DNA of 64,000 nucleotides, taken from assembly GCA_963788655.1 (NCBI GenBank), contig CAWBHS010000072.1, positions 288,001-352,000 on the forward strand, written 5' to 3'. Position 1 is the first letter of the stretch, and every line of letters begins with the position of its first letter. Below the pieces are notes generated by a model, which did not search any database, was not told the origin of the DNA, and saw only the letters and a list, made by a program, of their open reading frames with translations. The position numbers and the translations under genes are program-made. Positions 1 through 64,000 of this stretch are shown here, one piece after another. Source of the DNA: an uncultured Verrucomicrobiae bacterium. Lineage in GTDB: Bacteria > Verrucomicrobiota > Verrucomicrobiia > Limisphaerales > JAFGQR01.

Positions 1-1668
1 TGTTTGTCCCATGAATACCGATCCGTCCGTCAAACGGACCTCGAATGGTGCGGCAGCAGTGTTGGGTTCGGCAAGTCGCCAGGCCGCAACATCGCCTTGG
101 TGTTGATTGAACTCGCGCAAGCCGTAAAGCACTGAACTGACGAGCAGCTTGCGGCGTTTGATGCCGCGCACATCGCCTTCGAACCAGTCGCCGTTCTGTA
201 GCAGAACACCGCTGCGCGCGCACGCGTCTTCAATCGTTAACGCAATCCGTGGAGGCCGAAAGGACACCAGGGCAACCTGGTGCCAAAACACCGACAATTG
301 CTTGCCATCAGATCGCCGTAACTTGACAAGCTGATCATCCAGCGAGGTGATGGAACCGGACAAGAACGTCCCGGTCCGCAGCAAAATCCCTTTCGTCAAC
401 ATGAGTTGCCGGTAAGGCACCGTTGCGGATTGGGAGGTCGCAGCAGGCTCCGGCACGATCCGACAATAGAATGCACTTGCCGGGATGATTTCCAGCCCCT
501 GGCTTTGACTCGACCAACCCAGGCGCACGGAGGCGGAACCGCCGCCTTCGCGGTAGTCCATTTTTAGATCGTAACGGCGGCCAGCCTGCAAGGGCAGTCC
601 GCCATCTTGCCGGCCCGCATCCTTTTTCAACGACCGGCGCGGAATCTCCTGGTGGTCGATCCAGAGCTTTGCCGTGTCGTCGGCATCATAATAAAAGAGG
701 TAATTCTCGGAATATTTCGGTGCGAGCTTACCAGTCCAACGCACTGAGAAATTGTCCTGGCTCAGACGCTCATCCGGAGCGTCCAAACCCCAACCAAAAC
801 TGATCTGGGAATCTCGGCGTTTGAAGCGCAAATCAGTCCACGTCGCCTCCGCAAAATACTCGCCCCACACACCACTAACCGTTAAAACCATCCGATCCAA
901 AACGGCCGTGCAAGGAGCTTTGGGATTTCGGTTCGCAATGGCCAATCCGGCATAATAATCCCGATTCATCGCCACGGGCACCCGGCCGACTGATTCCCAT
1001 TTTTGACCGTCGGCGGACTTGTAGGCGGTAATCCGCTCCTTGTCCTTTTTCAATTTGATCCAGCACGGTGTAGGCGCCGGTTGCGTGAAGCGGACATCGG
1101 CGTTCTTTCCCCATTCGGTGCGGGTGCGAAACGAGTAGGTGCCATCGGCTTTGACCAGCAACGCGACGAACTTGCTGCGGCCCTGGAGCACTTCGCGTAA
1201 CATGATCCCCGCCCGGCCCTGCTTGTCGTTGCACGTTACCTTGGTCACTCGTACCGCCAGTTCGCAATCCCCGCTGACTTTGGTGCTGACCAAGTGACAA
1301 CCGTCCTCTTTTTCGCCGATGTAACCGCCACCGCCGCGCAGATACCACGTGCCATCCACCAGGCCCGTGCTGCCGGCCAAACCAACGTTGCCGACGTCCT
1401 CGGCGGTCCATCCTTCGGCGTTGAAACCACCATTGGCCAAGGCTTCGTCCGTAGCCGCGAACGTGGCCCGCGCTACTTCGGTGAAAAGAAGGGTGAGCGG
1501 ACTTTTGCCCTCGCGCTTCACGATCAACGTGTCGGGCGGAGCGAATTCCAAGTGGCCTTCGATCATTTTGCCGGAGGTTGTGTACACCAACCCGGCGCGC
1601 GCGTCGCCGTATCCTGTCAGCAGGATGATCCATACTCCCCACCAGCGTATTTTCGGAATTGAGTTCAC
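1..1668 (-). CDS. Secreted protein with a ConA-like/DUF1349-type module and a PA14 domain (3' end runs off the window)
   Basis: Hand-translated; absent from the ORF track because there is no stop in the window. GTG at 1668 gives MNSIPKIRWWGVWIILLTGYGDARA (signal-like), WTAEDVG...GRAGIMLRE...WIKLKK...AYKSADGQKW, then PA14 motifs GEYF...DNFSVRWTGKL...DDTAKLWID...YREGGGSASVRLGW. Confidence 0.8.
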   Translation of the reverse strand, partial: MNSIPKIRWWGVWIILLTGYGDARAGLVYTTSGKMIEGHLEFAPPDTLIVKREGKSPLTLLFTEVARATFAATDEALANGGFNAEGWTAEDVGNVGLAGSTGLVDGTWYLRGGGGYIGEKEDGCHLVSTKVSGDCELAVRVTKVTCNDKQGRAGIMLREVLQGRSKFVALLVKADGTYSFRTRTEWGKNADVRFTQPAPTPCWIKLKKDKERITAYKSADGQKWESVGRVPVAMNRDYYAGLAIANRNPKAPCTAVLDRMVLTVSGVWGEYFAEATWTDLRFKRRDSQISFGWGLDAPDERLSQDNFSVRWTGKLAPKYSENYLFYYDADDTAKLWIDHQEIPRRSLKKDAGRQDGGLPLQAGRRYDLKMDYREGGGSASVRLGWSSQSQGLEIIPASAFYCRIVPEPAATSQSATVPYRQLMLTKGILLRTGTFLSGSITSLDDQLVKLRRSDGKQLSVFWHQVALVSFRPPRIALTIEDACARSGVLLQNGDWFEGDVRGIKRRKLLVSSVLYGLREFNQHQGDVAAWRLAEPNTAAAPFEVRLTDGSVFMGQT

Positions 1669-1960
1669 AGTGCTCTACGGATACCCATGCGTGACCGTAG
1701 CGGGTTCAACTTACAGTGCGATTCAACCACGAATATCCACTTCAGGTGTGGTTTGTTGCTGAATCGACACGGCTTAGACGGAGCGAGCAACGCAAAATTC
1801 AGGACGCGGTCCAGCCTGACGCCAGAGCGGCTTTGAACCAAGGCAAGCCTTTGGGGAACGATAGAATTGTGCGAACCTCGCTGCGGCCCGGTTGGCCGCA
1901 CGCCGAAATTGGGCGGGCTGCTGAATGGCGGGAGCGCCGCGATTCTTTAACCGTGCCAGG

Positions 1961-3139
1961 CTAATGCCCCGGTAGGGGAAAGGACGCCCGCACAGTAGTC
2001 TGTTCACCGGGGCGGCTCACCACTACAAACTGGCCACTGAGCAGTTCGGTGAGGCGCTTGGAAATGACCAATCCCAAACCCGCGCCCTGTTGTTCGTAGG
2101 TTTGCCGGTCGAATTGCATGTGCGGTCCGATCCGGGAAATTTGTTCGGCGGTCATACCGCGTCCCAAATTGGTGACCGTGAAATGGAACCGATTGTCCGC
2201 CACTTCGGTTGCCACCCTGACGGGGGTGCCGGATTCGGAAAACTTGAAGGCGTTATCCACCAGTTCCTCCATGATTTTCGAAAGATTATCCTGGGGGATC
2301 AAGACATCGGCTGGGGTGACTTCCAGACACGAATCCGCTTCCCGTTTGAAGCGTTTGGCGATCTTTTGAGCCAATTCCGCCACCACTTCCTCGACCGCCA
2401 CCGGGCTGGCCATACCGGCGAGTTCAATCTTTTTGGATTCGCTGGCCATGAGTTCGATTTGGGAAAACACTAGGAAGTTCTCGATCAACCGGTGCAAGCG
2501 CATCGCCGATTCGTGAATGAAACTGGCCGTCTCGAATATTTCTTCCGGCGGCAAGGAGGCGTAGTCCTCGATCAGGATTTGCGCCAGTCCCACAATACCG
2601 TTGAGGGGGGTCCGCAATTCGTGCGGTAACGCCAGCGAAATGTTGCCGCGGAGTTCATCGAGTTTCTTTTCGGACTGCCTTTGCACTTCGGCTTGTTTCT
2701 CCAAACGGGCGTTCACTGCCGCCATCAATTCCTTGTGCGTAAACGGTTTGGTTAGGTAATCGTCGGCTCCCAGATCCATGCCTTTGCGCATGTTGATTTT
2801 GTCCGCCGCGCCCGATAGAAAAATGAACGGGATGGTGGCCGTAGCCTCGTCCTGCCGCAGCGCGGTCAAGGTTTCGTAACCGTCCATCGTCGGCATGGTG
2901 ACATCACAAATGATCAAATCCGGATGATGCTGCTTGGCCATCTGGATACCCGTCCGGCCGTCTTCCGCGACGTAAGGGGTAAAGCCGAACATGCTGAGAT
3001 ACTCAGAAATGACGACCAAAATGTCCGCCGAGTCGTCAATCACCAGGACTTTCTTGCCGGATGCACCAAGGCTCGAAGGATCCAATGAGGCGTCGGAATC
3101 GCTCGTTTGGGGATAAGGTTCCTGGGGATCGGGAATCAT
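1961..3139 (-). CDS. Hybrid response regulator-histidine kinase (REC-HisKA-HATPase_c)
   Basis: VLVIDD...DLIICDVTMP...KPF receiver domain; PHELRTPLNGI H-box; N-box DNAFKF; GAGLGL G2 box. Start placed at ATG 3139. Confidence 0.93.
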   Translation of the reverse strand: MIPDPQEPYPQTSDSDASLDPSSLGASGKKVLVIDDSADILVVISEYLSMFGFTPYVAEDGRTGIQMAKQHHPDLIICDVTMPTMDGYETLTALRQDEATATIPFIFLSGAADKINMRKGMDLGADDYLTKPFTHKELMAAVNARLEKQAEVQRQSEKKLDELRGNISLALPHELRTPLNGIVGLAQILIEDYASLPPEEIFETASFIHESAMRLHRLIENFLVFSQIELMASESKKIELAGMASPVAVEEVVAELAQKIAKRFKREADSCLEVTPADVLIPQDNLSKIMEELVDNAFKFSESGTPVRVATEVADNRFHFTVTNLGRGMTAEQISRIGPHMQFDRQTYEQQGAGLGLVISKRLTELLSGQFVVVSRPGEQTTVRASFPLPGH

Positions 3140-3298
3140 GATCGGTTGACAGCTATTAGACCAAAAACAGACAAAATGTCGTGGCCGCCCGTGTTTCCTG
3201 GGCCACTCGGCCAAGGGGCATCAACGGGCGAGATCCAGTCCCGCGCACAAACTTGACAGGCATGAGCCACCAATGGAGTTTCCATTCCTCCGACTTTG

Positions 3299-3314
3299 AG
3301 CAAAAGAAATGCCG
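3299..3314 (-). promoter_or_regulatory. Putative sigma54 (-24/-12) promoter
   Basis: Minus strand CGGCATTTCTTTTGCT has GG-N10-GC spacing, upstream of the hybrid kinase. Confidence 0.4.
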
Positions 3315-3444
3315 CTTGCCGCACAGATCAAATTACCCGGAACGAGGGACGCCATAACCGGCCGAAACGACTCAGTAGAATCCCGCAAAACCGTGGCTGA
3401 TTGATCTCGAATTGGTGTCGAGCGGACGATAATTTGGCTCCCGC

Positions 3445-4077
3445 ATGAATCCAGAGAATCCAACTCCAGCGGTGCCCGGCGCCCGCTTCGAGACGGCCAT
3501 TCGTCGTTTCGATGAAGAAAATGCCCACGATCCCAACACCACGTTTGCCGACGGCAGGTCCTGGCCGCGCGAATTGTTGTATGCGCACCGAATGTCCAAC
3601 TGGGTGCAGAAGCTTTGTCCCGAAGCCTCCGAGGCGCTTCGCCTGGCCGCCCGTTGCCAACACATCTGCCGTTGGTCCATCCCGCGCAGCCAATTCCCGA
3701 TGACGCGCGCCGGCTACTTGAAATGGCGGACCGAACTCAAGCAGTTTCACGCCCGTAAAGCGCGGGAAATTCTCACCGAGATCGGTTATCCGGAGGTAGC
3801 TATAGCCCAGGTCGAAGCGCTTAATCTTAAGCAACTTTTCCCCGACGATCCCGAAAGCCGGGTATTGGAAGATGCCTTGTGCCTGATCTTCCTGGAATAT
3901 CAACTGGCGGAACTGGCGCCGCGTTCGACCGAGGACAAAATGATCAACGCGCTCCGTAAATCCTGGGACAAAATGACGCCGATAGCGCGGGAGATCGCTC
4001 TCAAACTACCGCTGGGGCCGGCGGAAAAGAAATTGGTGGAGAAGGCGCTGGGCGGTGGACTGGGTGACGCTCAGTAG
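3445..4077 (+). CDS. DUF4202 family protein
   Basis: FDEENAHDPN, ELLYAHRMS, AARCQHICRW, RAGYLKWR, LEDALCLIFLE and KSWDKM are characteristic of DUF4202. Confidence 0.88.
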   Translation: MNPENPTPAVPGARFETAIRRFDEENAHDPNTTFADGRSWPRELLYAHRMSNWVQKLCPEASEALRLAARCQHICRWSIPRSQFPMTRAGYLKWRTELKQFHARKAREILTEIGYPEVAIAQVEALNLKQLFPDDPESRVLEDALCLIFLEYQLAELAPRSTEDKMINALRKSWDKMTPIAREIALKLPLGPAEKKLVEKALGGGLGDAQ

Positions 4078-4225
4078 CGGCGACGAAAGTTGAGGGGATA
4101 AAGCGATGAAGCATGAATAATTGAAGCGGCAGCGAATTTGCGCTTGGCGTGAATCTTTGGACGCCGGATCGAAGGTGCCAAATGGACGCTTGTGTGGGTG
4201 CTGATGGAGAGTTAAATTATGAACG

Positions 4226-4480
4226 ATGAAATTGCGGACGGATCTTCTGGAGCAATTGCGGGACGAGGACATCCTCGAGGAAGTCCTGGCGAACAATCCC
4301 CGCTACAAACCCGCGCCCAATTTCTCAAAAACCGGAGTTGGGAGCTTGTCGTCAGCCTCAACCAAGCAGCGTGCGCAAGAGGTCGAGCGCAACACGGCCT
4401 TAATCCGGAGACTCACGAAGCGCTTGCCACAGAATGGCAAGTCACGCAAAGCCGGATCCTCTAACTCGACGAAACCTTAG
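4226..4480 (+). CDS. Small hypothetical protein
   Basis: 84-aa ATG ORF with protein-like, charged helical composition, following an AT-rich promoter-like stretch. Confidence 0.6.
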   Translation: MKLRTDLLEQLRDEDILEEVLANNPRYKPAPNFSKTGVGSLSSASTKQRAQEVERNTALIRRLTKRLPQNGKSRKAGSSNSTKP

Positions 4481-4525
4481 AATTCCTGCGCCGCTGTCAT
4501 CGGCGGGCGCCATTTCTTTTCTTCA

Positions 4526-4842
4526 ATGGCAACACGTTTGCCGACTTGGGGCGACGCATTGCGGCTGCTCTGTTTGCTGAACTCCCTGCCACCCGGTTGC
4601 GTGAAGTCACCTCCGCCATTGCTCACTACATCGCTGGCGTGCTCGATCGCGAATCAATGGTCGCTATTGTCGAAAGCCTTTCCACCGCCGCTGACTTCCA
4701 ACCCGGCGACCGGGTTAAAACATTCCGAGGTACCCTCCATGGGATCATTGTAAGAATCTTGGCGGATGGACGGGTGGTTTGGCGTCCGGATGGCGGCCAC
4801 AATGAATTGACTGCGTTGCCGGAAAGTCTGGTACGAGAGTAA
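4526..4842 (+). CDS. Hypothetical protein with a C-terminal SH3/KOW-like motif (probable frameshift near 4538)
   Basis: ORF 4546..4842 (..FQPGDRVKTFRGTLHGIIVRILADGRVVW..). One extra T in CGTTTG would join it to ATG 4526 (MATRFADLGRRIAAALFAEL). Confidence 0.6.
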
Positions 4843-4863
4843 TTCTCGAACGGAGCGCAATCA

Positions 4864-5014
4864 GTCGCGCCAGCGTTTGGAGTGCGTCCGGCTTGCCGGC
4901 GCTTTCGACGAACGGTGAGCGGACACATCCTCCGGGGGCACTGCATTTACCCTTCAGCGCACCAGGAGCATCGAAAGCGGGAGCAAGCTCCGCGCACTCC
5001 AAACGCTGCGCGAC
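4864..5014. repeat. REP-doublet/REPIN, TTGGAGTGC family, copy 1
   Basis: Inverted arms GTCGCGCCAGCGTTTGGAGTGCG ... CGCACTCCAAACGCTGCGCGAC between convergent genes. Confidence 0.8.
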
Positions 5015-5131
5015 TTTCAGAGGCCACTCGCATGTTGATTGCGCTGCACACTTCTTCACGCACTGAGGCTCGCAACGGAGTGAAGTGCCACCAAACATTT
5101 CAAACTGACGAAGCTGCCAAGCTGCCACCGC

Positions 5132-6400
5132 CTACTCATAACGCAGTGATTCTATTGGATCGAGATTGGCGGCTTTGATGGCGGGGTAGGTGCCAAAGAC
5201 AATTCCCACCAGGGAGCAAATCAACAAGCCGATCACGGTCCAATCCACGGGAATGACCGGTGAAACCTTCAGCAGCCAGGCTGCCACGTTGCCGCCGGCA
5301 ATCCCGAAGGCCACACCCAACACGCCACCGACCTGGCAAATTACGATGGCTTCCATGATGAATTGGGTCAGAATGTTGCGCTTCTTCGCGCCCACCGCCC
5401 GCCGGATACCAATTTCCCGCGTCCGCTCGGTCACCGACACCAGCATGATGTTCATGATGCCAATCCCGGCCGCCAACAGGGCAATGGAACTGATGACCGT
5501 GGCCCCAACCCGTACCGCCAGGGTCACCGACCGGAACTGCGTGATCAGCGAGTCGTTGGTATAAATCTCGAAATCGTCCGGTTCTCCGGGCGGCACTTTG
5601 CGGATGGTGCGCAACGCGCCCCGAGCTTGTTCGATGGCGTCGTCCAGCACGCTCGGGCTCCGCGCCTGCACCAGGATGTTCACACTGCGTTCCTGCGCGG
5701 CGAATTGGCTGAGCCCGGTCGTGATCGGGATGGCCAGGAAATTATCCTGATCACCCCCCAGCGTTTTGCCGCGGGCTTCGAGCACACCGATCACCGTGTA
5801 ATTGATCCCGCGGAACTTGACCTTCTGCCCCAGACTGGATCCGAACGGAAACAGTTGTTCGGCCAGTGTGTTCCCCAGCACGCAGACATTTCGCCGACCC
5901 TCCACATCCAAAGGCATGATGGCGCGGCCATTTTCAATGCTCCAATTTTTGGCCGCAAACGCTTCGGGGCTGACCCCCAGCATGGCTATTTCCGGATCGG
6001 TGGCTTCGAACCGGGAAATGGCTGCGTCGCGCCAAAGCCGCCGTTCCACAGCCACGAAGGCGGCCAAGGTGGCTTTGTCACGAAGCGCTTGGGCCTGGGC
6101 ATACGTTATGTTTTTTCGTCGCCAAATCTTTTCCCAGCCTTCGCGATCCGAAACATGGATGACCGGAAATTTCTGGATGCTAAACGTTTGCGTGCCGAGT
6201 TGGCTGAGTTCGTTTTCAATGTTCGACTGGAGCACCCGGATTGCGGTCATGACCACGATGATCGAAAACACTCCCACCAAAACGCCCAGGAGCGTTAGGG
6301 CCGAGCGCAGCTTGTGTGCCGCCAGGGCGCCCATGGCCATGAGAAAACTCTCGTGAATTTCGGCCCGCAAAATGGACAACAAGGAACGACGGGTGCTCAT
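5132..6400 (-). CDS. MacB/FtsX-family ABC transporter permease
   Basis: [43 protein letters not shown]-terminal LDPIESLRYE. Confidence 0.93.
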   Translation of the reverse strand: MSTRRSLLSILRAEIHESFLMAMGALAAHKLRSALTLLGVLVGVFSIIVVMTAIRVLQSNIENELSQLGTQTFSIQKFPVIHVSDREGWEKIWRRKNITYAQAQALRDKATLAAFVAVERRLWRDAAISRFEATDPEIAMLGVSPEAFAAKNWSIENGRAIMPLDVEGRRNVCVLGNTLAEQLFPFGSSLGQKVKFRGINYTVIGVLEARGKTLGGDQDNFLAIPITTGLSQFAAQERSVNILVQARSPSVLDDAIEQARGALRTIRKVPPGEPDDFEIYTNDSLITQFRSVTLAVRVGATVISSIALLAAGIGIMNIMLVSVTERTREIGIRRAVGAKKRNILTQFIMEAIVICQVGGVLGVAFGIAGGNVAAWLLKVSPVIPVDWTVIGLLICSLVGIVFGTYPAIKAANLDPIESLRYE

Positions 6401-6416
6401 ACGGTGATCCCCTCCA

Positions 6417-6534
6417 CGTAGGACAGCCGTCCCGGCTGTCTCGAATGGCAAACGGCGCTCAACCACTGCAGGACGTTTCGTGACGAAAGGACCGACGTTG
6501 GGAAGTTCGAGACAGGCGAGACGCCTGTCCTACG
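6417..6534. repeat. GTAG-type REP doublet (GTAGGACAG family), copy 1
   Basis: CGTAGGACAGCCGTCCCGGCTGTCTCG ... CGAGACAGGCGAGACGCCTGTCCTACG inverted pair; related copies at 39938 and 61514. Confidence 0.85.
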
Positions 6535-6575
6535 GCCAATGCCGCCCAACCGTTGGGTAACCCGAAGCGCCGTTC

Positions 6576-7796
6576 TCATTCCGCCCTCAACGCATCCACC
6601 GGATTCATGCGCGCGGCGCGGTAGGCTGGCATGAATCCGGAGATCAATCCCGTTAACAGCGCCGTGGCCATCCCAATCGCCGCGACGTGCAGCGACATGG
6701 AGGCCGGGATGAAATTCTTGATGATGAGACTCGCTCCGAACGCGATCCCTAATCCCAGGATGCCTCCAACCATACAGATCAAGGCCGCTTCGATCAGGAA
6801 CTGGATGAGGATGGTCCGGCGTTTGGCGCCAATGGCTTTGCGAATGCCGATCTCCCGAGTCCGCTCGGCCACCGAAACGAACATGATGTTCATGATGCCG
6901 ATCCCGCCCACAAACAGCGACAAACCGGTGATGAACAGCCCCACCGAAGCAATGATGCCGGAAACCTTCTTAAAGCTGGTGATGATCATCTCCTGTTGAT
7001 TGATTGCAAAATCATCTTCCTGACCGGGCGGCACGCGCCGGATTTTCCGGAGGATGCCGCGTAATTCTTCTTTCGCCTCGCCCATTTGCGCGGCCTCGCG
7101 CACCTTGACCATGATCATCAAATATGGGTGCCGGGAGAAATCGCTCACAAACCGCGTGATGGGAATGATCACTTGGTTGTCCATGTTGGCAAAGAGGAAC
7201 TGACCGAATTTGTCGAGCACGCCAATCACTTCGAAATTGATGTCGCCGATTTTGATCCGGTGACCGATGCCGGATTGGCGCGGAAACAACTGCGACGCAA
7301 TTTCCGCGCCCAATACGCACACTGGCCGCGCCCCGGCGACTTCGGCGGCGCTGAAAAACCGTCCCTCGGCGATGGTGAGTTGGCGCACCAGAGCGCTTTG
7401 TTCACTGTTGCCGGCAATCCAAACACCCGGGGCCGTCTTGTCCCGGTAACTGACCGTTTGCGTCGTCGAGGCCTCCACGCTTACGGCCAGGGCGAATTTG
7501 GATTCGCGCGCAATGGTTCGGGCGTCTGACAGTTCGAGGTTCCGCCGGTTGCGAATCTGCCACCAGGCCTTGGTGCGTTCCCAAGGAAACTTCTCGATGA
7601 AGAACACGTCCGAACCCAGTGCCGAAATGCTGCGCAGAAACGACTGGTTCAAGCCTTCAATGGCCGTCGCCATCAGGGAAACCGTCAAGATGCCAATCAC
7701 AATGCCCAGCGTGGTCAGGACAGACCGCATTTTGTTCGCCCCAATGGCAGTCCAGGAAATCTTCAAGCCCTCGCCCAGTTCAGCCCACAGGTTCAT
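6576..7796 (-). CDS. MacB/FtsX-family ABC transporter permease
   Basis: [53 protein letters not shown]. Confidence 0.93.
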
Positions 7797-8565
7797 TGCT
7801 GGCCTTTTCACTGACGGGAGTCGCGCCGTCCAACTTCGCATGGATCGTTGCCGCAGGGCTGGTCATCCGTGGCGTTTGTACGGTGCCGGGGTGTTCATCA
7901 CTGGCGATCAAGCCGTCGCGAATGCGAATAATTCGGCGGGCTTGGCGGGCGATCTCCTCTTCGTGCGTGACGACCAGGATCGTGTTGCCCTTGCGCGACA
8001 GTGCTTCGAACAGTTCCATGATTTCCACACCGGTACGGGAGTCGAGATTGCCGGTCGGTTCGTCGGCCAGCAGGAGGGACGGATTGTTCACCAACGCCCG
8101 CGCGACGGCCACGCGCTGGCGCTGGCCGCCGGACAACTCATTCGGCTTGTGATGGACGCGGTCGCTCAAGCCCACGTGATCCAACGCGGCCAGTGCAATT
8201 TCCCGGCGCTCGTCCACCGGCAGGCCGGCATAAATCAACGGCAGTTCCACGTTGTGCAAGGCGTGCGAACGCGGCAGCAGATTGAACGTTTGGAAGACAA
8301 AACCGATTTCGCGATTGCGAATTTCCGCCAGTTCATTGTCGTCCATGTCGCTCACGTCGGTGCCATTCAATTCGTAGGAACCGGAAGAGGGCGTATCCAG
8401 ACAGCCAATGAGATTCATGAGCGTGGACTTGCCGGAACCGCTGGGACCCATGATGGCCACGTAATCGCCGCGTTGGATTTCGATCGACACCTCCCTCAGG
8501 GCATGAACCGTCTCCGCGCCCATTTGGTAACGCCGCGAAATGTTTTGCAATCGGATCAGGCTCAC
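7780..8565 (-). CDS. MacB/LolD-type ABC transporter ATP-binding protein
   Basis: Walker [10 protein letters not shown], signature LSGGQRQR, Walker [16 protein letters not shown]. Confidence 0.96.
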
Positions 8566-8592
8566 AACAGTCAGGCCGCGATGCCGCGCGGG

Positions 8593-9924
8593 CTATTTCT
8601 TCTCCTTCTCTTTTTCCGGAGTCCCCTTCTTGATTTTCTTGCCGTCCTCCAAGTCGCGGTTGATGGCTTTGTAACCGCCGGACACCACCTCTTGTCCTTC
8701 CTCCAATCCGCTGGTGATTTCCACGTAATAGTCGTCGCTGATGCCGCGTTTGACCGGCACCATCTTGGCGTGATCGCCCTCGACCACAAACACCACTTCG
8801 ATGGGCTTGGGCGGTTCGTCGGGTTTGGTTGTTTCGGTCTGGTTCGTGGAGGCAATCTGGTTCGTTGCCGGCGCATTGGTCGCCGCGGTCGCCGGGGCTT
8901 GGTCCTTCTTTTCGCCCTTCGGTTGCTTCGGCAGCCGGGTGGTCACGCATTGGATGGGAACGGTCAGAACATTGGTTCGGTGGCGAGTTTCAATTTCGGC
9001 GGTCACCGACATTCCGGGCCGGAATTCCTCCTTCTCACTAATCCGGATTTTCACTTCGAACTTGGTGGCTTCCTGGCTGGAGGAATTACCGCTCCCGGTC
9101 AAACCCTTGGCCGCGTTGGCGATTTCGGTCACGGTGCCGGAGAACTTGCAGTCGCGGAAGGCATCGACTTCGAGGTGCGCCGGCTGCCCCAATTCAACCA
9201 GCACGATGTCGATCTCGCCGATGTCCACTCGGGCCTCCATCTCATTGAGGTTGGCGATGGTCATGATCTCCGTGCCAGCCATCAGCGACGTGCCGACCAC
9301 GCGTTCGCCTTGCTGCGAACGCAACCGGGTGACCGTGCCGTCCATCGGCGCCACAATGGTAGTTTTTTCGAGATCATCCGCGGCACGCGCCACTGCGGCC
9401 TTGGCCTGTTCCGCCAGGTAAATGCTGCTCTCGTGGGAGGCTTTGGCGACTTCGTACGTGGTCTTGGCTGCGAGGAAATCCGAATCGGACACCAGTTCGT
9501 TCTTAAACAATTCCTGGCTGCGTTTGAATTCCAGTTCCGCCTTGTGCAGGTTCGCCTCCGCCAGGCTCTTGCCGGCCAGCGCGGACTGATAGTTGGCTTG
9601 GGCGGAGTTGACGCTGGCCTGGTAATTGTCCCGTTTGATCCGGACGAGCACGTCTCCCTTCTTGACCACTTGGCCTTCCTGCACCGGCAGGTCAACGATC
9701 TCGCCGCTGACCTCGGGATTGATCACCACTTGCACCACGGGCTGGATTTTTCCGTTGGCGACGACCATTTCGGTGAGATTGCGGCGCTGGACCTTCTCGG
9801 TCTGGACGGTGATGAATACTTCCTTCTTGCGCAAGACCGACGCCAGTGAGAGTCCGGCAACGACCAGCAGGATGGTCGTCCAAACAATCCATTTGCGGCG
9901 CCGTGTATGTTTTGGTTTGGCCAT
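8593..9924 (-). CDS. MacA-like efflux periplasmic adaptor subunit
   Basis: N-terminal TM anchor, EVSGEIVDLPVQEGQVVKKGDVL lipoyl half, coiled-coil hairpin, FRPGMS, VEITSGLEEGQEVV. Confidence 0.93.
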   Translation of the reverse strand: MAKPKHTRRRKWIVWTTILLVVAGLSLASVLRKKEVFITVQTEKVQRRNLTEMVVANGKIQPVVQVVINPEVSGEIVDLPVQEGQVVKKGDVLVRIKRDNYQASVNSAQANYQSALAGKSLAEANLHKAELEFKRSQELFKNELVSDSDFLAAKTTYEVAKASHESSIYLAEQAKAAVARAADDLEKTTIVAPMDGTVTRLRSQQGERVVGTSLMAGTEIMTIANLNEMEARVDIGEIDIVLVELGQPAHLEVDAFRDCKFSGTVTEIANAAKGLTGSGNSSSQEATKFEVKIRISEKEEFRPGMSVTAEIETRHRTNVLTVPIQCVTTRLPKQPKGEKKDQAPATAATNAPATNQIASTNQTETTKPDEPPKPIEVVFVVEGDHAKMVPVKRGISDDYYVEITSGLEEGQEVVSGGYKAINRDLEDGKKIKKGTPEKEKEKK

Positions 9925-10051
9925 GATTCTTGAACTTTAAAACACTGTGCCGTTCTTATGTTTCAGCAATTCAGCAGCGAAGATGATCTTGCACTCGTCA
10001 CGAAAACTTAGGCAATTACACCCATTTCGCGGCTTTGTAAGGCGAACCGAC

Positions 10052-10825
10052 TCACATTCCCGACGGTGCTCCCTGAATCCAAATCAGTCCCAGCCCGAAT
10101 ACCATCCAGGGCACAAACAACCATAGGAAGGAGTGGAATAGAACAATTCGACTCAAGCGGGACAACCCGATTGCCAGCACGACAATGTACCAAATGGTCA
10201 TGACGTTGAAGACGGACAAGACCTGGAAGAGTCGGTCGGTCGCTTCGACATGCGGCAGCAACATCGCCGGACTGGGGGATGCGTACAAGTTTCCGGTCGC
10301 GGCAATCAGCAGCGTCTTCACCACTGTGCCCAATGTTCCCACCAAACCGGCCAATCCGCACATCTCCAGCGTCTTGCCGAAACCCATCTCCGCGCGGAAC
10401 ACCCACCGGCCCAGCAGCCACACCAGCAGCGTGATAAGAAATAAACCGGCTAGACTCACGACCACGGCTCCGGCAATGGCAAAGATCTTCATGACAATCG
10501 GGCGCGAAAACATTTCGACGACCGATCGGGCTTGTTCCCGCTGGTCCGGCGGCATTTGTTCCAGGCGCTTCTCGGTGGCCTGCACTTGCTGTTCGCGAAT
10601 CTGTTGCCAAATAGATTCCTGCGAAAACAGCACCAAGACGGAACCCGTCGCCACCAGGCAGGCCAACGCCAACGGCACCAGCCAGTTGGCGACAGCCATC
10701 CGATGATGCCTAAGTTCTTCGAAAACGTCGCTGGGCATGACGAAGACATTCATCATCCGTGCCCACAACGAACTGCCACGGCCCGAGACGGGCTCTGAAG
10801 GTAAGGGCGGCGGTTCAAATTCCAT
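10052..10825 (-). CDS. Yip1-family membrane protein
   Basis: MNVFVMPSDVFEEL...WLVP N-terminal motif and about five hydrophobic helices; lies upstream of the adaptor/ABC genes. Confidence 0.8.
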   Translation of the reverse strand: MEFEPPPLPSEPVSGRGSSLWARMMNVFVMPSDVFEELRHHRMAVANWLVPLALACLVATGSVLVLFSQESIWQQIREQQVQATEKRLEQMPPDQREQARSVVEMFSRPIVMKIFAIAGAVVVSLAGLFLITLLVWLLGRWVFRAEMGFGKTLEMCGLAGLVGTLGTVVKTLLIAATGNLYASPSPAMLLPHVEATDRLFQVLSVFNVMTIWYIVVLAIGLSRLSRIVLFHSFLWLFVPWMVFGLGLIWIQGAPSGM

Positions 10826-11030
10826 ACACAGTTGCACAAAGTTTAGACGTTAGTGAATCTAAAGCCTCACGTCTGGCTGGAAAAGCAATAATCCCAAAAC
10901 TCCACCTCGGGCTCCTCCAAAAGCTGGCAGCCATGGTCCGGCCCTGGCAAACATCACCATCCAGAATCCGACGCCCGATGAAGCCGCGCAAAACCGATGT
11001 TTGGAACCTTCTGCTCTCGAATTTTGGATT

Positions 11031-11168
11031 TAGCCCGGACATTCCACATGCCGCTTGAACTGCTGACACGCTGTGGCCGCCGACGGGAGGAGGCGGAACA
11101 TGATCAGATTCGTCGGGTCCGCCTCGTCACGTCGGCGGCTACGGCGAGGATGTAAAATATCCAGGTTA
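11031..11168. mobile_element. MITE-like element enclosing a GTAGCCGCCGAC-family REP doublet
   Basis: Imperfect terminal inverted repeats TAGCCCGGACATTCCACAT / ATGTAAAATATCCAGGTTA around GTGGCCGCCGACGGGAGGAGGCGG ... CCGCCTCGTCACGTCGGCGGCTAC. Confidence 0.6.
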
Positions 11169-11281
11169 ATTCTCTTTCCTGCCGCGCCAGCTAACCGGGC
11201 GGCCATTTGACTTCCCTAATTATTTGTATTTACTTCGGATGCTGGACCGACGCAGGATGTCGCAAAGAGAAAGGCAATATT

Positions 11282-11584
11282 ATGGAAAGCACGTCGAACG
11301 AAATTACTACTGAAAAACTTCAACACGATCTCAAAGCTCTGGTGCGCGATGCCGAAGACCTGCTGAAAGCAGGGGCAGGAGAACTCACGGACAAAGGCAA
11401 GGAGGCGCGAGCCAAACTGGCGACCGCGGTGGAATCAGCCAAAGAAACCTGCCACCAGTTTGAGGCGCGGGCCCTCGAAAGCGCCAAAGCCACCGACAAA
11501 GTGATTCGGGAACATCCGTACGAATCCATCGGCATTTCCTTTTGCTTGGGCCTGCTCATTGGGGTGTTGGTCAACCGCCGGTAA
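11282..11584 (+). CDS. DUF883 (ElaB/YqjD/YgaM) family membrane-anchored ribosome-binding protein
   Basis: DLKALVRDAEDLLK...TDKVIREHPYESIGISFCLGLLIGVLVNRR. Confidence 0.92.
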   Translation: MESTSNEITTEKLQHDLKALVRDAEDLLKAGAGELTDKGKEARAKLATAVESAKETCHQFEARALESAKATDKVIREHPYESIGISFCLGLLIGVLVNRR

Positions 11585-11970
11585 TGAGTGACGAGGAAAC
11601 CAAACGCACCAAGGTCATCGAGTCTTTGCGCCGGCTGCTCGACAGTTTGCTGGCGGCCATCGAGACCCGGTTGGAGTTGTTTGGCGTTGAGTTCAAAGTC
11701 GAAAAATACCGGCTCATTGAACTGTTGTTTTTGACCGCCGTCGCCGTCTGCTTCGGCATGATGGCGGTGGTCTTGTTTGCCATCACCCTGGTGTTGCTGG
11801 TGCCGGAGGAATACCGCATTCACGTGGTGGCCGGCGTTTGCCTGGTGTCAGCCTTCGGGACACTGGGAAGCGTCTTGCGATTGCGTGCCCGTTTGAAGAA
11901 TCCCCCGCCTTTCGCGGACACCCTGGCACAACTCAAAAAGGATCGCGAATGGTTTACCAGCAAGAAATAG
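11584..11970 (+). CDS. YqjE-like (phage holin 3_6 family) membrane protein
   Basis: ETRLELFGVE, two TM helices, PFADTLAQLKKDREW; TAATG overlap with the DUF883 gene. Confidence 0.88.
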   Translation: MSDEETKRTKVIESLRRLLDSLLAAIETRLELFGVEFKVEKYRLIELLFLTAVAVCFGMMAVVLFAITLVLLVPEEYRIHVVAGVCLVSAFGTLGSVLRLRARLKNPPPFADTLAQLKKDREWFTSKK

Positions 11971-12266
11971 CCGCGCTTGAACGGCAACGGCAGCTTTTGG
12001 TGGCCCAGAGTGAGATCCATCGCGTGATTTTGGCGCTCCGTTGGAAGCGGGTGGAAACCCAATCGCGTCAGAGCCTTCACCTCCTGGCCTGGGTACGGAA
12101 GTCGTATCGCGTGCTGCTGCCGGGCGTTTTTCTCGCTGGCGTGGTCCTGACCCGCAAGAAATTTCCCTTCCGCAAAGTGTTCATGAAGTTGTTGGTCGGT
12201 TGGACGTTGCTGCGCCGTGCTTTGCCGTTGTGGCGATTGTTCCGAGTTTTCACTGCTCATCGCTAA
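11949..12266 (+). CDS. YqjK-like protein
   Basis: LERQRQLLVAQSEIHR; occupies the third position of the yqjD-E-K-like arrangement. Confidence 0.65.
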   Translation: MVYQQEIAALERQRQLLVAQSEIHRVILALRWKRVETQSRQSLHLLAWVRKSYRVLLPGVFLAGVVLTRKKFPFRKVFMKLLVGWTLLRRALPLWRLFRVFTAHR

Positions 12267-12294
12267 GCTTTTAATTCAACCCCGGATGAATTCT

Positions 12295-12567
12295 ATGAAA
12301 AGTGGTAGCAAAATAAAACAAACCTTCTCCTTCCAGGCGCCCGACGCCATGAGCGTCTTGCTGGTCGGAGATTTCACCCAGTGGCAGGAAAAGCCCGTTC
12401 CGCTCAAAAAGGCCAAGCGCGGCGTGTGGCAGACCACGGTTTCCTTGGAACCCGGCACCCACCACTATCGGTTCATGGTAGATGGTGAGTGGCGGGATGA
12501 TCCCGAGTGTGCCGTCCACGTGGAGAATCCCTACGGAGGCAGGGACGCCGTGCGCGTCGTCGGTTAG
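12295..12567 (+). CDS. Stand-alone CBM48/AMPK1_CBM glycogen-binding protein
   Basis: FSFQAPDAMSVLLVGDFTQW...GVWQTTVSLEPGTHHYRFMVDGEWRDDP...NPYG. Confidence 0.92.
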   Translation: MKSGSKIKQTFSFQAPDAMSVLLVGDFTQWQEKPVPLKKAKRGVWQTTVSLEPGTHHYRFMVDGEWRDDPECAVHVENPYGGRDAVRVVG

Positions 12568-12572
12568 AGCCA

Positions 12573-12636
12573 GCCGGTCGGCTCCGCCGCGGCGGAGCGA
12601 ACGAGCAGCGCCGACGAGCGTCCCGCCCCGACCGGC
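12573..12636. terminator. GC-rich hairpin after the CBM48 gene (possible terminator or degenerate REP)
   Basis: Perfect 18-bp palindrome GCTCCGCCGCGGCGGAGC (12581-12598) nested in GCCGGTCGG...CCGACCGGC; no U-tract. Confidence 0.3.
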
Positions 12637-12655
12637 GCACGCCTCCAGTCCACTG

Positions 12656-12762
12656 ACAGCGGGCGCAAGTTCAACACACTCCAAACGCTGCCGCGACGTT
12701 TGCGCCGACGCTGCTGAGCTTCGCGCCAGCGTTTGAAGTGCGTCCGGCTCGCCGGCGCTTTC
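12656..12762. repeat. REP-doublet, TTGGAGTGC family, copy 2 (arms in opposite order to copy 1)
   Basis: CACTCCAAACGCTGCCGCGA ... TCGCGCCAGCGTTTGAAGTGCGTCCGGCTCGCCGGCGCTTTC. Confidence 0.78.
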
Positions 12763-12841
12763 AGGCAAGCGGCAGGGGCATTTTGTTCCTTGAATCGCGA
12801 TTACGGTGTCAGCCCGCACGGGACCGACGAGCATTCCACTT

Positions 12842-14641
12842 TCAAAACGGCCAAAATTTTGGGATGAAATAAATCGCCAATCCGCCAAACAAAATGTTCA
12901 ACGGAATCCCGACTTTCATAAAATCCACAAACCGATAGCCTCCGGCGCTGTACACCATGGTGTTGGTTTGATAGCCCACCGGCGTGGCAAAACAGGTGGA
13001 CGCCGCAAAAGTGACCGCCATCAGAAACGGTTTGGGATCGAGTCCCAATTTCACGGCCGACGAAATGGCAATGGGCGCGATAAGCACCGCTGCGGCATTG
13101 TTGCTCATAACGGAAGTAAACAGCGCTGCCAGCACATAAAACATCCCCAGCACTGCCGAGGGGCCCAACCAGCCCACCAAATCCAGGGCGTCCTTGGCAA
13201 ACAGTTCAGCCGCGCCTGTCTGTTTCAGCGTCTCGCCCAGCGGCAAAATGCCCGCCAGCAGGAAAATTACCCGCCAATCCACTGCTTCATACGCCTGATC
13301 GAGCGTTATACAGCGGCTCAATATCATCGCCAGGCAGCCCAGGATCGCACTCATCAATACCGGCATGATTTGCGTGGACGCCAGCGCGACCACCCCGGCG
13401 ATGATGGCAAAAGCAAGGAACGCTTTGCGGTTCTCCATGGGCGGCGATTGACGTTCCTGCAACACAATAAAGCTTTCATTGGCACGCATCCGCGGAACGT
13501 CCTCCTTGCGGATCAACAAGAGCAGTGCGTCCCCGAATTGGAGGCGGACGTTCGTGAGCTTGTCGCGCAGCAAATGTCCGTGCCGCTGGAGCGCCAGCAC
13601 AATGGATTCGTAACGCCAGCGGAATCCCAGGTCGGCGATGGTGCGCCCGACCAACCGGGACCGCGGGGCGACCAGCACTTCGAGCAACATCAATTCCTCG
13701 GCGGGCAGCGCGTTGTCTTTCAACTTGGCTTGCGGTTCGATCTCCAACCCGACGGTGCGTTTGAGTTGCATCAGGTTTTCCACCTTGCCCCGCACCAGCA
13801 AAATGTCGTCCGGCTTGATCGGCTCGAAGTGCGGCGACCAGATCTTGTGATGGCCCCGCAGAATTTCCAGGACGGTGACATCCTGCTGTTCGCCCAGTTT
13901 GGTTTCGCGCACCGTTTTGCCGATCAGCGGCGACTTTTCGAGCACCCGCAATTCGGTCAGATACTCCCGCACCTGGTAGGCTTCCGCCAATTGGGCCCGG
14001 CGACGGGCCGGCAGCAACCAGCGGCCAATCAGCAGGAAATAGAGGATGCCGGCCCCCAACAGAATCACGCCCATTCGGCTGAACTCGAACATCGAAAACG
14101 CGCCATAACCCGCATCTTCGGAAATGGAACTGACCAGCAAATTGGCGGACGTGCCGATCAAGGTGCAAACGCCGCCGAACTGCGACGCAAACGAGAGCGG
14201 GATTAACAACCGCGACGCGGATACCTTGTATTTGGCGCAAACGGCCAGCACCACCGGCATGAACACCGCCACTGCGGCCGTGTTATTCACAAACGCCGAA
14301 ACCACGCCCACCGTCAGCATCACCACGAAGAGGAGCACTGTGTGAATGCGACCCAGGCGGGCAAAACCGCGTGCGACCACGTCCATGCCCCCGGCTTTTT
14401 GGAAGCCGGCGCTCAACACAAACATGGCCGCCACGGTCAGCACCGCCGGATTGCTGAAACCTCCAATCGTTTGCTCCAGCGTGATCCAGCGGTGGGGATC
14501 GATCCACGCGTAATGCCCGGCCAGCCATACCACCAGCAACGCGGCCAGCACCAGCATGGATACCATGTCCACCGGATACTTCTCGGTGACGAACAGGAGC
14601 ACCGCCGCCACAAGAATGATGATGACCAGCGCAATTTCCAC
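12842..14641 (-). CDS. SLC13/CitMHS-family permease with two TrkA-C (RCK_C) domains
   Basis: SAFVNNTAAVA, GGVCTLIGTSANL, two SPLIGKT/SRLVGRT RCK_C repeats, MSNNAAA, TPVGYQTNTMV...GGYRFVDF. Confidence 0.93.
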   Translation of the reverse strand: MEIALVIIILVAAVLLFVTEKYPVDMVSMLVLAALLVVWLAGHYAWIDPHRWITLEQTIGGFSNPAVLTVAAMFVLSAGFQKAGGMDVVARGFARLGRIHTVLLFVVMLTVGVVSAFVNNTAAVAVFMPVVLAVCAKYKVSASRLLIPLSFASQFGGVCTLIGTSANLLVSSISEDAGYGAFSMFEFSRMGVILLGAGILYFLLIGRWLLPARRRAQLAEAYQVREYLTELRVLEKSPLIGKTVRETKLGEQQDVTVLEILRGHHKIWSPHFEPIKPDDILLVRGKVENLMQLKRTVGLEIEPQAKLKDNALPAEELMLLEVLVAPRSRLVGRTIADLGFRWRYESIVLALQRHGHLLRDKLTNVRLQFGDALLLLIRKEDVPRMRANESFIVLQERQSPPMENRKAFLAFAIIAGVVALASTQIMPVLMSAILGCLAMILSRCITLDQAYEAVDWRVIFLLAGILPLGETLKQTGAAELFAKDALDLVGWLGPSAVLGMFYVLAALFTSVMSNNAAAVLIAPIAISSAVKLGLDPKPFLMAVTFAASTCFATPVGYQTNTMVYSAGGYRFVDFMKVGIPLNILFGGLAIYFIPKFWPF

Positions 14642-14745
14642 GGTGGCAGTTTAACGGTCCAAAACATCCTTACCACCCCGTTTTGGAATTTATGCAGATT
14701 ATGTATTCATTGCATAAGGCGGATCGTTAGTGTCAAATTAGGGCG

Positions 14746-16399
14746 ATGCAACTGTTGTCCGCAGTCATCGAAAGGATCAGTTGGACCGGCTTGGCCATTC
14801 TGCATGCCGGGTCCGTGCCCATGGTCAGTGCGGCTGCTGGTGGCAACTCGCCGGCCGCGGATTCGGGCCCCGCTTCGCCAGGGGGCTTGGCGAAACTATT
14901 GCGCTACGTGGAACACAGTTTGAGCCAACATGTGGGGACAGTATTGAACCACAAACTGCTCTGGGGCATCACGCCCTTCCAGATCATCCTCAGTGTCGCC
15001 CTGCTCATCGGAGTGGCGTTGGCCTGGCGATTGGGCCGCCGGCTCTTCGAACTTTGGGTGAGCAAAAAACAACCCCAACTGGACCGCCCCGCATCGCCGG
15101 AAACTGAGCGCGTAAATTGGATCAAGTTAATCGAAGACGCTGCGCGGTCCGCCGTTGGCGCTGTTTGTCAAAGTGGTCGCCGGCTACGTCGCTCTGTATC
15201 TGCTCCTGGCTCACTTGCAGACCGACGACGGTAAACCCGCAGTCTTGATCATTCTCGATTGGCTCTGCAAGCTGGGGAGCCTCGGAGCGTTGTTCTGGTT
15301 CCTATTCCGTCTGGTCAACGTGCTCAAAGTGCGTCTGCAACGCTGGACCGAGCACTCCCAAAACAAATGGGACGACGTCATGGCCGTGCTGGTGATTCGC
15401 GCGTTGCGGTTGGTCATTCCGTTGATCGGGGTGCTCCTCGTGGCGCCGGTGCTGAATATTTCACCCGAATCCAATTACTTTTTCAAGCAAGCCGCCAGCC
15501 TGCTCCTCATCCTGGCCATCGGCGTCATCTTTTACCAATTGGTCGATGCCTTGGAAGGGGCTGTACTCCGCCAGTTTCGCACCGACGTTGAGGACAATTT
15601 GGAGGCGCGTAAAATTAATACCCAGGTCAAAGTGTTGAAGAAATTGGCCATCGTGGCGATCGTCATCTTCACCGCTGCTTCGATGCTGATGATGTTCGAA
15701 TCGTTCCGCCGCCTGGGCACCAGCATCATGGCTTCGGCCGGCGTTATTGGCATCGTGGTGGGATTTGCCGCCCAAAAAAGCATCGCCACGGTGGTGGCGG
15801 GTTTCCAGATCGCCATGACCCAACCCATCCGCCTGGACGATGTCGTGATTGTGGAAGGCGAATGGGGCCGGATCGAGGAAATCACGCTCACCTACGTGGT
15901 GGTGCGGATCTGGGACTTGCGCCGCCTGATCCTGCCCATCGGCTACTTCATCGAACATCCCTTTCAAAACTGGACCCGCGTCTCGGCAGACATTTTAGGC
16001 AGCGTTTTCCTGTATCTGGACTACACCGTGCCCTTGCAGGCGGTGCGTGAGGAATTGACCCGCCTCCTCGAACAATCGCCATACTGGGATAAGAAGGTCA
16101 ACGTCGTCCAAGTGACTGATGCCAAAGAGCGCACCATCGAAGTCCGGGCCTTGATGAGTGCGTCCGACAGTTCGCAAGCCTGGAACCTTCGCTGCGAAGT
16201 GCGCGAAAAACTTCTCGATTTCCTCCGACAAAACTATCCCGGCAGCCTTCCGCGACTACGCGCTGAATTGCATCCGCTCCCCGAATTCAAGGACGCAAAC
16301 TCCGACACACCCAAGCGCCTGACGAAGCCGCGGACTACCAACAACCATGCCCCATCCTCCCGTCACAAAAAGCCAACTCGCCGTCGCGCGGCGCGTTGA
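14746..16399 (+). CDS. mscS: MscS small-conductance mechanosensitive channel (frameshift near 15155)
   Basis: ASAGVIGIVVGFAAQ, QPIRLDDVVIVEGEWGRIEEITLTYV, PFQNWTR; the N-terminal extension is in ORF 14746..15234. Confidence 0.88.
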
Positions 16400-16412
16400 T
16401 GCCAATTCAATC

Positions 16413-18436
16413 ATGAAGAAGAATCCATCGCTGATCCAAATCAAAGAAGGCCGCGCCCGCGCCGTCATCGAAGGGGTTTATCCCGAGATCGACGGTGGCC
16501 GGTATCCGATCAAGCGCACGATCGATGAGAAGGTCGTCGTCGAAGCCGATATTTTCGGCGACGGCCATGACTCGCTTTCGGCCATGGTGAAATACCGGCC
16601 TGCCGCCGCGACTTATTGGTCGGAAGTTGCCATGGAATCGTTGGTCAATGACCGCTGGCGGGCGTCCTTCCGGGTCACCGAATTGGGGCAATACTTCTAC
16701 ACCCTGGAGGCCTGGACGGATCATTTCAAGTCCTGGCAGAAGGACTTTAAGAAGAAAGTGGATGCCGGCCAGGACGTGACCGTCGATCTGCTGGCCGGCG
16801 TGCAATTTATCCAGGAGGCCATACAGCGGGCTCCGGAAAGCGACAAACCGGAGCTCGAACGGTGGGTCCGTGAGTTGTCCAGCGGCGACATCGCCACCTT
16901 GGAGCAGCGCATCCAGCACGCGTTGGAGCCGCAACTGGCCGCGTTGATGGACCGGTTCCCGGACCGCCGGTTTGCCACCCGGTATGTGCGCAAACTGGTG
17001 GTCACGGTGGACCCGGTGCTCGCGCGCTACGGCGCCTGGTATGAAATATTTCCCCGCTCCGCCTCGCCCGACCCAAGCCGATCCGGCACGTTCAAAGACT
17101 GCGAAGCGTTGCTGCCGCGGATTGCCGAAATGGGCTTCGATGTGTTGTACCTGCCGCCGATTCATCCCATTGGCCGGGCGTTTCGCAAAGGCAAAAACAA
17201 CAATCCCGTTTGCCAACCCGGCGAACCGGGTAGCCCGTGGGGCATCGGTTCCGAGGAGGGCGGCCATAAAGCCGTCCATCCCGAATTGGGCACGCTTGAG
17301 GATTTCCGACAACTCGTTCAAAAGGCGAAGGAACACCAGCTCACCGTCGCGCTCGACATCGCGTTCCAGTGCTCGCCCGACCATCCTTATGTTCGCGAGC
17401 ATCCGGAGTGGTTTCGCAAGCGGCCGGACGGTTCCATTCAATACGCCGAAAATCCGCCCAAAAAGTACCAGGACATCTTTCCGATCAACTTCGAGTGCGA
17501 GAACTGGCAGGAGTTGTGGCAGGAATTGAAAAGCGTATTTGAGTTTTGGATCGAGCAAGGCGTGCTAGTGTTCCGCGTGGACAATCCGCACACCAAGGCC
17601 CTGCCGTTCTGGGAATGGGCGATTGGCGAACTCAAGCGCGATCGTCCGGAATTGATCTTCCTGGCCGAAGCGTTCACGCGCCCCAAAGTCATGTACAACC
17701 TGGCCAAGATAGGCTACACGCAATCCTACAATTACTTTCCCTGGCGCAACACCAAGTGGGAACTGACCGAGTATTTCACCGAACTAACCCAGACAAGTGT
17801 GCGCGAGTTTTTCCGGCCTAATTTCTGGCCGAACACGCCGGACATCCTGACCCAATACCTCCAATACGGCGGCCGGCCGGCATTCATGGTGCGGTTCATT
17901 CTGGCGGCCACGCTGGGGGCCAGCTACGGCATTTACGGGCCCGCCTTCGAACTGTGCGAGAACAGCCGCGCGAAGGAACACGGCAGCGAGGAGTATTTGA
18001 ATTCGGAGAAATACGAAATCCGGCATTGGGACCGGAACGCGCCGCACAGCCTGCACGAACTCATTGCCAAAGTGAACCGCATCCGCCGCGAGCGATCCGG
18101 CCTTGCACAGCAATGACAATCTGCACTTTCACCCCGTCGATAACGAACAGATCATTGCCTACAGCAAGGCCACGGACGAGCTCGACAATGTGATTCTGAC
18201 GGTCGTGAACCTGGACCCGCACCATGTCCAAAGCGGTTGGGTCAACCTCGACCTTGACCAACTCGACATCGACAGCAAGACGCCTTACCAGGTCCACGAT
18301 CTGTTGACCGGCGCCCGCTATTTGTGGCAGGGCACCGCGCAATTTCGTGGAGTTAAATCCCGCCTTTGTCCCGGCGCACATTTTCCGGGTCCGCCATCAG
18401 GTGCGCTCGGAAAGAGACTTTGACTATTTCATGTAA
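16413..18436 (+). CDS. glgE: Alpha-1,4-glucan:maltose-1-phosphate maltosyltransferase (GH13_3); frameshifts from about 18090 to 18375
   Basis: DIFGDGHD, WYEIFPRS, YLPPIHPIG, RKGKNN, QCSPDHPY, YAENPPKKYQDI, FRVDNPHTK, LAEAFTRP, NTPDIL; C-terminal AHIFRV...RDFDYFM* ends at 18436. Confidence 0.95.
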
Positions 18437-18454
18437 ACCGAAAGGATAACCCGC

Positions 18455-21832
<3,378 letters not shown>

Positions 21833-21880
21833 TCCCGAAGCCGACTGGCGGCGTCGTGTCCGCACGGTCGGCATCATCCA

Positions 21881-22943
21881 ATGGCCAAACCAACTGAAGA
21901 CCAACCCAATGCCGTGGATCACGGCCAGCGGCTGCTGGATTTTCTGAATCTGCGTCGTGACACCCTCTCTCCGCTGCTCATCCTGATGCACGATTACCCG
22001 GATCCCGACGCGCTGGCCGCCGGCTATGCCTTGCAGCATCTGGCGCAAGCGGGCTTCGGGGTGGAATCCCGCGTCGTCTATGGCGGCGTGGTCGGTCGCA
22101 CCGAGAACAAGGAAATGGTCCGGCTGCTCAAGATTCCCATCCACAAAACCAAACCGGGGTTGTTCAAGAAATTCGCCAACGTCGCCTTGGTGGACACCCA
22201 ACCCGCCTTCGGGAACAATGGGTTCCCCAAGAATCGCCGGGCCACCATGATCATCGACCAGCATCCCTCGGCCACCCCGCCGGATGCTGAACTGGCCATT
22301 GTGGATCCAGACTGTGGCGCCACCTGCGTGATCGTGGCGCAGGCGCTGCTGCTCAATGGCACGACCATTCCCACCCGCGTGGCCACGGCGCTGGCTTATG
22401 GTATTCTCACCGACACGCTGGATCTCTACCGCGCCAATCGCCCCGAACGTCGTGCAAACCTATCTCCAGGTATTGCACCATTGCGACATGCGCGTGCTGG
22501 CCCGCATCCAGAACCCGGTGCGGCCCCTCAACTTTTTCGCGACCCTCGGCCGGGGTATCCGCAACGCCGCCCAGTATCGGCGCCTGATGGTTTCCCACTT
22601 GGGGGCCGTGGGCACGCCGGACCTGGTCGCGCAAGTGGCCGAATTCCTTCTGGCCTACCGCCAATTGCACTGGTGCATCGTCACCGGCCGTTGCAAAGGC
22701 CGGCTCTACGCCTCGCTGCGCACCAACCGTCCCGACGCCCAGGCCGGCCAGATCCTGCGCGAAGTCTTCGGCAATCCTCGTCTGGCCGGCGGCCACGGGG
22801 CCATTGCCGGTGGCAGTTGCCGCGTCGGCTTGGACGTGGCTGAAGAAGTCTGGCAGGAAAAGGAGCAAGCCCTCACCGCGCGGCTGATGAAACGTTTGCG
22901 CATCTCGAGCAAAGTCGAACCGCGCAAACCCTTCCAACGCTAA
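21881..22943 (+). CDS. DHH/DHHA1-family phosphoesterase (frameshift near 22445)
   Basis: HDYPDPDA, VDTQP, IDQH (DHH motif variant), GILTDT, SLRT, AGGHGAIAGG. Confidence 0.85.
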
Positions 22944-22965
22944 CGAACTGTTCGTCAACTCGATT

Positions 22966-25105
22966 GTGAGTTCAAAAAACGAAATGTCGGCGACGCTACG
23001 TCCGCTAAAACAACTGGCACACTTGCACGGCGTACAGACTTCCTATCTGGACATGGCCAAACAGCGACAGGAGGCGAGTCCCGAGTCGCTGCTGGCTGTG
23101 TTGGGGGCCTTGGGCGTGCCGGTCGAACGGTTGCGCGATGTGCCGGATGCGCTCACTGAATCGCGGTTGGCCCGCGCGCGGCAATGTCTGGAGCCGGTGC
23201 AGGTGGTCTGGCAGGGATCCCGCACCCCGTTGGCGCTGCGCTTGCCTGCCCGTCATGCCACGTCTCCAGTGCGCTGCCGATGGACGCTGGAAAACGGCGA
23301 AATCCGCACCATTGATTGGACGGCTAAACAACTTGTCCCGACGGGAAGCAGCCGCCTGGCCGGCGAGTCGTTTGTGACGTTGCGACTGCCGAGGCCCGGA
23401 CGTTTGCCCAACGGTTATCATCAATTGACGGTCGAATGCGCCGCCGGCTGTTTTCACAGTTTGATCCTGGCGGCGGCTGAGCGATGCTATTCGCCACCGC
23501 GCCAGCAAAAGTCCTGGGGCATCTTTGCCCCGTTGTATGCGCTGCACTCGGAGCGAAGTTGGGGCGCGGGTGACTTTGGTGATTTGGCCGAATTCATGGC
23601 TTGGCTTGGCCAGCAAGGCGGCAATGTCATGGCCACGCTGCCGTTGTTACCGGCCTTTCTGGATCAGCCTTGCGAACCCAGTCCCTATTCGCCGGTTAGC
23701 CGCTTGTTTTGGAATGAGTTTTATCTTGATTTGGACCAAGTGCCCGAACTGGCGCGCTGCGCGGAAGCCAGGAAGTTGATGCAATCCGCCAGCTTTCAAA
23801 AACGCCGGCGCGAACTTCGCCAAGATCCGCTGGTCCGCTACCGCGAGTTGATGGCGCTCAAACGTCAGGTGCTCGAAGCGCTGGTCCGCCGTTTCTTCGC
23901 GCGAGCGTCCGTCCGGCGCGGTGAGTTTGAGGCGTTTCTGAAAAGACATCCGCGGTTGAACGATTATGCGTGTTTTCGTGCCACAGGCGAAAAGCGCCGG
24001 ACCGGATGGCCGGAATGGCCTTCGCGGCTGCGTGGTGGAGACATTACAGGCCGGCGATTACGATCCAGCGGCACGCCGCTATCATTTGTATGTCCAATGG
24101 TTGGCGCACGAGCAAATGGCGAGCCTCACGAACCATGCTGCCCGGCATGGTGTGCGTCTGTACCTGGACCTGCCTTTGGGTGTCCACCGTGCCGGATACG
24201 ACTGCTGGCGGCACCAGGATCTGTTCGCCTTGCGCGCCTCGGGCGGTGCGCCGCCGGATCCGGTATTCACCTTGGGACAGGACTGGCAATTCGCCCCGTT
24301 GCACCCCGAGCGCAGCCGGGCGCAAGGGCATGCTTATGTGATCGATTATTTACGGCACCACTTGGAACGGACCGGGATGTTGCGCATCGATCACGTCATG
24401 GGCTTGCACCGGTTGTACTGGGTGCCGGAGGGCCTGCCCGCCAGTCAAGGGGCCTACGTGAGTTATCCCGCCGACGAGCTTTACGCCATTCTCTCGCTCG
24501 AATCGCATCGCTACGGGGCGACCATTGCCGGGGAAAACCTCGGGACCGTGCCGCCGGAGGTGAACCGCCGCCTCAAGCGTCATAATTTGTGTGAGTTGTT
24601 TGTGGCCCAGTATGAACATCAGCCCTATCCCAAGCGCTCGATGCGGCGGGTGCCCGCGCGTGCGGTGGCCAGTCTCAATACTCACGATATGCCGCCGTTC
24701 CAGGCCTACTGGGAAGGCACTGACCTGGCGGACCGTCACGAGTTAGGGTGGATCAAGCTCACCGACGTGCCGAAGGAACGACGGTTGCGCGCCAAGGTCC
24801 AACGGGCGCTGATCCAGATGTTGCGTCACGAGGAGTGGCTTGCCAGCCGGCGACCCGAAGCGAAAGACGTGCTCCGGGGGGCGCTCGCCCATTTGAGCGC
24901 CAGCGCGGCGCAGTTTGTGTTGTTGAACCTCGAAGATCTGTGGTTGGAAACCCATTCGCAGAATGTTCCCGGCACCACGGAAGAACGGATTAACTGGCGT
25001 CGCAAAACCCGTTTGTCCCTTGAGCAAATTATGGAGCATCAAGACGTGCAAGAATTGCTTAAGTTGGTTAACCGATTACGTCGGGACCGCGATAATGACC
25101 AATGA
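22966..25105 (+). CDS. malQ: 4-alpha-glucanotransferase (amylomaltase, GH77); frameshift near 24040
   Basis: WGIFAPLYAL...WGAGDFGDL, SPYSPVSR, YLDLPLG, GAPPD...GQDW, LRIDHVMGLHRLYW, GENLGTVP, NTHDMP, QNVPGT, NWR. Confidence 0.94.
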
Positions 25106-25232
25106 CCGATGACCAAGCCCCAAAGAATGCTCAAGGTTCAATGCCCAGTGGATAGCCGGAAACTGCCCGAATACCGCCTGGGACTTGGGTCTGGGACATT
25201 CTCTGGTCATTGGACCTTGGACCTTGGTCATT
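25094..25232. repeat. Inverted heptamer-array element (AATGACC)n...(TGGTCAT)n, copy 1
   Basis: AATGACCAATGACCGATGACCAAGCCCC ... TGGTCATTGGACCTTGGACCTTGGTCATT; overlaps the malQ stop. Confidence 0.75.
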
Positions 25233-25314
25233 CAATTATCGTCCCACTGTCTGAGAGTGGAATCCCCAATTGCCAGTTGACTCGCAACCCTGTGGTGATG
25301 CTGTTCGATCGTCG

Positions 25315-26487
25315 TTATTGAAACAACTGCGGAGCGAACTCATTCAGATACTCGCGCCAGTTGACCCAGGTATGCGCGCCGTCGCTTTCCTTGAAGACCA
25401 CGTCGAATCCGTGCTTTCGCAGCATCTCCACCGTGGCTTGAGACGTCTTGATCAGGAAATCGTCCTTGCCCGTGGCAAACCAGCACCGCTTGAGGCCTGG
25501 CTTCAACTCAGCATTGTCAAGCATGGCCTGATTCTTCTCCTCCCAAGTCGGGCCGCTGGCTGCGTTCGGATTGCGGTTACCACCAAGGCTGAACACGCCT
25601 GAGCTAAATACGCCGAGGTAGGCGAATTGGTCGAGGTGCGCGATGCCGATGTTCAACGTCTGCGCGCCGCCCATGGACAGCCCGGCAATGGCCCGATGCG
25701 CCCGGTCAGTGCGGATCCGGTAACGCTTTTCCACCAGGGGCATGATGTCGTTGACGAAGTCGCGCTCGAATTCATCGCCCGATTGTCGGCGCTGACGCAT
25801 TGAGCCGGTGTGTCCGGCGGGCATGACCACCACCATCGGCTTGGCTTTCTTCGCCGCAATCAGGTTGTCGAGGATGAATCCCGCCCGGCCAACCGTGCTC
25901 CAGGAATCGTCGCAATCGAACGCGCCGTGTAACAGGTAGAAGACGGGGAACGTGCCTGCGCCGGAAGCATAACCAGGCGGCGTATAGACGTGCATCCGCC
26001 GAAAACGTTTGAGCGTCGTCGAATAATAAGTGAGCTCCGCGACCGCGCCGTGCGGCACCTCTTTGGTGTCCATGAAATCGGCGCCCGGCACGTACACGAG
26101 GCTCCAGGTATTTTCGTTGGACTCGCTGGTGGTGGGATTGCGCGGGTCAATCACCGCGACACCGTCCACGTTGAAATGATAGCGGTAGGCGCCGGGGGCG
26201 ATTGGGCCGCAAGTGCCTTCCCACACATCGTTGCTGCCTTTAGTCATTGGCGGTGGCTGAGTCACTGCCTGCAAATCGCCACTGCTCAGGCGGACCGCCT
26301 CCGCCTTGGGCGCGTAAATTCGGAAGGTCAGCTTCCGCTCGGGGGAGATCGCCGGCGACACCACGGACGGTGGCCGTTGATTACGTGCGGATCGGTCCGA
26401 CGGCTGCCCCCACGTGGTGGAAGTGATCGATGAGATGGCGAGCAACGTTGTCGCCCAAATAGAACCGGTAAGGAATCGCGTGTTCAT
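25315..26487 (-). CDS. Secreted CBM48 + CE1-type esterase (acetylxylan/feruloyl esterase-like)
   Basis: Signal peptide, TFRIYAPKA/YRYHFNVDG CBM48 module, VPHG...VYTPPGY...YLLHG, nucleophile motif GLSMGG, GAHTWVNWR. Confidence 0.9.
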   Translation of the reverse strand: MNTRFLTGSIWATTLLAISSITSTTWGQPSDRSARNQRPPSVVSPAISPERKLTFRIYAPKAEAVRLSSGDLQAVTQPPPMTKGSNDVWEGTCGPIAPGAYRYHFNVDGVAVIDPRNPTTSESNENTWSLVYVPGADFMDTKEVPHGAVAELTYYSTTLKRFRRMHVYTPPGYASGAGTFPVFYLLHGAFDCDDSWSTVGRAGFILDNLIAAKKAKPMVVVMPAGHTGSMRQRRQSGDEFERDFVNDIMPLVEKRYRIRTDRAHRAIAGLSMGGAQTLNIGIAHLDQFAYLGVFSSGVFSLGGNRNPNAASGPTWEEKNQAMLDNAELKPGLKRCWFATGKDDFLIKTSQATVEMLRKHGFDVVFKESDGAHTWVNWREYLNEFAPQLFQ

Positions 26488-26499
26488 GGTTTGAATTCG

Positions 26500-26515
26500 T
26501 GCATATCGTGTGCCG
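26500..26515 (-). promoter_or_regulatory. Putative sigma54 promoter, near-leaderless
   Basis: CGGCACACGATATGCA (GG-N10-GC); ATG 26487 follows 13 nt after the GC. Confidence 0.45.
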
Positions 26516-26875
26516 CCACTGTAGGGGAAACGCACGATTTGTCGCGGATAATTTCTCAACCGCCATCGTTTACTGCACTTCAGGTCATCCCCGTTGCTGC
26601 CCGAACAGTGCGGCCGCTGAACCGATCCCTATCCGGCCTCGGCAAGGTTTATGATTCCGACAACAACCTGGTGCCGACATCAGCCGCCGCCTCGGCGCTA
26701 GCCTGCGTGAGGTAGCGCGGGCTTTGGGGTTATCTTCTGGCGGCTGTTTTCTACTGACTCGCCGGCGCCAACCGGCTAGGCTGGGCGCATGATACGGCGA
26801 AAGCACAATGTCCGCTGTAAACTTCGCAGTCACTGCGTTGCCCGCGCAACTCACCCGCTTAATTCTTAACGACCT

Positions 26876-28366
26876 ATGATGACTCCTCTTCTGCCCCAAG
26901 TAACCCAGTTCCTTTCCTCCCAACCACTGAAGTTGTTTATCGGCGGCGAATGGACTGATGCCACCGGCGGCGCCACGCTCGAAACCTGCGATCCTGGCGA
27001 CGGCAACGTCCTTGCCAAGGTGGCCACCGGTGACCCAGCGGACATTGACCGCGCCGTGCAGGCCGCGCATGCCGCCTTCTTGAACAGTGGCTGGGCCACG
27101 ATGCCCGCCAATGATCGCGCCGTCATTTTGCACCGCTTGGCCGACCTGGTGGATAAGCAGCGGGATGTCCTCGCCCAAATCGAAGCGTTGGACGTGGGCA
27201 AGCCGCTGGCCGACGCGGCGGGCTTCGACATCCCGAACGTGGCGCAAACGCTGCGTTGGTATGCGGACCTATCCGTTCACGCGCGCCGGCGCGAACCCAT
27301 CGCCGTGGCGAATTATGAAGCCCGGCAGGTCCGGCTGCCTTACGGTGTTTGCGCGTTCATTTTCCCGTGGAATTTCCCATTGCTGCTGGTCGGGTGGGGC
27401 ATTTCTCCGGCACTGGCCGCCGGTAACACCGTGGTGATCAAACCCGCCGAGGACACGCCGTTATCGACTTTGTATTTCTGCCAACTGGCCGAGCAAGCCG
27501 GCGTGCCCAAGGGGGTGATCAACGTCGTCACCGGTTACGGTGAAACCGCCGGTGCGGCGCTGGCGCAGCATCCGGGCATCAAACGCATGTCGTTCACCGG
27601 TTCGCCCGAAGTGGGTAAATTGATCGCCGAAGCGTGCGGTCGCAATCTCGTACCGGCCAAACTCGAGCTCGGCGGCAAAGGCGCTGCGGTGGTGTTCGAC
27701 GACGTGGACGTGAAAGCCACTGCCCAGGCTTTGGCCGCCGCCGTCACCGCCAACACGGGGCAGGTTTGTTGCACGGCCACGCGTTGGCTGATCCACGAAA
27801 AGATTTTCGACGCGTTTGTCGAGCAAGCAACGTCGGCCTTGAAGGAGCGGAAGATTGGTCACGGCTTGGACGATCAAACCCAAATGGGCCCGCTGGTCAG
27901 CGAGAAACAACGCCGGCGCGTACTGGGCTATCTTGAACGCGGCGAACAGGAACAAGCCAAACCATTGCTGCCCGGCGGTGCGACCACTGTCACCGGGCAT
28001 GAAGGAGGGTTCTACGTGAAGCCGGCATTGCTTTCCGGTTCACCGGATAACGTCTGCGCGCGCGAAGAAATCTTCGGGCCGGTCGCCTACCTGATGCCGT
28101 TCAAAGCGGAAACTGACGCGGTGGCGCTGGTGAATCGCTCCACCTACGGCCTGGCGAACAGCGTGTGGAGCCAGAACCTCCACCGCGCCAATCGCGTGGC
28201 CGAAGCCTTGGTGGCCGGCAACAGTTGGATCAACGGTCACAATCTGTTTCCCCACGGCGTGCCCTACGGTGGGTGCAATCTCAGCGGTTGCGGCGGCGGG
28301 GTGCTGGGACCGGAGACGTATCTGGATTATCTTCGAGCCCAGTCGGTGGTCCGGCCGATACAGTAA
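26876..28366 (+). CDS. NAD(P)-dependent aldehyde dehydrogenase
   Basis: PWNFP, KPAEDTP, FTGSPEVG, LELGGK, catalytic GQVCC, EEIFGPV, YGLA. Confidence 0.95.
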   Translation: MMTPLLPQVTQFLSSQPLKLFIGGEWTDATGGATLETCDPGDGNVLAKVATGDPADIDRAVQAAHAAFLNSGWATMPANDRAVILHRLADLVDKQRDVLAQIEALDVGKPLADAAGFDIPNVAQTLRWYADLSVHARRREPIAVANYEARQVRLPYGVCAFIFPWNFPLLLVGWGISPALAAGNTVVIKPAEDTPLSTLYFCQLAEQAGVPKGVINVVTGYGETAGAALAQHPGIKRMSFTGSPEVGKLIAEACGRNLVPAKLELGGKGAAVVFDDVDVKATAQALAAAVTANTGQVCCTATRWLIHEKIFDAFVEQATSALKERKIGHGLDDQTQMGPLVSEKQRRRVLGYLERGEQEQAKPLLPGGATTVTGHEGGFYVKPALLSGSPDNVCAREEIFGPVAYLMPFKAETDAVALVNRSTYGLANSVWSQNLHRANRVAEALVAGNSWINGHNLFPHGVPYGGCNLSGCGGGVLGPETYLDYLRAQSVVRPIQ

Positions 28367-28457
28367 AGCTTCCGGTAATAAGAGGCTTGAAAGAATGAAG
28401 GCAGTGAGAGCAGCCATGGCTCCCTCAATGGATGCTGGAAGAAACCTACGAGGTGCG

Positions 28458-30346
28458 ATGAACTGGACCACATGCTTGGCAATCATCCTCGCGAGCATTG
28501 GTCTGGTCCTCGTATGCGGTGGCTGCAACAAACAGGAATCCAAACTGAGCCAGCTCAAGACCAAAGCCACTCAAGGCGATGCCGAGGCGCAATTCCAGCT
28601 TGGGAAGATTTATGACGACGGTCGGCTCGTTCCCAAGGATGGTATCCAGGCCTTTACTTGCTACCGCCAGGCCGCCGAACAAGGGCACGCGGAGGCGCAG
28701 TTTCGCGTGGCGTCCATGTATGCCAGCGGTTACGGCGTAACCCTGGACGAGCCGAATCATTGAAGTGGATGCGCCGGGCCGCCGAGAACGGCGTGACCAA
28801 AGCGCAATACAACCTGGGCGTTGACTTTTATCACGGGCGTGGCACCGCCAAAGATTTCAGCCAGGCCTTTAAGTGGTTTCAGAAAGCTTCGGCCAAAGGC
28901 GACCCCGACGCCCAAGCCAATTTGGGCAGCATGTATGCCGATGGTGAAGGCGTGGAGAAGAATCTCCAAAAGGCGCTGCCATGGTTTCAGCGTGCCGCTG
29001 ATCAAGGGCAGCCGGCGGCGCAGAACAACCTTGGACAACTTTATTTCAGTGGTGAAGCCGTCGCGACGAATCCGGTGGAGGCAGTGAAATGGTTCCGCAA
29101 AGCTGCGGAGCAGGGATTTGCGGTCGGACAATACAATCTGGGGACGGCCTATCACGAAGGCACCGGCGTGGAAAAGAATGATCAGACCGCGGTGGAATGG
29201 TTCCGCCGGGCCGCAAAGCAAAATCTGCCGCAGGCACAATACGCGCTGGCGGGCCTCTACCGCCGCGGCGAAGGGGTATCCGAGGACAGCCGCGAATCCT
29301 TTCAATGGCTCAAGCAGGCCGCCGCCCAGAATTTCGCGCCCGCCCAATTGAAACTGGGAATGAGTTACCTGGTAGGCGACGGCACCACTACAAATCTGGA
29401 TGAAGCCATCCGGTGGCTTCGCCGGGCCGCCGGGCAGAATGAGGCCGAAGCGCAGGGCACCCTCGCCTTCCTGTATTGTGAAGGAAAAGTGGTCGCACAA
29501 GACATGAATGAAGCCTTGAAATGGTTTCACCAAGCCGCCGATGCGGGCAACGCGGAGGCCGAACGTAATTTGGGGATTCTGTACCAGAAGGGTCAAGGAG
29601 TTGAAAAAGATCTGGTCGAGGCGACCAAGTGGTTTCGTCGCGCGGCTGAGCAAGGCGATCCCCAAGCCCAAAATCATCTGGCGAACCTCTACGAAAATGG
29701 AACCGGCGTGGAGAAGGATATTCAGGCCGCCATCAAGTGGTATCGTCAGGCGGCCGAGCAAGGGGATGCTGTCGCTCAAAACAACTTGGGCGCCATCTTT
29801 GGCAAGGGCGAAGACGTAGCCAAAGATCCACAACAAGCGCTCTTCTGGTATCGCAAAGCAGCGGACCAAGGCGTCGCCATGTCGCAATACAACATCGCTG
29901 AACTGTATGCCAACGGAAGCGGCGTGACCCAGGATATTGCGCAAGCCATCCAGTGGTACAAGCAAGCCGCCGAACAAGATTTCATCATGGCCCAAAACGT
30001 CCTGGCCAAGTTGTATTACCAGGGCGAGCGCGTCCCTAAAGACGAACAGCAGGCTGCCTATTGGTTCCAGCGGGCGGCTGAACATGGAGACGCCAATTCC
30101 CAAAATCTGCTCGGTTTGCTGTACGCCATGGGAGAAGGCGTGGAAACCAATTACGTCGAGGCCTATAAGTGGCTGGACATCGCCGCCGCCAACGGCCACC
30201 CCCATGCGTTGGCCAGCCGGGCGAAGGTTTCCTTGCAAATGGACCCGGACCAACTTCGGGAAGCCCGGCAACGCGCCAGAGAATTTCTGGACCGACAGCC
30301 GACCAATGCGCCGCCGGCTCCAGGGAAAGCCAAGCCAACTCCGTGA
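28458..30346 (+). CDS. Sel1-repeat lipoprotein (15 repeats counted; frameshift near 28750)
   Basis: Hydrophobic signal ending VCGGC (lipobox-like); 36-aa AQxxLGxxYxxGxGVxKDxxxAxxWxxxAAxQG repeats. Confidence 0.92.
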
Positions 30347-30479
30347 GTAAAGCGCGACCCCTGGCAATCACTCAGAGTCGCCACCACTCCACCCCGGACC
30401 GCCACCAAAAACAGCCATACGTTTTGCTGGCCTTCTTGGGGCGAGGGCCAGATGATCCGCTGCCAAGCGTTAGCTTATT

Positions 30480-31949
30480 ATGTTCATAATGATGATAACG
30501 CCGGAGTGCGCTCCGGCAGCGAAGGTCGGCGGTCTGGCGGATGTGATCCACGGCCTGTCGCAGGAATTGGCCATCCGCGGCCATGCGGTGGAGATCATTC
30601 TGCCCAAGTACGACTGTATGCGGTACGACCGCATCCACGGTCTGGTGAAGACGTACAGTGACCTGTGGGTGCCGTACCATAACCAGTGGATTCACTGCGA
30701 CGTGTACTTCGGGTATGTGGACAGCTTGAAATGTTTCTTTATCGATCCGCACTCAGCCCACAACTTCTTCAATCGCGGCGCGTGTTACGGCCTCAAAGAT
30801 GACACGGAACGTTTCGCGTTTTTCTGCCGGGCCGCGTTGGAGTTCATGCTCAAGACCAACAAGCATCCGGACATCATTCATTGCCACGACTGGCAAACCG
30901 GCCTGGTTCCTGTGCTCCTCTATGAAACGTACCAGCAGTTGGGGATGACGCATCCACGGGTTTGCTACACGCTGCACAACCTCGGGCACCAGGGCATCCA
31001 CGGCGAGAAGATCCTCCGGCAGGTCGGCCTGAATCCCGGACCCCTCATGACCCCCGAACGCTTGTTGGACGACCGTCGGCCCGGCGCCATCAACTTGATG
31101 AAAGGCGGGATCGTCTATTCAAATTTTGTAACCACCGTTTCGCCCCGTTACGCGTCCGAAATTCATCACAGCCACTTGGGCATGGGGCTCCAGCGGATCC
31201 TGCACGTCCACCAGCAGAAATTCGGCGGCATCCTGAACGGCGTGGACTACACCGCGTGGAACCCGGAGATCGACGGCCACATTGCCCACCGTTATGGCCT
31301 GGGCAATTTGCAGGACAAATACCACAACAAGGGAGCCCTGCGCGCCCGGCTCTGGCTGCGCCACGATTTTAAACCGATCGTTTCCTTTGTCGGCCGGCTG
31401 GATTACCAGAAAGGGGTTGGTCTCATTCTGCAAGCAGTGCCCTATTGCTTGCAGCACGGTTGCCAGGTGGTCGTTTTGGGTTCGAGCCCGCATCGGAGCG
31501 TCAACGACGCCTTTTGGGGCCTCAAGCGGATGTTTAATAACCATCCCGATTGTCATTTGGAAATCGGGTACCACGAGGATTTGGCCCATTTGATTTATGC
31601 CGGTTCGGACCTGATCCTGGTGCCCAGCGAATACGAGCCGTGCGGTTTGACGCAGATCATTGGTTTGCGCTACGGCACCGTGCCGGTCGTGCGCAATACG
31701 GGTGGCCTGGCAGATACGGTTTTCGATGCCAACTACTCCCACCGGCCGTATCACGAACGGACGGGTTTTGTCTTCAACGACTACAATTGGCCCGGCCTGG
31801 AATCCGCGCTCAGCCGCGCCATCGGCTTGTGGTACAATTATCCGCAATATTTTCGAGAACTGATGGCCAACGGTATGCGTTACGATTTTTCCTGGAATTA
31901 CCCCGGCACGCATTACTTGAACGTGTATAATTACATCAAAGCGCCTTAG
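30480..31949 (+). CDS. glgA: ADP-glucose glycogen/starch synthase (GT5), GlgA2/SSIII-IV type
   Basis: ECAPAAKVGGLAD, PKYDCMRYD, IHCHDWQTG, TLHN, GILNGVD, GRLDYQKG, PSEYEPCGLTQ, TGGLADT. Confidence 0.95.
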   Translation: MFIMMITPECAPAAKVGGLADVIHGLSQELAIRGHAVEIILPKYDCMRYDRIHGLVKTYSDLWVPYHNQWIHCDVYFGYVDSLKCFFIDPHSAHNFFNRGACYGLKDDTERFAFFCRAALEFMLKTNKHPDIIHCHDWQTGLVPVLLYETYQQLGMTHPRVCYTLHNLGHQGIHGEKILRQVGLNPGPLMTPERLLDDRRPGAINLMKGGIVYSNFVTTVSPRYASEIHHSHLGMGLQRILHVHQQKFGGILNGVDYTAWNPEIDGHIAHRYGLGNLQDKYHNKGALRARLWLRHDFKPIVSFVGRLDYQKGVGLILQAVPYCLQHGCQVVVLGSSPHRSVNDAFWGLKRMFNNHPDCHLEIGYHEDLAHLIYAGSDLILVPSEYEPCGLTQIIGLRYGTVPVVRNTGGLADTVFDANYSHRPYHERTGFVFNDYNWPGLESALSRAIGLWYNYPQYFRELMANGMRYDFSWNYPGTHYLNVYNYIKAP

Positions 31950-31998
31950 GCGCCGGTATCAAGTGGCGGTGGCACCTTGTTGCCGCCGGGATGTGATA

Positions 31999-32138
31999 AA
32001 TGACCAATGTGCAATGACCAATGACCAGAGAATGCCCGATGACCAATGACCAGTTGGCCCGGGAAGGGTCGCCGGATTTCAAGGTGGAGCTTGGACATTG
32101 GTCCTTCCTTGGTGCTTGGGCATTGGCTATTGGGCCAT
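31999..32138. repeat. Inverted heptamer-array element, copy 2
   Basis: AATGACCAATGTGCAATGACCAATGACC...ATGACCAATGACC ... TTGGACATTGGTCC...TTGGGCATTGGCTATTGGGCCAT. Confidence 0.75.
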
Positions 32139-32180
32139 CCGGGTTTTTCGAGTCTTGGCGCCAGCCGGCGCGCAAGACCC

Positions 32181-32395
32181 GTCGAGCGTTGCCTTCCCCC
32201 TCACCCCGACCCTCTCCCTTGGGGAGAGGGAGCCCGTTCGCCGCGGACGGGAGCCCGCGGATGGCACTCAGACCTTCGAGACCGCTTTGCACAAAAGTCG
32301 AAGGGGCGGTCAATGCCACGGGCAGGTTCATATCAAATCGCAGCACCGCTGGCTGTTCCCTCTCCCTGAGGGAGAGGGTTAGGGTGAGGGGGAAC
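32181..32395. repeat. CCCTCACCCC/GGGAGAGGG REPIN, copy 1
   Basis: CCCCTCACCCCGACCCTCTCCCTTGGGGAGAGGG ... CCCTCTCCCTGAGGGAGAGGGTTAGGGTGAGGGG; collinear with 36141-36353. Confidence 0.85.
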
Positions 32396-32492
32396 CAGGC
32401 TCCCTTGGTCCAAATGGCCGTCAGGAAATTCAGCGGGTGGTCAAGCCTGGCGCGAAGCCGAAGGCTTCCCCCAACCAGCTCAGTAACAATCG

Positions 32493-35400
32493 ATGAACAT
32501 GGATAGTAGTTCGGGCAAAGTCGCAACAAAGGAATCGAGCGAGACGCAGACGGCTGCACACAATAGTCGCTCGAAAAACACCGCCACCATCACCACCCAG
32601 AGCGGGCTCGATTTGCAGGTGGAGACGTTGGCCCGCCAGGGCCAACTCGAAGTTTCGCTCCACGCGCCTGCCGGCAAACGTTGCGTTTTGCACTGGGGCG
32701 TTCGGCGCCAAATGCAGCAGGACTGGGCCGCGCCGCCGCAGTCGGTGTGGCCGCCGGACACGCAGCCAATGGGAGTGACCGCGGTGCAAACACCGTTCGC
32801 CAAACAGAATGGCCAGCTCGGCATCGACATTCGCATGGACCTTGCTGCGGACTACGCCTCGCTGGATTTTGTGATCTTCTTTCCGGACGAAAAGCGCTGG
32901 GACAACAACGGCGGCCGCAATTATCAGGTGGCTCTGACCAAGTCCAAACCGACGACCGATCCGCAGGCAGTCTTGCGGGCACGGTTGGGCGAAGAGGAAT
33001 TGCTTTTTGAACGCGCGTTCGATCTTGGCAACCAAGCAAAACTCGCGGTGGCCGTGGTCCGCACCGAGCAACAATATCGCTTCGAGGCGCTCACCAATCT
33101 CGGCGGACCGTTGCTGTTGCATTGGGGCATTGCGCGTCGGTCCCCGCGCGAGTGGCTGCTGCCGCCGGAGTCGATGCGCAATCACGTGACGACTGGCTTT
33201 GACGATCACGCGGTGCAAACACCCTTCGAAACGCAGGAAGGTTTCAACGCGCTCGCGCTCGCCGTCGCCGAGTCCGATGCGCCCCTGGGTTTGAATTTCG
33301 TGCTCAAACAAAACACGCCCGAGGGACGCTGGCTCAAGCATCGCGGCGGCAATTTCTACGTGCCGATCCACCAGGCCGCGACACAAGCCGGCGGCCAGGG
33401 TCTGGGCGAACTGGCTGGCCTGGCGGATGAAATCATCCAGGCCGAGACGGGACACAATTCCTGGACGTTGATGCATCGGTTCAATCTTTGTTACGACCTA
33501 TTGGACCGGGTCCAGCACAGTGTTGAAGGACAGGCGCTGCTTTATGTATGGCTGCGGTTCTCGGCCATTCGCCAGTTAACCTGGCAACGCAATTACAACA
33601 CCCAGCCACGCGAATTGGCGCACGCGCAAGACCGCCTGACGCAGAAGTTGGCCAACGTCTTTCGCAGCGAACCGGAAACGCGCCCGTTGGTTCGTTTGGC
33701 CCTGGCCACGGTGGGCCGCGGCGGTGACGGACAACGGGTGCGCGACGAAATCCTGCACATCATGCACCGGCACAACATCAAGGAAGTGACCGGCCATTTT
33801 CTCGAAGAATGGCACCAGAAGCTGCACAACAACACCACGCCCGACGACGTGGTGATTTGCGAAGCCTATCTCGAATTCCTTTACAGCAACGGCAATCGCG
33901 ACCGCTTCTATCAGACCCTGGAAAACGGCGGCGTGACCAAGCAGCGGTTGGAGAGCTTCGAACGGCCCATCCGGACCGAGCCGCAATTCGCCGGTCACCT
34001 CAAAGACGCGCTGATTCCTGACTTCCAGAATTTCTTGCGCGTGCTCAAATCCGTTCATTCCGGAACCGATTTCGAAACCGCCGTCAATGCCGCGCGCGGC
34101 CAGTTGGATGGCGACCTGCAAGGACTGCTGCACTACCTGGGCGAACACCGCAACGATCCGCCCGAGGGCGTGGTGAACTTGGTGAACCAAATCACCGACG
34201 CGCGGCGCCGCTTGTCCAATCGGCTGAACCAGGACGGCGGCTTGCGCGAATTACTCTACCTCGATCTGGCCCTGGAACAACTGCTGCGTGTGTCCGTGGA
34301 ACGGCATGTCCACTTGCGCTTCAATGGCGATCAGTTGGTCGATCTCATTGCCCGCGCGCTGGAGAACGTAACGCTGACTTACGAAGATCCCGAACTGGCT
34401 GCCTGTGCGCGTCACTGGGAACGATTGCAAGGCCTGCCACGCTTCAATGCCGATTGGGCGTTGCACGCCAAGTCCGTCGGTGACCGCATCGCGCGCGCTT
34501 TGACCACTTGGATTGATCGTTTCTATCAACTGCTCCAACCCAAGGCCGAATATCTCGGTGCCGGATTCCAGGCCGAGCCGTGGACGATCACGCTCTTCAG
34601 CGAAGAAGTGGTGCGCGGAAGCAGCCTGGGCTTCGTGGTGTCCATGCTGTTGCACCGCCTGGACCCGCTCTTGCGCAAGGCCGCCAACATCGGCGCCTGG
34701 CGCATCATCAGCCGCGGCGGCGGGGGCGGTCAAATTGAAGTGGTGGACAAGTTGGGCTCGATTCAAAACCAGCGCTTTGACAAACCCACCGTCGTTGTGA
34801 CGGACAAAGTGATGGGCGACGAAGAACTGCCCGACGGGGTCACCGCAGTCATCGCTCCGGACGTGACCGATATCGTGTCGCACGTGGCGGTGCGGGCGCG
34901 CAACTCGAATGTCCTGTTTGCATCCTGCCATGATCCGGAAATGTTGGCGCACTTGAAGTCGCTTCGCGGGCATCATGTTCATCTGACGGTCAATCCGGCC
35001 GGCGACGTGATCGTGCAGGAAACCGAGGCGGATGCGCCGGCGGCTGCGATCGAGTCGGTTCAGGAACGAATTTCACTCACGCCACGACAGTTCACGAAAT
35101 ACGCCATTACGCATGAAGAATTCCGCGAGGAACTCGTGGGGGGCAAGTCATGTCACCAGGCAGAACTGCGCGGCAAGTTGTCCGATTGGATTCATCTCCC
35201 GGCCTCGGCGGCGATTCCCTTCGGCGTCTTTGAAAAGGTATTGGGGTTACCCGCCAACCAGGAGTTGGCCAGGCGTTGCCAGGAGTTAACTCGACAAGCG
35301 GAAACCGGCAACACCGAAGCACTGGCCGACCTGCGGCGAACAGTTCTCCAATTGACCGCCCCCGACGAATTGCCGGACACCTTGCGCCAAGGCATGACCA

Positions 35401-36068
35401 AGGCCGGTCTGGATTGGCCTGCGGATTGGGACAAGACCTGGCGTTGCATCAAACAGGTCTGGGCTTCGAAGTGGAATGACCGCGCGTTCCTCAGCCGCAA
35501 GAAACTCGGCATCTCGCACGACCAACTGTTCATGGCGGTGCTCATCCAGTCGGTGGTGCCGGCGGATTATGCGTTCGTGGTCCATACGGTGAATCCGTCC
35601 ACCGGCAACGCCAACGAACTCTTCGCCGAAATCGTGCTGGGCCTTGGCGAAACCCTGGTCGGCAATTATCCCGGACGCGCGTTGAGTTTTGTGGTGGACA
35701 AAACGTCCGGCGCGCAGACGTTGCTGTCGTATCCCGGCAAAAGTATTGGCCTCTACGGCAGTGGCTTGATTTTCCGTTCTGACTCCAACGGTGAAGATCT
35801 GGCGGGATTCGCCGGCGCCGGCCTCTACGAAAGCGTCTTGCTTCAACCACCCCGCGTCGTGGAATTGGATTACACCGAAGAGCCGCTGGTGTGGGACGAG
35901 CGTTTCCGCCAGGACCTGCTCCAGACGATTGCGAAGATCGGGTTGGAAGTCGAAAAAGCCTTTGGCGCGCCGCAGGACATTGAAGGCGCGGTAGCGCGAG
36001 GCAAATACTTCGTTGTGCAAACGCGGCCGCAGGTGGGACTGGAGTCAACGACCGGCAGCAAGGGCTAA
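32493..36068 (+). CDS. Alpha-glucan, water dikinase (GWD1-like) with two N-terminal CBM45-like modules
   Basis: Two LHWG...W..PP...QTPF modules; TLMHRFN, WLRFSAIRQLTWQRNYN.QPREL, GRGGDGQRVRDEIL, EEWHQKLHNNTTPDDVVICEAYL, phospho-His DIVSHVAVRARN, VWASKWNDRA, GLGETLVGNYPGRA, FRSDSNGEDLAGFAGAGLYES, QDIEG, VQTRPQ. Confidence 0.93.
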   Translation: MNMDSSSGKVATKESSETQTAAHNSRSKNTATITTQSGLDLQVETLARQGQLEVSLHAPAGKRCVLHWGVRRQMQQDWAAPPQSVWPPDTQPMGVTAVQTPFAKQNGQLGIDIRMDLAADYASLDFVIFFPDEKRWDNNGGRNYQVALTKSKPTTDPQAVLRARLGEEELLFERAFDLGNQAKLAVAVVRTEQQYRFEALTNLGGPLLLHWGIARRSPREWLLPPESMRNHVTTGFDDHAVQTPFETQEGFNALALAVAESDAPLGLNFVLKQNTPEGRWLKHRGGNFYVPIHQAATQAGGQGLGELAGLADEIIQAETGHNSWTLMHRFNLCYDLLDRVQHSVEGQALLYVWLRFSAIRQLTWQRNYNTQPRELAHAQDRLTQKLANVFRSEPETRPLVRLALATVGRGGDGQRVRDEILHIMHRHNIKEVTGHFLEEWHQKLHNNTTPDDVVICEAYLEFLYSNGNRDRFYQTLENGGVTKQRLESFERPIRTEPQFAGHLKDALIPDFQNFLRVLKSVHSGTDFETAVNAARGQLDGDLQGLLHYLGEHRNDPPEGVVNLVNQITDARRRLSNRLNQDGGLRELLYLDLALEQLLRVSVERHVHLRFNGDQLVDLIARALENVTLTYEDPELAACARHWERLQGLPRFNADWALHAKSVGDRIARALTTWIDRFYQLLQPKAEYLGAGFQAEPWTITLFSEEVVRGSSLGFVVSMLLHRLDPLLRKAANIGAWRIISRGGGGGQIEVVDKLGSIQNQRFDKPTVVVTDKVMGDEELPDGVTAVIAPDVTDIVSHVAVRARNSNVLFASCHDPEMLAHLKSLRGHHVHLTVNPAGDVIVQETEADAPAAAIESVQERISLTPRQFTKYAITHEEFREELVGGKSCHQAELRGKLSDWIHLPASAAIPFGVFEKVLGLPANQELARRCQELTRQAETGNTEALADLRRTVLQLTAPDELPDTLRQGMTKAGLDWPADWDKTWRCIKQVWASKWNDRAFLSRKKLGISHDQLFMAVLIQSVVPADYAFVVHTVNPSTGNANELFAEIVLGLGETLVGNYPGRALSFVVDKTSGAQTLLSYPGKSIGLYGSGLIFRSDSNGEDLAGFAGAGLYESVLLQPPRVVELDYTEEPLVWDERFRQDLLQTIAKIGLEVEKAFGAPQDIEGAVARGKYFVVQTRPQVGLESTTGSKG

Positions 36069-36140
36069 GGCTTCAGGTGATGAAACGGACAGTTGCAACT
36101 CAGTCTTTCGGCGTGGCACACGTTGCGCCCAGGCTGGGTT

Positions 36141-36353
36141 GTCGAACGCGTTGTTCCCCCTCACCCCAGCCCTCTCCCTTGGGGAGAGGGAGCCCGTTTG
36201 GCCCGCCTCGAAAACAACGAATGGCACTCCGACCGTCGATGCCGCTTCGCGCGAAAGTCGAATGGGCGGTCAATGCCACGGACCAGCTCGAATCAAAGAG
36301 CAGTGCCTTCGGCTGTTCCCTCTCCCTGGGGAGAGGGTCAGGGTGAGGGGAAG
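36141..36353. repeat. CCCTCACCCC/GGGAGAGGG REPIN, copy 2
   Basis: Same arms and shared spacer words (ATGGCACTC, AAAGTCGAA.GGGCGGTCAATGCCACGG, GGCTGTTCCCTCTCCCTG) as 32181-32395. Confidence 0.85.
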
Positions 36354-36380
36354 CACAACAACTAAACTCCCCGCATTTTC

Positions 36381-39300
36381 ATGATCCCCATCGGCAACCA
36401 GACTTCATTCTCCGCGGCCACGCCCACCGTGCCGTTTGATTACGCCCGCGCCAATGACTTTGATGCGTTTGAATGGTTTCCCGACAAGAAACCCGACGGC
36501 GCCGGTTGGGACGAAAGCGACTTGGATGAATCGCGGCGCCGGCACCTGGCCGAACTGGCGCGGGCGCAAAACATGCGCGTGTCCGTTCACGCCCGTTGGC
36601 AAGCCGATCCGCTGCGACCTGGTGCCCAACCGCTACTACTGAGGGATCTTGGACTGGCCCGCGATTTGGGCGCCGTGCTGGTCAATATTCACTTCAACCA
36701 CGAGCAAGGAGTCGAAGCATACGTTCAAGCGGTGATGCCGTTTGTTCGCCAAGTTGGTGAGGTGGGACTACAGCTTGCCATCGAGAATACCCCGCATCAT
36801 GCGCCGGAACAGTTTAACGAGTTGTTTGCGTGCTTGCAGGCGCTCGGCCGTGAAACCGTTCAGCACGTGGGAATGTGTTTTGATCTCGGCCACGCCAACC
36901 TGTGCGCGGCAACCCGTAACGATTATTTGCAGTTCCTCGACCGACTCGATCCGCGCGTGCCAATCATCCATTTGCATTTGCACGAGAATTGGGGTGATGC
37001 TGACAGCCATTTGCCGCTGTTCACCGGTCCCGCGGGGCGGAATGATGCAGGCATTCGCGGCCTGCTGGAACGGTTGCGTCAGCGTCAATATGCCGGCTCG
37101 ATCATCCTCGAACAATGGCCCCAGCCGCCTTCGCTGCTGAACCACGCGCGCGACCGGTTGCTTGACTTGCTTAATTCCTGTAGCAACGGGCGTGAGTCCG
37201 CTCATACTTCTCGTGCATCTGACGTAGCGGCGTCTCGTGAGAGCGCCGCTGACTTGAGCGAAACAAATTTGCAGCGCTCTCACGAGACGCCGCTACGCTC
37301 AGAGGTGGACGATTTCCAGGGCAAACTGGTCGCCGCTGATCAACAGCGCCGCAGTTGGCGGGAGAAGCTGGATTTCGTGCAGGGCCTGTTCACGGACGAC
37401 GCGACACCGCTCACGTCGGAGCAATTGGTCGATATTGCCATCTACCTTCGTTTCCTGGGCACCGGTGAGATCGTATGCGTCGAGGACGGACGGCACTTCC
37501 GTCCGGCCCACCATGCGCGCATGGCCCTGGAGATTCAGCGACGGTTGGCCGAACTGACCACGCCCGACACGGCGTTTATCGCGCGCAAGATTTATCCCTG
37601 GTTGCCCTCCTCGGCCCGGAGCTTTCAGCGCGCTGAGCCACTGACGCGGATTCGCGACATCGCGCATCGCAACGACATTCCCCAGGACCTGAAACGCGAA
37701 ATCAAGCACACCCTCCAAAACAAGCTGCATCGCTGTGCGGGGCCCGAAGACCTGGTGACCTCCACGAAACTGTTGGAACGAATCACCGCGCCGGCGGCCG
37801 ATTACGCGTCGGACTTTGTCGAGCAATTCAAAATTTTCCATGAAGAACTGAAAGAGTTTTTCAACGCCCAATCCTTGGACGAACGGCTGGATGCGCTGTT
37901 GCCCCACGTCGGCGCCAAGGAAACCGAATTGATCCAGCGGTTTCACAAACAGAAAACCAGCACAGCCCAGCCGGCGCTACGGGACGCCTTCAAGTCGCTG
38001 ACCGAATTGCGCTACTGTTTCCTGGAGGGCGCCGCCAAGTGCAAGCCGGAAGAAAAGCAGGAGTTCCTGCTGGCGGACATTGGGCTCGAAGATTTTGCCT
38101 TCGTCCTGTTGAGCAAAATCTTCAATGTCTTCGACGTTGCCAGGACCAAGGCCAAATGGGAACCGCTGCTGGAAACGCTGCGGTTGACCATCACCAACCT
38201 CGCCCTGAGCCGCGTCCAGCCTGAGGAATGCGACGCGCTGGGAGCCGAACTGCGGACTTGGAGCGCTGAACTGAATCCAAAAGACCGCGAACAACTGTTA
38301 CGTTTGAAAGCCACTGCGGACCGTTGTCGGCGTCTGGCGGAAGCTTACAGCGACCGGATTGCCGCGCTGTTCTTTCGGCGGGCCCGGGATCTGGGTCGCG
38401 CGCTGGAGGTGCCCGCGCATGCCATCCAGGTGTACTGCGACTCCGAAATCCGCGGCCATATCGTTTTCCAACTGGCGAAGCTGGTTTCCAGTCTCTTGCG
38501 TCGCGTCCGCGAGCAACTCGAATTGCCCGCCTGGGATGTGCTGGTTGCTGGGCAGGCGAGGGGCCGGTTGCGGATCACCAACCTGCTGGACGATGTGGGC
38601 CAGGATTTGCGCGAGCCCACCGTGGTGATTTTGAGTAACGCGGAAGGCGATGAAGAAATCCCGCAAAGCGTCACCGGCATTGTGCTGGGACACGGTATTC
38701 CGCATTTGTCGCATCTCGGAGTGCGCGCCCGTCAGGCCGGGGTGGTGCTGGTCACTTGCGAGGAGCCGGAAACGTTCAAGCAACTGGAGTGCTTCGATGG
38801 CCAATCGGTCTTGCTGTCGGCGACTCCCGAAAACGTAGAATGCACACCGGCCAAAAGCTCCGCCGCTACGACAAGCAGGGCTCCGGGCAGACCAGTGCTA
38901 GTTCCCGAAGTGCGCCTCGATCCCAAACGGCCTTGGCTGCCCCTGGAACAGGTCACTCCGGAATCCGGCGGGGGCAAAGCAAACGGCGCCCGGCGTTTGG
39001 CCGAATTGGCCCGCCGGAATGATGCCGGATTCAACACTCCCACCGGCGGCGTGATTCCTTTTGGCGTCATGGAAGCGGCGTTGCGCGCCAGGCCAGAGGT
39101 GGAAGCGGAATATGGCAAGCTACTCCAACAGGCCACCGGGAAGTCGGCTGACACGTTGACCGCGACAGCGGAACGGTTGCGCAGTTTGATCCAGCAGTTC
39201 GAGGTGCCCGAAGCGATTGCCAAAGCGATTGCCCAGACATTCAAGCCAGACGCCCGACTCATCGTCCGATCGAGCGCCAATTGCGAGGACTTGCCGGAAA

Positions 39301-39903
39301 TGGCCGGCGCCGGCCTCTATGAATCCGTCGCGAATGTGGCGCCCGCGGACGTAGCTGACGCCGTGCGGACGGTGTGGGCGTCGCTCTGGACCCGACGGGC
39401 CGCCTTAAGCCGTCAGCAAGCCGGTATTCCGCACGAACAGGCGCATATCGCAGTGCTCATCCAGGAGTTGCTCACGCCGGACTGCTCGTTTGTCCTGCAC
39501 ACCGTCAATCCGATCAATCACGACGCCGATGAAGTCTATGCCGAACTGGCGATTGGGCTGGGAGAAACACTCGCGTCGGCGGCTATTCGCGGCAATCCGT
39601 ATCGATTGATTTGCCCCAAAAGCTCCAAGGCAGTCACCACACTGGCCTTCGCGAACTTCAGCGAGTCGCTCTGGCCTGATCCCGCCGGCGGTCTGCAACG
39701 CAAAACGGTGGACTATTCGCGCGTCGAGTTGTCGCGAAACGCCGAAGCTCGCCAGCAACTCGGAAGACGCCTGGCGGCCATTGGCCGGTTGGTCGAAGCA
39801 GAATTGAAATCCCCCCAGGACATCGAAGGCGCGGTAGTTGGCGGCAGACATTTACCTCGTGCAAGCACGTCCACAACAGGGGCTGGGTAGCTATGAGCGC
39901 TAA
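36381..39903 (+). CDS. Phosphoglucan, water dikinase (PWD/GWD3-like) fused to an N-terminal xylose-isomerase/AP-endonuclease-2-like TIM barrel; frameshift near 39845
   Basis: TIM motifs IENTP, CFDLGHA, HLHLHEN, DSHLP, ILEQW. PWD motifs SWREKL, EDGRHFRPAHHA, PLTRIRDIAHRNDIPQDLKREIKHTLQNKLHRCAGPEDL, phospho-His PHLSHLGVRARQ, VRSSANCEDL..AGAGLYES, GLGETLAS, QDIEG. The alternative frame gives DIYLVQARPQ...* ending at 39903. Confidence 0.92.
37223..37297. repeat. GTAG-type REP doublet inside the PWD coding sequence
   Basis: Perfect 24-bp inverted repeat CGTAGCGGCGTCTCGTGAGAGCGC (37223-37246) / GCGCTCTCACGAGACGCCGCTACG (37274-37297). Confidence 0.85.
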
Positions 39904-39937
39904 CTCAGGCATGTTACCTATGGATACAGAAGGCGAT

Positions 39938-40054
39938 GTCGGACCGGCGTCCCGCGTGTCTCGAATTTCCCAACGACGCTCGACGTATCGCGGAACTGGC
40001 TGCAACGGTTGGGAGCCGCTGGTCATTCGGGACAGCCGGGACGGCTGTCCTACG
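39938..40054. repeat. GTAGGACAG-family REP doublet, copy 2
   Basis: GTCGGACCGGCGTCCCGCGTGTCTCG ... GGGACAGCCGGGACGGCTGTCCTACG; inverted relative to 6417-6534 and shares spacer sequence with it. Confidence 0.8.
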
Positions 40055-40088
40055 GGCGTGTTCGCTCATTTGGATTTCCAATAGATTC

Positions 40089-41273
40089 ATGCGCCCCTCG
40101 CTTCCCCAGCATCCGCCAACCCTCGGGTTGTTCGAGAAACGGATCGACGGTGACGATTGCCTGATGGATTTGGCCCGGCTGCGTTTTCAGCAGGCTGGTA
40201 TGGGCACGGAAATGCACGCCGGCACACCCGCAGAATTGGATTGGGTCATGCAATGGCGTCCCTCGCCAGCGACACCTGTCGTGGTTCACTTGCCGCGGCA
40301 CTTCGATCTGACCGACGAGCACACGCGAGCCCAAGTTCAGGGAATGGCTGCTTACTCTGCCGGCCGGATTCATGGATTCGTGCTGCACGACGGCGCCGAT
40401 ATGGCGGTGCGCGCCGCAGACTATCACCGCGCGGCTCAGGAAATGGAATCGCGACTGGCGCGCATCCAGCAATGCCCGCTGCTGTTCATCGAATACGCGG
40501 CGGGCTTGGAACCGGATCTTTTCGCCGGTTTCTTTTCCTCCATCCGCAACTTGTCCCGTTTGAGCGCCTGCATCGACATCGGCCATGTAGGCATTCGGCA
40601 GGCGCGGAAAGCGTTTGCGCAGGTGCATCCCGGCGAAGATGTATGCGCGCTGAAGTCCAATCCTTCCCGCCTGCCGCAACTCATGCCGGACGTGGAAGCC
40701 GCAGTGCGAACGGCTTTACCAACCGTGCTGCACCTGATCGAAACGCTCGGTGCGCTGGGTAAACCGATTCACTTCCATTTGCACGATGGCCACCCACTTT
40801 CCACCTTCAGCCCGTTCGGCGTCTCGGATCACTTGAGCTTTTTCCAGGAGATGCCGCTGCCCTTCGATTGCCATGACCAGCAATCGTCGCCGTTGATGTT
40901 TGGTCCGAACGGCCTTTCCCGAATTGTCGCCAAAGCGATGGAGGCCATCGGTCGCGAACGGGTTTCGTTCACATTGGAAATTCATCCGACCTTCGAACGC
41001 CTGGCGTTGGGCGACGCGGCCAACCTCTTTGAGCATTGGCGTGACCGGACCAACGCCGAGATGATGAACCACTGGCTCGCGGTGCTCAGTCGAAACCATG
41101 AACTACTGCTGGCGGCAATCAGCAAGCGGGCGGCCGATGCGTTGGTGGCGCACTTGATACCTCGCCCGACGCCGTTGGTTTTGAACTCGCCCAGGCGACA
41201 GATAATGGCTCCGGTGATTCCTTGCGGATTCGCAACAATTTTGGAATCGCGTGCGATCAGTCCGCCGTTCTGA
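40089..41273 (+). CDS. Xylose-isomerase/AP-endonuclease-2-like TIM-barrel metalloprotein
   Basis: VVHLP, VLHD, FIEY, CIDIGH, HFHLHDGH, SDHLSF, FTLEIH. Start placed at ATG 40089, after the REP. Confidence 0.75.
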   Translation: MRPSLPQHPPTLGLFEKRIDGDDCLMDLARLRFQQAGMGTEMHAGTPAELDWVMQWRPSPATPVVVHLPRHFDLTDEHTRAQVQGMAAYSAGRIHGFVLHDGADMAVRAADYHRAAQEMESRLARIQQCPLLFIEYAAGLEPDLFAGFFSSIRNLSRLSACIDIGHVGIRQARKAFAQVHPGEDVCALKSNPSRLPQLMPDVEAAVRTALPTVLHLIETLGALGKPIHFHLHDGHPLSTFSPFGVSDHLSFFQEMPLPFDCHDQQSSPLMFGPNGLSRIVAKAMEAIGRERVSFTLEIHPTFERLALGDAANLFEHWRDRTNAEMMNHWLAVLSRNHELLLAAISKRAADALVAHLIPRPTPLVLNSPRRQIMAPVIPCGFATILESRAISPPF

Positions 41274-41318
41274 AGAGAATTGCTGAGCTCGGCTGTCGTC
41301 TATTGATTCGCCGATTCT

Positions 41319-43374
41319 TCACTTGGTTTTTGACTTCTTTCCGGTCTGCTTTTCTTTCGCACTGGAGACTGATACGGGCACCGTCGTGGTCGAGCTGTTT
41401 CCGGAGGCGTCAGTGCAGCGGACGGTCAGGGTGTAAACGCGATCCGCGCTTTTGCTGCTCTCCGCGCGCAGATTGGCTGTGAGCGGGCCCGTGAGCTCCC
41501 AGTCAGGACTGGTGTTGTCGCCCTTGCCAGTAGCCGGTTCACTGCTGTTGATGGCAATGAGCTCGACTGCCAGCGTCGGATCGCAATTGTCCGATACGGC
41601 GACGTTCAAGGTGACCGCCACCATCTTCTTATTGGCAGGCCACAAAGTGGGCTGATCGACGGTTACGCTGGCGATGACCGGAGCAGTGACATCTTTCACT
41701 GAGAGCGTCATCGTGCATACGCTGCGATTGCCGGCAGCATCCGTGACGGCCAGTTCGACCGGATAATCTCCCGAGACCCACCAACGTTCCGGCGACTGGA
41801 CTTTGGCTGAACACCAATGATTCCGCCGGGGTGCAGCCATCGGTCGCAGTTGCGAGCGAAATCAAATCAGGAATGGTTGCCTGGCAAGCATCATTCGCCG
41901 GCAGTTCCGAAGTAGTGGGGCAAACGATCTGCGGGGGCGTGGTGTCCACAACGGTGACCGTTACCGTATCCTCGGACGATTCACCCGCCGGGTCGGTGAC
42001 TTTCAACGTAAAGGTGTTAATGCCATTGCCCACCACCACGGGAATCGCGACCTCGGTTCCCAGCAAGTGGCCGTCGCAATACCATTCATAAGTCAGCGCA
42101 TCGCCGTCCGGATCCTGCGACGCGGCGCCATCGAGCCTTACCGTTGTGCCCGCGCCGGCGCATTCGACCTGTTGATCGGGGCCCGCATCGGCGACGGGAG
42201 GATTGTTGGCTGGGGCCCGATTCAAGGAGAGCAGAAACCATTCAGCGGAGCGGTTGATCACGCCATAGCCCAAGATGTGGCCGCCATCACTGATGTTGTA
42301 GGCGGCGAGCAGTTCCCATCCGGAGCCGGGAGGCAAGAGCGTGTTGAGGTCCACCATGGTCCCGTTTTCCCAGAGAAAGGCGTGACCGGCACCAGTGGCA
42401 TCTGCCGATTCACCGACCACCTGGCCGGATTGATTCATGTCATAGACACTGCTGTAAGATCCACCAAGAGTTTCCAAATCCGTCAGGGCCCCGTCCGCGT
42501 AAATGAAACCGTGCCAGCCCCGGGACGCTGTAAGCGAATCTCCGCTGACCTGCCCTTTTCGATTGATCGCCACCGGGCTGGTGTAGCCTCCGCCCAAGGT
42601 CCCCAAGTCGTGCAAGTTACTGCCATCGTAGAGAAAACCGTGCGTTTCCCGATTCTCTGCCGTGTTCGCAAAACCGGTGATCCAACCGTCGTCATTGATA
42701 TCCACCGCCGAACTATAAGTGCCGCCCAGCGTGCCCAGGTCGGTCATGGAACCATCCCGCCACAGAAACGCGTGCGTCTCCTGGTTGTCGGTTGTGGTGG
42801 ATTCCCCCACCACCCAACCGCGGCCGTTCAGTCCGTAGCACGAACTGTAGGCCCCGCCCAAGGTTCCCAAATCGATCATGCTGTGGCCGTCATAGAGAAA
42901 AGCGTGCGTATCGTAGTTGTTGGCGATCACTGAATCACCGGCTACCCAACCGGCGTCGTTGATGGCCACGGCGGAACAGAACCACCCACCCAAACTGCCC
43001 AGACTTTCCATGCGACCATCGCGAAATAGGAACGCATAAGTGGCGGCGTCATTCGCCACGGCGGAATACCCGGCAACTTGTCCGCTCGCGTTGATGGCGA
43101 AGGCGGCGCTGTAGGAACCACCCAACGTGCCGAGGTCCATCGTCATCGCCTCGCTAAAAACGTAGGCGTGATCTTCGGCATTGCCCAAGGTCATGGAATC
43201 TCCGGCCACCACCCCTTGCGCGTTCACCGCGTAGGCCGTGGCATAGCTGCCGCCCAAGGAGCCCACGCGGACGATGGTCGGCGTCTGGCTCTGAGCGCGA
43301 GTTTGAACAAGAAGAACGGCGAGAACTGCGATCCAAGTTCCCACCCCATACAACTGGTTGGCTTGGTGTTTCAT
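41319..43374 (-). CDS. Secreted protein with HAF-type extracellular repeats, PKD and HYR-like domains (frameshift near 41775)
   Basis: Signal peptide; repeated DLGTLGG.YS.A..IN..G.V.G.S......HAFL; NNPPVADAGPDQ; DTTPP; LWPANKKMV...RVYTLT..TDASGN. Confidence 0.88.
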
Positions 43375-43386
43375 GCCTTCGCCTTC

Positions 43387-43402
43387 AGCATCAGTTAAGC
43401 CA
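43387..43402 (-). promoter_or_regulatory. Putative sigma54 promoter, near-leaderless
   Basis: TGGCTTAACTGATGCT (GG-N10-GC); ATG 43374 follows 13 nt after the GC. Confidence 0.4.
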
Positions 43403-43662
43403 AAACGTTGCTGCGGCTAATCCGGCGCAGTATCAAGACTTCGCTGTCCCTTTGGCAACAACACGTGGCTCAGAATGGGTCAACTGAAGCGCACGATGAG
43501 ACACAGCGCGCCAGGGAAGGGGAGGCGTGAATGGGTAAAGGGCTGAAGAGTTGAAGCGGCCGATGAAGGGTGTAGTTGGCAAAATTGTTTTGAGGCGTGG
43601 AGGGCAACGCACGGCAACTTTCGGGCAACTCAAAACGTTATTGTGAGCTTACTGATGAGAGC

Positions 43663-43899
43663 TTGGGATGGACGACGCATGGTGACATTCAATCGGCTCG
43701 TTCTGCCTCATCCTAACCCTCTCCCCAAGGAGAGGGAACAGATGGAGGTGCCGCTACGGAAACCAAGGGACATCGTGTTTTCAGAAGTCCGGTCATCGAT
43801 TCTCCCTCTCCCTGGGGGAGAGGGCCGGGGTGAGGGGAAACAAAACCATCGGTTAATCCAAAGTGTATTCCATCCAGTCAACTGCACAGTACATCCCAA
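43663..43899. repeat. CCCTCACCCC-family REPIN, copy 3, inside possible MITE ends
   Basis: CCTCATCCTAACCCTCTCCCCAAGGAGAGGG ... CCCTCTCCCTGGGGGAGAGGGCCGGGGTGAGGGG, flanked by TTGGGATG.AC / GT.CATCCCAA. Confidence 0.7.
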
Positions 43900-43945
43900 T
43901 AATTGACAATTGCGAGTTCTGGCAGCAACCGGGTCATCCATCTGG

Positions 43946-45204
43946 TCATTCCGGCAGCGGCTGGCCTTTGGTTTCCTTTGCGAACCAAATCAGAAGCAGG
44001 CCCAGCAGATACACCAACGTGATGACCGCACCGGCCCTTGCGTAGCTGCCTTCAAACCGGGACACAAGCTGCCCTTGGGTCAGGGCGCCCACGGCGGCAA
44101 ACATCCGGCCGGAGTTGTAACACACCCCTTGTCCCGTCGCCCGCACGCGCGTGGGAAACAATTCCGGCAAGTAAAGCGGCAGCCAGCCATAGAAAGCGGC
44201 CGTAAACGCGCCGACCAAGAATGCCATTACCACGAACTGGGTTCCATAGGCATTGACCGCGCGAAACAGGTAGCCGCACAGCACCAGTGAGCCCAGGCAT
44301 AAACCAAAATACGCCGGGCGCCGTCCAAACCGGCCGCCGAATAAGGGCCCGACAAAGGAACCAATGATGGCCCCGCCGCCAATGGCAAACAAGGTGACCG
44401 CCTTGGCGGCCGGTTGCTGGCCATGGGTCAACTGGTCCGCCCAGAGCGGCAGCCATTGCACCGAACCCCAGGTGCCGATCAGGGCAATCGAAGCAAAAGC
44501 AATGGCGAGCAACGTGGTCTTGACCAATCGCACGGCGAGAAGATTTCCTGCAACGGTCGGCTGGCGCCGCGTTGGACGGCTTGCTTCCATTTTTCCGACT
44601 CCGGGACAAAGAATTGAATCACGAGCGCCAGCACCGCCGGCGCGGCCCCGGCCACCATCACCCAACGCCAGGATTCGCGGGTCACCTGGAAACTCATTCC
44701 CACGATGGCGATCAGCACGAAACCCACGTTCGACGCCACGCCAATCACTCCGGCCAGCAGCGGGCTTTTTTCGCGGGGCCAGCTTTCCATGACCAACGCG
44801 ACCCCCAGCGACCATTCGCCCCCCATCCCGAAGGCGGCGAGGAACCGGAGCGCGCCCAAGTGCCACGGTTGCGCCGCGAAAAAACAGAGGCCAGTAAAGA
44901 CCGAATAGGTGAGGATGCTCAGCACCATCGAGCGCACCCGGCCCAAGCGGTCGCCCAGCCAGCCAAAGGCCAGACCGCCCAACGCCGCCCCGACCAGAAA
45001 CAACGCCGTGATGTGCCCCATCCATAATCCGATGAACTGGTCCGGCGCGGCGGCAGCCTCGGCCGGCATCATCGATTGCAGCGCAGGACGGGCCACCAGC
45101 GGGAAGATGCCCATCTCCAGCCCGTCAAACATCCAGCCCAGGAACGCCGCCAACAACACCAGCCAGCGACCGCGGTTCGAGACATTTGCCGTGGCAGTCG
45201 TCAT
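43946..45204 (-). CDS. MFS transporter (sialate/aromatic acid:H+ symporter-like); frameshift near 44535
   Basis: GWMFDGLE, GWLGDRLGR, GMGGEW, PESEKW, ELFPTRVRATGQG, ETKGQPL. Confidence 0.9.
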
Positions 45205-45280
45205 CGGCGTCGAAGGGCGGCCATTACAGAATTCAACCGAGCGGCGATGCCCGTAATCACGCTGGGCGCGGAGACGAGGT

Positions 45281-46440
45281 TTACTGCGTTTCCAACTCCT
45301 GACGGTCAGGCAACGCGGGGAATTTCCCGTGCGGTTCCTTTTGATACCAGTAGGCCACCGACGAGATGACGTCTTCCAACTTGAGGTAGCGACCGCCGGA
45401 TTGCCAGCCGAGCGCCTGGATGGTGACCTTCAGATCCTTCTCGAAGCGGACCGGATCGGGAATGTGCCAGCGGTACAGACCGAAGCGTTGGCCCGGCTCA
45501 TACACTTTGTCCGGCGGAATGACCTGCGCCAAGCCGGTGTAGGGCGTGCGAGAAGGGCTGGTATTTTTTGGTCTCGCGGTTCTCGAAATTGTAGGAGCCG
45601 CAGAAGTAATCTTCCGTGCCCGTGCCGCATATCGTGGGAAACTCCTGGTCGCCGTCGAGGTAGAACTTGATTTCGCCTTCGCCCCACCAGCCGGGACTGT
45701 GGACTTCCCACGCCAGGTACGTGCCGACGTATTGGCCCTGGCCTTCGACGCCATCGAGAATGGTGTAGAGGCCTTTGGTTTTGAGCGGTTTTTCCTGACG
45801 GAATTGCGCGTGAAAATAGGCGGCGTTGCCCGGCACCGTGGTCAGGGTGTAATTGATCTGGTAATACAGCGTCATGTCCTTGTCATCGAGGTTTTCCATG
45901 GTGACGCGGCAACTCTTGCGGAAGGGCATTGGCCAGTAACAATTGAAGGCGCTGCCGGGATTCACGCAGACGGCCAGCGAGTTGATCTGGCAATACTTCC
46001 CCCAACCGCACGCAAAGAAGTCGCCGACCGGGCATTCGACCGACGGCTCGGTTTCCCCGTCCCAATAGAAACGCAGGATGGAATTGCGCCAGTTGCCGGT
46101 CGGCGTCATCCAGATGCTGTTGGATGCAGCCCGGCCCCTTGATTTCGGCCAGCGTGAACGTGGTCTTGGACTTGATCCGCACCGAAGGGGAAACCTTCCA
46201 GCCTTGGCCCAGTTCGCGGGCGGCATTCTTGCCAGTGCCTTCGGTGGCCATGCCGGCCTTGCCCTTTTCGCCGGTGAAGTTTTCGGGACTGATCGAGCGG
46301 GACTTGGCGGAAGACAGGCGAAACAGGTTGCCAAGTTGAGTATTCAGGCCATTGAACTGGGCGGCGTGGACGGCGGAATTTTCAAGTTGGCACCAGGCGA
46401 ACGCGCCCAGGCCGATCAGTAAGCAGCGAATGAATTTCAT
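45281..46440 (-). CDS. GH172 (DUF2961) glycoside hydrolase with signal peptide; frameshifts near 46120 and 45550
   Basis: SRSISPENFTGEKGKAG, PSVECPVGDFF, NCYWPMPF, WWGEGEIKFYLDGD..PTICGTGTEDYF, YRWHIPDPVRF, SSVAYWYQ. Confidence 0.92.
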
Positions 46441-46580
46441 GGTTTTCGTTCTCCGAGAGTTGCAAGGGTTGCCGCAGCCCGGGGACGAAATGACCAACGC
46501 GCTGGAAACAGCATGGGTCAGGGCTGCGATGTTGTGCATGCCCTGATGTAGGAAGAAGCCTGGCGGTTTGGCAACCTTTT

Positions 46581-47855
46581 TTAATTGGGCATGTCCGGCT
46601 CCGGCGCTGCCTCCGGCGGCGGTTCGGCCCGCTCGGCGAGCTTTTGTTCGAGCATTTTTTGCAGCTCGGTTTGCGTTTCGCCGATCGAGCGCAGGATGCT
46701 TTCGTCGGTGGTGTTGCGCTTGAGGTAATCCAGCAGTTCCAACCGCCCTTGAATGATCTGGGGTTCCTTGGGGGTGGCGGCGCGATGGCCACCGGAGAGG
46801 CTGAGCACCATGAAGCTCTTCAAGTTGTCCGGCATCGCTTCGCTCGCGATGGCCGACGCAAACATTTCGTTGGCTTGCGCCTGGCCACCGACATATTGCA
46901 GCGCTTGCTTGAGCACGGCGGTTTTCTCCCAAACATTGGTGAGCCGGGGATCGTTGTAGGCGTTGTAAATCAACGGTAGTGCGTCTTCCTTGAGCATCAT
47001 TGTCAGGTAGCCCAGCGTTGTGCGATCCACAGTCCCCTCCGGGGTGACCAATTTGGCCTGGGCTTCCGCCACGTACGTGGTGTCGCCGTACATCTTGAGC
47101 ACTTCATAAAGATAGGCACGGGCGTTGTCGTCGAGCCGGTTGGGCGAATCAACGGGCGGCGGATTGAGCAACAATTCCTTGGCCGCGGTAATGGCGGCAT
47201 CGCGATACTTCGAGGGGGCGATTTGCTCAAGAATGCGCGCCAGATAAGCCACTTCGACCCCACGCCCGGTGGTGGCCAGCACTTCGGCCAGGATGTTCTC
47301 CGCTTCCTGTCCGCCAATGCGTTTAAGGACATCCATCAAGCCCAGGCGCAACGAAGGGGGCACCAGGAAATCCGTGCGCGCCGGATTGAAAGTGGGAGTG
47401 GCCCGCCGCGCCCGCTCGCCCGTGGCCGTCAAGTCGCCGGAGGTGTAATAAACGTCCTGGTTTTTGACGAGGAATTCCCGAATGACTGGCAGGGCCTTTC
47501 TGTCGCAATCGGCCAGACGTTGAAACTGGGCAATGATCATCCGCAACGTCTGATTGCGCGTCTCGTCGGTTTCCTTCGGGTCCAGGCTGATCAGTTCTTC
47601 CAGGATTTCCTGCGGCGAATAGACATTGGTGCCGTAGGATTTGGTGACCGTTTCAGTGATCACCCGCGGCGGCATGGCGGCTTTGGCGCGGGCGGCCGTC
47701 AGGGCGGCCTCCAAATCGGCTTTTTCCCGCTCCCATTGGGCTTGGGCATTGGCCAGTTCCAGGCGCAGTTGCGCGTTCTTATTATGGGAAACCACGCCGT
47801 AAGCAATGGCGAGAACCATTGCCCCGGCCAGCAGATACGTCAAAACAGTCTTCAT
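46581..47855 (-). CDS. Hypothetical membrane-anchored helical protein
   Basis: N-terminal TM helix, coiled coil and HEAT-like helical body; 424-aa ORF from ATG 47855. Confidence 0.75.
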   Translation of the reverse strand: MKTVLTYLLAGAMVLAIAYGVVSHNKNAQLRLELANAQAQWEREKADLEAALTAARAKAAMPPRVITETVTKSYGTNVYSPQEILEELISLDPKETDETRNQTLRMIIAQFQRLADCDRKALPVIREFLVKNQDVYYTSGDLTATGERARRATPTFNPARTDFLVPPSLRLGLMDVLKRIGGQEAENILAEVLATTGRGVEVAYLARILEQIAPSKYRDAAITAAKELLLNPPPVDSPNRLDDNARAYLYEVLKMYGDTTYVAEAQAKLVTPEGTVDRTTLGYLTMMLKEDALPLIYNAYNDPRLTNVWEKTAVLKQALQYVGGQAQANEMFASAIASEAMPDNLKSFMVLSLSGGHRAATPKEPQIIQGRLELLDYLKRNTTDESILRSIGETQTELQKMLEQKLAERAEPPPEAAPEPDMPN

Positions 47856-48009
47856 TGCTAATGGCTGAGTCACACGTTTAAACACCGCGGCTGCGCGCCA
47901 GATTCAAAAATTCTTCCGACCCAACAAATTCCATGTCATTGGCATAGCAAGCCTTGGGCCTAAACAATGGGGCAGTTTATCATCAGCCGGGAGCGGGGAG
48001 CAAATTCTA

Positions 48010-48140
48010 TTGCTCGGCAAGAGCATCCATCGTTGGCGCTGACGGTTCTCGTTATCGACAACCAGGCCTCAACAGAAGTCAGGAGACAGCTTCTCGGTCG
48101 GTTAGAAACGGCGACGTGCGAACGTGCTTGCCCCGAGCGA
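48010..48140 (+). ncRNA. Candidate structured RNA (long irregular hairpin), family unassigned
   Basis: Nested pairings TGCTCGG/CCGAGCG, GAGCA/TGCTT, TCGT/GCGA, TTCT/AGAA, ATCGAC/GTCGGT; the G.U wobbles only work on the + strand. Confidence 0.3.
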
Positions 48141-48217
48141 GACAAGCCGACAAACACGGTGAGGGGAAATTCAGGGATGGTATGTTTCGACTGAAAATCG
48201 CGAATCTGCCCTTTGGC

Positions 48218-48673
48218 TTAACCAGCGGAGTTCGCGAGGCTGGCCGGCTCAACAACCGTGATGCTGTGAAAACCCGCAAAATCCGTCGGATTGAATGTCA
48301 GTAAACAATCGATCGCGTTGGCTTTCATGACCGCCACCAGCCGCGCATCATGAACGCGTTTGCCGACGACGGGTATGTTTTCAACCAAGCGCAACCACTC
48401 GATGAGAATTTGCGGGCTTTCTTCAACCACCGGAAACTTATCACGAAGAACCTTTATCTCCCGGCGGGTGCATTCGAGATCCCACCCTAATCCGTTGGCG
48501 CCTACTGGCCGAGTCGCCACGGCCCAGAACTCGACCAGATTCTGGGCGGTAATGAAGACTTCGTGATTCGCGCGGAAAAGCGTCGCCAGCGCGTGCGCCG
48601 CGATGGGGTTCTGCGGAGAATGTGTGTCCATCAGCCGCAGCAGCAGGTTCGTGTCGGCCAAATAGCGTGCCAT
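48218..48673 (-). CDS. vapC: VapC PIN-domain toxin
   Basis: YLADTNLL, QNLVEFWAVATRP..NGLG, VHDARLVA, LTFN..DF. Confidence 0.9.
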   Translation of the reverse strand: MARYLADTNLLLRLMDTHSPQNPIAAHALATLFRANHEVFITAQNLVEFWAVATRPVGANGLGWDLECTRREIKVLRDKFPVVEESPQILIEWLRLVENIPVVGKRVHDARLVAVMKANAIDCLLTFNPTDFAGFHSITVVEPASLANSAG

Positions 48674-48936
48674 CACTCGTAAATTGCGTCTCGGCCAACC
48701 GCCTGATTCGACAAACCCGGACCGTCCGTGTGGCTGGCTGCCCATTGGAGAATGTCCTTAGCACGCTCCTCGGGCGTGGCGGTCATCCAGAACGGCGTCT
48801 CGCCTTGGGCTGGCGCGAGAATCACCTGCTGGCCTTGGCGTGAGGCCACGTAACGAGTGTGCGGCTCGGGGCAAGGCAGAATCGCTTGGGGAAGTCGCAA
48901 CGTACCGGACTCATCCACTTCAACAATCGTGCTCAT
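48673..48936 (-). CDS. AbrB-like antitoxin (VapB)
   Basis: IVEVDESGTLRLP, C-terminal RDAIYE; TGATG overlap with vapC. Confidence 0.8.
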   Translation of the reverse strand: MSTIVEVDESGTLRLPQAILPCPEPHTRYVASRQGQQVILAPAQGETPFWMTATPEERAKDILQWAASHTDGPGLSNQAVGRDAIYE

Positions 48937-49127
48937 ACACGAAGAACTCTAAACTAAAGGGTTGAGCTAGAAAAGGACCGAAATTCAGCCGTTATTTGCG
49001 TTTCAAACGCTTGATTCTGTCAAACGGTGTCAATGATGAACCATGGTTCACTTCCCTATATGCTGACCATGATTTAATGGCGGCATCACCCCACGTGACG
49101 ACGTTTGTGCGGTGGAATCCGGTTACC

Positions 49128-50570
49128 CTAACCTTTGACTTCATGCGCTTCAAATTCGCGAACCATTTCCGGGAAATGGCAGTTGGCGCAGACGGCGTTC
49201 GAGTTGTCGCAGAAATCACGCACAATTTGTAGCAAGCCCTGCTGGCAAGCCGCGCCCTGGAAGTGGCGCCGACGCACGCTGCCGAACAGTCGTTGTCGGG
49301 CCAGGCGCAACACCGCGTTGTCCTCGGCCGCCGGCCAGGCCAGGTAACGCGCCTCGAGGGTTTGGGCACCGTCTCGTTTCGGCCTTCATTGGCGCGGCTC
49401 CACAACCAGGGCAGGACGACGTTCAAGGCCAGGTCGGTGGCGCGCGTGGCGCCGAGCATGGGTTGCGCCTTGGGCAGGCAGGGCGAACGCAGCGTCCAGT
49501 GATGGGACCAAAACGCGTCCGAACCCACTTGAAACTCCGCCAGCAACGAGGGTACCAGTTCCGAATCCTTCCGGTCGGTCAAACCCCATTTCTCCAATCG
49601 GTCGGGAAGCGTGTTGGCGCTCCACCAGTGGGCGGCCAGGGCCAGACGGCGCTGCGGGTGATTGGCCGGACGCAAGCCACTGAAACGCCACGCCGATTTG
49701 GGCAGGATCAGGTGGGAAAAGCCGGCGCGCTCCCGCCACCAGACATCCCAGAGTTGGCGGACGTAGGTGGAAGCGCGTTGGCTGCCGGTCAGTTCCGCGG
49801 GGAGCAGGCCGCCAACTCCCAGCAATCGGGCCTGCAAGCGTGTCGGATCGAGGGCGGTTTTCGGTGGACACAAGTTGATCGCGCAGTTCGGCCAGACGTT
49901 GCATCGGCCAGGAATTGTTTTTATAGCCCAACGCGTGGAACAGCCCTTCCCACAGGGCCTGGTCCCAGCCTGCCTGCCGGGCTCGCGCCGCAAATCGGGC
50001 AGCTTTACTTTGCAGCCGGACCAGCGCGGCTTGGTGCAGCAATTCGGTCACCCGATCTTCAGTGAGTTCCCGTAGCGGAGCGGCGCATTGGCCAACCAGC
50101 GCGGACGGAAACGGCTGACTGGCTTCGCTGGTCAGCCAGTAGGACAGTTCCCCAATGGTTGTGTCGAGGCACGTTTTGAGCGAGAGCGTTGGGAGGGGGC
50201 CGGAATCCTTGCCTTCCCAGACCACGTGCAAGGCAACTTTTCCAAAGGCTGGATTCTTGTCGTGGTGATGCGCCGTCCAGCCGCTTGAGTGAAGATCGAC
50301 CTCCACGTCGCCGGAGCAGGGCGGTTCGTTTTCAAACTGGAGCACGGCGGCGCGGAAATCGGGTCCGGCCTCGCGATTCAGAAAACCGGGATGCAGCACC
50401 TGGAGTTGGCGACCGTCCAAGGTCGTGAGTTGATCGCGACAAAGGCGCTGGTGAAACCAAACGGCCTGGAGCAGGCGTTCCGGCGGCGTTTCCTGGTCTT
50501 CCCGAAACAAGGGAACCACGCCGCAGCGCAACCGCCAGGCGGCATAAAAATTGGACTCCAACCCAGACAT
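49128..50570 (-). CDS. DUF2851 family protein (frameshifts near 49860 and 49355)
   Basis: ERLLQAVW, HPG.LN.EAGPDF, GDVEV, W..H.HD.NP...V.LHVVW, LGYKNN, LRPANHP.RR, FWSHH, QQGLLQI...C...C..C. Confidence 0.85.
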
Positions 50571-50607
50571 GCCATTGCTTTTCGCGGTTGTTTCCCCCAA
50601 AGTCAAG
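50571..50607. repeat. 37-bp direct repeat, left copy (att-like)
   Basis: GCCATTGCTTTTCGCGGTTGTTTCCCCCAAAGTCAAG, identical to 56481-56517. Confidence 0.92.
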
Positions 50608-50704
50608 CATTTGCACCCCAGACAAGTTGGGGCTCCGTATGCCTATTGGTAAAACCAGATACCAACTCCCGGCAGACTTTTGGCGAAACTGGAGGGTGAC
50701 GTTT

Positions 50705-51400
50705 TTATTGCAACATTCGATTCCGACATAACCAACCAATTCCTGCGGCCAAGGCGAACAAGGCGCACGTCGAAGGCTCCGGCACGGACGAAAATTGGAT
50801 GTCATCCAGCAACAAGAATGTGTTCCGCGGAAATTGCGGATCCAACGTCTGATCGATTGCGCGGATACTTAGCTCGACCGATTGTCCCGCGTAAGCGGAC
50901 ACGTCACCAAGGTAGAGTGTACCATCAGAGCCGCTCAGTGACGATGCTAGGTCAATTTCTGATTCGTTAAGGAAAACTCCGAATGGTCCGGCAGCGGACG
51001 CGCGCAGCGATATCCATCGGGCATCCTCCGGTATTTCGCCGACTTGGCTTATCGACGCATCGACAATCTGGTCACCATCAAGGAATCCAGACTGCAAAAC
51101 GATTGAGTACCGGCCTCCAAGCACGAACCCCGGCCATTGGTCCACTTGGTAAATGGCCACGTGTGCCGAATTGGCCAGTGGAAGAAGGTTGTTCAGCACC
51201 TCGGTCGTTTCCACTGTGCCCAGATATGCGGACCACCCTGGGAGGCCGACGCCAATAGGCACCCATGGATTGTCAATCGAGGGCGGCGGCAAGGGCTCAA
51301 CCACAGCCTCGAAGTTCAAATTCTCAAAGGGCGATCCAATTATGCTCTTGCAGGATAGTGCCACAACACCAATCAAGATTCCGACGTTTTTGTAGTTCAT
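50705..51400 (-). CDS. PEP-CTERM sorting-domain protein
   Basis: Signal peptide, FENLNFE, C-terminal VPEPSTCALFALAAGIGWLCRNR. Confidence 0.92.
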   Translation of the reverse strand: MNYKNVGILIGVVALSCKSIIGSPFENLNFEAVVEPLPPPSIDNPWVPIGVGLPGWSAYLGTVETTEVLNNLLPLANSAHVAIYQVDQWPGFVLGGRYSIVLQSGFLDGDQIVDASISQVGEIPEDARWISLRASAAGPFGVFLNESEIDLASSLSGSDGTLYLGDVSAYAGQSVELSIRAIDQTLDPQFPRNTFLLLDDIQFSSVPEPSTCALFALAAGIGWLCRNRMLQ

Positions 51401-51410
51401 AAAACCATGA

Positions 51411-54400
51411 TCACTTTGTTACAAATGGGTCACCAACAGGCTGAAAACGGTCCGTACGGCTAGATACCCAGGCACACAGTCCGAAGCTCCGGCCTCCCTC
51501 CCATAAGCCGAAAAATACGTAAGGGTTGCTAACACCAGTTGAAAAATCCTCGCTGATAAATGGCTCGTACGTATGAGTGATGGCTCCCACGGGGGTGTAG
51601 ACGTAGTTCGAGCCACCTAACGCGTTATGCGCGAACCAATTGTGGTAGCTGCCCTGATAATCAATGGGAATCCATTGTCCATTGTACGATTCGATGGTTT
51701 CGATTACGTACCAAGAGCTGCTATCATGAAATCGAATTCCGCCGTAACCGTAATTGTTTGTTGACCAGTAAGTGCCCAAATCTCCATGAAAGCCCCAGGA
51801 GAGGTATCCTACAACGTTTGTGCAATCGAAGAAATGGTCGTTAAAGTTAGTGCTGTACACGTAGTGAACAGAATCGCTATCTGCTCCATATGCCAACACG
51901 CCATTCTTGGCATAAAGGCCTGGAACTATGCTCTCCCACGATCCAATACCCTTATTGTAGTTTCGTTCGTCGTCAAAATAGAAATCGCTGTTACCGTATC
52001 CTCCCACTTTCGGACTTATGCGGATTCGGCCCGACGAATAGTTGCTGCCAAAAAACGCAAGTTTGTCCACATAGGCAAAGCAATCCGCCGGCGTCCGCAT
52101 GTTAATATGCGTTACGAAAGGCCTTCTGCTTGGGTAAATCGGACCGAAGGATGAAACTCGAACTCGGTTGCCCACCCAGATGGGTGATAACGCACTCCGG
52201 CGGGCAAGTGCTGGCCGGCACTCCGTAAAACAAGACAATGAAATTGGGCCGTTTGGTGGGATTGTTCGTCAGCCATTCGAGCACCGGCGTGATCAAAGTG
52301 TTTGTGGTTTCCATTAAGTCCACGTAACGCTCCGCATTCGTTTCTGCGCCGTCAATGCCCAGCACGTTGGCGTCGGCCACCAGCGGGCGGTTGGTGCGGT
52401 AGTAGTTCAGGACGGCTACGCTATCCGGACAGTTGGTGTTACAGATTAACAACAAATCTTGGGACGGTTTGACCGGATAATTGAGCAGTCCATTGTAAGC
52501 CAGGGTCAGACAATGAAAACCGCCCGCCACCACCATTTTGGTATCGCCCAGTTGCTCGGCGGGGATGTCGGTCTGGCCGAATTGGTCCCGGCCCCAGGCG
52601 ACCGCGCTGCCGTCGTTGCGGAGGGCAGCGCTGAACATGTATCCGGCGGTCACTTGCATCACGTTATCGAGTTCGGCAGGAACGTCGGTTTCGCCCCAAC
52701 CGCTGTCAAGGCCCAGTCCCGTCACGGTGCCATCCGCTTTCAACGCCAGCGCATGCGTGTACGCCGCGGCAATCTGGACCACATTGGTTAGGTCCTCGGG
52801 AATGGTGATTGCCCCAAAACCGCCGGTGCCCCAGGCACGCACCGTGCCGTTGCTTAAGAGGGCGTAACTCAGTCCGTCTCCCGCGGCGATAGCCGTCACG
52901 TTGGTCACGTCCTCCGGAACGTCGATGGCCCCGTAGCTGTTGTCACCCCAGCCCAAAATTGTTCCGTCCTGGCGCAAGGCCAGGCTGTGGTAGGAACCAG
53001 CGGCCACGGCGGCAATGTTCGTCGCGCTGGACGGGACATTGGCTTCCCCGTAGGTGTTGGCTCCCCAAGCCACGACCGACCCGTCGTGCTTGAGCGCGAG
53101 GTTGTGGGTAGCGCCGGCAGCGATGGCGACGACATCCGTCAATCCTGCGGGAACATTGGTCTGGCCCCAAAAGTTGTCCCCCCAGGCCAGGACGGTTTCG
53201 TTCTCGCGCAAGCCCAGGCTGTGCAAACCGCCGGCGGCAACCGCCACGAAATTGGTTTCGGCTGGATCCACAAAGCTTTGGCCATACTCGTCATCTCCCC
53301 AACCATAGACGACGCCGGGCAGCACGATATGAATGGTCCAAGTGCCGAAATTGGTCGAGCCGGCGGCATTACTCACGTCCACGCTGTATTCACTGTTTGC
53401 GATGTCTGGGCTGGTCACCTTCGGATTCAATATCGAACACGCGATTCGTTGCGTCCGGAATGGCTTCCCCGTTGCGGTTCCATTGGTATGCGAAGGGAAA
53501 GGAATTCGTGTCGGCAGACGTGGCTACGACGCTCAAATTGGTGTACATCGGTGAACCAATAGGTGCCCGGTACCGGGGGCGTAGCTTCAACGAATTGAGG
53601 TGGACGCAAGAGGGTAAAGGTCACGACATCACTCGTAACCGAGCCGGCCCCGTTAAACACGATAACCTGGTAGTCGCCTTCGTCACTCGACTGAACGTTT
53701 GTCAGGGAAAAGGCGGCATTGGTTGCATCCGGAATGTCCACTTCGTCAAATTGCCATTGATACCGCAAGCCCGGACCAACCGCTTACTATCCTGAAGGTC
53801 ACATCCCAGCCTTCCGGAGCCACTTGGTTTGTAGGTTGCGTCACAATCAGCGGCGTTAGGCGGCCGCCGCGTGCCGCCAAGCCATGAAGGACTCCAGAGC
53901 CGATTGCCACCAGGTTGCTGTGCATGAAGGCCGGCGGTTCGAGATCGCCCCAAGTAACCAACGTGCCGTCACTCCGCAGGGCGATGCTGTGGAAACCTCC
54001 CGCCGCAATCGCGACAACGTTCGAAAGGTCTTCCGGCACGATGGATTGGCCATAGGAAAAGAGCCAGTCCTCCCCGTTACCGGCACCCCTGGCGGTTACA
54101 GTGCCATCATTTCTGAGTGCCAGGGTGTGATACGCTCCGGCCGCGACGGCGGTCACATTGCTCAGGTCCGGAGGCACGTTGGTCACATTCCAATCCAGGG
54201 AGGCAAATCCGTATCCCCAGGCGCGCACGGTGCCGTCATTCAGCAAGGCCACGCTATGGGCCCAACCGGCGGCAACTGCTTGCACCCCACTCAAACCCGG
54301 CGGCACGGTGTTGTACGGGGCGTCCTCGTAATAACCCCACGTGCGGACCGTTCCGTCGGCCAGGAGCACAATGTCGTGATCGCCTCCGGCGGCAACGCCA

Positions 54401-56096
54401 CAGACATTCGTCAAATCCTCGGGCAACGATAAATCGAAGAAGTCGCCGTCCCACCATTTTCCCCACGTCTCAACGGTTCCATCCGCTTTGACCGCCACGC
54501 TGTGATATGGACCCGCCGCGAGGTGAATCCCATTTGTGAGGTCCATCGGCATGTTGGTCTGGCTATGAGTGCCGCTCCCCCAAACCACCATCGTGCCGTC
54601 ACTTTGCACAACCAAGGAATGCTCGAAGCCGCCAGCCGAGTCCACGGCATTGCGCACGCCGAGCGGCACGTCGCACTGGCCATAAGCGTTGTCGCCCCAC
54701 GCCACGACCATCGTATCGTGCGGATTCGATATGGCTTGGTATTCCTGCAAATTGGTAAGCCAGTCGCCGTCTGGATCGTCACTCGCATCGTCCAGCAAAG
54801 GATTGAGGGCATGACCGATTTCCCAGCCATCCGGCATTTCGTCGCCGTCCGTGTCATCGTTTGCGATGTCCGTTTTGCTCACAAGCTGCTCGAACGCATC
54901 GGAGAGTTCGTCGTCATCACGGTCTTGCGGGGTGCCCAACACATAGAAAGCAAAGGTTTCCAACTGATTCGTGTATTGGTAGGTGCTGCACGTGGGACCT
55001 CGTTCCAACCAAGTCCACTGCGAATTGGTGATGCCATTGCCGGACAAGCTCGAAGCGGCGAATACGTCGTACAGCAACCCATTGGTGCCGCCTTGAATGT
55101 CAAAGGTTACCGTCCAGCCCTGGTTGGCATCCAGCACGGACCAAATGTTCGTAATGTAAACCGGGACATTGGTGACGCACTCGGTTGTGCCGCCGAGCAA
55201 GCGCATCATTGGCAAATCGTTAGCCGCAGCCGCAGCCTTGGGTAGGGCCTGCCATTCGGCCTCGCTCAGTGGCCCCAATGCTGCCTGCGCCTGGTGCATG
55301 ACGTAGTAAAAGGCCACCGCCTCCTCGGTGAGCGGTTGACCAAAGACGTATAACTCCTCCAGATCGCACTCCGCGCTCACGTTGCCCGACCAAGAGCTGC
55401 CAATCACGAGCGCGGCGGCGTTTGGAGGTATTGCGGCTGTCCCCTTGCCTTGAGCCGCTAGTTCGCCATCAACGAACAAGGAGGTTCCGCTCGGCCCGAA
55501 GTTCAGCCCCAGACAATGAGCCGTGGGCAACCAGGCAATCTCAGTGTGGGGCAACTCACTGGGCGCCGTGTCGCCCGGAGCGAACAGGGCCAAAGTCGAA
55601 CCGTCCGGTGAAACTTGCAGCGACCAAACAACGATTGCTTCCTTGCCATCAATCGCTGTGAGTTCAATTAACGGCGCATACTGGCCTGGGCCGGTGCCCC
55701 CCAGCGACCGGCTGGCCCAGTAAGGTGTCAGCCAGAAGCGGACCGATGAATCCAAGTGACTTGCCACATTGGTACGGCCTTCGGTGTTAATCCCTGGCAC
55801 AATGAGTGGCTTCACGGTTCCAGAGCGTTCAATAGCATACCCCGACCATGATTCCCGCAGAATGCCGATGTTGACAGCGACCAATTCGGCAGTTGTGGCA
55901 TCGGAAATTGTCGTCCAATCAAACGTTTCGTGGAACAATACCGGGGCGGTTAATTCGGGAAACGGCGGCCAAGGAGGTCGCGGCCGAGCCAATCCTACAG
56001 GGGCCAAAAATGACCCACTTGCCAGCAAGAGCAAGCAAACCAACTGGTTTACTTGGGAATGAGGTAAGTTGCCTTCCTTTGTTTCATGGCGTTCAT
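51411..56096 (-). CDS. Large secreted multidomain protein: LamG-like, DxDxD repeats, two RCC1 propellers, Ig repeats, TIGR03790-like C-terminus (several frameshifts)
   Basis: Joined from ORFs 53746..56043, 53427..53768, 53390..53590, 52102..53430 and 51411..52238. VAAG..HS.AL..DGTV.AWG.N.YGQ repeats; YQWQF/YQWNRNG Ig motifs; LICNTNCPDS...YYRTNRP, GYLSWG, GAITHTYEPF, VGDP. Start uncertain (56096, 56087 or 56043). Confidence 0.75.
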
Positions 56097-56204
56097 AGCT
56101 TTGCTTGGTTTTCTTCAGTCCATTGGCGAATTAATCAAAGCCGGCACGCTCTGTAAACAAAAATCATCACACATACGTTATGCGTTCTTGGCCAGTCTTC
56201 AGGA

Positions 56205-56417
56205 GTGCGGCGAAATTTGGATCGTCAACTTGCAGCGTACCTTCGAAAGGCGAGGGGCGGCCTTTCGTACGCTGAATTCTCGAAAAAGGTCGGGTTGTCG
56301 CACACAACGCTCCACCGCATCGAGCGCGGAGAACATCATCTCACGCTGCACAAGTTGGAAAGCATTCTCGAAAAACTCAAAATCCGGCTAAGAGACATCT
56401 TCCCTGAGGAGTTTTAA
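56205..56417 (+). CDS. XRE-family HTH transcriptional regulator
   Basis: LRKARGGLSYAEFSKKVGLSHTTLHRIERGEHHLTLHKLESI. Confidence 0.88.
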   Translation: MRRNLDRQLAAYLRKARGGLSYAEFSKKVGLSHTTLHRIERGEHHLTLHKLESILEKLKIRLRDIFPEEF

Positions 56418-56480
56418 TTGGGGCGGGGCAGTCTTGCCATTGAGAGAAAATCGGTGGAATCCGGCCAGTTCTGCCACTGG

Positions 56481-56517
56481 GCCATTGCTTTTCGCGGTTG
56501 TTTCCCCCAAAGTCAAG
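56481..56517. repeat. 37-bp direct repeat, right copy (att-like)
   Basis: Identical to 50571-50607. Confidence 0.92.
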
Positions 56518-56641
56518 AGGTGGTTGTGCGGTGCGCACTGGAACATAACCTTTGGAAAGTTTGCTGCTGGCGGGCGAATTTTAACCATGCCGCCAGAGGG
56601 CATAACTGACAGGGCAATGGTAAGCGTAGTTTTTTGGCTTG

Positions 56642-58161
56642 ATGCAGACTGATTTGAAATTGAACCGACATGATAAGTTGTCAGAGCGTGTTTTGAACGC
56701 CTGGAAACCTGTAGCCACCAACGTGAGGAGGTGGACGGGACCGCCGGGCGCTGGCAAATCCGCCTCTTCATGTCGGCGGCTACCTTTTTCAAACACGCTC
56801 TTAACTCCGCTCGTTGCGGGTGGGCTCCTCGTGTTGGAGTTGATGTCCGCTTCGGCCTCCATGCTTCGGGCGGATGAACCGGACCCGCGACACGATGCGA
56901 CAGTCGCGGCGGTTCAGCGCGTGATGCCCAGCGTGGTCAATGTGGCCACGGAAACCCTGGTCCCGGCCCAGGATTCGTTGGACGATTTGTTCCGGCAGTT
57001 TTTTGGACCGTATTACCGCCGGCGCCGCCCGAACACGCAATACAGCCTGGGCTCGGGCGTGATCATCGATGAGGAAGGCTTCGTGCTGACCAATTTCCAC
57101 GTGGTCAACCGCGCCAATCGGATCTGGGTGCGCCTGATGGATGGCCGGGAATTCGAGTGCGAAAAGGTTTCCGGCACCAGCTTCACCGACGTGGCGCTGC
57201 TGAAAATCAAGGCCCCGAAAGGCGAGAAGTTCACGGCCGTGAAATTTGCCGAAGACGACGATCTGTTGCTGGGCGAGACGGTGCTGGCGTTGGGCAATCC
57301 CTTTGGCCTGGGCGGTTCGGTCACCCGGGGAATTTTGAGTTCCAAGAGCCGCCGTCCGCCCGCGGAAAACGAACCGCTCGACATCCTCGACTGGCTGCAA
57401 ACGGACGCGGCCATCAATCCGGGCAATAGCGGCGGACCGTTGGTCGATTTGCGGGGCCAATTGATCGGCATCAACGTAGCCATTTACCGGGAAGGGCAGG
57501 GGATTGGGTTTGCCATTCCGGTCAAACGCGTGACCGAGGCGATTGCCGAGATTTATTCGCCGAACTGCTCAAAGAACTCTGGTTCGGCGCGCGGGTGCGT
57601 CCCGGCACGAAACCGTTGACCGTGACCGCCGTGGACAAGGACAGTCCAGCCGATAAAGCCGGTTTGCACGTGGGAGACAAAGTCGTGGAAGTCAATGGCA
57701 AGGCACCGCGGAGTTTTATCGACTTCATCCAGCAGTTGTTGGATGCCGGGGACAAGGCGAAAATCAAATTGGTGGTTCAAGGAGACAACGACAAACGCAC
57801 CTGCTCTTTGCAGTTGGAACCGGAAAAATCGTTTTTCAACACTGACTTGGTGCGCCGGAAACTGGGGATGACGGTGCAAACCTTGACACCCCGGTTGGCT
57901 GAGAGTTTTGGGGTGACTGGTGCGGCGGGCGCGCTCATTTCCGAGGTCGAATCCGGCAGTCCGGCGGCCAAGGCGGAATTGCAGTCCGGCATGGTGATCA
58001 CCGCCATGGATGGTCAGGAAACACACGATGTGGTCGAGCTCGCCAAAATGCTGCACGCCAAAAGCAAGGGCGACCGAGTGAAGCTCAATCTGGTGGCGCC
58101 CATCCAACGCGGCATTTTCATCCGGATCACTTCGGGCACGGTCGAATTGGTCGTGCGGTGA
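56642..58161 (+). CDS. DegP/HtrA-family serine protease with two PDZ domains (frameshift near 57565)
   Basis: PSVVNV, SLGSGVII, LTNFHVV, DVALLKI, LGNPFGL, QTDAAINPGNSGGPL; DSPADKAGL and GSPAAKAEL PDZ motifs. Confidence 0.92.
56684..56800. mobile_element. 117-bp MITE with IS5-like ends carrying a REP doublet, in frame in the htrA 5' end
   Basis: TIRs GAGCGTGTTTTGAA / TTCAAACACGCTC flanked by TCA and TTA; internal GTAGCCACCAACGTGAGGAGGTGG ... CCGCCTCTTCATGTCGGCGGCTAC. Confidence 0.7.
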
Positions 58162-58210
58162 AATTCCTTGGACGGAAGGCAAGGCGTTGGCGTAGGATGC
58201 TGCCCGCCCC

Positions 58211-59180
58211 ATGAGTGAGCATGCAATGATTGTAGCGGAGAACCTGACCAAACGTTACGGCCGGCACGTAGCGGTCAATGGCGTTTCGTTTTCCGTTAAG
58301 CGGGGCGAAATCGTCGGTCTGTTGGGGCCCAACGGGGCCGGCAAGAGCACCATCATGCGGATTCTGACGTGCTTCATGCCCGCCACCTCCGGCACGGTGC
58401 GGGTCGCCTGGTTTGATGTGTTCAGCCAGGCCGATGAAGTGCGCCGCCGGTTCGGCTACATGCCGGAGAACAATCCGCTGTACCAGGACATGCGGGTCCA
58501 GGAATACCTCCGGTTCCGCGCCCGGCTCAAAGGGCTTGAGCCGCAGTCGAACGCGGGAACGCATGGACGCGGTGATCGAGCAATGCGGATTGAGAGACGT
58601 CAGCCGCCGGATCATCGGGCAATTGTCCAAAGGTTACCAGCAACGGGTTGGCCTGGCGGATGCCCTGGTGCATCGAGCCGGAGTTGATCATTTTGGACGA
58701 ACCCACGCTGGGGCTGGATCCCAATCAAATGCGCACGGTGCGGCAATTGATCAAAGACCTGGCGCAGCACCACACCGTGTTGATCTCGACGCACATTCTG
58801 CCCGAAGTCGAAGTGACTTGTCACGCGCGTGTTAATTTTGCACGGCGGCAAAATCCTGGCGGCGGACACGGTGGACAATCTGCGTTATCAAATGGGCAAG
58901 AGCGGCCAAGTGGTGGCCGAAATCGCCGCGCCCGCCGCGGAACTGCGCGCGTGCTGGGATGAGTCGCCGGAAGTCGAGCACCTGGACTTGGTGCCCGTGG
59001 ACGGAGAATATGTTCGTTGCAGCCTTACGGCTCGGAGCGGCGTGGATTTGCGGCCTGCAGATTTTTTCACTCGTCACGGAGCGTGGCTGGAAAATGCGGG
59101 AACTAACCCGCACGCGCCATTCGCTGGAGGACATGTTTGTGCGGGTCACTCGACCGGAACTCGAAGAGGAGGAAGGCTGA
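58211..59180 (+). CDS. GldA-like ABC-2 transporter ATP-binding protein (about four frameshifts)
   Basis: GPNGAGKST, GYMPENNPLY, LSKGYQQRVGLA, ILDEPTLGLDP, ISTHILPEVE, SLEDMFVRVT across successive frames. Confidence 0.9.
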
Positions 59181-59932
59181 TGCAGGGGTATTGGACATTG
59201 GTGCGGCGCGAATTGAGCGCGTATTTCTCTTCCTGGACGGGTTACGTCATCATCGCGGCCGTGTTGTTTTTGCTGGGCAGCAGTTTTGCCAGTCTTTTGT
59301 TTGTGCTGAACACGCAGCCGACCGATCTGCCGATCACCGAGGTGTTTTACGGCACCTATTATTTCTGGCTGATTCTGGTGATCGCCACGCCGATCATTAC
59401 CATGCGGTCGTTTGCCCTGGAAAAGTATTCCGGCACGTTCGAAACGTTGATGACGGCGCCGGTCAGCGATTTGCAGGTGGTGCTGGCAAAGTTCACCGGG
59501 GCGATGCTGTTCTTTATCGTCACCTGGTTGCCGTTGCTGGGATGTCTGCTGGTGGTGCGCTATTTCAGTGATGATCCCCAGGTGATGGATGCCGGGACAG
59601 TCGTCTCGATGTACGCGGGCATCGTGTTGCTGGGCGCGCTGTTTATTTCGCTTGGGTGCTTTGCTTCGGCGCTAACCCGCAGCCAGATTATCGCGGCGAT
59701 GACCAGTTTTGCGCTGGGGATTTCTTTGCTGTTGATTAGTTTCGTCTCCTTGACCTTTTCCACCAAGACCGGTTGGGAAGCCCAGATCTACGCGCAGGTG
59801 GGGATGATCGAGCAGATGCAGGACTTCGCCCGGGGCGTGGTGGATACGCGACCAGTCATTTATTATTTGAGCCTGACCGCTTTGTTTCTTTTTTTAACTT
59901 ACAAAGTCGTGGAAAGCAGGCGTTGGAAATAG
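59180..59932 (+). CDS. GldF-like ABC-2 permease
   Basis: RRELSAYF, ITMRSFALEKYSGTFETLMTAPV, VLAKF, DFARGVVD, ESRRWK. Confidence 0.9.
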   Translation: MQGYWTLVRRELSAYFSSWTGYVIIAAVLFLLGSSFASLLFVLNTQPTDLPITEVFYGTYYFWLILVIATPIITMRSFALEKYSGTFETLMTAPVSDLQVVLAKFTGAMLFFIVTWLPLLGCLLVVRYFSDDPQVMDAGTVVSMYAGIVLLGALFISLGCFASALTRSQIIAAMTSFALGISLLLISFVSLTFSTKTGWEAQIYAQVGMIEQMQDFARGVVDTRPVIYYLSLTALFLFLTYKVVESRRWK

Positions 59933-59933
59933 G

Positions 59934-61439
59934 ATGACCAACGATACTCCCAGTTACTCCGTTCAACAAAAACGACGCATCGGCTTGCAGGTCGGGGTGT
60001 CCATTCTCGCCTTTGCGGCCATTGTGGTGATGGTGAACTATCTCGCCGCGCGGCACTTCACCCGCTTGCTTTGGTCCACCAAAGCCAGCCAGCCGTTCTC
60101 GCCGCTGACGCGCACCATCCTGGCGACGGTGACCAACGAAGTGCAGGTCACGGTCTTTTTTGACAAGGACGAGCCGTTGTATGACTCCGTTTGGGGTTTG
60201 TTGAAGGAATACAATTTCACCAATCCGCGGATCATGGTCGAGCGGGTCGATTACCAGCGCGATCCGGCCACGGCTTTGGCCATGAAGAAACGGTACAACC
60301 TGGACTCGCCGAGCGATAAAAATCTGGTGATCTTTGACTGCAATGGCCGGATCAAGATCGTGTACGAAAATCAACTTTCCGACCTGGACGTCGAGTCGTT
60401 CACCAGCGGTCGCAGCAAGGTCATCCGGCGGACTGATTTCCGCGGCGAAATCGAGTTCACTTCGGCCATCCTGAACGTGACCAGTTCACGAGCTTTGCAT
60501 GCCTATTTTTTGCATGGCCACGGCGAACACCGGTTCGATAGCGATGACAAGTTGATGGGATATTCCCGGTTTTCCGGAGTGCTGGATGAAAACAACATCC
60601 ACTATGACTATGTGAGCCTGCTGGGCACCAACGAGGTTCCCGCTGACTGCCACCTGCTGATCGTTGCCGGACCGAAAAACGCCCTGTTGCCCGAGGAATT
60701 GGACAAGATCAACCGTTACCTCAAACAAGGCGGGCGGATGTTCGTATTGTTCAATTTCGAAAGTTTGGACAAACCGACCGGTTTGGAGCAGTTGCTCGCC
60801 GAATGGGGCGTTGCGGTGGGCAACAACGTGGTGATCGATGAGGAACGCGATCACAGCATCACCGGCCAGGACATGGTCGTTTCCGAATACGGCGATCATC
60901 CGCTGGTGAAGCCCCTGGTTCAGGAACGGTTGTATATCGTTTTACCCCGTTCGATCTCGAGTTTGCCCAGTAGCGGTTCGGGCGGGGACGGCCTCCAGGT
61001 GGAAACGCTGGCTCGGACCAGCAAGAAAGGCCGAGTGATCACCGATGTGCGGATGGACGCCCGTACGGGACCGGCATTGTACAAACGGCCGAATGATTAT
61101 GTCGGGCCGGTGCCGCTCATGGTGGCCGTCGAAAAAGGCGGCATTCCCGGCGTCAGTGCCGAACGCGGCGCCACCCGCATCGTGGTGGTCGGCGAATCGA
61201 TTTTTCTGGGGAACGAAACGTTACCCAAACTTGCCAACCGCGATTTTGCCAGTTACGCCGTCAACTGGTTACTGGCGCGGCACGAATTGCTCGTGGGACT
61301 GACGCCGCAGCCGATCAAGGAATATCGAGTGAACCTGACCGAGGGCCAGATGGCCGGCTTGCGCTGGATCTTTCTACTCGGCATGCCGGGAGCCGTGTTG
61401 CTGGTAGGGCTCCTGGTGCAAATACGCCGCCGAAGCTGA
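59934..61439 (+). CDS. GldG-family ABC transporter auxiliary protein
   Basis: LHGHGE, LIVAGPK, YLKQGG, RIVVVGES, ANRDF..AVNWL, with N- and C-terminal TM helices. Confidence 0.88.
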   Translation: MTNDTPSYSVQQKRRIGLQVGVSILAFAAIVVMVNYLAARHFTRLLWSTKASQPFSPLTRTILATVTNEVQVTVFFDKDEPLYDSVWGLLKEYNFTNPRIMVERVDYQRDPATALAMKKRYNLDSPSDKNLVIFDCNGRIKIVYENQLSDLDVESFTSGRSKVIRRTDFRGEIEFTSAILNVTSSRALHAYFLHGHGEHRFDSDDKLMGYSRFSGVLDENNIHYDYVSLLGTNEVPADCHLLIVAGPKNALLPEELDKINRYLKQGGRMFVLFNFESLDKPTGLEQLLAEWGVAVGNNVVIDEERDHSITGQDMVVSEYGDHPLVKPLVQERLYIVLPRSISSLPSSGSGGDGLQVETLARTSKKGRVITDVRMDARTGPALYKRPNDYVGPVPLMVAVEKGGIPGVSAERGATRIVVVGESIFLGNETLPKLANRDFASYAVNWLLARHELLVGLTPQPIKEYRVNLTEGQMAGLRWIFLLGMPGAVLLVGLLVQIRRRS

Positions 61440-61513
61440 ATGCGGATGATGACAAAGCACACTTTGAATTTTGCATATCGATTGGGACTGAACCACGGCG
61501 CTTCGAACACTCC

Positions 61514-61630
61514 CGTAGGACAGGCGTCCCGCCGGTCCCGTTCTTCCAAACAGCGTCCAATGATCTGCGGCACGTTTCCTGTCCAATTGCCGCCGTTCGC
61601 CGTTCGAGACAATCGAGATGGCTGTCCTAC
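61514..61630. repeat. GTAGGACAG-family REP doublet, copy 3
   Basis: CGTAGGACAGGCGTCCCGCCGGTCC ... GACAATCGAGATGGCTGTCCTAC. Confidence 0.78.
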
Positions 61631-61657
61631 TGTGGGTCAAATTGGAGGTGCGTCCAC

Positions 61658-63484
61658 ATGAACCAACGCACCACCTGGCTATTGGCGGGGTTGGCGGTAT
61701 GCCTGTTCCTGTTCATCGTGCTGGTCGAACGCCACGCTCAGACCACCTCGATGATTCCCGAAGAACCGCCGCGGCTGCTATCCTTGCGCGCATCGGAAGT
61801 CACCAACATCCAACTGCGTGTCACCAATCAACTGGTGGTCAAAGTCGAGAAAACCAACGGCGATTGGCATCTCACCCTGCCGATTTATTACCCGGCCCAG
61901 AACGAACGCATCGCGCGACTGCTGGAAATCCTGGAGAATCTGCACAGCCAGAAGTTGATTTCCCTGGCCGAATTGGCGGCGGAGAACCGGACCGTTGCCG
62001 ATTTCGGCCTGGATGTCCCTCAGATGGCGTTGGCGATCCAGCATGGCGGGCAACGCAGCGAGATTCTTTTCGGATCCAAGACCGCTCTCGGCGATCAGGT
62101 GTACGTGCAGATGCTGGCCTCGCCCGACATTTACATCATTGGCTCGGAACTCTTCGACCGCTTGCCGCGCAATGCCGATGATTGGCGCGATCGCTCGTTG
62201 CTGACCCTCAATGGTCTGGTGCTGGACCGCCTCGAGGTGCGGGCGCCTGGCCGGGGTTTTGCGCTGGTCCTCGATCCGACCAACAAGGTGTTTTATCTCT
62301 CCAAGCCCACCCCGGCGCGGGCCGACAACGCGAAGGTGCAGGCACTGCTCCGCAACCTGGCGGCGGGCCGCATTGTCAAATTTGTCACGGATACACCCGG
62401 TAATGATTTGGAGGCTTACGGCCTGCAACCGCCGGCGGTTGAATTGGCATTGGGCCAGGGAACCAACGACCTGTTCGTGGTGCAATTTGGGAAGAGTCCG
62501 ACCAATGACGCAAGCTTGGTCTATGCCCGCCGGCTGAGTCATAACAACATTGTGCTGGTGCGCAAGACGCTCCTGGAAACGCTGTTGACTTCGCACGACG
62601 AATTGCGCGACCGCCAACTCCTGACGTTCAACCCGGAGCAAGTGGACCGGATCGAGGTCACGGGAACGAACGGATTTGGAGTCCATCGCCAGACCAACAG
62701 CACTTGGACCACCACAGGCGCCACACCATTGCTGGTGGATGCGGAATTGGTGCGGGATTGGCTCGACCGCTTGAGTCGTCTGCAAGGTACAGTGGAAAAG
62801 GACGTGGTAACTGATTTTGCCCCTTATGGTCTGGCTCAGCCGGGACGGCAGATTGTCCTTTCTCACCTGGCCACGCTCGCGGACGGCAAACCAACCAACC
62901 AGGTGATCGCGCAGTTGGACCTTGGCAATCAGGAGGGCGAAAAATTGTTCGTGCGCCGGCCGGATGAAAACTCGGCCTATTACGTGGCCGTGGAAGCCCT
63001 CCGGTCCCTGCCGAACGCGGCCTGGCAGTTGCGCGACCGCCGGGTGTTCCACTTCTCAACGAACCAGGTGGCCAGCGTTACCGTTCGGCAGCACGGTTAT
63101 GAGCGCAAACTCTTGCGCAGTCCCGCCGGCAATTGGTCACTCGCGCCGGGATCTCAAGGGGTGATCAACACGTTTGCCGTGGAAGACATGGTGGACCGCC
63201 TGAGCGAATTGCAGGCCAATGCCTGGGTAGCCCGCGGCGATGAAAATCGGGCCCGTTATGGATTCAAGGACGACGATTACCGGCTCACCCTCGAACTCAA
63301 GGATGGAGACAAACCGGAGACGCGCGTTCTGGAATTCGCGCAACGCGAATCGTCGCGTCCACCGCTGGCGTCAACGACCATTGACGGCCAGACCTGGATA
63401 TTCGATTTTCCGGTCATGCTGTATTATCGGTTGATCAGCTATCTGAGCAATCCGCCGTTGCCACCATCTCCGCCCCCGCATTGA
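61658..63484 (+). CDS. DUF4340 repeat protein
   Basis: N-terminal TM; repeated W....P..A...YGL..P units and (W/L)RDR linkers; the usual partner of GldA/F/G-like operons. Confidence 0.85.
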   Translation: MNQRTTWLLAGLAVCLFLFIVLVERHAQTTSMIPEEPPRLLSLRASEVTNIQLRVTNQLVVKVEKTNGDWHLTLPIYYPAQNERIARLLEILENLHSQKLISLAELAAENRTVADFGLDVPQMALAIQHGGQRSEILFGSKTALGDQVYVQMLASPDIYIIGSELFDRLPRNADDWRDRSLLTLNGLVLDRLEVRAPGRGFALVLDPTNKVFYLSKPTPARADNAKVQALLRNLAAGRIVKFVTDTPGNDLEAYGLQPPAVELALGQGTNDLFVVQFGKSPTNDASLVYARRLSHNNIVLVRKTLLETLLTSHDELRDRQLLTFNPEQVDRIEVTGTNGFGVHRQTNSTWTTTGATPLLVDAELVRDWLDRLSRLQGTVEKDVVTDFAPYGLAQPGRQIVLSHLATLADGKPTNQVIAQLDLGNQEGEKLFVRRPDENSAYYVAVEALRSLPNAAWQLRDRRVFHFSTNQVASVTVRQHGYERKLLRSPAGNWSLAPGSQGVINTFAVEDMVDRLSELQANAWVARGDENRARYGFKDDDYRLTLELKDGDKPETRVLEFAQRESSRPPLASTTIDGQTWIFDFPVMLYYRLISYLSNPPLPPSPPPH

Positions 63485-63522
63485 AGTTGAGAGGTTTGAC
63501 TGCACAGGTACAGATTGGCTCG

Positions 63523-64000
63523 GTGAAGACCGCGAAGTCCCAGGGACAATCCATCGCCCGCCCGCCCGCGCGGGCCCGCCGGATTTTGCGGGTGGGTCTC
63601 CGGTGGGGGTGCATTCTCTTGGCGATGAGCTTGTTGGTGGTGCTCGTGCTGGGGTATTTCCTTAATCGGGTCGGTTTGCCAAAACCCGCCAAACAATGGC
63701 TGATCGGCGAACTGCGTCAGCACGGATGGAACGTGCAGTTCAGCCGGTTGCGATTGCGCTGGTCGCGGGGTCTGGTGGCGGATGATCTCCAACTGCAACG
63801 CACGAACCGCAACGAGGGACCGCAAATCTTCGTCGAGGAAGCCCAATGCGCGTTCAATCACGCGGCGCTGGCCCATTTCAAATTTGTCCCCACCAGCCTT
63901 AATCTGAAAGATGGCCGCATTACCTGGCCGGTGTCACGGACGGGAAAAACGCGGCGCTATCTCGACATTCGGGGTCTGACCGGCGCATTGCAGTTGAATC
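63523..64000 (+). CDS. AsmA-like membrane-anchored protein (runs off the window end)
   Basis: Hand-translated from GTG 63523: basic N-terminus, TM ILLAMSLLVVLVLGYF, then GLP...ELRQHGWNVQFSRLRLRWSRGLVADD; open to 64000. Confidence 0.55.
   Translation, partial: MKTAKSQGQSIARPPARARRILRVGLRWGCILLAMSLLVVLVLGYFLNRVGLPKPAKQWLIGELRQHGWNVQFSRLRLRWSRGLVADDLQLQRTNRNEGPQIFVEEAQCAFNHAALAHFKFVPTSLNLKDGRITWPVSRTGKTRRYLDIRGLTGALQLN

Follow-up and report, generated by a model that had tools for sequence, protein, structure and literature searches.

Introduction

The window analysed here (64,000 nucleotides of an uncultured Verrucomicrobiae bacterium; assembly GCA_963788655.1, contig CAWBHS010000072.1, positions 288,001 to 352,000) raises the question whether a bacterium can add phosphate to its storage glucan and remove it again. 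The machinery of glucan phosphorylation is described as not known in prokaryotes in a 2026 review (PMC13666283), and GWD is treated as a hallmark of starch-storing eukaryotes (2026 preprint 10.64898/2026.09.25.754361). Bacterial GWD homologues were already noted in 2018 in the legend of Fig. 9 of PMC6260743, and the novelty of a bacterial GWD implied by the original prediction was thus overstated. A literature search delivered no paper on a module of GWD, PWD and barrels, or on the barrels themselves. We propose, with a probability of roughly 55%, that the locus encodes a cytoplasmic system which writes and erases phosphate on a storage alpha-glucan.

Organization of the locus

Four co-oriented ORFs on the plus strand were recovered by an ORF check where the original prediction had placed them. 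It did not mention the TIM barrel (residues 1-265) that opens the PWD ORF, and the two endonuclease-IV-type (EndoIV-type) barrels, the most novel part of the locus, were overlooked. The features are as follows.

30480..31949, + strand: GlgA, GlgA2 / starch synthase III-IV type (GT5), 489 aa (NCBIfam NF001905)
32194..32394, no strand: host repeat, 38-nt inverted arms 125 nt apart (spacer blastn against the genome)
32493..36068, + strand: GWD orthologue, 1191 aa (Pfam, PDB profile match, tree, motifs)
36152..36355, no strand: second copy of the host inverted repeat (spacer blastn against the genome)
36381..37175, + strand: TIM_A barrel, N-terminus of the PWD ORF (AP_endonuc_2, PF01261, E 4e-20)
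37296..39903, + strand: PWD orthologue, frameshift near 39846 (Pfam, PWD clade)
40089..41273, + strand: TIM_B barrel (predicted model and homologues), ORF open from 39936

As assembled, the PWD-type ORF including TIM_A spans 36381-39890 (1169 aa). The last ORF (39936-41273) has 445 aa; a start at ATG 40089 would give 394 aa and is probably the correct one, because 20 homologues begin near there. The spacers of 543 bases (glgA-GWD) and 312 bases (GWD-PWD) are filled with repeats. Their inverted repeats occur in 110-150 copies spread over 43-64 contigs of the genome, with 381 blastn hits on 64 of the 115 contigs for the first spacer and 202 hits on 43 contigs for the second. More repeated DNA lies close to 31995-32050, upstream of the 32194..32394 repeat.

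The two dikinases

The GWD ORF contains two Ig_N_CWD1 domains, GWD1_pHisD and PPDK_N (Pfam), in the order of two CBM45-type domains, a helical central domain (about 301-732), the phospho-His domain and a C-terminal ATP-grasp domain. Its central domain, of a kind found in glucan dikinases alone, matches potato GWD1 (9ha9) with E 5e-94 over 430 residues. The catalytic His797 lies in an SHVxVRARN motif with conserved surrounding residues, and this His motif is kept in 131/131 bacterial GWD rows. The residues named for StGWD1 in its structure paper (H992, E971, E900/E901/R904, R923/W931, V989/L990; PMC13553574) have counterparts in the bacterial GWD motifs. In the trees the protein falls into the GWD clade, apart from PWD, with support 100.

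The PWD ORF contains AP_endonuc_2, GWD1_pHisD and PPDK_N. The central domain, the phospho-His domain (His778) and the ATP-grasp domain each carry PWD-type motifs, placement is in the PWD clade with support 100, and the His motif is kept in 42 of 46 bacterial PWD rows. A PDB profile search with PWD matched no solved PWD. On these sequence features the ORF is classed as a PWD orthologue whose N-terminus differs. The GWD-type and PWD-type motifs quoted in the original prediction were found and align with the matching eukaryotic types, and the phospho-His domain precedes the nucleotide domain in both kinases, as predicted. It is practically certain that GWD and PWD are orthologues of the plant enzymes.

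PEP synthase and rifampin phosphotransferase were considered as identities for the two kinases and rejected: the best score was 129 bits against cut-offs of 598-1700, and the nucleotide domain, N-terminal in those enzymes, is C-terminal in GWD and PWD. A grouping with these enzymes or with PPDK, named beforehand as grounds for abandoning the assignment, appeared neither in the scores nor in the trees. It is very improbable that the dikinase scaffold now serves an acceptor other than glucan, such as a small sugar or antibiotic in the manner of rifampin phosphotransferase (Rph). The ATP-grasp domains do match the PEP synthase and Rph families, but far under the cut-offs and in the nucleotide domain only, whereas the central acceptor-binding domain is of the GWD/PWD type and alpha-glucan enzymes are the neighbours in all phyla.

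The last family-wide motif of PWD, IYLVQxRPQ, is encoded in the following frame, between about 39847 and a stop codon at 39903; the C-terminus of the 1169-aa ORF is therefore wrong as assembled. The frameshift is probably an assembly error. Decay of PWD in this genome, with a real frameshift and only GWD and the barrels working, is improbable: it would fit the out-of-frame motif and the dispensability of PWD in many relatives, but malQ, treS, a Sel1 gene and an MFS gene of the same window and one glgB elsewhere in the genome are also frame-split, a picture that fits an indel-prone assembly. Moreover, the remaining ORF is unbroken with host-typical codons, and in a close relative a contig of 249 bases covers the site, with 6 differing letters and one gap at some point of its length.

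Native or transferred genes

The view that GWD and PWD are native bacterial genes was borne out: their codon use and the repeats around them are those of the host, and relatives occur in several phyla (143 GTDB genomes). The patchy distribution (3/301 in the class), the lack of the genes in the single same-genus genome searched (93% complete) and an assembly contamination of 5.6% might raise the suspicion of contamination, of a chimeric assembly or of genes acquired very recently from a plant or alga. This explanation has a negligible probability and is refuted by synteny, the same four-gene order being repeated in independent assemblies (4/80 GTDB loci and 5/80 metagenome loci). In addition, the contig carrying the module is 473 kb long with even GC, the two genes rank at the 53rd and 2nd percentile for codon distance among 299 large ORFs, the nearest relatives in the trees are from Verrucomicrobiota, and the bacterial clades equal those of eukaryotes in depth.

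That the pair bears on the origin of GWD and PWD holds in part. Given the depth of the bacterial clades, the question is open again, after a reading in 2018 as transfer into a few bacteria; the pair alone does not decide it, and AU tests on the direction of transfer gave p 0.41 and 0.83. It appears unlikely, though worth stating, that GWD and PWD split in bacteria, that eukaryotes took over the kinases and replaced the barrels by CBM20 and DSP phosphatases, and that a full reversible cycle on a starch-like polymer exists in at least six phyla, with a new phosphatase class of one barrel each for C6 and C3 phosphate.

The two barrels

TIM_A is an AP_endonuc_2 barrel which occupies the CBM20 position of PWD or forms a separate gene after GWD. 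Its predicted model (pLDDT 95.8) gave VIA Z values of 25.8 with MJ1311, 24.1 with AsfvAP and 22.9 with TTHB071. MJ1311, the top fold match, was deposited as a tagatose-epimerase-like protein. Nine residues (H70, H104, E135, D168, H171, H199, D208, H210, E244) are invariant in 55/55 sequences. Eight Zn ligands are listed for AsfvAP (PMC7076025); invariant residues of TIM_A meet 7 of them, the 7 within the aligned stretch, one being gap-shifted. TIM_A is thus a TIM barrel in which the whole His/Glu/Asp ligand set of the three-metal EndoIV type is present.

TIM_B has no Pfam hit of its own; its homologues match PF01261 with E 0.005-0.0008, and its profile matches that of TIM_A with 95% probability. 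A sequence search found no match to a solved family member. In Foldseek the predicted model (pLDDT 92.8) was closest to AsfvAP and M. tuberculosis EndoIV, and its VIA Z of 19.1 for the EndoIV-type fold is tied with sugar isomerases. Invariant in 28/28 sequences are H68, H101, E136, D164, H167, H231, D248, H249 and E298 (numbered from 40086), with D-H where EndoIV has D-x-H.

Since an invariant three-metal ligand set is kept in TIM_A, and a putative one in TIM_B, the barrels are candidate glucan phosphatases; TIM_A may act on glucan C6 phosphate and TIM_B may act on C3 phosphate. The EndoIV-type barrel fold is also used by sugar epimerases, isomerases, lyases and the MbnB oxidase. It is conceivable, at rather long odds, that the dikinases phosphorylate glucan and that the barrels are not simple phosphatases. 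Their reaction might then be the cleavage of a phospho-maltodextrin, the opening of a diester or cyclic phosphate, or the epimerisation or isomerisation of a phosphorylated sugar; or they might mainly bind phosphoglucan, as CBM20 would. Folds within Z 1-3 of EndoIV include those of sugar-phosphate epimerases, IolE/IolI, 3-keto-glucoside lyases and C-deglycosidases; EndoIV and CbiR, the latter a weak hit (E 2e-8), are known to cleave diesters, not monoesters; and the position of TIM_A is that of CBM20. Against this, each barrel family keeps nine putative metal ligands without exception, which exceeds the needs of a binding module; TIM_A occurs as a separate gene in the absence of PWD and tracks GWD rather than PWD, and the UlaE epimerase has no equivalent of the second His of TIM_A (His104) in the alignment. 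Removal of glucan phosphate by the barrels, in place of SEX4/LSF2, is favoured by a modest measure.

Co-occurrence and distribution

GWD and PWD lie among alpha-glucan genes, in many phyla (neighbourhood survey). Of the order, 301 genomes were surveyed; TIM_A was found in 22/24 genomes with GWD and 0/277 others. These counts include related genomes not independent of each other and rest on TIM profiles built from loci of several of these same genomes. In both GWD genomes lacking TIM_A, GWD is cut by a contig end. TIM_B occurs in 9 genomes of the order (n=301), which are the 9 that have PWD. A PWD-type second match is absent in 16 of the 24 GWD genomes, one of which proved to have a cut PWD; the two-step pair is therefore optional.

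In 80 GTDB loci, which overlap the 301-genome pairing counts, TIM_A is present in 60/70 loci with room; for the remaining 10/70, it lies elsewhere in 6/6 genomes checked. TIM_B is present in 26/27 PWD loci with room and in 1/28 loci without PWD, and the genome of that one has PWD. The 80 metagenome loci gave TIM_A in 39/49 with room (10/49 without adjacent TIM_A) and TIM_B in 17/18 with PWD and 0/18 without. Fusions of the types TIM_A-PWD, PWD-TIM_B, TIM_A-PWD-TIM_B and TIM_B-GH13 were seen. A kinase-phosphatase fusion risks a futile cycle unless regulated.

Glucan synthase and polymer type

GlgA scores 854 bits with NF001905 (cut-off 560); its best PDB match is Arabidopsis SSIV (6gne, E 2e-123), with E. 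coli GlgA at E 5e-74. The genome's glycogen kit comprises glgC, two intact and one split glgB, two phosphorylases, three GH57 and the GlgE route. A genome search (genome 86% complete) found no isoamylase/GlgX gene, and no dual-specificity phosphatase (DSPc) exceeded the Pfam cut-off in the genome.

A semi-crystalline polymer is rather less likely than not. With a chance a little short of even, the substrate is instead soluble glycogen or maltodextrin, on which phosphate tunes branching, solubility or turnover; this would displace only the starch-like part of the proposal. The glycogen kit is complete in the genome, with GlgX not found, and 10 of the 24 GWD genomes of the order have no SSIV-like synthase. 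Glucan phosphate lowers the affinity of branching enzymes, a bacterial one included (PMC13011383). On the other side, an SSIV-like synthase is present in 14/24 GWD genomes versus 11/277 others, both CBM45-type domains are retained in GWD, and according to the preprint 10.64898/2026.09.25.754361 eukaryotic GWD correlates with semi-crystalline glucan and some Verrucomicrobia accumulate starch-like particles.

Proposed cycle

In the write-and-erase system, the SSIV-like GlgA would make alpha-1,4 chains from ADP-glucose, long ones to judge from its family. GWD would bind the glucan through its two CBM45-type domains and, following plant GWD1, transfer the ATP beta-phosphate to His797 and then to glucosyl C6; the plant enzyme is active on E. 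coli glycogen (PMC13666283). In some lineages, this one included, PWD would add phosphate via His778 to pre-phosphorylated chains, presumably at C3. The phosphate would loosen chain packing, so that GH13, GH57, GH77 and phosphorylase could degrade the glucan; genes for these enzymes are neighbours of the module in relatives and are present at other sites of this genome. Finally, the C6 phosphate would be hydrolysed by TIM_A, the companion of GWD, and the C3 phosphate by TIM_B, the companion of PWD, each through a three-metal centre. Phosphorylation of the glucan is highly probable, and the order C6 then C3 is reasonably likely.

Both kinases are conserved and linked to glucan genes in Verrucomicrobiota, Nitrospirota, Desulfobacterota, anammox Planctomycetota and other groups. 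Each is paired here with a putative metal-binding barrel that may remove the phosphate, a combination pointing to reversible phosphorylation of the storage glucan in some bacteria. TIM_A and TIM_B are small, expressible candidates for a second, non-DSP route of glucan dephosphorylation; if active, they would be a new means of editing starch phosphate at defined positions, and phosphoglucan turnover could be modelled in bacteria.

Comparison with known systems

Plant GWD1 (R1/SEX1, EC 2.7.9.4; StGWD1, PDB 9HA9/9QVI) shares with the bacterial GWD the five-domain order CBM45-CBM45-central-His-ATP, the catalytic His motif with nearby acidic and basic residues, and the clade. The bacterial protein has no transit peptide and no DUF7067 linker between the binding domains, reads LFASC in place of CFATC, and its gene is followed by an EndoIV-type barrel gene. 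Plant and algal PWD/GWD3 (EC 2.7.9.5) has the PWD-type motifs and clade in common with bacterial PWD; an N-terminal CBM20, present in eukaryote-type rows, is replaced by TIM_A, TIM_B is often fused or next to the bacterial PWD, and this copy has a C-terminal frameshift in the assembly. PEP synthase, PPDK and rifampin phosphotransferase have ATP-grasp and phospho-His domains in common with GWD and PWD, and differ in domain order and acceptor domain.

Glucan phosphatases remove C6 and C3 phosphate so that degradation finishes (PMC13666283, section 3.1). SEX4, LSF2 and laforin are dual-specificity phosphatases, whereas the barrels, of unrelated fold and chemistry, have no DSP domain and have only this proposed role in common with them, a functional analogy. 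With the EndoIV-type barrels (E. coli Nfo, AsfvAP 6KHY, TTHB071 3AYT, MJ1311 3WQO, CbiR), TIM_A and TIM_B have the fold (Z 19-26) in common at just 13-24% identity, and TIM_A also the metal-ligand set, for which TIM_B has candidate residues; both lie among genes of glucan metabolism rather than DNA repair.

Gene features

Four co-oriented open reading frames lie at the positions that the original prediction had assigned to them:

30480-31949, GT5 glucan synthase (GlgA)
32493-36068, same strand, GWD: 1191 aa, Ig_N_CWD1 twice, then phospho-His and, at the C-terminus, PPDK_N (domain search)
36381 onwards, same strand, PWD: 1169 aa, N-terminal AP_endonuc_2 barrel (TIM_A), PWD-type motifs, a phospho-His domain and PPDK_N
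39936-41273, same strand, second endonuclease-IV-type TIM barrel (TIM_B), with a probable start at 40089

The synthase belongs to NCBIfam subfamily NF001905 (854 bits) and, among solved structures, matches Arabidopsis starch synthase IV best (E 2e-123, against E 5e-74 for E. coli GlgA); its group is named GlgA2/SSIII/IV in a passage of PMC6086201. The assignment of the two large proteins to GWD and PWD is borne out by their domains and motifs, by the match of GWD residues 301-732 to the central domain in the crystal structure of potato GWD1 (E 5e-94), and by a GWD/PWD split with support of 100 in all trees, one window protein falling on each side. As had been read from the sequence, the phospho-His domain precedes PPDK_N in both dikinases according to the domain search. 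The catalytic residues are His797 in GWD and His778 in PWD. An identity as PEP synthase or rifampin phosphotransferase was rejected, as both dikinases are far from the cut-off of either family. A secreted starch-degrading system was also rejected, the translations being without a hydrophobic leader (judged by eye).

The PWD frame is lost near 39846, ahead of the last motif of the family, which resumes in the next frame and runs to 39903. Several other genes of the assembly are also frame-split (malQ, treS, Sel1, MFS and one glgB), which makes an indel in the assembly the more probable cause. In a close relative, a contig of 249 bases covers the site with one gap. A sequencing-run look-up listed no RNA holder and two DNA runs with shares of 0.05-0.06, which speak neither for nor against the frameshift. 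Frame-split intervals in the window are 18486-19832, 22966-25105, 28269-30346, 41319-43374, 43946-45204 and 45281-46334, holding treS, malQ, Sel1-repeat, PKD/repeat protein, MFS and DUF2961 genes; this many split genes point to an indel-prone assembly.

Native status, distribution and synteny

The contig measures 473 kb, in a genome of 8.96 Mb that is 86% complete and even in GC. Among 299 large ORFs, the codon distance of GWD ranks at the 53rd percentile and that of PWD at the 2nd. The spacers hold a host repeat with 110-150 genome copies. Its copies at 32194-32394 and 36152-36355 have long inverted arms flanking a partly conserved core of 125-140 nt, and the repeat could represent a small mobile element of the non-autonomous kind.

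A GWD relative is encoded in 143 of 204 GTDB pattern matches, and the best 80 of these 143 genomes include Verrucomicrobiota, Nitrospirota, Desulfobacterota/deltaproteobacteria, Scalindua, Anammoxibacter, Myxococcales, Nitrospinota and Omnitrophota. The GC of the loci spans 0.41 to 0.70. Many JGI homologues carry automatic labels as alpha-glucan or phosphoglucan water dikinase. The spread is patchy: GWD was found in 3/301 class genomes and in 24/301 order genomes; among 251 genomes from the phylum to which the Myxococcales genome belongs, that one alone has it. GWD, TIM_A, TIM_B and the synthase are all absent from the one same-genus genome searched.

The search for synteny in relatives recovered the order GlgA, GWD, TIM_A-PWD, TIM_B in 4/80 GTDB loci (L006, L007, L008, L012) and in 5/80 metagenome loci (L121, L140, L152, L156, L164). 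The view that the genes are native to the bacterium is thus upheld by host-range codon use, even GC, the host repeat in the spacers and recurrent synteny. Contamination was rejected on the length of the contig, its even GC, the host repeats and the same order in other assemblies. The module is real, native and widespread.

Pairing of dikinases and barrels

According to the gene maps, GWD is followed by TIM_A, which is a gene of its own where PWD is missing and is fused to PWD where PWD is present. TIM_B follows PWD or is fused to it; some loci have a TIM_B-GH13 fusion. The pairing was counted in GTDB, metagenome and order sets, which are not independent because the genomes are related, the loci partly shared and the profiles built from GTDB loci. 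The 80 GTDB loci include 10 without room after GWD, leaving 70 to be scored for TIM_A, which is present in 60; TIM_B, for which six PWD loci lack room, occurs in 26/27 PWD loci with room and in 1/28 without PWD. The genome of this single exception has PWD elsewhere. Ten loci are without adjacent TIM_A, and in 6/6 checked it is encoded elsewhere in the genome. The 80 metagenome loci gave 39/49 for TIM_A, and for TIM_B 17/18 with PWD and 0/18 without; L087, a locus with TIM_B at the contig end and PWD not visible, was excluded. Among 301 order genomes TIM_A is found in 22/24 with GWD and in 0/277 others, GWD being truncated at a contig end in both genomes that miss it. Nine order genomes carry TIM_B: the eight in which a PWD-type His domain was found besides that of GWD, and one whose contig opens with the end of PWD.

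Triple fusions TIM_A-PWD-TIM_B were seen at L048:12684-17150 and L049:3277-7782 and in P0252, a representative protein from the profile search; the representatives P0242, P0250, P0280, P0281, P0313, P0317 and P0327 are PWD-TIM_B fusions lacking TIM_A.

Fold and metal ligands of the barrels

The predicted models have a pLDDT of 95.8 (TIM_A) and 92.8 (TIM_B), and the two barrels are related by profile (95%). The TIM_A model is closest to MJ1311 (Z 25.8, rmsd 2.5, 236 aligned), the AsfvAP endonuclease (Z 24.1, rmsd 2.8, 250 aligned) and TTHB071 (Z 22.9, rmsd 2.5, 224 aligned), with sugar epimerases just behind; MJ1311 and endonucleases IV are also its top sequence-profile matches. Eight Zn ligands are given for AsfvAP in the part of PMC7076025 that treats them. 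Seven of these fall inside the aligned stretch and meet H70, H104, E135 (gap shifted), D168, H171, D208 and H210 of TIM_A, which together with H199 and E244 are invariant in 55/55 sequences. Endonuclease IV has nine ligands. The epimerase UlaE has no His in the H104 column. Nine such residues are also invariant in TIM_B (28/28), which differs in having D-H where the endonuclease IV-type pattern is D-x-H. Foldseek places AsfvAP and M. tuberculosis EndoIV first for TIM_B, and in VIA the EndoIV type is tied with isomerases (Z 19.1, rmsd 3.8, 253 aligned, vs 19.0). The TIM_B profile gave chance-level matches alone against PDB sequences (E about 1), and its closest atlas clusters are without names. 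No dual-specificity phosphatase domain scored over cut-off in the genome.

Proposed function and nature of the glucan

By analogy with the plant enzymes, GWD would phosphorylate the glucan at C6 and PWD then at C3. In plants the phosphate must come off before starch degradation can finish, as stated in section 3.1 of PMC13666283. Here TIM_A would erase the mark of GWD and TIM_B that of PWD; we put the chance that the barrels remove these phosphates at somewhat better than even (about 0.55-0.6). They are a directly testable candidate for a new phosphatase class.

Neighbours of the loci include GH13, GH57, GH77, phosphorylase and GT4/GT5 genes. The polymer may be starch-like, since an SSIV-like synthase occurs in 14/24 order genomes with GWD vs 11/277 others, but the window's genome also carries glgC, a GlgE route, a pair of phosphorylases and two glgB genes that are intact. 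Although its glgB-like genes number three and its glgC-like genes two or three, GlgX/isoamylase gave no match at E 1e-20 in this 86%-complete genome. A passage of PMC13011383 reports that glucan phosphate reduces the affinity of branching enzyme. The 423-aa GH13 and 394-aa GH57 that neighbour GWD in relatives are located here on another contig, C9 (L081:6208-10294), where a small CBM48 protein separates the two. This GH13 is a distant GlgE/alpha-amylase relative whose family also matches the glucanotransferase domain of the eukaryotic debranching enzyme.

Other features of the window:

16347-25105 (+), another cluster for alpha-glucan, lying 5 kb upstream: GlgE, TreS-maltokinase, DHH phosphoesterase, MalQ
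21881-22843, the DHH-family phosphoesterase, inside the maltose-1-phosphate operon
25315-26559 (-), esterase, probable leader peptide, CBM48-like domain at the N-terminus

The GlgE-MalQ cluster is not conserved beside GWD in the 80 GTDB loci.

Phylogeny

The profile search yielded 150 representatives, and once locus proteins were added, 231 of 265 candidates reached full coverage; rooted tests used hand-picked sets of 58 and 54 rows. Source-labelled eukaryote rows are limited to Blepharisma, two Stentor and two MMETSP/EukProt proteins, the other eukaryote labels being drawn from CBM20 or DUF7067 domains, N-terminal extensions and tree position; 10 GWD rows carry no label. Proteins close to the bacterial profile are over-represented in the sample. 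The window GWD and PWD adjoin Verrucomicrobiota rows. FastTree nests bacterial GWD within eukaryotic GWD, whereas IQ-TREE under LG nests eukaryotic within bacterial GWD, and under the mixture model two bacterial clades (96, 99), green GWD and the remaining eukaryotic GWD part in a four-way fork. In AU tests monophyly was not rejected for bacterial GWD (p 0.41), eukaryotic GWD or eukaryotic PWD (p 0.83). On origin, the GWD and PWD clades hold in all trees, but the tree methods conflict on the direction of transfer. Tree placement and monophyly tests indicate that the bacterial genes are old, with no recent pick-up from plants; recent plant-to-bacterium transfer is ruled out by the tree results.

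Among the representatives, P0381 (2496 aa) contains GWD-type His domains and PPDK_N stretches, two of each. Many CBM20-PWD proteins that lack a transit peptide and measure about 950-1100 aa (P0268, P0282 and the P0279-P0388 group) form clades outside the green lineage by their inferred labels, which suggests that PWD is broad among non-green eukaryotes.

Comparison with known systems

The literature searched, with subscription journals mostly outside it, holds no description of a bacterial GWD/PWD operon or of these barrels. A figure legend of 2018 (PMC6260743) names lateral transfer as a possible source of GWD for some bacteria. Prokaryotes are without known glucan phosphorylation machinery according to a passage of a 2026 review (PMC13666283), and parts of a 2026 preprint (10.64898/2026.09.25.754361) link GWD to starch in eukaryotes and mention starch-like particles for some Verrucomicrobia. 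The string 'bacteri' is absent from the main text of the GWD1 structure paper (PMC13553574). Bacterial GWD and PWD run counter to a current textbook statement. Residues named for potato StGWD1 in a portion of that structure paper have conserved counterparts in the window GWD. The window genes are orthologues of GWD and PWD, and the bacterial variant is marked out by its pair of endonuclease-IV-type barrels.

Follow-up and report, generated by a model that had tools for sequence, protein, structure and literature searches.

Four co-oriented genes in the window (the whole 64-kb stretch of DNA analysed here) encode homologues of both plant starch-phosphorylating enzymes together with candidate phosphate-removing TIM barrels, and the same set is found in many uncultured bacteria. 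In plants, phosphorylation by GWD and PWD lets starch be broken down. We favour, with moderate confidence, the reading that the cluster, adjoining the glucan synthase, serves a bacterial system by which the cell reversibly phosphorylates its own storage α-glucan. The gene names are already known, and the gene calls are not new, since the JGI automatic annotation names both proteins as α-glucan and phosphoglucan water dikinases. Our literature search found no paper describing a bacterial cluster of a GWD, a PWD-type dikinase and TIM barrels.

All four genes are co-oriented, as the initial annotation stated, and the ORF coordinates place them on the forward strand. The first, glgA (30480-31949), encodes an ADP-glucose-type glycogen/starch synthase of 489 aa (NCBIfam NF001905 GlgA, 854.5 bits against a cut-off of 560; Pfam Glyco_transf_5, 235 bits). 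It is followed by the GWD homologue P0001 (ORF2, 32493-36068; 1191 aa, with Pfam matches to two copies of Ig_N_CWD1, GWD1_pHisD and PPDK_N), the fusion of a TIM barrel with a PWD-type dikinase, P0002 (ORF3, 36381-39903; as listed, 36381-39890 and 1169 aa), and ORF4 (40089-41273; 394 aa from M52), a second, divergent TIM barrel without a family name. Further α-glucan genes elsewhere in the window are GlgE, TreS-maltokinase, MalQ and a CBM48 esterase.

P0001 shows the complete layout of plant GWD and, judged by its sequence, appears to be an orthologue-grade GWD. All motifs reported for the first large ORF are present in the translation (WQRNYNTQPRE, EEWHQKLHNNTTPDD, SHVAVRARN and FRSDSNGEDL). 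A first Ig-like (CBM45-type) copy lies upstream of the second such N-terminal module at 33009-33368 on the forward strand (PF23166, two stretches, best residues 173-292, 154 bits in total). Residues 301-732 (33393-34688, forward) form the central helical domain, which phmmer matches to residues 16-467 of PDB chain 9ha9_A with 319 bits (E 5e-94 against 9ha9/9qvi, the solved plant GWD central domain). The phosphohistidine domain (GWD1_pHisD, PF22973, 117.9 bits; residues 735-846; 34695-35030, forward) holds the catalytic His797 in SHVAVRARN, and all 20 bacterial homologues compared have S796-N804 unchanged. The nucleotide-binding (ATP-grasp) domain follows at 35313-36044 (forward), with FRSDSNGEDL near the C-terminus; PPDK_N (PF01326, 98.9 bits in two stretches) is placed at residues 980-1181, and PDB PEP synthase matches span residues 941-1184.

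This order of tandem Ig/CBM45-type modules, central, phosphohistidine and C-terminal ATP-binding domains is common to P0001 and plant/algal GWD1 (potato R1, Arabidopsis SEX1; EC 2.7.9.4). Both also have the histidine motif SHVxVRARN and, late in the sequence, RSDSNGEDL, and the family tree places both in one half. However, P0001 is some 250-300 aa shorter than the GWD representatives from plants, has no transit peptide, lacks DUF7067 (PF23229; present in 7 of 16 long GWD-type representatives that were scanned) and lies in a bacterial clade apart from them (100 SH-aLRT). After the catalytic His, P0001 reads LFASC at the position where plant GWD presumably carries its redox-regulatory CFATC motif. 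The domain set, the match to the plant central domain and the tree position together make ORF2 a true member of the GWD family.

The second large ORF had been annotated as PWD, which holds for its catalytic core, a member of the family's PWD half, but not for the whole protein. The motifs reported for it, PLTRIRDIAHRNDIP...QNKLHRCAGPEDL, PHLSHLGVRARQ and RSSANCEDL, are all found in the translation. Its phosphohistidine domain (38529-38861, forward; PF22973, 85.3 bits, residues 717-827) holds PHLSHLGVRARQ, and its nucleotide-binding domain (38970-39836, forward; PF01326, 125.3 bits, residues 864-1152) has RSSANCEDL in the canonical mid position, placed differently from the corresponding motif of P0001 in the pairwise alignment. 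By these Pfam positions, the phosphohistidine domain precedes the nucleotide-binding domain in both dikinases, as had been claimed. In its central, phosphohistidine and ATP-binding regions P0002 scores with CBM20-bearing eukaryotic PWDs (PWD/GWD3, EC 2.7.9.5) and not with GWD; the RSSANxEDL motif at mid position and the half of the tree are likewise shared with PWD/GWD3. In place of the CBM20, however, P0002 has an N-terminal TIM barrel that was missed earlier (residues 19-251, xylose-isomerase-like, PF01261, 73 bits) and is not a starch-binding module. The AF2 model and Foldseek describe the domain (residues 1-267; 36381-37181, forward) as Endo-IV-like. PF01261, PF22973 and PF01326 occur in all 120 top homologues, and some relatives, unlike PWD/GWD3, have a further TIM barrel of the ORF4 kind fused C-terminally. 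P0002 also sits in a strongly supported bacterial clade apart from PWD/GWD3 (100 SH-aLRT in one tree, 98 for 50 rows in another). ORF3 is thus best described, at the level of sequence, as a PWD-type catalytic core and not a canonical PWD.

Searching 1.84 billion representatives with a profile yielded 762 matches at E≤1e-30, and the best 150 of these, which were classified, divide cleanly into GWD and PWD types; the two halves are separated at 100 in the trees. Among the same best 150 of 762, 11 PWD-type representatives without a TIM barrel have a CBM20. Of three CBM20 carriers looked up by name, two are eukaryotic (Porphyridium PWD and Mesotaenium) and the third is a transcript from MMETSP; the cryptophyte Hanusia has another PWD-type representative, this one with no CBM20 match. 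Within each of the two families the bacterial sequences group as a single clade, and the AU test does not reject monophyly of the eukaryote GWDs (p 0.707).

A total of 266 species genomes contain relatives, and the record names of the 80 loci kept come from at least nine phyla. The related loci contain GH57, GH77, GlgB-like, GlgC, phosphorylase and isoamylase-like genes, and this spread within α-glucan gene neighbourhoods bears out the earlier view that the genes are native to bacteria. The GH57 family is present in eight loci and starts directly after GWD in L012, the sole locus checked. Among the 66 loci with at least 900 nt downstream of GWD, a TIM barrel lies directly 3' of GWD in 58 and no TIM gene directly follows in the other eight; the constant partner of bacterial GWD is the TIM barrel and not the second dikinase. 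Where the TIM match reaches at least 230 aa (57 loci), the barrel is free-standing in 31 (266-353 aa), forms a fusion with the second dikinase in 21 and is of other lengths in five. Of the 24 loci whose second dikinase is full-length, 20 also have a complete ORF4, and three of the other four are cut by a contig end; among the 31 TIM-only loci, one has ORF4. Fusions of TIM barrel, dikinase and ORF4 occur in L048 (1490 aa) and L051 (1489 aa), and seven representatives have a complete ORF4 domain at the dikinase C-terminus.

The AF2 model of the P0002 TIM domain has a pLDDT of 96.0. Foldseek matches of the model include 3wqo (TM 0.76-0.78), ASFV AP endonuclease, UlaE and Endo IV, and the domain shares its fold with the Endonuclease IV (Nfo)/MJ1311 (PDB 3wqo)/PF01261 superfamily, at TM 0.61-0.69 to the ASFV, E. 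coli and T. maritima Endo IV. The motif series vH, nIH, IEN, CxDxGHA, HxHxH, DxH, E is common to both, and in the TIM family profile nIH, IENT and CxDxGHA align to positions of the E. coli Endo IV chain, the last of them 183. Twelve residues are invariant over 35 sequences of the TIM family (H70, H104, E135, D168, H171, H197, H199, H201, E202, D208, H210 and E244). The sole NCBIfam match is to CbiR phosphodiesterase, with 38 bits under a cut-off of 105. While Endo IV acts in DNA repair, the genomic and fusion context of the present barrels is glucan metabolism.

For ORF4, the first 51 codons of the frame as listed (39936-41273, 445 aa) are a repeat element, which had gone unnoticed. In an alignment of 18 sequences the homologues begin at the equivalent of M52, so the true start is at about 40089. 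ORF4 has no match in Pfam or NCBIfam, and its AF2 model (pLDDT 85.7) finds ASFV AP endonuclease and xylose and rhamnose isomerases as top Foldseek matches at TM 0.35-0.56, i.e., it is far more diverged from Endo IV than the P0002 domain. Comparison with hhalign (94.3%, E 1e-7) identifies ORF4 as a distant paralogue of the P0002 N-terminal barrel.

These barrels may act as glucan phosphatases, but they could instead be isomerases or epimerases of sugars or sugar phosphates, or hydratases from the xylose-isomerase-like superfamily, with phospho-oligosaccharides that have been released, or modified glucose units, as substrates. They could also be glucan-binding modules replacing CBM20; in either case the dikinases would be as described. 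The best Foldseek match of the P0002 model is a protein deposited as 'D-tagatose 3-epimerase-like', i.e., MJ1311, psicose/tagatose epimerases are among the top matches, and the sugar-phosphate epimerase UlaE scores level with Endo IV, which counts against a phosphatase. So does the public annotation of free-standing TIM proteins as 'sugar phosphate isomerase/epimerase', and the isomerase matches of ORF4 point the same way. However, both TIM families conserve far more His and Asp than a single-metal Glu-Asp-His-Glu site would call for. Past MJ1311, the sequence profile reaches Endo IV chains before any epimerase, and Table 1 of PMC2770678 gives MJ1311 itself as the M. jannaschii protein predicted to be homologous to Endo IV. 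The position of the TIM domain, where eukaryotic PWD has its CBM20, would suit a binding module, but an invariant putative metal-ligand set is unexpected for pure binding. We regard these alternatives as rather doubtful.

Under reversible phosphorylation, and by analogy with the plant enzymes, P0001 would transfer the β-phosphate of ATP via His797 to a glucosyl residue of an ordered α-glucan, probably at C6, and P0002 would probably add a second phosphate, at C3. The P0002 barrel and ORF4 would then act as endonuclease IV-type, metal-dependent phosphoesterases that remove glucan phosphate, and so fill the role of the eukaryotic phosphatases SEX4, LSF2 and laforin, which have a dual-specificity phosphatase fold and remove C6 and C3 phosphate so that hydrolases proceed; the bacterial candidates, as predicted metal-dependent TIM barrels, have no sequence or fold kinship with them. 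The eukaryotic cycle is described in PMC13666283 and PMC12892837. Kinase and phosphatase united in a single polypeptide would require some control against a futile cycle, which counts against this reading.

The dikinases could also act on ordinary soluble glycogen or another polysaccharide, in regulation or stabilisation, in carriers without semi-crystalline granules. Neither the window nor the related loci contain a gene specific for crystalline glucan, and the neighbours are the usual glycogen genes; according to a 2026 review, whether phosphate occurs on bacterial glycogen is unknown (PMC13666283). We consider this unlikely, as P0001 keeps its tandem CBM45-type modules and a 2026 preprint reports that GWD presence in eukaryotes correlates perfectly with semi-crystalline glucan and mentions starch-like material in 'some Verrucomicrobia' (10.64898/2026.09.25.754361).

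A further possibility is that the module is decaying in the source genome, the second dikinase being a pseudogene and the two-step system no longer functional. A frameshift near 39845, overlooked before, affects the last ~20 codons of P0002 and costs it the conserved ..IYLVQxRPQ end; the upstream GlgE, TreS-maltokinase and MalQ are also broken, and every spacer of the cluster is filled by repeat elements. However, the +1 frame past 39845 reads ..DIYLVQARPQQGLGSYER up to a TAA stop at 39901-39903 and matches the C-termini of the homologues P0123 and P0124. The breaks examined are frame changes, of which the two inspected closely resemble single extra bases, and glgA, GWD and ORF4 are intact. 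Since P0002 apart from its tail shares 65% identity with its best homologue across 99% of the length, an indel-type assembly error fits better; the frameshift is probably such an error, and decay is quite improbable.

That the two large ORFs are instead relatives of PEP synthase, PPDK or rifampin phosphotransferase without a glucan link is refuted: these families share ATP-grasp (PPDK_N) and swivelling phosphohistidine chemistry with both dikinases, hence weak family matches through PPDK_N, but they have the reversed domain order and no glucan-related central or N-terminal domains, PEP synthase and rifampin phosphotransferase score at best 73-129 bits, 5- to 20-fold under the curated cut-offs (598-999), and the ORFs strongly match both the GWD-specific domains of Pfam and the solved central domain of plant GWD.

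The repeats reported among the cluster genes were recovered in a repeat search of the window. A 191-nt intergenic repeat of family D2 is present at 32181-32371, where it contains palindromic GGGAGAGGG motifs, and at 36141-36331, in the spacer that separates the GWD gene from the TIM-dikinase gene; the copies are 77% identical, and arms related to them are found at 43697-43851. A 117-nt element (39938-40054), which accounts for the false 5' end of ORF4, forms the inverted-repeat pair I1 with 6417-6533 (78%) and also the pair I9 with 61504-61540.

The four co-oriented genes of the cluster lie at 30480-31949 (glgA), 32493-36068 (1191 aa, P0001), 36381-39890 (1169 aa, P0002) and 39936-41273 (ORF4), as described in the initial annotation, and every motif it quoted was found in the translations of P0001 and P0002. 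Its central finding, a bacterial GWD (glucan, water dikinase) in tandem with a PWD (phosphoglucan, water dikinase) behind a glucan synthase, is real and was largely read correctly. The product of glgA scores 854.5 bits against NF001905 (cut-off 560), which clearly points to an ADP-glucose-type glycogen synthase, and the alpha-glucan genes found upstream encode GlgE, TreS-maltokinase, MalQ and a CBM48 esterase. The G+C content over the cluster is even (0.57-0.61) and similar to that of the remaining window, and eukaryotic contamination is ruled out by the bacterial flanking genes and by relatives in 266 bacterial genomes. The esterase-family protein amid the alpha-glucan genes (25315-26559, reverse strand) carries its glycogen-binding CBM48 module at the N-terminus. 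Immediately 5' of glgA, 28658-30346 encodes a 562-aa protein of 13 Sel1 repeats with a DNA periodicity of 108/216 nt.

P0001 begins with two tandem copies of PF23166 (Ig_N_CWD1, CBM45-type; 154.2 bits in Pfam). Its phosphohistidine domain, PF22973 (GWD1; residues 735-846, 117.9 bits), stands before the nucleotide-binding domain, PF01326 (PPDK_N; residues 980-1181, 99 bits), the order that had been read from the motifs. Residues 301-732 match the central domain of plant chloroplast GWD (PDB 9ha9_A, E 5.1e-94; 9qvi_A, E 5.7e-93), and the segment S796-N804 with the catalytic His (S-H-V-x-V-R-A-R-N) does not vary among the 20 bacterial homologues aligned. Models of PEP synthase and rifampin phosphotransferase reach 67-73 bits on P0001 against cut-offs of 598-999, and only through the ATP-grasp part. 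With this domain set, the central-domain match and these below-cut-off scores, P0001 has every sequence-level feature expected of EC 2.7.9.4; its tree position agrees, and the assignment as a predicted GWD stands. As a GWD it would move the beta-phosphate of ATP onto C6 of glucosyl units in alpha-glucan. While plant GWDs are longer and carry a transit peptide, the bacterial enzymes of about 1150-1190 aa are intron-free and lack one.

The second dikinase, P0002, had been read as a PWD, which holds only in part. The core is of the PWD type, with PF22973 (85.3 bits) and a full PF01326 (125.3 bits), and the protein falls in the PWD half of the family tree, but its reading frame is broken and its N-terminus differs. 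Plant PWD carries a CBM20 at the N-terminus, whereas Pfam found no CBM20 (PF00686) in P0002 and instead a xylose-isomerase-like TIM barrel (PF01261, residues 19-251, 73 bits). The layout PF01261, PF22973 and PF01326 recurs in 120 of the 120 best homologues listed for P0002. CBM20-bearing family representatives score 226-342 bits against the central domain of P0002 and 0-14 bits against that of GWD. P0001 and P0002 are 28% identical over their final ~600 residues, and the alignment places the motif xRSxxNxEDL..AGAGLYES late in P0001 and at the canonical mid position in P0002, the difference by which GWD and PWD had first been told apart here. As judged from its domains, P0002 is a new architectural variant and not a plain PWD. 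By analogy with PWD, it would act at C3 of glucan that GWD has phosphorylated first. That either dikinase is instead a PEP synthase, PPDK or rifampin phosphotransferase, the grouping named in the initial annotation as contrary to its reading, is rejected by domain order and by scores, as the best such matches (72.9 bits for P0001 and 128.6 bits for P0002 against cut-offs of 883 and 999) cover the ATP-grasp only.

The frame of P0002 breaks near its end. Homologues end in ..DIEGAVVGxxIYLVQSRPQQGL, while the P0002 tail in the window reads ..DIEGAVVGGRHLPRAS.. and the +1 frame reads ..DIYLVQARPQQGLGSYER up to a stop at 39901-39903, so that, compared with the homologues, the final ~20 codons are read in the wrong frame. 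Like breaks occur in the neighbouring genes: GlgE is split into 16347-18113 and a GLGE_C piece at 18076-18420 in another frame, TreS-maltokinase (18459-21829) lies in at least four pieces in different frames, and MalQ (GH77) is divided between 22966-24582 and 23960-25102, again in different frames. One of these upstream breaks, read closely, is a single extra base. The TreS-maltokinase region contains two in-frame stops. Their explanation by stop-codon reassignment was rejected, because a one-base frame change restores the conserved reading at the first stop, which indicates indels. Given these similar breaks, the broken frames, including that of P0002, are likely due to indel-type assembly errors rather than gene decay.

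A profile of both dikinase cores, compared with 1.84 billion representatives, matched 16,870 proteins with E<=0.001, of which 762 had E<=1e-30, and the best 150 of these 762 divide by central domain into GWD-type and PWD-type proteins. Among 38 of the 150 that were picked for length or absence of the TIM barrel and scanned with Pfam, CBM20 occurs in 11 PWD-type representatives. All sixteen long GWD-type representatives scanned carry Ig_N_CWD1, and seven of these also DUF7067, a domain that the Pfam scan did not find in P0001. Names were looked up for 20 representatives; those of the GWD type include Gossypium, Volvox, Cyanidium, Stentor, Gloeochaete, Rhodomonas and Cryptomonas, and those of the PWD type Porphyridium ('phosphoglucan, water dikinase'), Mesotaenium and Hanusia. 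In a FastTree phylogeny of the 136 rows left once 16 partial representatives had been dropped, the two halves separate at 100. P0001 is found in a 33-row clade (93) within the half of the Gossypium, Volvox, Cyanidium and Stentor GWDs, and P0002 in a 50-row clade (98).

A quick IQ-TREE phylogeny (LG+G4) was built from 56 hand-picked rows, comprising named or domain-labelled eukaryote representatives and translations of bacterial loci, and excluding the GWDs of two loci (L005 and L063) with no single ORF of at least 950 aa. Each half receives a support of 100, as do the bacterial GWDs (12 rows) and the bacterial PWD-type proteins (13 rows). The quick tree nests the bacterial GWD clade among eukaryotes, joining it to 13 of the 18 eukaryote GWDs at 96. 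This nesting was rejected as a sign of the direction of transfer, since a tree holding all 18 eukaryote GWDs together has a log-likelihood 6.8 higher (AU p 0.707). The PWD half forms a three-way fork, and no direction is claimed for either half. Branching within the bacterial clades does not track phyla, with Scalindua for example grouping with Nitrospirota, and this suggests that the genes have been transferred among bacteria.

Uncultured bacteria carry this system widely. When candidates from a 90%-clustered protein set were scored, over 1800 were relatives of P0001 at E<=0.001, and the best 120 of them are 58-70% identical and share the three Pfam domains of P0001. P0002 has more than 1290 relatives. 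Many relatives bear JGI names, 'alpha-glucan, water dikinase' for P0001 and 'phosphoglucan, water dikinase' for P0002. In a scan of one genome per species over 185,579 species, a GWD relative was encoded in 266 genomes, and 80 loci were kept. According to their database records, these belong to Nitrospirota (23), Verrucomicrobiota (18), Thermodesulfobacteriota (14), 'Deltaproteobacteria' (7; Myxococcota at NCBI), Planctomycetota (3; Scalindua and Anammoxibacter), Acidobacteriota (2), and Omnitrophota, Deferribacterota, Nitrospinota and Pseudomonadota (1 each), with 9 unplaced. Metagenome-assembled genomes make up 78 of the 80 records, and none is a named cultured strain. The records nearest to the window are Verrucomicrobiota, with 70% identity to locus L019 and a sister position to locus L012 in the tree (97).

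As its constant partner, bacterial GWD has a TIM-barrel enzyme, which the initial annotation had not seen. Among 66 loci with 900 nt or more downstream of GWD, 58 have a TIM barrel of the P0002 type immediately after it; it is not found directly after GWD in L007, L011, L012, L014, L018, L031, L055 and L056. A TIM match of 230 aa or more was present in 57 loci. The barrel is free-standing (266-353 aa) in 31 of them and fused to the second dikinase, in a protein of 900 aa or longer, in 21, and the other five are of 687-705 aa (four) or 720 aa running off the contig (one). In three loci (L039, L040 and L062), the ORF after GWD (688-705 aa) combines a TIM barrel with the first half of a PWD-type protein, covering about 47-48% of the dikinase part, and these are either truncated variants or split genes.

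ORF4 accompanies the second dikinase. Of 24 loci that encode the second dikinase in full, 20 have a complete ORF4; contig ends truncate three of the other four (L002, L070 and L076), and one (L052) truly lacks the gene. Among the 31 loci with the TIM barrel only, just one (L043) has ORF4. TIM barrel, dikinase and ORF4 form single ORFs in L048:3313-7782 (1490 aa) and L051:13065-17531 (1489 aa). Additionally, a complete ORF4 domain is found at the dikinase C-terminus in 7 of the 150 family representatives (50%-cluster representatives P0260, P0266, P0268, P0305, P0322, P0354 and P0391), with a fragment in an eighth. An apparent further 430-aa domain joined to ORF4 in L027 and L080 was rejected as an artefact of extending the ORF past its stop. 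A GlgA at least 55% identical occurs in 18 of the 80 loci, and in 8 of these 18 it stands co-oriented no more than 662 nt upstream, the arrangement seen in the window. Also recurring in the neighbourhood are GH57 (8 loci), GH77 (7), GlgB-like (6), GH57 with DUF3536 (6), GlgC (4), phosphorylase (4) and isoamylase-like genes (3). The GH57-family gene (~394 aa) may be an alternative partner of GWD; in L012, the locus where its position was checked and which has no TIM barrel, it begins right after GWD (13492-14673).

Both barrels belong by fold to the xylose-isomerase-like superfamily, as supported by AF2 models and Foldseek. The TIM domain of P0002 is modelled with a pLDDT of 96.0 and a pTM of 0.93. 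PF01261 matches the TIM domain only. ORF4 has no Pfam or NCBIfam match, and in the protein atlas it falls in unnamed 'hypothetical protein' clusters only. Its homologues (18 aligned sequences) start at the residue matching M52, i.e., at 40089. The AF2 model of ORF4 is an alpha/beta barrel (pLDDT 85.7), with modest best Foldseek matches (TM 0.35-0.56) to the ASFV AP endonuclease, xylose/rhamnose isomerases, ketose epimerases and Endo IV. BLASTP links ORF4 to the TIM domain at E 0.095 only, and it takes a profile-profile comparison to connect them (hhalign 94.3%, E 1e-7, 113 columns). Because of these fold matches and the profile link, the label of ORF4 as a TIM-barrel gene was right.

The main alternative for the function of these barrels is that they are isomerases or epimerases. 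Several of the ORF4 matches fit this explanation, and the best Foldseek match of the TIM domain, MJ1311 (3wqo; TM 0.76-0.78), is deposited as a 'D-tagatose 3-epimerase-like protein'. In Table 1 of an earlier paper (PMC2770678), MJ1311 is given as the predicted M. jannaschii homologue of Endo IV. The next Foldseek matches of the TIM domain are the ASFV AP endonuclease, UlaE and Endo IV of T. maritima, E. coli and M. tuberculosis, and in the sequence profile Endo IV family chains come directly after MJ1311. The profile's motifs nIH, IENT and CxDxGHA have aligned counterparts in E. coli Endo IV, as far as chain position 183. The sole NCBIfam match of the domain is to the CbiR phosphodiesterase (38 bits, below the cut-off of 105).

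The metal sites offer a further comparison. Ketose epimerases have a single Glu-Asp-His-Glu site, while Endo IV binds three metals via H69, H109, E145, D179, H182, H216, D229, H231 and E261. In 35 sequences, the TIM domain has invariant H70, H104, E135, D168, H171, H197, H199, H201, E202, D208, H210 and E244, and four of its invariant ligand-type residues align with E. coli Endo IV residues. If this Endo IV ligand list is right, the TIM domain would carry the full three-metal set. The ORF4 family conserves a parallel His/Asp/Glu set (H67, H100, E135, D163, H166, H228, H230, D233, H235, D247, H248, E297 and H299). Endo IV also takes 3'-phosphates off a sugar hydroxyl, a reaction chemically near the hydrolysis of a glucan phosphate monoester. 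Based on the Endo IV-like matches, the conserved ligand residues and this chemistry, we propose that the TIM protein and ORF4 may be glucan phosphate esterases, one accompanying each dikinase.

Current reviews regard glucan phosphorylation as a eukaryotic invention. Passages of a September 2026 review describe prokaryotes as being without 'known glucan phosphorylation machinery' and without laforin or SEX4 homologues, and state that it is not known whether bacterial glucans bear phosphate (PMC13666283). We found no paper on bacterial GWD or PWD; subscription journals or Springer chapters may hold a prior description, and the Springer chapters cited for 'starch-like' Verrucomicrobia may have discussed these genes earlier. 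It is conceivable, though on balance we doubt it, that many uncultured bacteria phosphorylate and dephosphorylate a starch-like storage polymer in a complete cycle of their own, with the Endo IV-like TIM barrels as glucan phosphatases of a new class that take the part of SEX4, LSF2 and laforin, and with a GWD/PWD pair that predates or seeded the eukaryotic starch pathway instead of stemming from it. The carriers would, by record names, be Verrucomicrobiota, Nitrospirota, Thermodesulfobacteriota, anammox Planctomycetota, Acidobacteriota and other phyla. The pair could predate or seed the eukaryotic pathway because the bacterial GWD clade and the bacterial PWD-type clade may each form the sister group of all their eukaryotic counterparts. 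A bacterial GWD, a PWD-type enzyme and two candidate phosphatases of such wide occurrence would offer shorter, intron-free enzymes for structural and mechanistic work, predict stores of insoluble glucan in some bacteria, indicate a new phosphatase family and open the origin of the starch phosphorylation pathway to direct tests.

The repeats reported between the cluster genes were found again in the spacers flanking GWD and before ORF4. An intergenic element with the palindrome TCCCTCTCCC..GGGAGAGGG..GGGTGAGGGG was located by repeat search at 32181-32371, 36141-36331 and 43697-43851. Its two 191-nt copies (77% identical) occupy the spacers before and after the GWD gene, while the corresponding spacers in other genomes measure only 2-30 nt. 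A second family of 117 nt, with a GC-rich hairpin core (CCGTAGGACAGGCGTC), occurs at 39938-40054, inverted at 6417-6533, and at 61504-61551, with 78% identity between arms. The 153 nt upstream of 40089 consist of an element of this family, which gives ORF4 a false 51-codon 5' extension. Downstream of the cluster and unrelated to it, the reverse strand encodes predicted surface or secreted repeat proteins at 41629-43374 and 52102-56043, one with HAF repeats and a PKD domain and two with RCC1 repeats.
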